Below are positions 1 through 64,000 of a stretch of DNA of 64,000 nt, one piece after another (within the stretch, counting starts at the first letter, position 1; each line of letters begins with the position of its first letter). The notes beneath the pieces are model-generated. The model was not told the origin of the DNA, searched no databases, and saw nothing but the letters and a program-made list of their open reading frames with translations. Source of the stretch: Chrysomallon squamiferum (lineage: Eukaryota; Animalia; Mollusca); contig CM022670.1 in the NCBI GenBank assembly GCA_012295275.1, positions 29,574,001 through 29,638,000 on the forward strand, written 5' to 3'. The translations under genes and the position numbers were made by a program.

Positions 1-62
1 TTAAAAAATACCCAAAATATTATTTAAGTATTTTTTGTATGTTTTTTAAATAATGTTTTCAG

Positions 63-911
63 GAATCAGAACAAGATATTAGTGCTTTGGATATTGCTGA
101 AATGGAAAATAAATATTTTCCTGATGAATCACCATATGGCCTATTCAGATTATGCAGGTTATTTTTTTTTTCATGTAGAACATCTTACTGATAATTATCC
201 AACCTGGATTCTTGAATATTGTTTCACAAAAATGGTTCAAAGATATTTTTCATCGAAGTAGTCAATTTATCTGTTTATCTACTCTTTCTGTTCTAGTTTT
301 CAAATGGATATTTTAAAAAATAATAAATATATAAATAAATAACAGTAAATATGAATAATAGAAAACTTTAATTCTTATTCCTATAGCAAAAATGAAGATC
401 TAAATTCTTCTTATTTGTATACCTGCAGAATTTATCTTGATAACAATGCAGTAGTAAGCAGTCCAGCCACTCACATTTCCAACTGCAGCTTGGAGCTGCT
501 CAGTTTGGAGTTGAGATTTTTTGGTGCTACTATCACAGAGCAACTTGACTCGGACGTTTCCCATATCATTGTTGAATTAGAGTAAGTAATATTATTTTCA
601 TTTTTTATTGCTGAAAGAGCTTTTAATAAGAATTTTATTGCAGCTAAAAAGTGATATCATGGACACTAACTATACTGTAGTGTAATACATGTAAAATGGC
701 TTTTTTCATCATGGTTCCTGGTTTGAACATGTTTAATTCAAGATCAGTTAAAATGTTATATTTTTACAGAGACCTTAAACGGCTTCAACAACTAAGAGAT
801 GAAAGACAAAACAGAAGAAAAAAATTCCATATTGTCTCCACTTCGTGGGTTCATGCATGTCTGGAGAATGGAGATTTGGTCAATGAAAGACGTTTTGAAC
901 CACTGATTTAG
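63..911 (+). CDS. LIG4: DNA ligase IV, last three coding exons (C-terminal BRCT); 5' part outside window
   Basis: GT-AG exons 63-157, 429-581 and 770-911 join in frame: [41 protein letters not shown]...[77 protein letters not shown]. This matches the recalled LIG4 BRCT2 (VYLD..ALELRFHGAKV..VSHVI..KFKIL.ESWV). AATAAA at 1393-1398. Confidence 0.9.
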
Positions 912-1680
912 TTTGTCATATACAGCAAATATTTAATATGTTTTGGAACTCAAATACAATTTTCAGAAACTTCTACAACCACTGCATTTGGCCACAAGTG
1001 CTGTTTACTGTTACTGTTTAACATGTATAAAGAACTGTTTTAAAGCTAACAATTTTCAGATTGCACGTAAAAATATTAATAATGTATATGAAACTGTGCA
1101 CGTAATGAAATTTGTGTTTTGTAATTTAAAAAACTATGAACTCTTGTTTTTCAAGTTATTATTGCAAGTATCCTGGAAATGTAAACCATGTTAATATATT
1201 CACAAGCAATGTTTTAATATTTTATATACTTAATTACTATTTCTGTAATACATATAATTCCTTCTTATTTATTAGTTCCATTTTACTGTTGTTTTCCTTT
1301 ATTCAAGTAAATTAACCTCTGGCAAATACACAGAATGAATTTTACCATTTAAAGATAGCGATTATGATTTGTATTTCTTATTTTTGTTTGCAAATAAAAA
1401 ACACTATAACAGATTCTGTATCATTCTGTTTTCTTTATACATCATGGTAGGCATTACATCTTCATTCATGAAACATACAGCAGCATTACCAGTAAACTAA
1501 ATGTCACTCTGGACATCTGTTATTAGCTGTTGATGTAAAAACACCAAAACTATACTGTATAAAATTAGATGTCTGTCAAATCTGGTCACTTCAAAAGTGA
1601 GACATTTTGCTTTTTTATTCTGCTTCACATTAACAACTGACTCATCTGGCCATTTTTCAGAAGCAAGAGTAACATTAATT

Positions 1681-3384
1681 TCATGTCACCATGTTTTCTT
1701 CTTTTGGCTGTGTTGACTTGTATTCAGCAACAGATGCCTGCAATAAAAATAAATATATTTCAATTTAACATATTAAACAAAAATTAAAATTTGTATCACA
1801 CTGTGCCTGCATGTGTGCATGTTTGTTTGCACACACAAATCATTACAAATACATACTAATATAATAATCATAATTATCTAACGAACATCATAACCTGGAA
1901 AATAAATGGAAAATCTTTTCATTCTGTATTACTTTGTAATTTTAACCTATAATATGTATGCACAAATAAATCTTTGTGGAAAATAAATAACATGGAATTA
2001 CTTGAGTTAAAAGTCACATTTTTTTTTACCTCAAATGTCTTTAGTATATGCTGACACATCTTGTCCAGATTTTTCAATCCATCCTCCAGGACTTCAGTTG
2101 CTGGTTTGCCTAAAATAAATTATATAATTTCACTGAAATTCAAACTAAATTCCATAAATTTAAGAATATAAAATTAAAAAATTAAAATTCTTGAACATAA
2201 TATTAAAGACAACATGAACAAAAAAAAATTGTTTAATTCTTACATACATTACAATATTCATAAGCATTAAAGAAGTCATTATACAGACCAGTTCCTGTCC
2301 TATATTTAGTCATAATTGTTTTTATATTTACTTTCATACTAACCATTTGTTTGGATTCTTAGATTGAGTTTATTCTCTGTAGGATGTGGTATGCTATAAC
2401 CACAGAACTCAGTATCACCACTGTAACAATATAAATGATAAATTTAATAAACAAATCAGAAATGTATGGCAATAATGAAACTGGTAGATTGAATTGCTAT
2501 TGTTACTCAGCTTTTAATATTTTTTTGTTAATTTAATTAATTTTTTAATACATGTAGTTCCTAAAATTTAAATAATTAGTGTATTTTAGACATACCTTTT
2601 TGTAATCATGTATCGAAGAGCATTGCCTAGTGTATGATCTTCATCTTCCATGACAAATGTCTGACATGTTTCATCCGTGTCCTCTACAGCATTAATCTGC
2701 AGAAGAAAATTGCTTTGAAGCAGTACTTCTATAATACAATGAAAGGTGACTACTTACAGCGATTATCGATGCATCTCAGTTTTATTATAGAACTACCCAC
2801 ATTTATGACATTATTCCAAGTATGTTTGTAAATCACCTACACTTGTGACTTTCACTCATTTCATAAATGTTTTTTAAAGGCCTGCTTTAAGCACTTTTAA
2901 GCAAGCTTATAATTTAAATATGCCCTGTGGAACACCCACGGTCTTTGGCACTAATGTATACTCGAGTTAGGGTTAAAACATAGGTTTTCAACCTGGGGGC
3001 CGCAAGATCGTTCTTGAGCGAGGGTGTTTTAGCTTTTTTCAACTTGACTTGGAAGGAGGAATAAATAAAAACGTGTATATATGTTTAGGACCTCTCATAG
3101 TGAATGTAGATTCCTTTTATACTGTCTCTGGTTGATGAAAATATAGTAACCCTTATTAGATATTACTGAATCAAAAATTTTAAAGGGGGTCATCGGTCAT
3201 TGATATCGACTATTGAGTTGCTCATAAGGGGTCGCGGTATTAAAAAGGTTGAAAAACAGTGGTTTAAACAATAAATCTTTAAATTATTATTTAACCATTT
3301 ACAGAGCAAACATTTTCACAAACACAATTAAAATCTTACAATTTTAAGTCTTCTGCCTTTACTTCCAGATCCGTTTTCAGCCAT
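1681..3384 (-). CDS. POLR1D: RNA polymerase I/III subunit RPAC2 (AC19), 119 aa, complete
   Basis: Exons 3384-3340, 2696-2596, 2420-2344, 2109-2030, 1737-1681 (360 nt, all GT-AG). Translation: [126 protein letters not shown] and FCGYSIPHP are RPAC2/RPB11 signatures. Confidence 0.95.
2979..3261. mobile_element. hAT/Charlie-like non-autonomous element in POLR1D intron 1
   Basis: Imperfect TIRs CATAGGTTTTCAACC(TGGGG) and (GGGGTCGCGGTATTAAAAA)GGTTGAAAAACAGTG resemble Charlie-type ends. Degenerate 8-bp flanks GGTTAAAA/GTTTAAAC. Confidence 0.6.
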
Positions 3385-4021
3385 TCTCTGTTTCAAGAAC
3401 TATTGCAACCTGTACCAATGGTGGGTGTTACGAAATACCGACAAAAACCGTCAAATACCGAAAAGGATGAACATAATCAGAATTACATTTATAAACTGTC
3501 GAATTAAACGTGAAAAGCCAAAATAATTATGTTTATATTTTTAATTATTGCTAGATAATGTTTTATTCATTTTTTTTTATTTTGAATATACTTTTCCCGA
3601 AAGAAATTGGATAACATGCCCTTTTTCATATCTATCTGCAGAACAAATCGTTACGAAATATTAAGTAAAACCTTTGCTAAAACGGCAGAGATCCTTGCAT
3701 ATAAACATATATTATATATTACCAATAACATAAGCTGTATTTATTATCATTATATAGGAACAATCAGCGGAATAATAAATAAAAACATGAATAATTATAT
3801 GATTTGACACTGCCTCAACGCAGAAGGAATGATTGGTCAACAATTGGAATCAAGACTTTGATGATAAGACGACGTTCATTGCAGAAAGATGTCCCTTTTC
3901 ACTGATCTATTTAGGTTTGTCTTTGAAGAGTATTTGTATAGCAAAAAAAAAATATATATATAAATAATAATAACAATAAATAATTAATTAATAAACAATA
4001 ATAAAAATAAAAAATAAAATA

Positions 4022-4070
<49 letters not shown>

Positions 4071-7000
4071 TAATGCAGTATAATAAAAATTCATTATGCC
4101 AGTATAAGCCTGGCATAGTAACACATACGAGACTTAAAAAAGCCGCCAAAATTTGAAATATCGTATAAGACCTACGGGAAAATAAATTCTTTTAAATGAG
4201 TTGTACATGGCATATATTGTTAGCACTAACCTGATGACAAGATTCAAAATGAAAAAAATATATGAAAATTCAGAAATTCATTAATCATTTTTCGATGTGT
4301 ATGTGTTTTTCTTGATGTGTGTAAATTTGCATACATCAAAAGGTGCGCATGCATTTGTGTATTCGTGTGTTTAAGTGTGTGTGTATGTGTGTGTGTGTGC
4401 AGAAATAATTAAAATAATAATAGCATGCATTAAGTCAATATTTATCGCATTAATGTATCAAAAAAAAAAAAAAGGGGGGGGGGCTGGTTTGATCTTTGAG
4501 GCATTTTGGAGTTGGAGTCTCAAACTTTGCCCGAACAGTCTAAAAGAAAAAAAGAATGATATTGAATTTCTATCCCAGAGCGTTCCCAATACTGCTTCCA
4601 AGAACTGAAAATTAAACAAACAAATAAGTTACAAATAAATGACAAAAAATCACATACATGCTAACACCAAAGGAGATAGCGAGGTGAGAACTGATTCTCC
4701 ATGAATATCAGGTGTTTAATTCTAAGCGAAGTGTTTACGTCCGTTGATACGATTAATATTATTTCGTAAAATTATTTGACATCTTATTTTCTGAAAAGGT
4801 GAAAACAGTTGGGTTCCTGCTATCGATCATATTAAAAGTAACTGTTTGCACTGATGCATGTCTTTGGTTTCATTTCATAATTTGCTATTGTCATGCTTGG
4901 CTGCTCTAAGTGTGGAGTCGAAACGAATTCACAAATCGCGTTAGTGTACTTAGTTTCAACAATGTGTGAGGTATGCTGAAAAAGGGAGTGCATAAAGTGT
5001 AGAGGCAAAGATCTACAGTGTGGATGTAACTATCTTGATCTTTTCATTGTTCGTTTAATCGTTTGCTTTTCAAAAAACAAAAACAAGAACCTTGGATGTA
5101 CAACTTACAGAATTCACGTTTCTTTTGGTTTGTTTTTGAATTTTAACAAACTTTAATCGATGGAAGGGGTTTGTGTATACGTCTTGTACCTTTGTAACGG
5201 TAAGTGCAAGTAAAATTATTCAATTATCAGTAGGCCTATCTTTCTTAAAATCGAATTACTCATAACAACAACAAAATAAGAAAATAAAAATAAAATCTGA
5301 TGTTCATATTAACCATGTTATAAGATTTAGAAGACATTTTGTGGCTTGTTAAGGCTGCATTATTTAAAATAAATAAATAAAGACTTAAATGCAATTTGAA
5401 TAAAGCAATTTATTTGGAATGCTACGTACATATAACTTCTGTAGGTTGTTAAACTTACTACAAACTATAATTTTTCTGTATGTATATATATATATATATA
5501 ATTTTAAGGTTATGTATTGTCAAAGATAACTATTTTATTATAACAGAGTTTAATTCCTGGCGCCGTTCGTAGAAAAGAGTGCATTGAGGATTTCTGGTAA
5601 GCGAGGACATTTTATGTATAGAAACATTATAGTATATCACTATATGAAATAATTAATTTTGTTTTTTCATATTCATATAGGCTTAAGTGTTTCACAACCA
5701 CTAAAGTATCTACGTTTATATGAAACTGTAACAGAACTGGGTGATTGTTTTTATGCTATATATTTCTAGATTATTAATAATGCGCATTGCCAGCAAAACT
5801 GTACATTAAAAAAACAGATTTCTTGATTTCTGAAGTCAAAACGTCATTATTCTTCGTTTTCAAAATTGATCTACAGAAATACTTCATAGTTATACGTCTT
5901 TTTCTCTGATAACTGAATTTCAGAATTATCGTTTATTTTGTGCGACAATGCATATAAAAATTTATGTTAATCGATAAATTACTTTTCTCACATAAATCAT
6001 CATTACAGCAAAAAAGAATTAGCAATAAAAAAAAAGAACAAAATACATATTATCCATTCTTTAATTCTTTATTTAATTTAAAAACACTGCAAATACAATG
6101 ATTAAAGTGTCGTCCATTTTTTATTCTCTCTTTATTGAATGTGTTGTTTGTGGGTAATACGTGAATTAGTTATCACTGGGGAATTGCCAGAACCTTATAA
6201 GTCATACTAATCCTGTTTGAAGGATTATACTACATTAGATGCGGATTAACTGTGGCTACTTATAATAAATAAATCTCTTTACTTTATTTTGATCCCACAA
6301 GAATAATATTGCTGAAAAAAAGAACAAAAAAAAAGAGTCAGTTATGTAAGTGACATTACAATTGTCTAGTGCACAGTATTAGGAAACAAAATGTATATAG
6401 TTAGAAATAGTCATTTAAGACCAGTTACACTAAAAAATCTGTGACCTAACAATACAAATTAAAATTTACTTTGCTGTTCAGGATTTGTTGTCATGGTAGT
6501 TTACAGTAAGAGCAATATGGGTAAGTAATAATGAATAGATTAGCAATGTGATATAAAATCCTGAGTATTACTGTGTGTGAATCTAAATATGTATATCTGT
6601 AACTTTCTGTCCATCAGTCTATATAGTTACCTTTTTATTCTGTCTATATCTATCCATCTATCTATCTATCTATATTTTTTTATTCAATTTTTCTGTATAT
6701 CTATCTTTTTCTTTTATCTAGCTGTTGCTCTGTACACACACACACACACAAACACACACTAGCAATGCATGTATGCACAGATATATACAGACACTTCTTG
6801 AAGTCATGATATAGAAATGAATATGGAAATGAATGCATTGTTAGATGTCAGATACAATGATATTGTAACGAGAGAAAATTTGTTAGTTTCACCTCTTGAG
6901 ATTTTCTTTTAATTACCAGCAAAAATAATATTTTATCTCTACCTACTCAAAAACATTAAAGGACATACACAGAAACTGATAAACAAATTTGGTACATAAG

Positions 7001-8439
7001 TTGGAACTGGAAATAATCAAGTATGTTTACTTAGAATGATTTATCTACATTCAGTTGCTACCTTCACATAGATCATAGAATTGCAAATCTATTTAAACTG
7101 AATGAAATCTGAACTTTAAATTTTGAATTTAAATAGAAATAGATTTTTTTTTAAAGTATATTATCTTGAAATAAATCATCAAATTATGTAAAGCTCCACA
7201 TAATGAACATTTTTTCTTTCTTTCTTCCTTGAAACAATGATTTACAAAAAAAAAAAAAGTTTTTCTTTCCATTTTATTATTTTTTATAACTTAATTTTCC
7301 TTTATTCTTCCTACATAAAACATTTTAGCCATAAATTTGTAAGACACAAGTCAACTGAAGACTGAAGAGATTAAGAATACTTGAGATCTATTTGTCTTGT
7401 GCCCCCTCCATTGGAAGAACAACACTTTTATATTCAGTACTTAAAGGGTAGACCAGGTTTTGTCTGGTATTTTTAGATCTAGGCCAACTAGTTTGTTTAT
7501 TCATATTGAGTTTTCTTTACTTTTAGCTGTTAAACTAACACTCTGAACCTACCAAACAAACCATTCATAAATAATAAAGAATAATAATAATGAAATATTT
7601 TTTTTATTTTTATTTATTTATTATTATTATTATTTTTTTTATCTGTTAGATAGTTTGTTATAATTCATTTATTTTCACGCGTAAACCTATATCAATAATA
7701 ATAAATTAAAAAAATATGAATCATATTTACAGAGAGCATTATAAAATGTTTTGTGACTTTTTTTTAAGGACTAAATAACAAATATAAAAGGTTTTCTCAC
7801 AAAAGTTGTTTGTATAGTGAATGACGGTTTGGAAATTAATACTAGAAGTAAAATATTTGTTTTTTATTTTCTGCATAAAGAGAAGTAATCTTGTTCTGAC
7901 CATATCTTATTTGTTGTTTGCTTGAAGGGTTTGAGAAGCTCTGATTTAGCAGATAACTCACTTGTAATGACATGGATTATATTATTTTGGAAGTAAAGAT
8001 AATTTTTTTTACATAATTTAATTTTTTTTTTTAAAGATTTATATAAGGAGGTGGATGGAGATTTTAAAATTTTATACAGATTTCCTATCTTCACTTCTAA
8101 AACATTAATATAACTGAATCAGCTGCTTTCATTGGCAGAAACAGTTTTTGTTTGTATATTATCATTTCTGTCAGTTATTATTATTATTAGTAGTAGCAGT
8201 AGTGGTAGTAGTATATTGCTTCTTTTTCTTATTGCTGCTTTCGTTTTTATCATTTCTTATTTAGTTATTTATTTATTATTATTAATATTAATTCATTCAC
8301 TGACTAATTTTTTTAATTGTTATTGTTTTATCTACTTCACTTTACTGTGGATATTTTTATTATTATTTCAGATCAGCTAGACAGAAAAGTATATCTATGA
8401 AATATTTTGCATTTAAACAAACATAAACTTTGTAACAAG

Positions 8440-9295
8440 ATGGATAAATCTGACATTTCAGTGTCAGTAGGATTTGAATGCAAACCTGCTTCAACGCTGA
8501 ATCATAACATTCACAACACTTGCATTCAGGATGATTTTAATGTGGACTATGCACACAAAGTTGACAAATTAGATGGCAGTTTAAAGTTTTTGGATTCTGA
8601 AAGAAAACATGGTTTGTGGACAGAGAATGATGATATGGAAGTGAAAAGTGATATTCCCAGAAACCATGACACCTGGGATGTTCTACTAATGGAAGACAAA
8701 GCCAGAACCAGAGAAGACTTATCTAAAGGGATTTTTTCTGATGGTGAATCTGATCATGATGATCATTTTTTGGAAAAATCATTATCAGAACCAGAAAGAT
8801 CAAGAGCAAGTAACTCTATTGAAGATTCTTTTTCTGAAGATATAGGGTCTTGTGATGATGCTATGGAAACAGACAGTTCTGAAGGTAGCTGCAGAGAAAG
8901 ACTGGAACCAGATACAGATTCAGAAGAGGTATACATGTCAGTTGGATTGGGATGTGTTATTAACAGGTCAGCAGAGGCAAAAAAACAAGAAATGGGAAAT
9001 TTGTCAAATATAGATGAGGAAGAAGAACTGGAATGTTTCCAGGAAGATACAGATAATCTAGATCTGGTTCCAGATGTTGATCTCAGAGTATTAAGTGCTA
9101 CTTCTGATTTGGGTGGAGGAAGGAGAGGCATTCCAAACACACCAGCAAGTTTTCTGGCAGACACTTCAAATGGTCTGAGAAATGTTCAGTCAAGGTGAGA
9201 AGAAATGTAAATAAGAACTGTTACAGAATTATTATAAATTTTTCAGTGATTAGTAAATAATATCATTCTTTGATTAAGAAAATGATTATGGTTTT

Positions 9296-9328
<33 letters not shown>

Positions 9329-12300
9329 TAATAAATAATGCAGTATTAAAAACTGGAGCAATCATCATGGCATTGCAAAATGTATGTTGATTTCAGGAAT
9401 TATATAATTAATAGTATTTAAAAATTAACAATAATTTTAACAATGAACATCATTTTACATAAGATATTGTTGATAATAATAATGATAACACATGAATTGT
9501 TGAAGAAAATAATTGTAGCAACAATAATTTTGCTGAAGATATTGTTGATAATAATGATGATAACAGATGTATTATCTAAACAATTTAATTTTTTTTTACA
9601 ATTAACAATTGTTTTGCAGAAGATAATGTTGATAATAATCATGCGATGAACATGTGATGATTAATAAAGATGATAGTTCTATTAATAGAAAAGCTAAAAA
9701 ACTGACACCTAATAAAGATTTATTTTTGTTTCAGAAGAATGAAATGATAAATGTCAGTAAATTTACAGTTAAAATAATTTATTCTATTTTAATTTAAAAA
9801 AATGTTAAAGCACCAACTTGTGAAGAAAAATGGAATGAGCTTGGCTTTAATATATTCTGGAGACCAGTTTGGAAATGGATACACTATAGTGATAAATTTA
9901 CTGAATTTATAGACTTAGATTTTAGAATAGTTCATCTTATAATATATACATATAGTAAATTATATAAATATGGCAAAATCTCATCTAGTATATGTCCATT
10001 GTGTTTGAAGGATGATGAAGATTTGTGCCATTTATTTTTGTATTGTGAAGAATTGAAGGAATTAATATCAATCTTTCATGAAATATGTATTTATATATTT
10101 AAGAAAACAGGTTTTCCCCTAGAGCAATTAAAAAGATTATTAATATTTGGATGTTATCTCAAAATTGAAAATAGTACAATAGAATTTATTAATATTATTC
10201 TTTCAATTTATAGAATATCAGTGTTCAAAAGGTGTGTAATAGCTCAATTGAAAGGAACAAATATCAAAATAAAACATTTTTTTAGAAATTATGTGTATCA
10301 GTGCTTTAAAATCATTCTAAATCAATATCGTATTCAAAACAAACTTTTAATTTTTATTAACAAATATGTTAAGAACAATATTTTCCTAGAATTAAAAGAT
10401 GACATACTTATTTTCAAATATCCTTTGGCAAGCTATAAATAATCAATATCCCTATATCATGGAAATGGATAAAAGAATTAATACTATAAAATACTGTAAA
10501 TATATATGAATATTCTGAGTAAATAAATATGTGTGCATGTGAGTGTGACTGAGTGTGTGAGAGGATACCTATTTTTTATTCTTGTTATTTACAGCTTTAA
10601 TCTTATTTTAATTGTGTACAACTGTTGATTATACCAATAAAGATAAAAAAATATATATATAAAGATGATAGTTATTATGACAATAACAAGTTGATATGTT
10701 TGGTATTTATTTCAGGATAGCAGACTTGACAACTCCTTCTTCAGTAGTAACTGAGTATGTAACATTTATCAAGTTTGCTTTTTGTTTTAACAAAGTTATT
10801 ACCCGTCTCTGTGCATTTAATATTTTCATTTAAAACACCTCACTGTTAAAAGTAATCAGTGTATTTTAAAACGACCAGTGTCACAAGTAACTAGAAGTTA
10901 TAAAATAAAAGCAGAGACAAGTTAAGTTAGGCAAACAGTAAAAGTTTGTGTATTGTTACTTATTTATTTTTTAACTTAAATGTGTAGTTCTGGTGATAAA
11001 TACAAATGATTTAAAACAAAGACTAAGTAATTATTTTTTATGGAGCTATTCTTTCCTTATAATAAAAACAACCTAATTACTGTGATATTTCCATTATTAT
11101 GCTCTTATTCCTTACAGAGAAATGACTGCACTGAATAAATTTTATATTATTATCATATCCTCAGTCTGTGAGGAACTTTTTATTTATTTATTTATTTATT
11201 TATTTTTTACCTTTAAATTATTATTCTGAAATATGTAATAAAGAAATATTAATTTCAAAGCTTAAAAATGTATTATAAAATGGTATACTTTATTGTTGTC
11301 AAAGTTTGGTGACTGGTCCATACAGAACAATCACTTAAACATATTTGAATTTATTTGTGCTGTTTGCTTGTATCACCAAAGCTAATGAATATCTTTTAAG
11401 TAACTATATTTACTTCATTAAAATAATAATTTTGCTAAAAATAAAACAAAAATCCAACAGAATAATAAATAAATAAAAATAATAGAAATATATTTTAATT
11501 ATGCTTCAACTGCTTGTACTTAAAAGCAGCAAGGATAAAACGGTAAAAATATGTTTATTGATTATATTATAGCTTTAAGCCAATAGATCGCTTAATTCTA
11601 ACATTACAAAAATGAACTAAAAAGACTGAGTTATCGCAGTCTGTAGTTCTTCTCTTCTGATAATAATTTTATTATATCGTTCAAAGTGATTGCCTGCTTT
11701 TGTTATTTATTGTACAGTTTTATTTGATTTCATGTTTATTAATATAAATTTATAGCAAATGACAATGTTTTGTCAGATAGTTTATACTAGAATATATTTT
11801 ATACATACCTATATATATCTGTGCACACACTAACACATATATACACATACAAAACAAAATGAAATATAAAAGATATATTCATTATTCCTTTGCCATAAAT
11901 AATCCTTACACAAATGTTATTATAATTCCATTTTGACTTGAACTTTAAAATCTTTATTTAATATTTGCTTAAAAAGAAATTACAAAAGAATATGTCTTAT
12001 GACCACCATTAACTATTCATAATATATCATATCACCACCATTAACTACTCATAATATATTGTATCACCACCATTAACTATTCATAATATATCATATCACC
12101 ACTATTCATAATATATCATATCACCACCATTAACTACTCATAATATATCATATCAGCATCACTATTCATAATATATCAATCACCACCAGTAACTATTCAT
12201 TATATATCACACCATTAACTATTCATTATTTATCATATCACCACCACTAACTATTCATATATCATATCACTACCATTAATAATCCTATTATACCATATCA

Positions 12301-13530
12301 CCATCATTTATTATTCTTATGATATCACAACCATTAACTATTCATAATATAATCATATCACGACCATTTACTATTAACAATATATCATAACATGGCCATT
12401 AACCAAACTTTCTCATTTAAATACATTTTTCATGTTATATTCACAATACTTTTTATGTATTTCTGTGAGTTCTTTTGACAATTACTTTAACCAAGCTCAG
12501 CACATTACTATTTCACACAATGAACAAAATGTCTTATACTCTTTGTATTGCTCAGTGAAAGCCAGGCAAATATGAATTCACAGCAAATAAAAAAAATAAT
12601 TTGTTCACTGAGTTATATTCCACTGTACCTGTTTTACTGGAGTAAATAAATCTATAACAGTTGAGAACCATGCCCGAGCAAGGTATTCAGTATTTAAGAA
12701 TCTGTGACTTTGGATATGATTGTTTTTTAATGTGTGCTGGGATTTGATTAATTGAGAATATTATTGATGTGTTCTGTCACCAATTGTCACTGGGATTGAT
12801 TCCTGCAGAGTGTTTTTGTGTGGTAAGAAGTAAAAGAGGAAATATCAAGCTGATGGTGATAAAGGAGAAAAGAGAAATGGAATCAGGATCTGGTTCATGT
12901 CCTCCTGTGAAGTGGCAGTTGCCAGCCATAAAAACAGAGCAGGCTTTGAGGTACACTGACAGAATATTCTACATTTTTCAATTTTTCATAAGTTAGTTTT
13001 CGTTATTTATAAAAAAAAACTTTTGGGGTGTAGTGATAGAATACTGTACATGTTTCAGTTTTTGTTAAAAAAGTTATGAGTAACATTTCAGCAGTTGCTT
13101 TATGAAAGCTGAAATCTGAATTGCAGTTGTAGTGATCTGGATGACAGCATGGAGTATTAGTTTCATTTATAATAGAAGACTGAAAATAATATTAGATTCG
13201 TAGAGGAATTGAAAATACTAACCCAAACAGTTTGGTGATATAAATTTAAATGTCCTGTTTTTAACTATTTAATACAGTTGTATTAAATTTTTATCTGAAT
13301 TAGTTTAGTCATTTATACTGATTTCTTTTTAAATCAGATTAAATGTTTTAGGTTTCATTTAACCAGTGTATCATAGATTTTCGTAATTTCTATTACATGC
13401 CACAGAAATTATATCATTAAATAAATACAAATCTTTATCACATTTAAAAAAAATACCCACTCGATTATTTCAGTATATGTAATAATATTTTTTTAATGCT
13501 TTATAACATGTTTAAAACTTTTAAGCTTCA

Positions 13531-13566
<36 letters not shown>

Positions 13567-16500
13567 AAAAAAAGAATAATAATAACAAAAAGATAATAAA
13601 CAAAAATATAACAAATATGTTATTGTATTTGTTAGCATTCATTAACAAGTAGCAGGAAAGGAAACTCTTTAATACAATGCTACAGTTAAGAATAGTCCTG
13701 TTGTCCGTTATAAACATTATATTTCAGATACCATTACCCTTTTCTTTCTTTTCTCCTTTTCTGTATTTTAATGAAAATACTATTGTTCAATGTGTTAATT
13801 TCTAAATAACAATCTATATTGGAAACTTATTTTTGTGGGCATTTTTTTTCATTATTATGGTACAAATTTGGCACTTTGTTAGTTTAAGAAAAACAAATGC
13901 TTATTGGATTTAACTTTCATTATGATATATCGTTTTCACTACAAATACAAACAACAACAATAATAAAATATGTAGTAATAAACATAATAAAAGAAGGAAA
14001 GAAGGGTGCATGCTGAAATATCTAAATAGAATATAAAGGGATAGAATGAGCTGAACTGGTCCTAATTTGAAAAGTGAAAAGCCAGTAAGTAATACCTCCT
14101 ACCTGACACAGATTAAAAATATATTGTTCACTCTGCACTGTAATTTAAGACAAACAGGGTACATTTATTGAGTAAGCTGTTGTTTATATACTGAATATTA
14201 CTGAATGTTTGAAACATTTCTGTTTATTTCTCAAATATGTTGGTTTATTTTTGGAACTTATCTTTTTATTTGTTGGAAATACTTCCAGTTAGGGTCATGA
14301 ACAGTCATGCCTTTTATGTATCCTATAAGGTAAGGCATTAGAAATAAATCTAAAATATGGGGCAATGCTATTGAGATTGTTTTAATAATAATGACCCTAT
14401 TAAAATCAGGTTTATAGCCAACCAATCTAGTGCTTTTAAATCATTAAACTTTACTCTCAGTAATTATTTAATTATTATTATTTTTTAAATATCGTAGTCA
14501 AAATAAAAATAAAAATTTTGCATTTTCTGGGTGTAAATTAATTAAAGAAAACTGCATTGATAATATCTTGATAATGATGATGATAATAATAATAATAGGA
14601 ACTGTATCTATGAACTAATGACGAAGATAATAATAATAATAATAATAACAACAACAAAAAGGTTAACTTTAAGACAGGAATTTTTACATTATCTCTGAAT
14701 ATTAACTATAGATTATACAATTCTGTAACATATTTAATCTGTTACTGTTGTATAGCTGTTTGTAAGCACTGTTAACACAAACATTATCAACTCCACTTGA
14801 CACCAAAACTTTACCTTTATTCACTGAATTCAGTTTCACAGCTCACTGGTTTTAAATGTATACTAACAATAAATAGAGGAGGTCTGTTTCTGAAATTAGT
14901 AGGTCTTATGTCCTTAGCAACATAACTTAGTTTCTATGTGTACATATGTGTTTGTATGTGAACCTGGGTGTACAGGTGTGTTTAAATTGGTGTGTGTATG
15001 TGTATATTTTTTACAAAACACAAAACACACATACATATATATATTAAAGTACATATAGATAATATATATTTATTTTCTCAAATCTTTTCTCTTTTATATT
15101 TTAATGTTCTTTCTTTCTAAGGCAAATAAAGTGTAAGAAACTCTGTTAAAGTTAATTCAAATTGTAACAGTCAAAGATCAAATTCAGTATTATCATGTTC
15201 TATATATTTAGGCAGCTAATATCAGATTTATTTCTTTTTTATTTATTTGTTTTATTTATTTATTTATATTTTTTAACTGCCAATAATAATTAAAATAATA
15301 ATAATAATAAATAAACAGAAGTAATATCTAAAGGCAACCAAAAACTGTATAGAATTTGGAATGCTACTACATACAGAGACAATGTAATGCACTAAAATTA
15401 CTAATGTCAAAAAACCCCACAATTTCTTTTTGTGTACTTGTCTGTAAATACATGGCTTTTTGGCTTTAATCTCTGCACTCCTTACAAGCTACAAAATATT
15501 GAACCTTTATCTCCTGATCTGGTAACACAATACTGTTAACATATATTACCCAGCAACCACCATTATCACATTTATAGTGAACTGCATATGTATTATAAAA
15601 TAGTGGTAAGGAGAGTGTAAAATTCAAAGGAAATATTGATATAGGCTTACATAATACATATTCATAGGTTATGTGTCAAATAAAATGCCTGTACTTGAAG
15701 GATATGAATGGCATATTTGGTGAAATAGAAAAGGTTGTTTTTCTAGTTGTGTAATACAGTGTTAGGTGACAGAGGCATGTAAGATAAAACTGTTACTGAA
15801 TAACAGCAAACGCTGGTTTACCTGTGTTGTCAGTTCATTTATGATTATTTTAACATAACGGTGTTTCAGGCAAAAGGTAAGTATTTTCTTCTTCTAAATT
15901 TAGTTGTGTTTATTATGGTTATTTATACAGAGCTGATTTGTATACATTTTATATATATGTATGTAATTATTTAAATCTCTTTCCTTTGTGCAAATAATAA
16001 CAAAACACCTCTCTGTCATGCAAGTGAAAAAGTCAGTGACTAACATTAATCCTTTGTTTGAAAACACAGCTTATTCTTTAACATAAAAAAAATTAAAAAT
16101 AATAATAATAAAATAAAATTAAAATCTTCTAAGCAAAATACTATTGTTTTAGCAAAATACTTAAACTTATGAAACACTTTATAATTCATCTTCTTGTTAC
16201 CAGCATACTTACCTCTGAGCAACACATTTTTTCTCAATTCTCAAAAGTGGCATATTTCCAATTTCAGCCAAAGTTCATTATTGACACATCAAAATCTACT
16301 GCACATAACCCATTTGAGAGAAGCACATATAATCAATAAAATTAGCTAACAGACTGATGTTTTCTCTCTTAGTGTTGAAGATTTATTCTATAAATTTTGG
16401 TGTGAAACTAAAGCACCCATTTTAATTATAAAAACAAATACCTTTAAAGGAAAGAGAGAGAGACAGATGCATGTATGTATATAGATAGATGTGTGTGTTA

Positions 16501-17119
16501 TCTTAAAGTTTACTAATTTAAAATGTGATAAAGTGGAATCAAAGTAACATTTGACTGTTGGAATAGGAAATAACTGAAAAACTGCTGATAGGATCTTACA
16601 ACTCATCACACTTCATGTAATCACTCTGGCACTAATTACTGCTAATTCTTAATATTTAATTTATATTCCTTTACTAAAAGTTATTCTTATCACCTCTTTT
16701 TAGTCCATACTTCAGGATATAGTTAGAATGGGTTATTTATGTAAATATGAACATATTACTATAATGTCACACATTAACCATCTGATGGCATAATACTTTT
16801 TTTCCCCAGAGACACAACTCGAGCATGTGAATCCAGAGAAGCCATTTTCCGTCGTGCACTATCTCTGATGTCAACACGGTGCACTAATGACGTTGGTAAC
16901 AACATGGGTGTGCCTCTAATTGATGTGAATGAACCACCATTTGGTGTTCATGTTCCTGTGTATTTCCACATCCACCAGAACAAACCATCTCCAATGGCTC
17001 CACTCAAAGTAAGAATTTTCTTATTGAATACAGAATTTGATACATCAGGAAATAACAATATTTATGTTTTAATCTTCATTAAAAAAAAAATAATGAATAA
17101 ATGAATACATTTTATATAG

Positions 17120-17172
<53 letters not shown>

Positions 17173-17458
17173 ACTAATAATAATAATAAAAAATAAATAA
17201 ATAAATAAAATAAAAACAAATTAAATAAATAAAAAATAAATGAAAAAACATTCCTTTTTCAATGTAAAGATATGTTTAATATGTCTTAATATGATTTTGT
17301 ATTTAACATATACCTGCAAATGGTAGCCAAAAAAGTCTTCATTTATTTAGAATGATTGTCTAGATTATGTTCTGACAGAAAGTTTTTCTTACCTTGTATA
17401 CTGAGCAAAATAATTAAGCTATTTGTAGTTGGCTATGTCCATCCACACACAGACACAC

Positions 17459-17513
<55 letters not shown>

Positions 17514-18029
17514 TCAAACTCAAACATTCTCACCAATTGTCATAGAGATTTTATTTCTGAAAGGTGGATTTCCTTTCTTCTTTTTTTTAAATTTTACCAT
17601 GGACTGTATAGACAATTCTTTTTTTCATTATCAAACATAATATTGAACAATATCTTCACCATTTCTGTTTCAGATGTTCTTTTTATATTTGCATGTATGT
17701 GTAATAAATAGTATTTAAATATTTTACACACACACATACACAGAAAAGATAGCAATTTAACAGAATGAAATTAACTATCAAATATTTAAACTTTTTAACT
17801 TACTTTTTAATATCCAAAATTCTCACAAATGTCATAAAAGTGCTATGTTATTATCTGATAATAGTGTTGTTTTAAGATATATTTAGTGTTTTACATAAAT
17901 GACATACAATAGAAATATAGGTAAATGATATAGCACAGATTTAAGTAAATAAAATATAGCAGATATAGGTAGTTAAATGGTATACCACAGATGTGTAATA
18001 GATACAGGAATAAATGATATACAATTTTC

Positions 18030-18064
<35 letters not shown>

Positions 18065-18922
18065 AGAATTCACTTCAACACAGAAAGATGTTATAACATT
18101 AAATCTGATTTCTACCCATTTATATTTGTTTTTCAGGCTTGGAGAGGTTATCATGGCAATGTATATTTTGAACCAATTGCCATCAAAGGTATTCAAGAAG
18201 AGAAAGAATCTAAATTTACATCGCCAAACTGGAGAGAGGCAAGCACAGACAGCCAGTATCAACAAATGATGTCGACAAGGCGGCTGAGATCATCAGGCAG
18301 ACCAGCTACAACTCCTCCATCTAGATCAAACACACGACTTTCTGCCCGCAGCTCTGCTATAAGCCAGCCACAGACACAACAGCAGAGTGTTCTGCAGGAC
18401 AAGCACATGCTGAGTCATTCTAGTGAACCAAGCCCTGATGATGTCCAGTTCAAGCAGGGACTGCAGGACACTGGCAGTCTGAATGTACGCACTGAACAGT
18501 GTGAGCCCATAAGTAAAAAACAACCTTACAACAGAGAGAAAATCTGTAAAGGATCAGTTGCCCATAAGCTGAAGGCCCTGAAGGAAGAGAAGAAGGAACA
18601 AGAGAAGAAGAAGAATCCACTGCTGAAAGTGAGTGGTGACAAATTCAGTCCGGCACTGTCCATGTCGCCATTGTTACGCACAACAACTCAGTATTCATAC
18701 AGCAACCAGAGACTGACGATGAACAGCCCTGATCCCTACCACTCAGCATTCGAACACCTCCCACCCCTTGAGCAGGTCAGAGTCAGTTTGCGACACATGG
18801 ACAATTTGAGTGATGGTTCTTATGGAAGGAAGGTCACAATTACAGAAGAGTTGAAACCTTTTATCAAATACAGTCCTGATGTAAAAGCTAAATATCAAAG
18901 ACAAGTGCACTACCTCAGTTAA
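8440..18922 (+). CDS. Uncharacterised protein, ~592 aa long isoform: acidic disordered N-terminus, ordered central segment, S/R/K-rich C-terminus
   Basis: In-frame GT-AG exons 8440-9194, 10716-10754, 16810-17008, 18137-18922. Central part EDTTRACESREAIFRRALSLMSTRC...PLIDVNEPPFGVHVPVYFHIHQNKPSPMAPLK|AWRGYHGNVYFEP. Candidate 5'UTR exon at 6482-6520 and donors near 4971, 5200 and 5596. AATAAA near 19156. Family not recognised. Confidence 0.7.
9679..10658 (+). mobile_element. 5'-truncated L1/Tx1-clade LINE 3' end, intronic
   Basis: Degraded ORF2 C-terminus with a zf-RVT-like motif (CPLC..DEDLCHLFLYC) ending at 10442, a 3'UTR with AATAAA near 10636, and an A/TA-rich tail. Exact 15-bp TSD ATAAAGATGATAGTT at 9664-9678 and 10659-10673. 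Confidence 0.8.
12001..12402. repeat. Degenerate ~30-bp minisatellite (CACCACCATTAACTATTCATAATATATCATAT)
   Basis: Roughly a dozen tandem imperfect copies are visible. Confidence 0.85.
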
Positions 18923-19206
18923 ATGTTCATGCAGTACATATACTAAATTGGGACCTCAGTTAAATGATTATAGGCATGTATCATTCACTTGTGTTTCTAT
19001 AACAAAAATTTATTTAAAGTATTTCAGCTTGGAAATATGGATAGATGGAGATGTGTTCTGTGCTATTTCTCAGATTACACTGCACATTCAGTGAAATGTG
19101 CAGTATTCTAGAGACTGCACAGGGCAAATCAGTTTGCACTTATGCCCATCACAGTAATAAATATTTCAGAGTTTGTGAAATAAAAGGTATGTGAATGATG
19201 CAGATG

Positions 19207-21758
19207 TATTACCTTTTGATTAATAATTATGTCAGATTTTAACAACAATAATGCAAATATGGCTTTCAGATTTATAATGACAATGATGTCAAAGCATAAC
19301 TCTGTGGACCCCTTATTTCACTCTTTAAGGAGAATGAATAAATTAACAAACAAACAAACAAAAAATAAATAAATAAATATTTGGTTTTTATTTTGTTCTT
19401 TGAAGTAAAGCACACATATATTTCACCTTGTTATTGACATTCCAATGTAATATGTTAGTGGAACAATGGCCAATGCTGCTAGGATACATTTCTGAAAAAT
19501 AAACCTCAAATTAGTAGAGCATCAAGTTATTTTTGGTAGACATTTGGCTTGCTTTCAATTCTTCATTTCCTTTTTCTAAATATATTTTTTAAATTATTTT
19601 ATTCACAAACTTTAATTCAAAGAAAAAAGTATGTATTGTGAAATAATAAGAATAATAATTACAAAAACAACAAAGAAAACAATAATAAAGATGATGATCA
19701 TCATGATAACTATAAAATAATTATGACAACAATCTTTATAAGTGATGACCATTGTTGTCATTATTACAAGATGATGACAAATTTACTTATTTACATACAG
19801 CAGCTCCACCAATCATTTTGTTATCCTCATCTGTATAATCCAACACAAGGGCAAGCACAACAAATACCAGCAAGTCTGATACAGATTAAGAAAACTACAT
19901 CACAGGTGTATCTTTATAAGTTAATAAACCTTTATGTAAGCTATTGTTCTGAAACTATAAACCAAAAGTCTTGGTTAGTTATCTCCACTTCACAGTTACA
20001 TTTCAAACATAGACAAGGTTTTATCAAAGCTTTTCCTAGCTGGAATATTAAAAATATTCCCAATTTCTATCGACAGGATTTTATAAACAGTTACAGCTGC
20101 AGTGATCAGAATTATTATAATGTTCTAAATTTCTACAGTGTTTTATAAAAATCTACACTAATCACAATAGTAAAATGTTCTCAGTTCCAAACAACCAAAA
20201 ATATATTTAATCATTTTCTAATATTTTTCCGGCACAGTTATTATATCTGTGAATAAACTAAAGTAATTAATTGTTTTTTCACATTTTACAGAAGAAAACT
20301 GTAATAAGGATACTGGCAAGAATAACACTGTCTCCATCCACAGTGTACTTATAGTAGTAGACATTGAAAGACTGGTGTGTATACATAATAATCTCACTAT
20401 GAAGCATTCTCGAATCCTGAAAAAAAAAAAAATGATAAATAGCAAATGAATGAATGTTTAATGATTAAATAAAGAACCACATTTCATACATGTGTTATAT
20501 ATATAACTTTTAAGTTATATTTTAGTTGTTTTAAGCACCCAGTCTTAATTAACAATGCAGGATAACAATAAAAAGCTAAAGTTTAAAAAGGCTGTTTTTC
20601 TGTAGTTGTGTCATCACATACACAGTTGCTGGAAAATAACAGAAAAATTCAACAGTCAGTCCACCACGTATGCAATGATATCATGTCTTCAGTTCTTGAG
20701 GGGTAAAATGGCAGCATTCAAATATTCTACAATGACATTATTTTATTGTTATAATCTGCCAAACATAATAATTTAATAACTTGGAGTATTGTGAATTTTA
20801 TAAAATTATTTATTAATATCCAACACAGACAATTATATACCACAAGTTTTCACTGCATCTGATTACTCAAAAAGACTTAAATCATGAATGTTTATTATTT
20901 CTCCAATATACAGTTTTAGAGAGAAAACAGTGTACATAGTTTGATTGTGCTAACCTTCTTAAGGATTAAGTCTTCTGTTGCAAGTAATTTAAAATAAGAA
21001 TGTCATATTAATTGTAAAAATGCATCTAATTACCCATAAAAAATTACAGATAGATAAATAGATATAGATATAATAGTTTTATAGAAAAAAAAAACCCATT
21101 TTAAACAATACAACACAATTACATGAAATTATCAAAATGAAGTAAAAATAAGTTATGTATTATCAATGCTAATATTTTTCTATTTGTTAATATTTACTTA
21201 CTAATGGCATTTCACTGCAGTCAGCAATATCAATTTGTTCTGGAGACAAAAACAAAATCTTTGTCATTGTCTTGCTATTGAGCTGGCAAAAAAAAAAAAA
21301 AAAAAAATTAAAAATAAAATAAACATATCTACAAACAGGAGTGAATTTAATGTGTCATTATATATACAACCAATGAAGTTTTTGTTCAATTCTGCCATTT
21401 AAAAGAAGAAAATCAATTTAAAAATATATATAATTTCTTTTCTTTTTAACTTTCTTGCAGTGTTAATAAAATCACTATTATTGTTAATTTCATCAATTTA
21501 AAAACAAAGTAAGAGAAAATGCTTAATTTCATGTAAGTTATCTGCTGGCATTTATTTTATTTTATTTTAATTTATTTATTTATTATTTTTATTCCATTTT
21601 ATTTTATTTTATTTTATGTTTTTGTTATGTTTTTGGCAGGGGTATTAATAATATAAATTTACTAGTTTTACTGTAGTGTACAATGTGCTTACTATACGTT
21701 AGATACAAGAATTATAACACATGACAATCTACGGTACTTACTTTTGCAATAGGTATTG
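19207..21758 (-). pseudogene. Inverted partial duplicate of the CAX gene (last 17 nt of coding exon 6, exons 7-10 and their introns)
   Basis: Reverse complement of 26579-29139. Copied exons at 21282-21202, 20416-20314, 19875-19799 and 19491-19427 have the same lengths as the originals and intact splice sites. Exon differences seen: TCA>TCG, GTC>GAC (V>D), CTG>TTG. Confidence 0.9.
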
Positions 21759-22370
21759 ACCGATTGATGCTGGTGCCCTAATAATATGGTAGAAATTACA
21801 ACAAATCTGATTAAGGGCAAGGACGTTTACTTTCTTCAAAATAAATATCACATGATTTTTTGTGTATGAATTTACGTATGCGTAAAACGACATGATTTAT
21901 TATTTTAACGTACGTGCTTGTCAGCTTGTTACACGTTTATCCTTGTATGGTAAGATGCATTTTAAATGCTTTGATAATCATATTTAAGATAGATAATTGT
22001 TAATCAGTATTTTTGTTTACCACTATCATGACTATAACTTTATCAGTCGATTAACTGTATCAGTGTATGATGAGTATCACGACTGGGAGTATCTCAGTGT
22101 GGCAGGATCATGGGTATGTGACATGTCCAGTTGTTCTGCCGCGAAGTTCCAAAATGTCAACACAGTATTAATAGCATTACAGTATTAATATTATTATTTG
22201 TTACAGCAATAGAAATATTTTTATAATGCATAATACATATATATACACACACACACATATATTATTATTACAATTGACAGTTGTGGAATTGTTTCTCTAA
22301 AACTTGACAATATGATATGAAGAAAATCACCTTGAAATTGCTTTTACAGCTGGCTGGAGCTTCATTTATA

Positions 22371-22588
22371 CAGAGGGGTTACAAAAGTAGGTATGCAGTT
22401 ATGAAAAAAGAAAACTCTTACAGTACTCATTGTATTTATTATTCAAACAAAAAAGCTAACCTAAAAATATATGCATTTTTATTAATTTAAATAAAATGTG
22501 GTTAATGACACTCAAAATAAGAAAAATGAGTCCTACTAAATTCACTGATGTGATACTACTATATACCTACTTTTGCACACACACACTG
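22371..22588 (+). mobile_element. Tc1/mariner-type MITE, copy 1
   Basis: TA|CAGAGGGGTTACAAAAGTAGGTAT ... ATACCTACTTTTGCACAC..CTG|TA, with a TA target site. Same family as 33945-34157. Confidence 0.75.
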
Positions 22589-22822
22589 TATAAAAAACAT
22601 ATTTCTGACACTGTTGCTGTAAGACTACATTATTTTGTTTGACTTGGACATAGCAAAGATTTTTATTTTATGTGATGACTGATATACTACTACTACTACT
22701 GCTGCTACTATTTCTACTACTGCTGCTGCTTCTGCTGCTGTTACTACCACTAATTATTTAAATAAAACTTAAATTATTTTTCAGTAAGACGATATTAAAC
22801 TGTATGTAGTGATAAAACCAAA

Positions 22823-25800
22823 ATGTCCTCAAAACTCAGTGACCATGTCACAATGTTAGACAACTCCGATGACCACAGTGCGTTCACCAGGTCCGAAGGG
22901 TCAGGATGTCCACATGTTAATGAGACAAGAAACAGACATTCAAGAACTCACTCATTAGAGGAACCTCCACACAAATATGAACAGAATGAGACCAACTTTG
23001 AAAACAGCTGTGTCATGCTTCATTCTCCAGAAAATGATATTGAGGCTCATAGAATCTCAAATAACTACTTGGTAAATTACTTTTTTATTTTCTTTATTTT
23101 CTTTATTTGTTTCTTAGTTAGTTAGTAAGTTCTAAAAGGGAATAAATATAATAATAAAGAATAAAGATTCTGATAACATCATATAGACACACACACAAAC
23201 ACACACATTCATAAAACAATATTTTAATATTATAATAATATTTAAGGAATGAAAAGACAAAATTAAATTTAAAACAAATAAACTGTAGTTTAATGAATAA
23301 CAGAGGCTATTTTACCAGAATATGATGGTGTATCAATAAACTTTATTATTAATAATGTATTTCAGTTATAAATGTAGGTTAAGACATTGTAAATTCAGAG
23401 CTTGAATTTAAAGTATACCTGTGATGTTAAATAAATGGTTGAATAAAATTCTTAATATTTACAAGTTTTGGTTAATTTATTGTCACTGATTACAAAGTAT
23501 GATAATAAAATACCTAAAAGCTGCTATTTTACCCAGAGACAACTGGAGTAATGGTATCATTGCATATGTTGTGGACTCATACATGTCTGTTTTGCTAACA
23601 CTACAATATTTTTGAGTAACTGGTTCCCCCATCCCTTTCTACAATGACATGACAGTTTCAGAAAAATGTCACTTCCCAGATTTTTTTTTGAGGTTATAAT
23701 TCATTAATAAAGTATGAAGAAAAAAGTCATAGAAATATAAAATATAAAATATAACTTAGAAGTAAACAGAATATAACTGACAGACTATTTCTTTATATCA
23801 CAAAAATTATTTGCAATGCAAAATTTCTTACTTTTCAACAGGAATAGAGGGATTTTATAATATTTCTGTCAATTTAATTTTAGTTTGGGTTCAAGAAATG
23901 GAAAAGTCATGTGACCTCACGTCCTCTGTCAATGAGGTCAGAAATAGTTCAGGATTTATATGCTGATATTAACAAAGTGAAACCTGTGAAAGGTATAAAC
24001 ACTTTTTAAAAATTTTGTTTAATCTAGTTTTCACAGATAATTTCTTATTATTTAATTCATCAGTTTTTCATCAGTTATTTCATTTTTACTAATATTTTAG
24101 CCAAGTTTAGATTTTCAGCATGCTTCTATACTAATCAAAATAAATAAATAAAATTTTTACTAAAGTTTAAACAAAGACAAAAAATAAAATGGAAAATGTC
24201 AAAGAAGTGATAATGAAAAGATTTCAGAAGATTACAGTATCATCAAACGTTTCTTATGGCTTGTTTATTCATCAGTAGAAACCATTTTACCAAATAATAA
24301 ACACAATAGAAAACCACTCTGAAGATACAGTATTCACATTCACTAAGACAAAGCCTGACACAGAAACAGAGACAATAACTGCATACATGGATGGAAGAGA
24401 AAGAAAAAAGGATAAGCGTATCTTCTAGTGACTAGCATACAACTACTATTTTCAATTTTTAATGATTTATAATTAATTTTAATTTTTCGTGTTTACTATT
24501 TTTAATTTTTATTGTAGTTTATTAATTTATTTATCATCTTGTTTTTTCAGTGACTACTGTGAGGCCCAGTAACATTATTTACATGTTGACATTTGGCTGG
24601 TGCTTGTTCGTAATTTACCTGCTGGTAGCTGGTTTAATGTTTCTAACATACTTTGGTAGAGGCTATGGTGAGATATACAGTTTAAAATACAGCCATTGTT
24701 TGTATATTCTAAAAGAATAATGACTGTAACACAATATTTCACTGATAATGATAGTAATTGTGATATTTATATATATATATTTATTTATCAAATGAGACAT
24801 TGTCCAGTGCAAGCATATATGTCTACATGTGTTTGTGTGTGTTGATAGACATAAACATAAAATTAATGTTTAGGCTTTATCATATCCATAGATTATATCA
24901 CTAAATATTTCATTTCAAATAAATTATAACTGATCAGCTAAAGACTAATTTTTTAACATGTTTTTTGGTTATATGCTAAAAACTTGCTTTGGTAAACTGA
25001 GTTTAACAATATTTGATGGGGGAAAAATGGCAAATTTCAAAAAACCTATTTTTCTTTTTCCTGTTTTAGGAAAGTTTTGTTGGAAAATGGCAAAATATTT
25101 TCTATGGCCATTTGGCAGGTTTGTTCATCAGGTATATACTGTTTTAGTTATTTCCTACTTAATGTTAACTAATAATGTTAAATATTTTATAGTAAAATGC
25201 ATCTTAAATGATATAATTAGTATAAATATATTTTGTATGCTTCCACGTAATTATTTTATTGGGCTAGACATTTACAGTTGACAGTAATACATTTTATTTT
25301 TTATAGCATTAAGCTTCTTGTTTTTAACACCACTTATAAATTAAAATTTCATATATCTTTATAAAAATAAAATAACTGTCAAATTTAATAGGAAAACAAA
25401 AGCAGTTTTGTAAATATTTTCACACATTCAATATTAATAAAAACAAAAATATTTTCATTTTCTTAATTAATATTGAATGTGTGAAAATATTTTTAATGCT
25501 TTCTTTTTTCCTGTATATACATGCACACACATACACATATTTTGTAAGTCCTGGAATTTTTTTTTTATAATTAATATTGAATATGTGAAAATACTTTTAA
25601 AAATGCTTTCTTTTTCAGTTATTTCATTTTCATAAAGTAATATATGAATATCTATCTATGTATGTTATACGTCTGTTTTTTAATATCTTTGAAAATTAAA
25701 TAATTTTTATACAATTATCTCATTTTTAATTATTTAAACATTTAAGAATTAAGACTATATTTTAAAAAAATTCAATAAACATTTATATTGATAATGCCCT

Positions 25801-28800
25801 TTCTTTTCTTAACAGATTCATTCAGTGCCATTACTGGCTGTGGCTAAGAGTTGTGAAAATGTAACTTTCTCGTCCAAAAATAATCACATACATGACTTTG
25901 ATGAGTCGACATCTCTGATTCATAACAGTATGTCACAGACAGAAGAAAAAGTCACCAAATTTCCATCAGTTAATGTATTGGTAAGGGTGTCTGTATTATT
26001 TTAATTTTGAGATCTTTTCATTCTTTTTGTTATTGATTTATTTATCTTTTTGATCTTTTTCTTCTTATTTATTTAATTATTTATTTATTTATTCATTCAT
26101 ACATTCATTTCTTTATTTATATATTTTTTTGTTTTGTTTTTAAGAGCTATATAAAGAAAGGAGGTTGATGTTTTCTTTATATTTAAATTGTTTGTTCTTA
26201 TAGTCTTATTAACCATTGCTGAACATTCAGCTGTAATAGTCACAGTTCATTGAATTGTAATAGAATATTAAATACATATTGCTTCATCTTTTCAACTGTC
26301 CAGGAACATGTCTGTGTGTAACATTTTTGTCATTAGAAAGTCACCTTTTAAGTGAGGATATTAAGAAGCTTTTATGAAACAAGTTATTATACTGGAGAAT
26401 CTGTATGACACCCTCCCCCCAAAAACGTTGAAAAAAAAAAATAATTAAACATTTTATTTAAAAAATATATATTTATTACAGAGAAAACCTGTCACTTATT
26501 TGTGGTTTATTCTTGGAATGCCATTCTTGTTAACAGCTCATTTTGTTGTCTGGTTTATCAGCTGGATGTTTGTTGTTACAATACCTATTGCAAAAGTAAG
26601 TAGATTGTCATGTGTTATAATTCTTGAATCTAACATATAGTAAGCACATTATTATGTATTTTGTAAAACTAGGAAATTTATATTATTAATACCCCTGCCA
26701 AAAACATAACAAAAACATAAAATAAAATAAAATAAAATGGAATAAAAATAATAAATAAATAAATTAAAATAAAATAAAATAAATGCCAGCAGATAACTTA
26801 CATGAAATTAAGCATTTTCTCTTACTTTGTTTTTAAATTGATGAAATTAACAATAATAGTGATTTTATTAACACTGCAAGAAAGTTAAAAAGAAAAGAAA
26901 TTATATATATTTTTAAATTGATTTTCTTCTTTTAAATGGCAGAATTGAACAAAAACTTCATTGGTTGTATATATAATGACACATTAAATTCACTCCTGTT
27001 TGTAGATATGTTTATTTTATTTTTAATTTTTTTTTTTTTTTTTTTTGCCAGCTCAATAGCAAGACAATGACAAAGATTTTGTTTTTGTCTCCAGAACAAA
27101 TTGATATTGCTGACTGCAGTGAAATGCCATTAGTAAGTAAATATTAACAAATAGAAAAATATTAGCATTGATAATACATAACTTATTTTTACTTCATTTT
27201 GATAATTTCATGTAATTGTGTTGTATTGTTTAAAATGGGTTTTTTTTTTTCTCTATAAAACTATTATATCTATATCTATTTATCTATCTGTAATTTTTTT
27301 ATGGGTAATTAGATGCATTTTTACAATTAATATGACATTCTTATTTTAAATTACTTGCAACAGAAGACTTAATCCTTAAGAAGGTTAGCACAATCAAACT
27401 ATGTACATTGTTTTCTCTCTAAAACTGTATATTGGAGAAATAATAAACATTCATGATTTAAGTCTTTTTGAGTAATCAGATGCAGTGAAAACTTGTGGTA
27501 TATAATTGTCTGTGTTGGATATTAATAAATAATTTTATAAAATTCACAATACTCCAAGTTATTAAATTATTATGTTTGGCAGATTATAACAATAAAATAA
27601 TGTCATTGTAGAATATTTGAATGCTGCCATTTTACCCCTCAAGAACTGAAGACATGATATCATTGCATACGTGGTGGACTGACTGTTGAATTTTTCTGTT
27701 ATTTTCCAGCAACTGTGTATGTGATGACACAACTACAGAAAAACAGCCTTTTTAAACTTTAGCTTTTTATTGTTATCCTGCATTGTTAATTAAGACTGGG
27801 TGCTTAAAACAACTAAAACATAACTTAAAAGTTATATATATAACATATGTATGAAATGTGGTTCTTTATTTAATCATTAAACATTCATTCATTTGCTATT
27901 TATCATTTTTTTTTTTTTCAGGATTCAAGAATGCTTCATAGTGAGATTATTATGTATACACACCAGTCTTTCAATGTCTACTACTATAAGTACACTGTGG
28001 ATGGAGTCAGTGTTATTCTTGCCAGTATCCTTATTACAGTTTTCTTCTGTAAAATGTGAAAAACAATTACCCTTTAGTTTATTCACAGATATAATAACTG
28101 TGCCGGAAAAATATTAGAAAATGATTAAATATATTTTTGGTTGTTTGGAACAGAGAACATTTTACTATTGTGATTAGTGTAGATTTTTATAAAACACTGT
28201 TGAAATTTAGAACATTATAATAATTCTGATCACTGCAGTTGTAACTGTTTATAAAATCCTGTCGATAGAAATTGGGAATATTTTTAATATTCCAGCTAGG
28301 AAAAGCTTTGATAAAACCTTGTCTATGTTTGAAATGTAACTGTGAAGTGGAGATAACTAACCAAGACTTTTGGTTTATAGTTTCAGAACAATAGCTTACA
28401 TAAAGGTTTATTAACTTATAAAGATAAACCTGTGATGTAGTTTTCTTAATCTGTATCAGACTTGCTGGTATTTGTTGTGCTTGCCCTTGTGTTGGATTAT
28501 ACAGATGAGGATAACAAAATGATTGGTGGAGCTGCTGTATGTAAATAAGTAAATTTGTCATCATCTTGTAATAATGACAACAATGGTCATCACTTATAAA
28601 GATTGTTGTCATAATTATTTTATAGTTATCATGATGATCATCATCTTTATTATTGTTTTCTTTGTTGTTTTTGTAATTATTATTCTTATTATTTCACAAT
28701 ATATACTTTTTTCTTTGAATTAAAGTTTGTGAATAAAATAATTTAAAAAATATATTTAGAAAAAGGAAATGAAGAATTGAAAGCAAGCCAAATGTCTACC

Positions 28801-29347
28801 AAAAATAACTTGATGCTCTACTAATTTGAGGTTTATTTTTCAGAAATGTATCCTAGCAGCACTGGCCATTGTTCCACTAACATATTACATTGGAATGTCA
28901 ATAACAAGGTGAAATATATGTGTGCTTTACTTCAAAGAACAAAATAAAAACCAAATATTTATTTATTTATTTATTTTTTGTTTGTTTGTTTGTTAATTTA
29001 TTCATTCTCCTTAAAGAGTGAAATAAGGGGTCCACAGAGTTTTGCTTCAACATCATTGTCATTATAAATCTGAAAGCCATATTTGCATTATTGTTGTTAG
29101 TACTTAAAATTTGACATAATTATTAATCAGAAGGTAATATAATCTTGATTATAGATTTGAATTGACATTTTATAACAGGATTATGTTTAGTTAGAAGAAT
29201 CAAAAATCTAAACAGAATAAATATCTAGAATGTGTGAAAGGTCACTGGATTAATCCCTCTTGATGGCCCTTGAACTGTATTGAAAATTCATGTACATTTT
29301 ATTTCACATATTCTAAATATTTATTATTGTTTTTGCTATTATTATTA

Positions 29348-29394
<47 letters not shown>

Positions 29395-32300
29395 TATTAT
29401 TACAATTACTGTTATTATGATCATTAATGTTGTTTTCGGTATTACTATGTTTTATATTTATATATTTATAAAATTAATATTATGTAATCAGGAAACAGCT
29501 ATTACTTACTCTAATTTATTTATGTCATTCTAGTATATCAGCACAAAGCAGTTTTGCTATTGGTGCAATACTGAATGCTACATTTGGATCAATAGTAGAA
29601 ATTATTCTTTATGTTATTGTTCTGAAGAAAAACAAAGATACAGGAAAGGACTGCTACCAGGAATTTGTCAAATCTTCATTAGCCGGTAAAAGTATTTTTT
29701 CTATTTCATATAAGTTTTAAAATGTACTGTTGTTATAGTGGGGTTTTTTTTGTTGTTTTTTTTCTTAATTTATTCATTTTATATATATACACTCATAATT
29801 ATTATAAATATATGTTAATGATGTACATTACACAACTGTCAGAATGGAAAGTTTTATGTCCTATAGTAAGAAAAAAAAATCTATATCACACATTTCTCTT
29901 TATTTCATTTTGTCATAAATAAAGCTGTGACTAGTGGAATTGTTATTTTGTTTTTGCTGGTGTTTTTTTCATTGTTTTTGATTTAAAAAACATGTTAATA
30001 GAGTCCCATATAATGTTTGTTTTCACTGATTACATTTATCATTGTGGTACAATATAAAAATTATTATTATTGGTTCAACTTCAAAAATCTCATTGTTAGA
30101 TTTTTCTTTTTATGTCACTTTAAAATATATAAAAATTGTTCATTATTCTGAATAGGTACAATTCTCGTCAGCATTTTACTGATTCCTGTGAGTATGATTA
30201 TTATTATTATTATTATTATTATTATCTGTTACTAAGTTAATGTTAATGCTGCTTTTATTCTTATTATTATAACCAACTTCATCATCATTATTAAAATAAA
30301 TGTATTTTGTTTTTTTTAATGTTAAAAAATAAGAAGATATATACTTTCTGTTATTGGATTAAACATTCAGATATCTACCTACCTACCTACCTACCTATGT
30401 ACACTCTATCTATCCATCTTTCATTATCTGTCAATCTATCTATCTATCTATCTATCTATGTGTTTGTTTATCTATATTTGACTGTCTGGATGGGGATAAT
30501 GTTTTGCCAGTCAATCTCAGATCAGTTTGTAATTAATGAAAATGTAAATTTTCCTTTTAATATTATATGAATATTAATTAGCATTCTGGAGTGGACATAT
30601 CTCAGAGGTAAATTTTGTGTTGAAGGTGCTAAAGGTCATTGTATTAATCCCTCTTGATGGCCCTTGAACTGTTTCCCATTTCAGTCTTGCTTCATAACTG
30701 CTATATCAATGTCATATTATGTATCATCCTGTCTATGTGATTGTGCAATTGAAATACCCCTTGCTGTTAATCAGAAAGGGTAAGCTATAAAGTGGTGGGA
30801 TAGGTTTCTTGTCTTGTTATCTGAGTGTCTTAGCTAAATGATCACTGCTATATAATCATAAACTAAATATTTCCTTTCTTTAATTTTCAGGGAGTGTGCA
30901 TGGTAGTTGGAGGAATTAAACACAGAACACAAAATTTTAACCCTCGATCGGCTAGTATTAGTGCTGCACTCTTGTTTGTTTCTATTGCTGGTCAGTAACT
31001 TCTGTTTCAAATTCATTTTATACGAAACCACACGAAACTTTTTTGTTCTTGACAGAATTTTTTTTTTCAATAGTTGTTATAATTCAGAATTTGAAATATG
31101 TTTAAATGTAAAATAGCTATGGAAATCTTTACTCAGTTGCAAACAGAACCATGCACATACATATACTTTTATTTCTATTTAGTATTTATTTATTTTTTTA
31201 TTTTTTTATTATTATTTTTTTTAAATAAATCATTCTCACAATAAAGAATTTTAACGAAAACATGTTTTAGGTGTCTTTGCACCCACCATGTTTTCTAAGA
31301 TTTATGGAACACTGCAGTGTGAACACTGTGAGAAGTACAACTCGACAGCTGAAGTGAATGATAATGTCAGTAATGTCACAGGCTTCCAGTGTTCATCTTG
31401 TCAGCAGTCAGTGGTTAGTAGATTTTGTTCAAGAAAAAAAAAAAAGATAAATAACAATTATGATAGTAATAATAAATATATAAATATATAAATAAATAAA
31501 TAAAAACATCTACCCATTCAGCTATCAACTTTAGTTACAGGGTCATTGTGGTCATAACAATGCTACTGTGGCAGTTTCTGTTTTAATTTCCAGTTCGGTT
31601 TAGATGGGGACACAAGTCTATACACCAAGCATGTTGAACCACTCGTGTATTCCTGTGCAGTGATTTTACCTCTGGCCTACATCACAGGTCTTGTTTTCAC
31701 ACTGAAAACTCACTCTGCCCATGTTTATGCAGCTTTTGAAGAGCAACAGAAAGCACAGAATTCAAGTGGTATGAATCTATAGATCATTTAACATAGACTG
31801 ATAGACAAACAGATAGGTAAATATAGAGAGACATATATAGGTAATAGATACAAAGACAGACAGATGTAGATAAATAGATAGATAGGTTGATTGGTTTGTT
31901 GATAGACTGATAGATAAATGTACTTCCAGTGCCTCTAACTATCTGAGTGCTGAACAGTTCTGTTATTTTTACACTATGGGAGTGGTAGTACCAGTAAAAG
32001 CTCTAATAAAATTCTTTAAAGTTATTATTTTACTGTTTTTGGGAGACCTATTATTGTTCATGACAAAGTGTGACAATAAAGGAAAACCTTTGAATACATG
32101 GAAATTAGGTAGCTCTACTTTATCTAACAGATTTATAAGAAATTTAGAGCAAATTGATCTACACTGTAAATGAAGATGCCAAGATACGTAGGAACTGTAT
32201 TCTTTTCTTGTTAAATGTTCTTACTAATTAGCAAAAAAGAAAAACTTGATTTGGAAATAGGCTGAATACATTTTTTCATAAAGGTAACCCTATAAGATAC

Positions 32301-35300
32301 TTTATGATATAATTGCACCTAACAGAGTGATATCAAATTAGTAGATTAAATAAATGAAAATTATTGTCAAATTTACATTTATTAACATTTTATTTAATAT
32401 ATAATAGTCAAGTTAAAGGCTTCATTAGGTGTCATTGTGTTTTGTTCTTATATTTAACTTTACTGTTATGTACTTTTAAATTAAATATCTTTCTATGTCT
32501 ATTTTTTTCTTTTTACAGGATTGAGTCATGGTGCTCCACAGTGGTCTCGTATAAAGAGTACCTTAATTTTACTTTTCTGTGCTGTGTTGATAGCCCTGAG
32601 TTCTGATATTATTACCAACAACATTGAACCACTGGTGGAGACTTCAGGAGTGTCGGAGGTTTGAAATATTATCAAATGTATTTGTTTATTTGGTTTATAA
32701 TCAAATAATATATTTTTAAAATATCAAAATATCTAAAAACAAAATAAAGATGTACAAGATATATTTTTTATATTTTCAGTAATAAAAAAAATTAAATAAA
32801 ATATGATTATAATCTAGTAATATACTCAGAAAATATAAAAACAAATAAAAATGAAATAGCAGGTGTATAAAACCATCTTTTTAAATTTTAAAATAATCCA
32901 AAAAAAAAAGAGAAAAAGCAAACTATCAGGATTATCTGAGGTTTGTAACATTTAAATATATTTGTTTAATTGTTTTATAATTAAATAATATTCTCAAAAT
33001 AGAACTATTGATCCCCAAACAAAAACAAGAATACAAATATTTAACAGGTTTACTTAAATACAGATTATTTTAGTAATGGTATAACTTAAGTTTTCAAGTA
33101 CATTAGCATAATTTTTTAAACAGAATTACACTCATGCAGTGTTAATGTTTCATTTTTACTTTTATTTTTTTTTTTTTATTATTATCTTTTGTAATTCTTA
33201 TTTTCTACATGCAGCTATTTATTGGGGTGACTATGCTGTCTGTGATCCCTGAGTTACCAGAAGTTGTGAATGGAATACAATTTGCTCTACAAAACAATGT
33301 TAATCTAGGGTATGTAAAATAAATATAAAATAAATAAAAATAAAAAAAATTATAAAATAAAATAAAATAACAGGAGTTAAAGCTGTAAGACAAGTATATA
33401 TTGGTAAGAAATAATAGTTTTACGAAAATAATTTTTTATGCTTAATACCTGAAATGAATCGCAATAATAATTGTTTTAAAATCAAAATAATAATATTGCT
33501 ATTAATTAATCATTGTTGATATATTAAGCATCATTACATTTACATAATTCTGAATGAAACATATTCATAATACCAAACTGCATGTAAAGAGAAATGTCAC
33601 ATTTTATTAAAAGATTAAGATTAAAAAATAAATATTTATGACATAGGTTGAATCAAAAATATAAAACTGCTTTTCTTTCAGTATTGAAATTGGCAGTTCA
33701 ACAGCAATACAAGTGTGCCTTGTGCAGATTCCTCTTCTCATTCTTATTAACCTTATATACGTATGTATCCTTTCTTGATGAATTGATCATTAACAACATC
33801 TCCCTGCATTTTATTGTAAATGGTTATTTTGCATAAAACTGTTATTACTATGGTTCAGTGCCATGAATGAAGAAAACTGCTCCTTTTTCTACACAGGTCT
33901 ATGCTTTTTACAAATCAATAGAAATTCTTACTTGTACCTTCCTATAGAGGGGTGCAAAAGTAGGTATACAGTAGTATCACATCAGTAAATTTAGTAGCAC
34001 ATTAAATTAGTTGGACTCATTTTTCATATTTTAGGTGTCATTAACCATATTTTATTTAAATTAATAAAAATGCATTTTTTGTTTGAATAATAAATGCCAT
34101 GAGTACTGTAAGTGTTTTCTTTTTTCATAACTGTGTACCTGCTTTTGCACCCACCTGTATATAAAATGATGATGATGATGATGACAACAGTAATAACGTG
34201 GTGTATCAAACTTTTGGAAGTTTTATTTCAAATTAGGTTAATTATAAGTAGTAAAAAGAAATTTTTATTCAGAGTGAAATAATAGTTAAGTAAATACACG
34301 TGTGTTCTATGCAATTTGTCAGATTATGCTGCACATTTAGTAAAATGCGTAAGGCAAATCAGTTAACACTTATGCTTATCCCAATATTAAATTGCACCAA
34401 TACTAGGCCTAAACAATCAATTTTCAGTATTATACAAGACCCATACTTATCCATATCATATTGGTTCTATCATGTTCGCATTGTTGATATTGAATATAGG
34501 AAGGGAAAAACTCTTAGTTATTTTAAATATATACTTTTGTTCATAATCAGACTATCATAAAAAGTGTGGCCTAAGGTACTTTGGCCTATCAAATATATGT
34601 TTAAAATCAAGGAGGTACACTGATATAAACTAAAAACAGACAAAATGAATTTAGAAAAAAATAAAATATATTAATCACTAAATTTAATACTAGTGACAAG
34701 TTTTAGATTCACACTAGTCTAAACCCTTTCAAAACTGGGAGCAAAGTGTGTTTGTAGCTATTCCCATGGCTTATGGTTATGTGTAGGTCCTTTGTGGTAC
34801 ATGCCAAATCCATATCATAAGAGGGCACAAGATCTCAAGATTGTAACTGAGCACAAATCACTAGAACATGCATACTGTTACAAATATTTTAATATATTAA
34901 GAAAAATCAGGATTGTTTTTAATTATTGGGATGGTTTAATTATTCTAGACCAGCTAAGATTATCCAATTTTTTTTTTTAATATATTGTTATCATTAGACA
35001 CATTTTATTATCCAGCTTTTAGCTAAACTTATTTCTTTCTTTTTCTCACAGCCAATGGGGTTGATTATGGTTTATCAGGATGTACACTTGTGGGCTGTTA
35101 TCTTCTCAGTCATAGTTATCAACTACATCTTCCAGGATGGCAAAAGTGATTATTTTCAAGGTAGATATTTACATTAGTTAACTTGTATTGTCACATTGTT
35201 TATTTGCTTCCAGGTAGGTTATTGATTTATTTGCTTTGACATATGAATCTTAGTTACAAACAACATACTGTTTGTTCTTGGAATACAAATTTGGGAATTG

Positions 35301-35522
35301 TTGCCTTTATGCATTACTGTAAAAAAAAAATTGTAATCCTATTTCAAGCAATATATATATTGTTGTGTGTTTGTCTGTGAGAAAGAGATGCTTTTTTTAT
35401 TTTTATATTTAAATCTTTTAATATTGGTTATTTTATTAACAGGTTTTATTGTTGTGCTGATCTACTTGGTTCTCATGGTGATGTATTTCTTCACTCTCAC
35501 CCCTCCACAAGCTGTCTGCTGA
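22823..35522 (+). CDS. cax1: Type II CAX / VNX1-like cation (Ca2+ or Na+/K+)/H+ exchanger with YccF (DUF307)-type N-terminal region, 748 aa, 20 coding exons
   Basis: Exons 22823-23071, 23884-23992, 24551-24667, 25070-25131, 25816-25980, 26482-26595, 27052-27132, 27922-28024, 28460-28536, 28844-28908, 29534-29685, 30156-30187, 30891-30990, 31271-31413, 31594-31768, 32519-32658, 33215-33309, 33682-33760, 35052-35160 and 35443-35522 join in frame (2247 nt). Motifs: NNYLFGFKKWKSHVT, YFLWPFG, YYYKYTVDG, ISAQSSFAIGAILNATFGSIVE (alpha-1), FTLKTH, PELPEVVNGIQFALQNN (alpha-2), DGKSDYFQG. A probable non-coding first exon ends at 21949. Confidence 0.92.
26579..29139. repeat. Right (genic) arm of the 2.55-kb inverted repeat
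   Basis: Near-identical reverse complement of 19207-21758. The mirrored track ORFs 19723-20148(+)/28187-28612(-) and 20218-20445(-)/27893-28117(+) show the same relationship. Confidence 0.95.
28025..28459 (+). other. U12-type (minor spliceosome) GT-AG intron in CAX
   Basis: Donor |GTATCCTT. Branch-like TTTTCTTAAT lies 9 nt before the exon with no polypyrimidine tract. The frame restores the conserved N (ILA-N-LL). Confidence 0.85.
30590..30835 (+). mobile_element. Degenerate tRNA-head SINE with a Nin-like core
   Basis: Head GGACATATCTCAGAGGTAAA...TTAATCCCTCTTGATGGCCC and core ATCCTGTCTATGTGATTGTGCA..CCCTTGCTGTTAATC..AAGTGG resemble recalled gastropod Nin-SINEs. A second fragment sits at 29231-29278. 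Confidence 0.55.
33945..34157 (-). mobile_element. Tc1/mariner-type MITE, copy 2 (opposite orientation)
   Basis: TA|TAGAGGGGTGCAAAAGTAGGTAT ... GTACCTGCTTTTGCACCCACCTG|TA. The interior is the reverse complement of copy 1. Confidence 0.75.
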
Positions 35523-38500
35523 TCCTGTCAATCATATTCAAATACACTGAATTAATGTTTAGCACAATTCCACAAATTTACTACGTTAAACATTTAAATA
35601 AAATAAAATTCAGTTTTTATGTTTAATACTTTTCCAGGTATCATCAAATAAAATTTGTACTTGTATTTATGGTTAGTACAGTCCATTAATATATTAAAAA
35701 TGTTAAACATTTTAAATGATGTAATTTGCATTTCATTACCTGTCAATAATTATTGATTAAATTTTGTTTATGATTTTATATTGTATTTATAAACCTAATT
35801 TTATTATTAAATCTGAAAGTTCTCATAATTTAAAAAAAAAAATTATAAATAAAAAATATTCATACTATGTTAAGTACCTTTATTTGTCTATCAAACATTT
35901 AAACTATGCATATTAAGAAGTTTTGAATTTTTTGTTTTATTGTTTTTAATGTTAAATTTTCTTATTTAGCTGTCCTCATTGTATAAACGAATATTTTAAT
36001 TTATATTTCTGTACATGTTGCAGTGTGTTAATCTGTATTATATGTTGAAATTGAGTAAATTGTTGTTTTAAGTTATTTGAGATGAAGATCAGTAATTTTA
36101 CAATTTAGCTGCCATATGAATGGTCAGTGACTATCTTAATGGCGATTTGGTCGTGATTAATTTGTATTCACAGACCGTTACATAAATGTTCATGGCTTGT
36201 GAAATCAAACAAGTATTGCTCAAGAGATTTTCTGTGGTTTATTTTTTTGACACTGGAAACTGATCACAGGTCATTTTTGGATTGTCACATTAACCAGTTT
36301 TTTCTTTTTAATCACCACTGTATTGGCTTGCATTTGCATGTTTTATTTATATCAAGTTTTAAATAAAGTAAATTTTGTTTGTTTGCATGTTTGCTTTCAG
36401 CTTCAGAAATGCACATAAAACCAAAATTGGTGTTAAAAGTCATTTGTTGATAAAATAAGTATTTAAAAAAGCATGCTTTTCTAAAACTACTTCTTATTTA
36501 CATCCCAGGATGAAAAATAACTACAGGAATGTTAGTGATATGAGACAGGGAGAGACTTTTTTTTTTTTTGCAAGCCAAAAATGACCATTTATATTTTGTT
36601 CAAAAGAACTAAACATAACTAACAATGAACAAACTTCCCTGCAATCCTTTTTTTATTTAATTTTCTGAAAAACCAAAACAAAAAAAACCACAACAAAAAA
36701 AAACCCACTTGAAATTAACAAGTTTACAGTCACTGAAATTTACTGTTTGCTGCTAGTTCACATATATATATATATACTACTATTTTAAAATATTATGGCT
36801 TTTGTTTTTTGTTTTTGACATATTGCTACTTCCTCCCTTGAGTCAAAAAACAGGAAAGAAAGAAAAGAAAAGTTTGTTTAGCATGATCATAATTTTTTTG
36901 AAAGAAAAATGGTTTGATTTAAGAAGCTTAGATATTTTTAATGACTTTAATCAACAGGTAACAAAGAAAAAAACACACAGCAAAATGTTCATATACTGAC
37001 ATGGAGAAGATCTTAACAGTAAGATTGTTTTAAACAGCTGTGTATGCGATACACTGTTAGAAGAATATAAACACAGTGGTTATTTATTTTGGAAAATGTC
37101 TGTTTGTTGTGCCATAAGAAAAAATTGAAATAATACTTGTTTTAAATATTTATTTATTTTTTATTATTTTATATTTTTCATGTTTCTAATAATAAAAATA
37201 AAAATAATATAATATTATGAAGTTGTCTCTTTTATTACATACATTGACACTTCTGTTTGATCCCATTCATGTTTAAGATTTTGTTTCTTGATGTACATTT
37301 CATAGAGAAATAAATACTTCATACCTCCACTGGGCATAAATAACAGACAATATTACTTTAGTATCCAACAACTTTAGATGTAATATAGTATTTTAAGATG
37401 GATGGCACACAAAACATAATAGCTGCATTACCTGACATAACTTTAACCCTAACAACGGTTCCACATAAACACACTCATATATATATATGCAAACATATAA
37501 CACAGATATAAATGTACATACATGCATGCACTTACAGTTTTGAAGTACAGTTACGTATTTTTGTTTATACAGTAAAATGAGTAATTTAGCACTAATCTAA
37601 ACAGGTGTAATATAATAATAAAAATATTAAAGATGAAACATAAAAGTATACACTGTAAAAATGATGCATATTCAACACTCTAGTAATTTATTTATGTTTA
37701 TATTTACACTGGAATGAGAAGAAAATTCTAAGGGCTTCAATTCACAATTCTTACAAATTTTTATGGCAAAATGTTTCTGACATCTGTATAAAACAAACTA
37801 AAAGATGTGATTGAAACATACTGATCTGATGGTGGGGTAGTAAAAAGAAAAATTCAAAATAGCAGTGTTTGTTGAAATTATTTATTTCTACTCAGAAGAT
37901 GTGATTCAGCAAGAAAATGTTTTTTTTTAAATGTATATATATAGTAGGTTTATATTGCATCAAAAAATATTAAGTTACATAACATATATTTACTTGTCGA
38001 TAAATTATTTTGTTATATTACTTTGATCAAGAGCAAAAGTGTCAATTTGCAAAACAACATGAATATCATTTCTGGACAAGAAAAGAAAATTGAATTATAA
38101 TGAATCAGTTTTTAAAGAATACCAATTAGATTCATTTTATTGAATATACAGAGTTAGTCCTTTTGTCCAAACAGTGTATATAAATCATTAAATATAAAAC
38201 CAACAAAAATTATCGTTACAGTTGTTACAGAAGTTGAAGTGGTAGAAGTAGAAGTTACAGCAGTAGTATTAATCACAGTAATAATATAGTAAAAGTAGTG
38301 CTAATAGAATGTTGTTAGTGGTAATGGTGATAATAGTATTTGTTGTAATAATAACAGTAGTAAAAACAGTAGTTGCAGATGAAGTTTTAAAAATATTGAA
38401 TACTTTATGCATTTCAGTTTCTAAGTTAATTGTCTACTTATCAGCCTCATTAACTGAGTTCATAGATAAAGTTTATAGATAAAGTATATGACAATATATT

Positions 38501-38574
38501 AATACAAACATGATTACTTGAACCAAGTTTTATGACATGCTAGAAAGACAATGAGAAGAAAGGAATGTGCTTTT

Positions 38575-38606
<32 letters not shown>

Positions 38607-40961
38607 CCCTTGGGTTGCCTGCATTTGGGTTGTATTTTAATGTAGTCATTAGACTTTACACTGATGAATACACATGTATGTTCTGCTTTATAATCTGCAG
38701 GTGAAGATGGCCAAAGAACGAAGATAAAGAAAGACACAGTGAGTTGGTTTTCAAACTAGGAAAACAATATAATAACTGTAATTATGACATGAAATAAAAT
38801 TTACTTCGTTACTCAATGTAAGTTTAAATGTTTTGAAACAATTTGAGATATCTAGAAAGTTTTAATTCACATTACCTAACTGCAAAATAAAAATGACTTG
38901 ATCTTTTATGAAGAATAAAGAATCATCAAATAAATTAAACATTTGTATTTAAATAATAATAGCAATATCAAAATAAATGATAATAATAACAGTAATAATT
39001 AATTAATTAATTTTGAATTTTGATTAAATATTTTTTTCATGTATTACTGATTTTTTGTTAGTTTGTTTTTTCAGTATCAAAAAAGAAAATTGAAAATTGC
39101 AATCGTGGATGGAGGGGACAGTGCCCCCAAAAGAAACGAGTTTTCAATTTTCTTTTTTTATTGGCTGCTGGCACTTCGGTTGGGATGTATGAAGCAATAG
39201 CAGTAGCAGTAGCAGTAGTAGTAGTAGTAGTAACTGTTATTGTTTTTGTTTTAGTAGAGTAATAATAAAATTAATAAGAAATTAGTTAATTTTGAATTTT
39301 GATTCAACATTTTTAAAGGAATTACTTTCTTTTATCCTTTTGTTGTAGCAGAATGAAAAGATTAAAATGACTGCAACACATAGTTAGAGTGACCAGAATG
39401 ATTTTATTAATTTTTTTTATATTAAAAAATTTAACAAAACAAAACTATTAGTTACCAATTTACATATGACGTATGTAAAGGAAAAACAAATTAAATCACA
39501 ATTATAATGCACTTTGACTGAAGTGTATCTATGACTAGGTCAGATACTGGTAAGCAAAGATGTTGCACTTCAAATATAATCACCAATAAAACTATCATGA
39601 ACAACTGTAGAAATTAACAGAATATTTGAAATATTTCACAGAACTATACCAATATTTGAATATCTACCGTAAATGAAAATGGTGACAACAAAATGTTTGC
39701 ATCTTGTTACAAGTAATTGAAAGTATTATTGAGGTAACTTTCAGTAGTGATTGCTGTTGCTGTTGTTAGATAGTAACAGTAGTAAAAACAGCAGTGGTAG
39801 AAATACAATAGTATTAGTAGTAATCATAATACTAGTATCAGATGTATTTTTTAAACAGTGAATATTTTATTTGTATTTCTCTTTAAGAATATTTTGTGCT
39901 TATCAGCCTTATTAATACAGATAATAATTAGTTTACAGATAAATTGTACATACAAAACATTAACTCAAGTTCAACAAAAATGAAAACAAAGTGGACATAT
40001 TTGGCACTTACCAATGTAGCTTCACTTATAGACTGTTATTGCTTCATTATCTGAAAAGATATACAATACTGAAATAGTGTAGAAATGTTTTCCCCCCAAG
40101 GAAAAATGTTGGTACATCATTATGATATTTCTGCAATGTGTTTTCATCTTACAGTTCTTTATCTGAAAATCTAATATATTATCTATGAACCACATATATC
40201 AGTTCATTACCTTTTAACAAGAATTTTCATTCAAGCTAAAACATTTATATATTTATTCATTCAACAATCTTTCCAAGTATGTTTTATTTTATTTATTCAT
40301 TCCTTTATGATTCAGTTACTCATATCTTGTGTTCTGTTGTTTGTGTTTATGTAAATACTATCATTAAGTATAATTGTTAAAGTATATTGCTTACCTGGTT
40401 CATAATAATTATACACTCTTATTGTATAATTTGCAGAGTAGAGCAGATTGACTCTTCTTAAAAAAATGTTATCATTAAACACATTTCTTTACTTATCTGC
40501 AATATTTAAATATACAGCTGTTTTCGTAACTGTCTGGAACATATAATCTTTAAACATATGAATATATTCTCATTCTAGTTATAAAAAGAAAACATGTCAA
40601 TGGTATACAGTAATAATATAACAGATGGTGTTCAAATCCCAGTGCTGGCTGGTTGATAGTGAGGTATTTGCACTGTGATTTGTAAAAAAATAATCCCACA
40701 TCAGCCAGCAAGGAAGTGTTGGGAAAAAGAAAAAAAAAAAAAAAAAAAAAAAGAAAGAAAAACAGTATTCAAAATCTATAATCACAAAGCGTGTTCAGTA
40801 TGACCTATAAAAATCTCCAGCCTCTGAAAAATGTGTGTAACAAAGTTAAAGATAGCATTATACAATGTCAGAACACTATTATGAGATGAATGGATATAAG
40901 AATGGAAGAACTAGGAGAAATCAAATTGCTAGGTGACACTATCTGGATAGAATTCAGAAGA

Positions 40962-42040
40962 AAATGGACCCAAAACCCACAAAAATGAACCCCCAATGAG
41001 CAGCATATAATTAAATCTTAATTTGTATAAACTGATTTGTAAATGATTTACTGTTTACTTAATATCTATAATCTATTAAATCATTTATGTCTAAACTGCT
41101 GTTTTATTTCTCCTTATTTCACTTTTTTCTTCTTTTTTTTGTCAAATTTCATCAGCTAGAAAGTAACCACTGCTTTTAACCTTAATTCTATGTAAATCAG
41201 TTTCCCGCTTACCTCACTTAACTATCGGAAATTTGGAACCAGTTACAAACTTAATCTGAGGTATTATTGTAGTATGGATATCGCTTATCGCATAAAGTAT
41301 GCAAATATGACAATTATCGAAATAATCTAAGTATCGAATGTAAATAATTAAAAAAGAAGGTATTTATCTAGAAGTATTCCCAATGATTTGGTCCTTCGTA
41401 TAAACTTTTTTCAGTCAAAGCCAAAGTATTTAGTGTACATACTATTAATATACTATGTGTTGTATTTAAATGGTGTTATAGTTAACATTGTTACAGTTTA
41501 CGATGTTTAAGGGAACCGGAATAGGGGAGATTTATTATATGAAGTCACCGGGAGCGTGCGTCAGTTTTGTTCGTAGCAATTTTTGAAACGAAATAAATTG
41601 TTTGGAAATTGAAATGAACTTTATGTTTTAATGTTAAAACATAACACTATGTCACATATATTGTATAATATGTGCACAATGTGAATATGAATGTGTGCAT
41701 AACATAAATATGCTCAGAAACATGTATCTTGAACATATTTAAGCTGAATGTGGTTTAATTCGAACAGTTAATGATAAATGTAACGTTTACATATTCCATT
41801 TACTGAATATAAGTGAATTACTCGTATGTAAAATTTTTTTTTTTTTTAAATTATATTGCTGAAAAAAATTAGTTATTTATAATATTTTGGTCGTTTTTTT
41901 TACAGAATCAACAAAAAACACATCGTGCCGCTTTTTTCTTTTCTTTTCTTAATAGATGAAATTGATGTAAAATTGTTTATTATTGGTCGCTTGTTTTGTA
42001 ATGGAAAGGAAATGTTTATGAATTAGAAATGACCAGTTTA

Positions 42041-42074
<34 letters not shown>

Positions 42075-42879
42075 TGAATATGAATATGAATATGAATATG
42101 AATATGAATAAGAATAAGAATACGATAATGACAATAATAATAATAACAACAACAATAATAATAGTAATAATATAATAATAATAATATTGATGATGATGAT
42201 TATGATGATGATAATGAGAAGGAAGAAGATGATGATGATAATAATGAAAAAGTAAAAACTACAACAAATGAGTAGTGAACGCTTATTCTGCTTTCGGTTG
42301 ATTTACATAATCGATTTAAGAACAATGCGCTCCGCCTCTGAATGTTAGAAAGAAACCAGATGAACGTACAGGCCAAGTTCATTATACACAGAGGTAATCA
42401 GGTATTGCGGTAGACGAGTTTTTTCTACGAAATGGGAATTCTACCAGATGGGAAGACACTGTTTGTACCCATTAACTGGTGTCTTCCCATTTGGTAGAAT
42501 TCCCAGTTCGTATAATTCCCATTTCGTAGAAAAAGTTGGTCTACCGCAATACCTGATTACTTCTGTATATAATGAACTTGGCCTGTGCATACATCTGGTT
42601 TCTTTCTAACATTCAGAAGCGGAGTGCATTGTTCCTAAATCGATTATGTAACATAAACCGAAAGCAGAATAAGCGTTCACTGCTCATTTGTTGTAGATTT
42701 GTTACTTTTTCATTATCATCATCATCTTCCTCTTCCTCATTATCATCATCATAATCATCATCAACATTATTATTATTGTTGTTATTATTATTATTATTGT
42801 TATTATTATTATTCGTATTCTTCTTATTCTTATTATTATAATTACTGTTACTATTATTATTATTATTATGATGATGATG

Positions 42880-42915
<36 letters not shown>

Positions 42916-43836
42916 TATTATTATTATTATTTAAACTGGTCATTTCTAATTCATAAACATTTCCTTTCCGTTACAAAACAAGCAACCAATAATAAACAAT
43001 TTTACATCAATTTCATCTATCTATTAAAAAACAAAACGAAAAAAGAATGAAAGAAAAGAAAAATGGCTTGCTTCTGTAAGAGAATACGACAAAAATATTA
43101 TAAATAACTAATTCAGCAATATAATTTTTAACAAAACATATTTTACATACGAGTAATTTACTTATATTCAGTAAATAGAATATTTGAACGTTACATTTAT
43201 CATTAACTTTTCGAATTCAACCATATTCAGCTTAAACATGTACAAGATATCTGTTACTGATCATATTTACGTTATGCACACACACATATTCAGATTGTGC
43301 AGATATTATACAATATATGTGACATAGTATATTAATAGTATGTACACTAAAGATATAACCTGCAAATACTTTGGCTATGACTGAAAAAGTTTATACGAAG
43401 GACCAAATCATTGGGAATACTTTTAGATAAATACCTTCTTTTTTAATTATTTACATTCACTATATTCGATACATAGATTATTTCGAGATTTGTCATATTT
43501 GCATACTTTATGCGATAAGCGATATCCATACTACAATAATACCTCAGATTAAAGATGTAATTGGTTCCAAATTTCCGATAGTGAAGTGAGGTATCGTTAA
43601 GCGGGAGACTAATTTACATAGAATTAAGGTTAAAAGCAGTGGTTACTTTCTCGCTGATGAGATCCGACATAAAATAAAAAAAAGAGGTGAAATAAGGAGA
43701 AATAAAACGGCAGTTTAGACATAAATGATTTAATAGATTATAGATATTAAGTAAACAGTAAATCATTTACAAATCAATTTATACAAATACATTAAGAAAT
43801 AATTATATGCCGCTCGTTGTGGGTTTGGTTTCATTT
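40962..43836. repeat. ~2.9-kb intergenic quasi-palindrome (foldback)
   Basis: Arm ~40962-42459 is the reverse complement of 42479-~43836, with a 19-nt spacer (42460-42478). Mirrored ORFs at 42200-42382(-) and 42572-42754(+). Scattered substitutions and indels. Confidence 0.92.
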
Positions 43837-45819
43837 AAGATAATGTATTTTGTTTCTAAAGTTATTGTCTTCCGTTTCTTTTTATCATCAGCATTTGCCG
43901 GTATCGTGTTATTCGTTTTGACATATTGGAAGGGTAAATTACAAACGAGTTTAAGTCAAAATCGAAGCAGAAGACAAAAGAGAATCAGAATAACAGATGC
44001 ACGTATGATGTGTCAACCGATCAACACAGCTGAGAGAAGCTTGTGAATGAACGAAAAATTAAAGAAAACGGACTTAAAAACATGCATTGTATACATTTGT
44101 ATCATTTATTTCGAGCAATTAACTATTAAATTAAATTTCTATTTATATAATTTGTAAAGAAGAAAGATTGTTAAAGCGTGGTATCGTTAAGCGAGATATT
44201 ACTGTATTTATACAATAAAAATCGCTTTCCAAATAATCTGGAGCAGTTAATTATAATGACTGAAGTAAAACCAAGCATGTCAATGAGACCACTGAACCAC
44301 ATTTAGGCTTTCTACGAAATGGGAATTCTACCAGATGGGACTAAGTCCATTAAATCGGCATGATTTCTTGAGGTTTTTTCCGTGATGTAATTTTTGCCGT
44401 TACGAGTTATCATTCCTATTGGTCCATGCTACTTACAGAGAAAAACCAAAGGTTAACCAAATAATATTTTTTGGGCGACTAACCCATAATGTTTTTAACA
44501 TTCATTTCGAGCCCAGATGTGTGATTATAAAAATTAATTAAAAAAATTAATATGGTCTAATCACATCCAACCTAACTTTTTATTTACCAAAGAGCTTCTA
44601 CAGTGGAGAAGATTATAAGCATGCTGCAGATGCGAGCTACATCAGGCATAATGCACACTTACTGTTGTTCACTATGATATATATTCACTTTTTATTATCT
44701 TCTTGTCATATTTTAGTGTTGTTTTCCTAAAATGAAGTAAATAAAAGCACTGAATAACATAATGGTACTAACCAGGTAAAATAAATAAATAAATAATACT
44801 GAAGCATAAATAAGAGGATTCTTTTGGTTTTTTGTTGTTGTTGTTTTTTGTTTATGAAGTGCATTAAATGATTAAATAATAATAATAAGCGAATGTACAT
44901 ATGTGGTATGGTTTTATTTATCATTAAGCTAGAACATATCTGTCGCAAAGCAAAAAAAAAAAAAAAAAATAATAATAATAATAAATAAAATAAAAATAAA
45001 TAAAACATTAAGAAATTAATAATATGTATATATATTTTAAAATGCAAAATTGTAACAGATAATAATTTTTCAGTCACTAATATTTCCAAGAATTCTCGTT
45101 CATAATAGCAAACCTAACATCTACGGATATGCTTAATTTAGAACTCGCAAAATTCGTTATTTACTCGTGCTTTAACTTCTGGAAGCACCTTTAATACAAA
45201 CATAAACGTTTCTTCACAGTCAACAAAAAATTAATCGAATGTTAACAAAAGAAAACATTACGAATCAACAGAAAATTGCATTTAATTGTTGTATTTCACA
45301 CTTACAAATTTGCAGACAGCGAAACACATAGTAATGATGAGACTGAGTTACTCTTCTAAGCGTTCTTGAATTTTTTATTATTATTGGGTTTTTTTGTTGT
45401 TGTTTTTTCGCATATATTTTATTGTGTTTTAACCAATTTAAGCGCTTTTTTTAAACAATATTATTAAAACCGTTTGCTTTTTGTCATTCATTTTTGTTTC
45501 ACTTTCACTTCTAGATTCGGCAATAGATTCTTTAAGTGTAATGATTAATTACTGGTGAGGCGGTTAGCATAGGTTTATGTCTGACCGAGTTTATATGATC
45601 GTGTAAATTATTAACGTTTCTTCTTCTTCTTCTTCTTTTTTCATTTTAAGTTGGAACAAGAATTTGTTCCGTTTTTATCATGTACAATAATAATAATACT
45701 TATGTAGTGTTGTTTATAACATTATTCGATCTGTTTATTGGTGAGAACTAAGAAACCAACTGTTTTTCATCCATTTCTCTTGATGATTGTCTGGAATCTG
45801 TACCATTTGTTTTTTTTCT

Positions 45820-46152
45820 GTGAGAGATGTTCATTGATAAATTTAGTTACCGCCCTTGTGTAAGAGATGTTCACTGATATATATAGTTACCACTCTTGTG
45901 TGAGAGATGTTCACTGATATATTTAGAGTTACTACCCTTGTGTGTCAGATGTTCACTGATATGTTTAGAGTTATTGTCCTTGTGTGTCAGATGTTCACTG
46001 GTATGTTTAGAGTTACTGCCCTTGTGTGAGAGATGTTCACTGATATATTTAGAGTTACCGCCCTTGTGTGAGACATGTTCTCTGATATATTTAGAGTTAC
46101 CGCCCTTGTGTGAGAGATGTTCATTGATATATTTAGTTACCGCCCTTGTGTG
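45820..46152. repeat. 40-42-bp minisatellite (GAGATGTTCACTGATATATTTAGAGTTACCGCCCTTGTGTGA), about 8 copies
   Basis: Direct tandem copies with no unique spacers. Confidence 0.9.
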
Positions 46153-46642
46153 AGTATATACCTTTATTCATCCTCTATTTTGTGCTGATGAAAATATGAG
46201 CCTGACGTGTCTTGGTAATTTCTTCAAAAATATTGTAATATGAAATACAAAGCAATGGATTGTTAAAATGTCAAAAAGCTGTACAAAGGCTATATTTTTA
46301 ATGGTATGCATTGTGAAGTGAGGGAAAACTTTTATCAATCGTTTGCTTTTAACAAATGTAACACTATAAAAGGCTAAAATTCCATAAAGTATTAAAGTTT
46401 TAGATGGGTAGTGACTATGACAGTGATAGGAATATGTGTCACAAGAAAACTTTGGCTATTTATCACACTTGCACTCCCTGTCACTCATACTGTCACTGGT
46501 AAACTACTGCGCAGCCGTTTCGAACGAGTTTACGTGTACAAAATCTTCTTCCGGGCAACCGGCTATTTCTTACTGGATATCTTTCCGCTTTTAACATAAT
46601 CAATTTTATATCATCACACATATCTACCTAGATCCTAGAATT

Positions 46643-46694
46643 TCGTGGGGCACACCTAAGCATGTCTCCGGGCACATCCTCTGAGAACCACTGG
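46643..46694 (+). mobile_element. hAT/Charlie-like 3' terminal fragment
   Basis: GGCACACCTAAGCATGTCTCCGGGCACATCCTCTGAGAACCACTG resembles the Charlie end ...GGCACA...TGAGAACCACTG. Confidence 0.4.
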
Positions 46695-47961
46695 TCAGTC
46701 AGAATGGTTTTGTAAATTCCTATATAAATGACAGACCGAGAACAACGTATGGAGAATAAAATGGATGCAGCATTCCTCTAGCATATCCTTAGTCGCTTTT
46801 GTAGTGTGGGACGGGCAATGTCGTAGTGGAAGATTATTTATAATGTAAAAATAGTTGTTCGTATAACCGAAGGAACGAACAATTTAAGAAACAGGCTTCC
46901 CAGTTACTAAACAATATTTTGAAGTACACTTTTGAAGATAAAAGTACACGGCATAATGTGTTACAGAGTGTTACAACATAAAACTCAAAGTAGTAATAAA
47001 ATAAAATTGAAGACAAAATTTATACTCTGCCAACAGCCTACGTTTTTATAACATTTATTTACGAAATATAACTGAAGGATATAAATTATTAGCCTATCCT
47101 TAAGAACCTTTTGGACATTCGACATGCACAAAAAAAGAAAAAATATTTATAAACTCTTTACAAATTTGTAACGAACAAATCCATGTACAAAAGGTCTACT
47201 CATTATTCAGTACTGTCTATTAAGAACAGATGTAGTTATTTATTTCATTTAATGCGGTTTACCAGAGTGATTATCTTCGGTTACATTTTGCTTAGTATTT
47301 AGTTCCTGATGAAAAGACCTCGATTTTTACACGTTTCAGTGTAGATAATACAATAATAATTAACTGCATTGATTTTTTTTTTCCATTAAGATCACAACCA
47401 GTTTAAGAATTAAACGCTTTTAGTGGTCAAAGATAATTGTCGTTATTAACTTAACTCGGTGAACTGTTTATTAACAATTTACGCTATGAGTAAATTTAAC
47501 GTACACAAAGGCTTATTGGATGTCGACGTTATCACAAGTTCTGACAGTAATTGGAGAGAGAAAAAAAAAAAAAAAAACAACAACAAGAAAACGAAAGAAA
47601 GGAAGGAATATAATTGCAATTTGTATGATGACGATGAAAGACATGTAGTTAACAAAAAGGACCAGGTAAAAAGTATATAAAGGATAACTGCATATCGTAG
47701 ACGACTGTATCTTGAATTTCGATCACAACTGAGAAACATACAACAACAAAAAAACAACAACCAAAAACGAGTTATTTGCATGGATAAGATGTTAGAAGCG
47801 TCTCTTGTTGACATAAACTATGTAAAATAAATAATACAAAGGAGGCACGTGTGTCGAAGACCTTTGATACTTCTGTTTGAACATAAAGAAGATCTACGAA
47901 GCTAAATTTGGAACTATTGTTAAAAAAAAAAAAAAAAAAAAAGGCTGTCAAAAGTGTTACA

Positions 47962-50361
47962 ATGATTGCAGTTTTTCTCCTCGTTTCAGTGTGGATATTT
48001 TTTATTTTGCCACGAACAGGTATGTTATACCTCTACTGGCGCTGAGTGAAACTTTTGTTAATACATATTTCGTTCTTTCTGGCAATTATAATTCAAAGTA
48101 TTTTCAAACAATTATTTATTTATTTATTTTTGTATCTTTACTGTTTAGAAACAGTGATATTCTAGTGATTTTCTAACAGCCAAAGAATTTAAATATTTTG
48201 GAGACATTTTATTGTTATAGTTGTTATCGTTATATATGGTACATCACTTTTCAATAGTCTGTAAAATATATATGCGATGATGAAATGTTCAAAGTTATTT
48301 CTTTAGTATTAATTGCTTGTTTAAATGTTAAAAGACCATTTTTAAAACAGTTTTCAGTAAAAACATAATAAATAAATTGGTATTTAAGGACGATTTTTGG
48401 TTTGATGAATAGAAACAACGCAATAAATGTGCTTGAATATTACTGTCAAGTACGATGAGTGGAGGAAAATACCCAGTTAATTTCATTTAGTTTTTGTATT
48501 ATTTAGGAATTAAATATAAAAGAAATAACTGGTTACTACTTTAAGATATCCTTGCTGCAGTTTGGCATCTTCACCTTCGGAGGATAAAGCTAATAAATTA
48601 AGACAGTAAACTTTTGTCACACACACACACACACACAGAAATACTGATTCGTTCGTTTTTATGTTCGTTCTTTCAGAAATTTTTATTGTTTTATTTATTC
48701 ATTCAAATGTTCCTTTCTTCATTCATAAGTGTGTCCTGTTATTATTTTAGTCATTCGATATTTAGATTATTATTAATTTACTATTTTATTTTTATTATTA
48801 TGATGGTCTTTTTTTGTTTGTTTGTTTGTTTGTTTTTTTATTTTTTCAACTGTGTTTTTCAGTTTTTTCAGCGGCGTGTGAAAACGCCGATCATGATGAT
48901 TTCTGTGATGCTGGTGTGCCTAAAGGAGATTGCTGGTTTATTTCCAACAGATTCTGCCGCTGTTCCAAGTCTTGTGAAGCCCCACCTAACTGTGGATGTT
49001 AGTACTTCAAATAACCAGTAAATGAAGTAGTGGTCCTGGGACCAGTACTAGTAGTGCCAGTAAAAGTAGTTACAGTAAACATAACAGAGCAATGTTAACG
49101 ATTTTATCTGAATAATATATGATAATAAATAAATAAATAAATAAATATATAAATATAGCACCAGATTTTAAAAATGTTAGAGTTCACTGAGGCACTGCAA
49201 TTCACTGGTGTGGCTATCCTACTTCAGCGTCTAAACTAGTCGGTAAAAGCGGACAAACGTAAAAATAAAATAGGTTACATTTTAAAACTTCGTGCCTAGT
49301 CTGAATATTTTTGTCTCTGTAAAGTTACTCATATATATATATACACACACAAACACACACACACACACACATGATTTACACGTAATATTAATATAAGGCA
49401 GTGTCGCGATTAATTTTGGATTTGAAAGACAGGCAGCCATAAATTTCGTTATGCTTGGAATTATTTTCAATTAATTTCATGCCCACTTGATAAATTGTCA
49501 GTTTCGAAATGTATTTACTGTAATGAACAAGATACATATTGACCAAATATCGAAGGATGATACCAAACTGACAAGTTCCTGTAAAATAAATAAATACAGA
49601 CTCACTGATAGCATCCTAGAATGATCATAGCAAGATTTCAAATTATTTCATTCTGATGCACAAGTCCTTCCACTTAACCAAGCGGACAGCGAGTGACGTT
49701 GTTTCTGTTGTTGATGTCATAATTATTTATTCTTCGAAACCAAGCGGAAACAACGGGAATTGTGCAGTTGTAAGCTAGTTAACAAAATATATCTCAGCAG
49801 ATATATTTTAGTTTGTTTTAAATTATAATAAATAACCATACGTATGCGTTAAAAATCCATACGTTCGCGTATTATTTATCTTTTTCAGCAGAAAATAATG
49901 ACACTGACTGTATGTGCTTCAGTTTAGCCTACCTCTGTCCAGCAATTCTGTCTTCCTGTCCTACTACTTGCGACCGCAGAACAAGTTTGTACTTTTTCTT
50001 GATTATCTATTGCATCTCTAATCGAAGAGCTTAGAACCAGTGTTATCTAACATATTTTCTTTTCTGATCATCAACGTTGAAGTTATCTTTCTCAAAATAT
50101 GTGTATGTATGTATGTATAATAATTTAAGTTATTATTGGGGTCTTGCCCCTCTAATTGTCAGTCTTTCATTTTGTGGTTTCGTGCATTCGTATTTATATA
50201 ATTCCTTTACTGCCTTGTACACAGTGGAGACGAATGGCAACAGTAACCACTAATATGACTATATAGTATAGTTTAAACGTAATTAATCTAATATAGAATA
50301 ATATATATAATCTGATACTTTGTCAACCCTATAAGTTCTCCTTTTAATGTTTCTTGAAATG

Positions 50362-50434
<73 letters not shown>

Positions 50435-52513
50435 ACAAAAATGAGTAAGAAAATACAAAAATAATCTACGTTTGCTATTATGTGAAATAAAATCAGATCT
50501 CTGTGCTCAACAGGTATTCCTTGTCAGCCACTCCCATCGTTTGCTAATGCCTCACCCTCTCTCAGTCTTCCTGCATATGGCGACAAGGTAACTTATACAT
50601 GTAACGAAGGTTATGAAAAAACTGGAGGTAACACTGGTCTCAGAGCATGTGTAGAACATGGAGTGTGGTTTGTACACACAGTTGATGGAATTCCACCAGT
50701 ATGTCAGCGTACGTATAGACATTACTCTTAACGTGTGCTTGCAGTGGTATGAATATTAAGCAGACAATTTTATACTTCCTATTTATAATTTTACTGGATT
50801 TAGGTGACATATCAGTACTATAACAAAGCATAACATTAAAATAATATTTATTAAAACTCCATTATCAGAATTCTTTTACTATTATTTGTTATTTATTTCA
50901 TTTTATTCTCTATTTATTTTTTGATAATTATGGAAGAACAAAACGTTAAGACATCATGTGAGGACTTTACAGCAACATGAGGGAGGCAGTACTTTGATCA
51001 ATAGTACATGTATTTTGTTATTACACTTCATTGTTATTATACTTCATTATTAAAAAATATAAAATAAAATAATAATAACAATAAATACATTTATTTAAGA
51101 TATGCATGAAAATATTATTTAATGTACATTATTTACGTTACAGCTAGAAAATACTCTGAAACAAACTGCAGATTCCCGCCTATCAGGCATTTGTCGTAAC
51201 TCATAACTTTAAATAAAGAAATGTTTGTAGCAGTGAGTTTATTGTCAATTACAACAACAACCACAAGAAACAACAAAAATAAATAAATAAAATGAATAAA
51301 TCTGTCATGCTTTACAACCCAAAATTTGAAACATGTTGATGTAACTTTAACAGTCCCATAGAAAATGTATTATCAATGTTATGATTATTTGCTTGTTTAT
51401 TATTTCTATATGTTCTTTCTTTTTGGAAAATCTGGGTTGTTTGAAGTAGATCAATATTAAATTTGCTTTTCAAATCTGAAAACACATAAAACAGTAACCT
51501 CAAATTAGCTATGAACTAAACTAATAAAAAAAAAAGATAGTTTCAACTTTTGTTTAATACAGCTGTCAGTTGTGGAGCTCCACCAGTATTACAAAACTTT
51601 ATTCCATCTAAAACTGCTGGATACTATGGTGATGTTGTCAGTTATTTATGCCCGGAGAAAATGATGAAAATCGGCGGCGGTATTGCAAAATGCCTATGTA
51701 ATGGGTCTGCACATTGGGAAATTGAAATTACAGATTCCGTTCCAATTTGTAAAGGTAAATATTTTAAGCTGTATTATGTATACAATAGCATTACAATAAT
51801 AACTAATATTTAGTAATTTTTGGTTATGTGAATAATCTTTCTTCAAATATACCATAATTTTAAAATACGTTATTGCTGATTACTTCAAAACATTTTTGTC
51901 CAGTGATGTTTATTAAAGCTTTAGGTTTGTTGGGGTTTTTGTTTTTTTTCTCCAATAAATAAACATATTTTTGGCAACACATTATCACACTGTGACATTT
52001 TGATATTAACCATTTTAGATAGCAAACAAATATTTTTTTTTTGGAAGCCAACAACCTTTTAATACAATCACACTATACACTTATTCATTATTTCCTTTTT
52101 CTCAATACATTTAAAAAAAAAATCAGTAAAATGAATGATAACTGTTACTTTTTATTTTCTTCTCAGGATAATTATATTAAAAATTTAGTGAATACATATA
52201 AACATATGACCTAATTTATAGGTTCTACTGGTATATACAACATACTGTATTATATATAATAATAAGCCACAATGTTTGTTAAGATTACCTTTACATATAT
52301 TCAGATTTGGAAATTCATTTCCGGAATTCGGCTGCAGAAATTACTGGAGCTGTTCCCCCAAATATGTCACAAGGTCGCAGCAATGTGGATTGTGCACATC
52401 AGTGTGCATTGATGGACAAGTGTTACGGGTACACTTTCACTGCTGCATCAATGGCTTGCAGCTTCAATGTGGTTTCCATAGATCCAGTTACAACAAAAAT
52501 GAAAATTATCTGA
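47962..52513 (+). CDS. Secreted protein, 291 aa: signal peptide, two Cys-rich ShK-like repeats, two sushi/CCP domains, PAN/apple-like domain
   Basis: All phase-1 GT-AG exons 47962-48019, 48872-48997, 49889-49984, 50514-50708, 51563-51754, 52305-52513. Segments: MIAVFLLVSVWIFFILPRT; CENADHDDFC..CRCSKSC and DTDCMC..CPTTC; CCP domains (CQPLP..GDKVTYTCNEGY..C..GVW..PVC and CGAPP..GDVVSYLC..C..W..PIC); PAN (SNVDCAHQCALMDKCYGYTF..CSF). Confidence 0.8.
50365..50432. repeat. (GA)n microsatellite
   Basis: Uninterrupted GA run in an intron. Confidence 0.95.
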
Positions 52514-53035
52514 AAGCATTCTGTCAGAAAGTTTTTGACTTTTGATATTCTCAGGTTTCACATCTTTATGAAGTGTGTTACTTCTTTAATGGCAGCGAAC
52601 AACAAATTATTTTTGTTGTTACCAATTATAGAAGTAGTAGTGACTGCTTAATTATTATTCTATTAAAAATGCCCAGACCATGGAACATTATTATTTTAAT
52701 TCACCATTTTAAAAAAAGTAACTTGGAATATAATACATATTTTGTTCATAATATCAGACTATTTTACTTAGGTTATTGTAAGCTTCTATCTTCAGTGTAT
52801 TTTCTTCTGGACATTTATTTCTTTTTTCTTTTTTCCAGACTACAACATGATTATCTTTTTGTCTTTATTAGTTTATTTCTTGCACAGGTTTATTCTTCTC
52901 AAAGTCTCAGTCATTAAAGCATGAAAACACAGTGTATGTGTCATAATGTGATCGATTAATTCTGATGAACTGCAGCTGGTATAAAGACAGAAAGAAATTA
53001 AAGTTGTATCATTTACTCCAAAATCCATGAGAATA

Positions 53036-56000
53036 TCAGTAACTTCCAAAATGTTTCAACCTACAAGTATAAAAATAAAAGAAAAAAGATTTACAAAACT
53101 GATAAAGAATTACAACTAACTTGTAATATTTCAACAAAATTAAATGAAAACAAAAACATCAAAAAATAATTAGAGTAAATAAATAAACACAAGAACTACT
53201 GAAGCAAAATGAAGTTGATGAAAATATATCACTGCTCATTAGTTGCACTTGTGGTGCCGTTTTATATCTCATATTTGTTTTAACCAATTTTTTTCTTTAC
53301 AAAATAATACTGGAAAATAAAGATAGTAACACAGATTATAGTAACACTATTCATAAGAAATGACTGCACAGAATCCAAATTACTTGAAGAAATTTAAATT
53401 ATTAGCAAAGTTATATTTTCTAAAATAGGCCTATTTGAACCAAAATATGAATGTACCATTATCTAATGAAAGAGACAATACAGTGACTAAATATTAATTT
53501 CACCTCTGAAATAAATTAATGGTGAATATTCAACAATACCTGTATAACAGTGCATTTCCTCTGTGATTTCCTATGGCCAAGTAACCACTGTTTAAGGAAA
53601 AGTCAAAACATTTGGGAACTCGGATTGTGGTATCAGTCTGGCTGGGAAAATTTGAAAATACTTTGAAAGATGGAAAATGCACCTGAAGAAAAAAGATTAA
53701 TAAGAAATTATTTGGTTACAAACTAAATTATCATGAAAGTAATAATATTATTACAAAATCTTTGGGTATTATTTGAATTCAAAATACTATATGGAGATAA
53801 TTATTTTGGTTTCACATATTTTATTAATAATGTTTGCTAGCATTCTTTATTTTGTGATTCAAGTGGCAGCAAAATTAGTTTGTTTTGAAAAATATGACAA
53901 AAATTCAAATCATCTCACTGCTGTATAATGATTTTATAAATAGATTACCACATCTTAAAGTCAACAAAGTGTATGTAAGTATTAATCATGTAGTTCTCAC
54001 AGCTGGACACTTACAAATTTTATGGCCAGTTCAGAATTGGATGCTATGCCAAGTATTTCTGAAGATGAGTTGAACAAAGAACAGGTTACTGAAGTAGTGA
54101 GATTTCCAGCTGAACGTTCAGGTTTGGGGTACTTGCTGGTAAGACATTTTGAAGCATCATATATGTTTACAATACCACTATAAGACCTGTGGTAATTAAA
54201 CCAATCAAATAATGATTTGTGAATACTAAAGAAAGAAAATATAAAGTAATATTATACATCTAAATATATATTTAAGAAACTGGTAACAGAAACCAATAAC
54301 TTGGTGATTTTACTTTGTATTTGGTTACCTAAACTTTTCAGTCAAACATGTTTGTTAATAGTTTTATTCCTAATAGTGGGTACTTTACACCAACACGTTA
54401 ATAAACTAATTTTATAAATAAATAAATATATAATTAAGTAAATAACTAGAAAAGAAGAAAATACTTGCCCACAACAGAGATACTGGTTATTTGGAGACAC
54501 TGCAACTGTTGTTCCACGAAAACATCCTTCATCATAGAATCTGTGAACACAATCCAGGGTCTTCATATCCCACACATACACACACCCCTCATCTGAAATA
54601 TAATTACTTAATTACAAGTGCATAATAGACACACACATAACCACCCTAAATAAAATAAAATTATAGGTAACCAAATATCAGAGAGAAATATTTTTAATGC
54701 AAACATTCGAATAGCTAGACAGTTTTCTATTTCTGACAGAAACAGCATTTTGATGTTTATCAAGATAAGAAGCTTGAATAACCTATGCCAACACAACAAA
54801 TAAAAATGAAAGAAATCAAATAACAATGACATTTATCTTATTATTATTTTTTATTCCTAATATAATATAGTATTTTAGTATGTATCAAGATATAAATTCT
54901 AAATGATAAAAATGTTTATCTTACCTCCAACAGAATACATTTTTGAACCATCATTAGAAAATGCAACACACATCACTGATCCATTCATCTTTAGTGTCTG
55001 AATCCATTCTTTTGACTGAATAATATAATTGAGTAATAAAACAATAAAAAACATTAGCTGATTACATTAACTTTAACTTGTAATTATTTTAGCAATATAT
55101 CTTTCTAATTTCATTCACTGGAATTATGTTGACATTCATAAACTTAACTTTACACACCTGAAAGAATCTAAACGGTACTTATATACAGATGACAAAGAAA
55201 AATTAGCCTAAAACCAATTCAGTTTTGAAGATAATACAATTTCTGAGACTAATTTGTCTAAAATATAATTAAAGAGTTATTTTAGAAAATAATATAAACC
55301 TCTAGAGTAGTGTATTATTCAAATATATACATCAGTAAATCAAAAGAAAAGTATTAAATATAATCATAATTATTCAGTGTCATTAAATAAATTTTATTTT
55401 TAATTATTTTTGTGAAAGTTTATAATTTGTTTTTTTACCCTTGCACTCAAAATGTGAATACAGCCATATTTTCCAAGAAATACTAGAAAACGACCATCAG
55501 GGGAAACTTTGAATTTTGCCATCACATCTCCTTCAAGTGCTACAATAAAAATGTTTAACATATCATTTCTAAATTGGAAAGAATCTAATAGCACATTTAC
55601 ATATAGAATATGATCATATTACCAATGTTTAAAAGCCAAATGTCTGATACATGAGTTATAATCAGGTTGTGGGAATTACTGATTACTAAAATATATTTTT
55701 ACATTAATCTATCAAACATTTTCTCTCTTGAATCATACTTTATTAAAACGTACAACAATATTAACTATACAAGACCAAGTAATAATATACACAATGTCCA
55801 TTTTAGAAAATAATTAAAAACCTTTTATTTTTGGAATGTTGATCACTTTTCCAGCTATCATATCATAACAGTAAAATGCCCTCAACCAGGATCCAAGTAT
55901 GACTTCATGACCAGAACAGCTAAAGTGTGCCATGGAAATAGGAAAACTATCAAGGTAAACACCCTGAATTTTTTTATTTGTTTTACCATCTACCTATGTG

Positions 56001-59000
56001 AAAAAAAGAAAGAATAAAAAAAAAAAGAAGATAAATTAGTCATAATAGAACACAAAAGAAGCATTTACAGCATTACTAATGAACAATAATTAAAGTAAAA
56101 ACAAAACAAAAATGTAAATAAAAAAGGATACTGTATTGTCATTAACAGAAAAAACTTTGATAAAAATTAACTATGGAGTTGTAAATCATTTTGTTATCCA
56201 CATGTAGTAAGAAAAAGATCACATTGCACATATTTACACATATACACACAATAAATATATATGTATGTAGTTGTATTTTAGCTTTTGCTCTTCTTGTTGC
56301 TTATTAATTTTCTTGATAATGTGACCCAGACAAACAACGGCAATGCATAAAATAACATGAGTAAATGATGTTTAAATAAAAGGATTTGGGCATGGGGATG
56401 TTAGGGTTTATTCTCCTACTGCTGATATAGGCAATTTTCAGTGATGACTGGTTTTAATCAAAGGATAATCACTTATATATGAACATACTTGAAATAAATT
56501 TAAAGTCTGATCCATCCCTGCAGTCAAAATCACTTGAGCTGTAGGATGAAACTCTACTGATGTTAATTTACCCTGTAATGAGAAATGTTAATTATACCTG
56601 GATAACAGTTATGATTATATTAACAAAAAATAAACGAAACAAAGAAAAACTGAAATAACTAACAAACAATTTCAAATAGCCAAACTCTAGAAGGATACAT
56701 ACAATTTATTACAATTTATGTGAAAGAGAATTATATATAGAAAACAGGAATCATTTTATCTTTCATTAATACACTTGACCAGTAAAATAACAATGTAACA
56801 TTATTAAATAATAGTACCTAAAGTGTATTTAATACGATGTATAATGTAAATTATTCACTAACGTAAAATATATGTGTGCAAGCATTTATATTCACCTTTG
56901 TTGGACATTCTTTATTAACATTTATACACTGTTTGATGTGAATGTGTCCATTTGGTAAAGTAGATGACCTTGTAATGTAATTGCCAGTACTACGAAGCAA
57001 ATCTTCAACATCATTGTCATCTGTTGTTTAAGTAAAAGAAATATTTGTAATAGTCTAACACAAAATCACTCATCTAAACCTATCTCTTACTTATAACTGA
57101 CCAATCTTTTCTTATCCTTGTCATGAAACAGGTTTTTGTTCACAGTTTATCCACCAGAACAAAAGTGCCATTTATCTTTAGTTTAAGAAGAAAATTTAAA
57201 TGTGCTATTATGTCAGTAATAAAACAAAACAATTTCTTGAGTTTTTGGGGATTTAGATATTGTTTATGTTGTAGTTGTTATTTTGTGTTTACAGAAAGAA
57301 AGGTTATAAGGGATAAAACAGATTCAGTTATTTTCACATGGTTGACATGGTGACAGGAAGCTAATTAAATATGTGTACACTATCTGAATGGTGCAACTGA
57401 ATCTTCAGTAAATGTTTCTATCTATAAGTACACTTTCTGCTGCAAGGGAAAGTTAAAAGAACTATGCCTGACAACCTTTACCATTACACCCTTAACATAT
57501 ATATGTTTTTAATTTCAACTCAGTACATAATGGAACAGACAATAATAAAAATGTAAAATGATATTTACCATTATCTGAATTTGATTCCTTGTAAAATGGT
57601 TGTGCCCAGTTAGGTTGAGATATAATCTTCTTAAAACTACAATTCAAATAAATAATAATGAATACACTTACTGACACATTACAATGTTTAACTTATATAT
57701 ATTCATTATATTTATGTTGAGAAAATAGAATATAACAAAAACCAAAAACATAAAAGAATAAAATTACAAGATTACTAAATTTATTCAAATAGTTTTTCAA
57801 CACTGTTTATATGATATATAAATGATACATAGTTACATATTAATCAGAGATTTGACAATTTAAATAAAATCAATTCTACAAGGAATATAAAAATACGGAA
57901 GAACTATAAAAATGTATCACAATAGCAGGTACTTACTGGCTTTCCAATCTTTTTGTATAAGCTTTTGCAGTGATAGATTCTCCTGACTTCAATAAAGGAG
58001 TCTGTTCATGTCTTGACACAGAAATACTACTAAAAATTAAAAAGTTTAAATAACTGAAAAATACTGAAAAACATAGATGCATTAAGTACCACACATTTAT
58101 AAACTGCCATAATAAATTCTGCTTTCATTTTTTCGAAATCTTCTGGAACTTTACTTGCAGCTTTGGTTCCTTTACGTTTCACAAATCCAATTCTCTTTAA
58201 GAATGATGCTGACAAGATACGTCAATAGTGAAAGGCCCTCCATGGATGTTCACTCGTTTCCCTTTAAACCATGGCAACTGATGACCGTTTCCAGGGTTTT
58301 GCTGTCTTCTACAATAGTTTTGACAACTGTTTCCATCCGCGCAGCTTTCTCAGGAGATGGCGCCTTACTGGTAAACCTATCTTCATGTTACTCAAAACAT
58401 GAATGTATTTCCATATGGTTACAAATATTGGCTCAAACAATAAATAGGTTACTCTCTATATATAGGTAGTTTAATTTAACAGTGAGTTAAATGTGGCAAC
58501 TTGTAACTTATTGAATAACATCATTGAGTAATACGTGTAGAACTTGTAGCAAGTTGTTTTCACAACAATAAAATGGCATTATGCAAAACTGCCTAGCATT
58601 CAGTTATTACAAACACAGCCATTGTACTGCAATTATCCTTGTGGTCAGCGCCTTAATTAATACATGCATTTTTGACAGAGTTGTGATGGTGCATTATTTT
58701 ATACTTGCTATAATTTCATATTTTACAATATGTATTGATAATGGATGGATGACACAGAGCTAGGTTAGTAAAAACCACTAGAGCCATTAGACTTGTGTAC
58801 TTAAAATCTATGAAAATAATGGTTTGTATTTTGCCCTGCTTTTGTTAAAGATACTTCTTTCTTCTTTTTGTTTGCTTGTTGACTATACATCAAGGCCAGC
58901 AATATCTATGAATGATATTGTTTTCTGTAGATCGCTGCTTGAGCTGGACAGCTTTTTCTGGAGAGTTGTTGTTGTCCAGCTAGTTCCCTCATCTGCTGTA

Positions 59001-60651
59001 GGTTAATGCAGTTTTCATTATATTTAGGAAGGACTTCCAGTAAGAAGATGGGCTAACTCAAGGTAATGAGCCTGGTGTTGCACCTGCCAGATAAGTGAGG
59101 ACAGAGTGAGCACCAATCAAATTGTTATTGTTCAGAAAAGTAGGCATAATAGCTGTGCAGCCCAATACTTCTGACTTTAGCACTCAAGGTTTCTGATCCA
59201 CATCTGTCTAGCCTCTGCCCACTGACCACTCCAGCATCAGTGTCCCTGACAGAAGCCAAAGCTCCTCTTTGGGTCAGTGAGACATACAATCTCCCTCACT
59301 ATGTCTGTGAATGAATGCTGAAGGGGAATTATACTACTATAATACATTTTTTGATATATCTTTTAAGTGTGATTTTGTGGTTTTTGGCAATATTACCTAT
59401 GATAAAAAAATATCCTTTAAAGGATTGAATTTACATTTCTTTTGTTTTAATAGAAGATTATAATTAATAATATATTATTAATGAGCATTTTTTATATGTT
59501 GGACTCCAGTTAGATTATTAATGTTAATTATAAATTGTGTTAGCCCAAGTATCCTCTGGCAGACATTTGGGTGGATACCATTGGTTCTCTGGCAGAGATA
59601 GGTCTATGTACTGTTTTGGCTAATCTGTGCCAACCATGCAGTTGGCAATGATTCCAGCTAGTACACTCATTTAACAATTTATGTTTTACATTCCTCTAGA
59701 TCAGCAATTGTCATGTTTGTTGGTACCATAAAAAGTACTATGCAGTCATATATCCACACTCTATGATAAGAAAGCCAAAACCCCTATCATAAAATCAGGA
59801 AATTTTGGGACATGTTTGAATCAACCTAAACAGCTATGTAACAGTTAGCTGATTAACATGTGAGTTTTTCAGAGCAACATAAAAGTTCTGTAGGAATACA
59901 ATAAGTGAGGTCTATATTGCCTAAGAGTTTAGAACAAACAACTGAAAACCCTAAAAACTCACTTGGCTTCATCTTCTTCATCAATCCAGGCAGGGGTTCT
60001 TTCTTCTTCAAATGGAAAAATGTTCTTCCTTGTTTTTTTCTAATGATACAAAGATAACATAGCTTAAATATTAGTGTAATACTAGTTATAATATTTTTTC
60101 ACATGATACAATTATATATTCTCAGTATCTCAAAGAGAAATTTACAAAATTCCCAACAAACTGAGGGTATAAGAATTACCCATTCAAGGGCCATATGTAT
60201 GTCATACAAAACTGCCTAAGGAGAAAAACACAAACTATGCTGAAAACTTAAAGAAACACACACACACACAATATGTAAGTTAAATTAAGCTAACAATTCC
60301 AGTTAAAATCAGTTAAAATGTCAGTCTCCATTTATGGCACAGTTTTCTAATTTTTACTTATTTTCAAACCCAACCATCACACACAAACACTGTATGACAT
60401 ATATTTAAAGGCTAAAGGTTTCTACAGCTGCAACATAATACCGTTTTTGATGTTTGTTTTTTATCTCCAAGTTGCCCTATCAGTTCATGATCTTCTCCAA
60501 ACACAATTTCCTTCAGAACCTTTTCAATATGATCATCTTTCTTTGTACTCCCTAAAACCTCTGTCACTGTTTCATGATCTGATGTATCCTCTTTATTTAC
60601 AAAAACACTAACAGTCTTTTCCAATTTCCTCTTTAATGATCTTCGAAGCAT
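53036..60651 (-). CDS. UTP18: U3 snoRNA-associated protein 18 (WD40), 494 aa, 13 coding exons
   Basis: Exons 60651-60442, 60039-59963, 58029-57937, 57636-57569, 57020-56896, 56572-56489, 55993-55822, 55539-55439, 55015-54925, 54592-54469, 54186-54015, 53682-53540 and 53060-53036 are in frame (1485 nt). Motifs: PAWIDEED, SVEFHPTAQVILTAGMDQTLNLFQVDGKTN, SKEWIQTLKMNG, CVHRFYDEG, SGIVNIY, VHFPSFKVFSNFP, FSLNSGYLAIGN..GNALLYRLKHF. Confidence 0.93.
58060..58400 (-). mobile_element. Degenerate pogo/Tigger-like transposase fragment in a UTP18 intron
   Basis: Frameshifted HGGPFTI..SFLKRIGFVKRKGTKAASKVPEDFEKMKAEF resembles the end of the CENP-B-type HTH of pogo-family transposases. Confidence 0.55.
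59030..59330 (-). mobile_element. Degenerate RTE-clade LINE 5' region (BovB/Expander-like leader)
   Basis: The minus strand reads GTGAGGGAGATTGTATGTCTCACTGACCC..GAGC..CAGGGACACTGATGCTGGAGTGGTCAGTGGGCAGAGGCTAGACAGATGTGGATC, which parallels the recalled RTE leader. It is a GC-richer island. Confidence 0.45.
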
Positions 60652-61129
60652 TTTCTAAAGAAATATATTTTAAAATGTGTATTAATAAAAATGTGGGTTT
60701 TTTTTTTTTAATTTGAAAAGCAATCTAGAACTTAAAACAAGATTACTTTTTCAATTAAAATATCTTCTAAATTTGCAAGGTTTTCAATTTATTATTTTAT
60801 AATTCATTATATTTCATTACAACTTAGATTTGAAGTAATTAGTTCAGTGAAAAGAAAAGCTGACAGGTTAAGCACTAATAAATGAATTAGATATCATATG
60901 ATATATTATAATGATATGATCATATGGTAATAATTAATATCATAATTGATTTGATATGATATAGTACATATAGTGATATACATATTATTAATAGTTAATA
61001 CAGTTTGAAGTTTAAAAAACAAAAAATAAGAAAGACTTCAGATTGTTCTACATCTGTTTTAAAATTTAAATAAATGACTAAATAAATACACAAAGCATGC
61101 AAAAAAGAAAAAGTAGCTACAAACATCAA

Positions 61130-61270
61130 CTTTAAGAACGATACACGTGCAGACCGGAAGTTTATAAATCGAAGATATTGCCGGAAAAAAACACCAGGAA
61201 TGTCGCAAACGATTTATTCTCGGAAATATCCGAGTATTTCCGAAATCTCGATAGAAGGCAGGAACAATCA
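61130..61270 (-). promoter_or_regulatory. Probable UTP18 promoter/TSS region
   Basis: CpG-rich patch about 0.5 kb upstream of the ATG exon, with ETS-like ACCGGAAGT, further CCGGAA motifs and E-box CACGTG. Confidence 0.5.
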
Positions 61271-61772
61271 TGTTTTAGCCTATTTTTACTGTCATATTAT
61301 ATTTAGATATGGTTAAGGATCGTATTGTCAATGATAAAGCAAATCCTTGTAGGCTATTATTTTGAGATTAGTAACAAGGGAACTTTTGTAAATACGATTG
61401 TACAAGACTGCTTGGATAGGAGTAGTATTTTTTACATTACGGCTTTTATTATTAAATGTTAGGCACTGGTTGGAAATAGAAATAGCTCAGTCGTAAAATA
61501 AATAAATAAATACAAATAAACAGTCAGTAAAAAGACACACTTACACAAAAGTACAGACGTACACACGCACATTATAATATATATTCTATTATGTTGTAGT
61601 AGTGGTTGTAAACAGTAGAAACAGGGTCAGCAGTAACGTTTGCAGGAGCTATCATGGTCTCAAAGCAGTAATAAATGCACATTAACCAAACTCGGGATAT
61701 AGCTCTTTTCCAAGAAGGAAATATATATAAGCTACACTAATAATCATTATCCTTATTCATAATTTATATTAC

Positions 61773-61837
<65 letters not shown>

Positions 61838-63117
61838 TTAGTCTAACGTTTTTGATATTCTAAATATTATCAAATTCATGTTTTCTAAAATAAAAATAAA
61901 AATAAACAATTTAAAGAGAAATAATTGTAAGTCTTCCATATACAAGATAAAATATAAATACAAAGGTCAATCACAATAGATTATTATTTTGTCTGAAAAC
62001 AGAACCCCCGCCAAAAAAACAACAACAAACAAATAAATCCCACAAACGTAACACCCCCTCTAAAAAAAACAAAAAAAACAACAACTCCAAAACAAAAAAT
62101 AAAAACAAGAACAAAACTAACTAACTAAATAAATAAAAAACAGTTGAAAATCATGAGATATACTGATGCCAAATTATATTATTCTATTATGTTGATGAGT
62201 ATTTACTCAAGTTATTATCTATTTGGTTGTGTAAGGAAGATGGCATTGAGCAAATAAATTTTGACGTAACAGTCCACATGTGATACTCAATTAGTGATTG
62301 CTGTATCTTTGAATTTTGTAATTTAAATTTTTTATTTATTTATTTATTGTTTTGCTTTGTTGAAATAATAATTTAAAAAAAGAAAGAAAAAAGACAAAGA
62401 TTTTTTTTATTAATTCCAACGTATTTTTGTTCAGAACTGAGATAGCTGATTTCTATGTGTAGGAACCGGATTAGGAATTAGTACGTTGCAAAGTAAACAA
62501 TTTTTCGTCTTAAACCAACAGAAATGGACATCTCCAGATAGTTAATTTAACACGGAAACTTGCTCTTGCATTTCAGTGACGGCATGAAATTACAAGAAAT
62601 ATTTAAAATCATATGTAATTCATCGAGTTGGAAATAATTTATTCTGAATTAGAATTTTTAAACTTTATTTTAATTATTATTATTATTTTTTTAATTTTAA
62701 TAAATTTACTCGAAATTAATGACTAAACATTTTTTATACCACAGAATGTGTTATAATAGTTAATATGATTTTAAATTATTTACTTCATCCTGGGTTCATG
62801 TACACGGTCTAGTGAATATTACAAATTAGATAGAGTGATTAAAAACGTATTCAAGTCTTTTAGATAAATTGTGAAAACTTTAGCGGTGTAATTAGATTTA
62901 ATCACTAAAGTCAGGTATAATTTATTCATCACTGTAAATTTTAAAGGAACATAAAATTAACGAACATATTTAATTAATTCATAGACGCCCATACAATGTT
63001 TCTTCACTTTACGCTGTATAATCCTAACAATTTCTTTGAAAATTTCTTCTTTTGTTTCCATCAAGGATCGTTCTCAGTTTATAGTTCCCAGTCAGCAGTA
63101 CAACAGCCAAACAACTT

Positions 63118-63218
63118 TTAAGTGACAGACTGATGACTTGTAGCGGTCTTCTTATTTGCAGAAATTGTTGTTCCACAACTCTTCGTGCTAGAATGGGTTT
63201 TATTTGTAAATGCCACCA
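63118..63218 (-). CDS. Possible terminal exon of a gene lying beyond the window
   Basis: Strong acceptor TTTTTCTCTTTCTTGCCAG, then VAFTNKTHSSTKSCGTTISANKKTATSHQSVT*. No family recognised. Confidence 0.3.
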
Positions 63219-63639
63219 CTGGCAAGAAAGAGAAAAATATTGCGGCATATCGATATTGGGATGTACGAACGTTAGAGTTTCATGAGTTATTTTTGTTGAC
63301 AGATAACGACGAAGCAGAAGTGAACTAGAGGGGTGTTTCTAATTTATTATTATTTATGTAAAACGTCTGCGGTATAACTATAATCAATGTCCAAAATACT
63401 GCTACTGGTGACTGGATTGATTAACACAGGTAAGTGGTCGTAATATTTCAATAACGTTCAGTATACAATGAAGATAAACAACAAACGTTTTATTAACTGG
63501 ATATAGTTTGATGTCGCTACTACCTTTGCTGCTACTAGTACTATTATTATTGTTGTTGTAATTACTATTACAATACATATCTGTACGCATTTGTTCGTGT
63601 AAGTATATATTATACTCACAAACATGTATTTACATATTA

Positions 63640-63688
<49 letters not shown>

Positions 63689-64000
63689 GCTAACGTGCGT
63701 ATGTATATAAATGGTTTATATATTTAACCATTCGTATTTTCAAATAAATGTATATAATATATTCTATTGTTATAATCTCAACAATAATATACTACCAGTA
63801 TAAGGAAAATGTTTTAGTGAAAAGCTTATTACTGAATTAGCATTTATTTAAAAATCGTTTTAATAATAATAATAATAATAATAATTATACCCGCAACATC
63901 AAGAACAAGAAGAAAAAGTGGCAATTGTAATAGTAATAGTAATAGCAGCAGTGGTCGTCATCGTAGTAATTGCAAAGGCAACAACAATATTTTTCGATAA

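What the first reader, a model, noticed from the sequence alone, without database searches (positions are those of the whole stretch)
19207..29139. CAX promoter and exons 1-6 bracketed by 2.55-kb inverted copies of its own exons 6-10: a possible flip-flop gene switch
Seen: 19207-21758 is the reverse complement of 26579-29139. The 4.8-kb spacer holds the putative promoter, the non-coding first exon and coding exons 1-6. The inner junction falls inside exon 6, and the copy keeps all its splice sites. Established: long inverted repeats support recurrent NAHR inversion of the sequence between them. Inference: a crossover would splice promoter + exons 1-6 onto the upstream copy of exons 7-10. That product would stop before the alpha-1 repeat, and exons 11-20 would lose their promoter. 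The result would be a reversible full-length/truncated toggle for an ion exchanger.
Basis: partly seen in the sequence, partly recalled or inferred. Interest (0 to 1): 0.8.

Follow-up and report, generated by a model that had tools for sequence, protein, structure and literature searches.

The report
Inverted half-copy beside snail CAX gene
A calcium/proton exchanger gene, likely of a snail, sits head-to-head with a real, backwards 2.5-kb copy of four of its own exons; the copy is likely silent, and a DNA flip between the two would likely break the gene rather than work as a purpose-built switch.

Summary
The inverted repeat is real: 19207-21758 vs 26579-29139, 97.9% identical. Contigs from 5 of 5 DNA runs laid (three studies) bridge both ends of the upstream copy, and arm depth is about twice unique depth. 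The host is an intact, spliced, expressed 748-aa animal CAX gene. The copy holds 17 nt of exon 6 plus exons 7-10.

The switch reading has no support. Both products of a flip are predicted inactive. The copy carries V328D at a residue hydrophobic in 12 of 12 homologues. Its intact splice sites are expected by chance. RNA contigs show gene-type letters in 9 of 9 marker calls, against 10 of 25 in DNA. The arms differ about ten times more than alleles do, with extra decay at both edges, which fits an old duplicate under slow gene conversion.

Best reading: an inversion-permissive gene/pseudogene pair like IDS/IDSP1, where a flip would be a rare null mutation. Orientation could not be tested, because only short contigs were available. 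The scan noted similar layouts in two other genomes, but not this locus.

The parts
18137..18922 (+). Last coding exon of the upstream neighbour gene (unnamed), stop at 18920-18922
   Evidence: ORF; RNA contigs over it; no Pfam family
19179..19184 (+). AATAAA, likely polyadenylation signal of the neighbour gene, 22 nt before the copy begins
   Evidence: sequence; function inferred
19207..21758 (-). Upstream inverted copy (left arm): last 17 nt of exon 6, introns 6-9, exons 7-10, 231 nt of intron 10
   Evidence: both ends bridged in 5 of 5 DNA runs
21202..21282 (-). Copy of exon 7 (no differences)
20314..20416 (-). Copy of exon 8 (one synonymous change at 20411; V328D at 20331)
19799..19875 (-). 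Copy of exon 9 (no differences)
19427..19491 (-). Copy of exon 10 (one synonymous change at 19473); read-through meets a stop at once; AATAAA at 19392 on this strand
21759..26578 (.). Unique spacer (4820 nt) that a crossover would invert: promoter, non-coding exon, coding exons 1-5 and most of exon 6
21700..22099 (+). CpG-rich likely promoter region; the longest RNA contig starts at 21855, 97 nt from the copy's inner end
   Evidence: CpG o/e 1.0-1.2 vs 0.41 window-wide; RNA record 26
21855..21949 (+). Non-coding first exon (5' end is a minimum)
   Evidence: RNA joint to 22785; record 26 letters 1-95
22823..35522 (+). CAX coding region, 20 exons, 748 aa; YccF/DUF307 in exons 3-4, alpha-1 Glu403 in exon 11, alpha-2 Glu644 in exon 17
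   Evidence: 80% identical to Gigantopelta aegis P0001
26579..29139 (+). Gene-side arm (right arm): end of exon 6 to intron 10 of the working gene
28025..28459 (+). Intron 8, with a minor-spliceosome-like donor (GTATCCTT) and branch-like motif 16 nt from the acceptor; also kept in the copy
   Evidence: junction confirmed in RNA; U12 consensus recalled

Best explanation
A 2.55-kb piece of the CAX gene (end of exon 6 to intron 10) lies inverted between the neighbour gene's 3' end and the CAX promoter, and it is likely a silent, fixed partial pseudogene that would only rarely recombine with the gene. Shown: both arms exist in five DNA runs from three studies, and the gene makes full-length spliced RNA with gene-type letters. 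Inferred: the copy arose once by an inverted duplication (template switch, or staggered-break inversion later reversed). Occasional arm-to-arm gene conversion likely keeps the centre at about 0.55% divergence while both edges decay faster. A crossover would invert the 4.8-kb spacer and give two predicted non-transporting halves, a loss-of-function allele of the IDS/IDSP1 type that selection would keep rare.
For: Real and two-copy. Copy lacks exons 1-5, start codon and promoter; carries V328D where 12 of 12 homologues have V, M or I; exon substitutions 3/326 vs intron 10/2042, p=0.41. RNA: 9 of 9 marker calls gene-type in two runs of one study, vs 15 of 25 copy-type in DNA at the same five sites (Fisher p=0.002, calls not independent). 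A 2600-nt RNA contig joins the non-coding exon to exons 7-10 and on into exon 11. Centre of arms 13/2368 substitutions (0.55%) vs 9/16110 (0.056%) between window and runs in unique DNA; most distant run 0.16%, p=0.008. Both letters turn up among the five DNA runs at 11 of 12 central marker sites, as expected for fixed arm differences. Edges: 7 of 22 difference clusters lie in the outer 100 nt of each end, p=0.001 (p=0.01 for 150-200 nt). Xenopus CAX lacking its N-terminus or alpha-1 Glu is inactive (PMC4810305). In a human palindrome, inversions were 3 against 56 conversions (PMC3723533).
Against: Orientation was not measured: no contig spans an arm, and all four junctions look the same in either orientation. 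Contigs keep majority letters, so a minority of flipped cells or copy transcripts would be invisible. Both RNA runs come from one study and unknown tissues. Allelic distances come from the longest pieces only and are likely underestimates. Edge decay could instead come from error-prone synthesis at the junctions (recalled, not looked up). The 735-nt substitution-free block is not significant as a conversion tract (p=0.16). No outgroup DNA was available to date the copy.
Confidence: 0.78

Rival explanations
1. The spacer is a common, recurrent inversion polymorphism in the germ line, so null CAX alleles segregate at appreciable frequency without regulation.
For: Arms of 2.5 kb at 98-99% identity only 4.8 kb apart; human inversions between inverted repeats are often recurrent (PMC3961182 passages) and are missed by short reads (PMC12632684). 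Edge-versus-centre pattern suggests past exchange.
Against: Arm differences are several-fold above allelic differences. The flipped allele is a predicted null of a conserved gene. RNA contigs show the full-length form.
Confidence: 0.08
2. The copy regulates CAX through RNA: read-through from the neighbour gene would enter the copy on the strand antisense to CAX exons 7-10 and could form double-stranded RNA or small RNAs.
For: The copy begins 22 nt after the neighbour's AATAAA and ends 97 nt before the CAX RNA start; the neighbour is represented in both RNA runs.
Against: Unspliced RNA contigs over introns 7 and 9 carry gene-type letters (19633, 20930 in X6; 20930 in X9), not copy letters. No Rfam match.
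Confidence: 0.06
3. A regulated or frequent somatic flip-flop turns CAX on and off reversibly in some cells.
For: Geometry allows it and splice sites are intact. Yeast flip-flop loci use repeats of about 2 kb that contain truncated genes (PMC6692504 passages). Somatic flipping would leave no germline trace.
Against: No copy-type RNA letter in 9 of 9 calls. Both halves predicted inactive. V328D in the copy. Splice-site retention expected by chance. Fixed mismatches between arms. No second gene set or silencing element is seen in the spacer.
Confidence: 0.04
4. The inverted copy is an assembly or amplification artefact.
For: Near-identical inverted copies can be produced by chimeric reads or misjoined haplotypes (general knowledge).
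Against: Both copy junctions bridged in 5 of 5 DNA runs from three studies; arm depth 1.7-2.3 times unique; both sets of edge letters present in the same runs.
Confidence: 0.01

Closest known systems
Inversion-permissive gene/pseudogene pairs: IDS/IDSP1 (Hunter syndrome), F8 intron-22 repeats, SORD/SORD2P (PMC11610362 passages; PMC12632684 abstract and section 3 part 1)
   Same: A partial, high-identity copy lies close to the gene in opposite orientation; a crossover splits the gene; short reads cannot see the inversion. IDSP1 is likewise a partial copy a few kb from its gene.
   Different: A mollusc-type CAX gene; very short invertible segment (4.8 kb) holding the promoter; no inverted allele has been observed here.
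Palindrome arms under gene conversion, human Y palindrome P6 (PMC3723533 passages)
   Same: Inverted arms around a unique spacer; arm-specific variants; conversion is likely, with inversion as a rarer outcome.
   Different: P6 arms are far longer and over 99.9% identical; here 2.5 kb at 97.9%, and one arm lies inside the gene.
Yeast flip-flop mating-type switching, FF1 type (PMC6692504 passages)
   Same: One pair of inverted repeats of about 2 kb, containing part of a gene, around an invertible segment.
   Different: There both orientations are found and each expresses a different working gene set next to a silencing element. Here only one state gives a working product and no second orientation was seen.
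Animal CAX Ca2+/H+ exchangers (PMC4810305 passages)
   Same: N-terminal DUF307/YccF domain, CAX core, conserved alpha-1 and alpha-2 glutamates; 80% identical to the Gigantopelta aegis protein.
   Different: No difference in the protein was found; the flanking inverted half-copy is the only unusual feature.

Membership tests
Animal CAX exchanger | N-terminal DUF307/YccF domain | tested here: met
   PF03733 on exon 3 (E 5e-8, above cut-off) and exon 4 (E 3e-5, below cut-off)
Animal CAX exchanger | CAX core with alpha-1 and alpha-2 glutamates | tested here: met
   Glu403 and Glu644 align with homologues; P0001, 80% identical, matches YfkE and Vcx1 structures at E 3e-32 and 7e-32
Animal CAX exchanger | 13 transmembrane segments | tested here: inconclusive
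   12 hydrophobic peaks by a simple hydropathy scan
Animal CAX exchanger | Ca2+/H+ exchange activity | not testable with these tools
   needs an assay
Inversion-permissive gene/pseudogene pair | High-identity copy near the gene in opposite orientation | tested here: met
   97.9%, 4.8 kb apart; real in five DNA runs
Inversion-permissive gene/pseudogene pair | Copy is non-functional | tested here: inconclusive
   Partial, no start codon or promoter, V328D, no coding constraint, no copy-type RNA letters; low-level expression not excluded
Inversion-permissive gene/pseudogene pair | A crossover would disrupt the parent gene | tested here: met
   In silico product of 381 aa ending before alpha-1
Inversion-permissive gene/pseudogene pair | Inverted alleles observed | not testable with these tools
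   Only short contigs were served
Flip-flop switch (yeast FF1 type) | Inverted repeats flanking an invertible segment, often with truncated genes | tested here: met
   feature described in PMC6692504
Flip-flop switch (yeast FF1 type) | Each orientation expresses a working product | tested here: not met
   Flipped state gives residues 1-381 without either alpha repeat, and at most residues 278-748 without the N-terminus; the like Xenopus mutants are inactive. In silico plus homologue data
Flip-flop switch (yeast FF1 type) | Repeats kept nearly identical by frequent exchange (feature recalled) | tested here: not met
   28 substitutions and 8 gaps; centre about ten times allelic distance
Flip-flop switch (yeast FF1 type) | Both orientations present | not testable with these tools
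   No read or contig spans an arm
Flip-flop switch (yeast FF1 type) | Regulated trigger or dedicated recombinase | not tested
   No genome was held to search

The most novel reading that the evidence does not exclude
Somatic recombination between the arms flips the CAX promoter and exons 1-6 often enough, in some tissue, to act as a reversible DNA-level on/off switch for an animal ion exchanger, with mosaic CAX-null cells or a 381-aa membrane fragment that interferes with the full-length protein.
Probability: 0.04. Interest if true: 0.9.

Novelty: new member of a known kind. Interest (0 to 1): 0.25.

Why it matters
As read here it is an ordinary but clean invertebrate example of a gene sitting beside its own inverted half-copy, a known source of gene-breaking inversions that short reads miss. 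The locus is small enough (arms 2.5 kb, spacer 4.8 kb) that one long-read or orientation-PCR experiment would give the inversion rate directly. If flipping proved frequent or tissue-specific it would be a DNA inversion switch in an animal gene. Searches listed such switches for bacteria only (listings seen), and for yeasts.

Tried and rejected
Own genome: none held, so no search for further CAX copies or recombinases.

Empty site (19206 joined to 21759): none among the 4 joints listed or the 15 of 44 shown; contigs drop rare alleles, so this is no proof.

The copy could not be dated.

Target-site duplication: an 11-of-14 match between the copy's two flanks is reached by 47% of random pairs; rejected. 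No junction microhomology is evident.

Divergent transcript from the CAX promoter using the exon-6 remnant donor at 21742: no RNA cover at about 21500-21780 in X6 or X9 and no such joint listed; uncovered parts prove nothing. Read-through from exon 10 into intron 10: no cover beyond 19427 in X9; same caveat.

Mosaic copy/gene letters along DNA contigs were not read as recombinant arms, since the assembler likely resolves each site separately.

The 735-nt substitution-free block as a recent conversion tract: p=0.16. GC bias between arms: 6 vs 4, none.

An exon candidate at 30685-30779 broke the frame and was dropped. Rfam over 17000-45000: no match. Literature: no paper held CAX, gastropod and inverted duplication together; PMC8886624 passages added nothing on animal CAX. 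No supplements were opened.

Full report
Observation. A self-comparison of the window finds one long inverted pair, 19207-21758 against 26579-29139, at 97.9% identity; the alignment has 2516 matches, 28 substitutions and 8 gaps. The differences are uneven: 10 substitutions and 2 gaps in the inner 95 nt, 5 and 1 in the outer 100 nt, and 13 and 5 in the 2368-nt centre. With neighbouring differences merged, 7 of 22 clusters fall in the two 100-nt edges (p=0.001; 0.010 and 0.014 for 150 and 200 nt). The longest substitution-free block, 735 nt, is not significant (p=0.16).

The gene. Twenty coding exons from 22823 to 35522 give 748 aa without an internal stop. Exons 3 and 4 hit YccF/DUF307 and exon 17 hits Na_Ca_ex weakly. 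The nearest named homologue is from the gastropod Gigantopelta aegis: 94% on exon 11 and 80% overall, against 61-66% for Haliotis and Lottia. That homologue matches the YfkE and Vcx1 structures. [quoted passage not shown] This fits the animal CAX family described in PMC4810305 (passages). RNA contigs confirm a non-coding exon ending at 21949 and spliced to 22785, and the exon 7-8, 8-9, 9-10 and 10-11 junctions. One 2600-nt contig begins at 21855 and reaches exon 7 at about letter 950, as the model predicts (949 letters upstream).

The copy. It holds the last 17 nt of exon 6, its donor, exons 7-10 with all splice dinucleotides, and 231 nt of intron 10. Three exonic changes separate it from the gene: two synonymous and V328D. 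Position 328 is V, M or I in 12 of 12 homologues aligned (12 of the 26 hits). Exons are no better conserved than introns (3/326 vs 10/2042, p=0.41), and all 18 splice letters would survive by chance with probability 0.82-0.91. The copy fills the gap between the neighbour gene's likely poly(A) signal (19179) and the CpG-rich CAX promoter.

Is it real? One search listed 11 runs; 8 were laid, all as short contigs. The gene-side inner junction is present in all five and the gene-side outer junction in both runs, with exactly the window's edge differences (10 letters and 7 gap letters; 2 and 7). Contigs in the shared part of the arm are 1.69-2.27 times as deep as unique or junction-specific ones. 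The duplication is therefore genomic and likely homozygous in these samples. One study may be the window's source.

How fast do the arms exchange? The longest unique pieces differ from the window at 9 of 16110 letters (0.056%; 0-0.16% per run), the arm centres at 13 of 2368 (0.55%). Other rows show that allelic variation is somewhat higher than the longest pieces suggest. At 11 of 12 central marker sites both letters appear among the five runs; the cluster at 20264-20265 is gene-type in all five. This is what fixed arm differences give when an assembler keeps one path per site. Decayed edges around a better-matched centre suggest an older duplicate with occasional conversion (inference). If conversion balances mutation, and assuming a mutation rate of 3e-9 to 1e-8, conversion would run at about 5e-7 to 2e-6 per site per generation. 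In human palindrome P6, inversions numbered 3 against 56 conversions (PMC3723533 passages). Germline flips would then be rare. This argument says nothing about somatic cells.

Is the copy used? At five marker sites read in RNA (19473, 19633, 20331, 20411, 20930), two runs of one study gave 9 of 9 gene-type calls; two of these are inferred from a count of two other letters in exon 8 of X9. DNA runs gave 15 of 25 copy-type calls at the same sites (Fisher p=0.002; calls not independent). The most distal marker, 19473, would be copy-type after about 92% of possible crossovers, the exon-8 marker after about 56%. It was gene-type in all three X6 contigs and in the X9 contig. Contigs keep majority letters, so this shows only that copy-type RNA is at most a minority.

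What a flip would do. Promoter and exons 1-6 would run into copy exons 7-10 and stop at once in intron 10, giving 381 aa, with an AATAAA 35 nt further on. This lacks both alpha repeats. The other half could at best give residues 278-748 from the first Met in exon 7, and it would have no known promoter. Xenopus CAX lacking residues 1-316, or with the alpha-1 Glu changed, was inactive in yeast (PMC4810305 passages). A flip is thus predicted to be a null allele.

Comparison. The layout matches inversion-permissive gene/pseudogene pairs. IDSP1 is a partial copy 3.9 kb from IDS in opposite orientation, and the inversion is the most reported IDS variant (PMC11610362 passages). A preprint counts 411 such human pairs and finds inversions in at least 3.6% of 1019 people, unseen by short reads (PMC12632684 abstract and section 3 part 1). 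Recurrence of repeat-mediated inversions is documented (PMC3961182 passages). Yeast flip-flop loci share the geometry, but show both orientations and two working states (PMC6692504 passages). Bacterial intragenic inversions are enzyme-mediated (search listing only). No paper in the held library joined CAX, gastropod and inverted duplication. The scan holds no note on this genome or on look-alike DNA; two notes from other genomes describe similar layouts and reached similar verdicts (unchecked).

Verdict. The flip is geometrically possible and untested. The evidence in hand favours a silent inverted half-copy and a rare gene-breaking inversion (0.78) over a common polymorphism (0.08), an antisense role (0.06) or a regulated switch (0.04). 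Interest 0.25; 0.9 if long reads showed frequent or tissue-specific flipping.

Noticed in passing
window 40988-43825: A second, older inverted repeat: arms of about 1.4 kb, 90.6% identical with 41 gaps, around a loop of about 45 nt; CpG o/e 1.13 vs 0.41 window-wide. Looks like a foldback element or old palindrome; no Rfam match.
   Followed up: partly
window 22365-22578 and 33952-34165: Two inverted copies (78% identical) of a short element in CAX introns; very high summed contig depth over the first suggests a high-copy repeat.
   Followed up: partly
window 28025-28459 (copy 19876-20313): CAX intron 8 has a minor-spliceosome-like donor and branch motif; the junction is confirmed in RNA. Conservation in homologues not checked.
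   Followed up: partly
window 31271-31413: CAX exon 14 has two CxxC pairs and weak zinc-ribbon Pfam hits below cut-off.
   Followed up: no
window about 8400-18922: Unnamed plus-strand neighbour gene with long low-complexity exons; no Pfam hit on three exons; atlas did not answer.
   Followed up: partly
window 9798-10442: 214-aa ORF in an intron resembling the C-terminal end of a LINE reverse transcriptase (resemblance recalled, not tested).
   Followed up: no
window 20790: Run X4 shows a letter in the shared-arm contig found in neither arm of the window.
   Followed up: no
window 45835-46170 and 11980-12401: Tandem arrays with periods of 42 nt and about 32 nt.
   Followed up: no
window 50486-51813 and 53997-60654: Exons resembling sushi/CCP domains on the plus strand and a WD40-repeat gene on the minus strand (resemblance recalled).
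   Followed up: no
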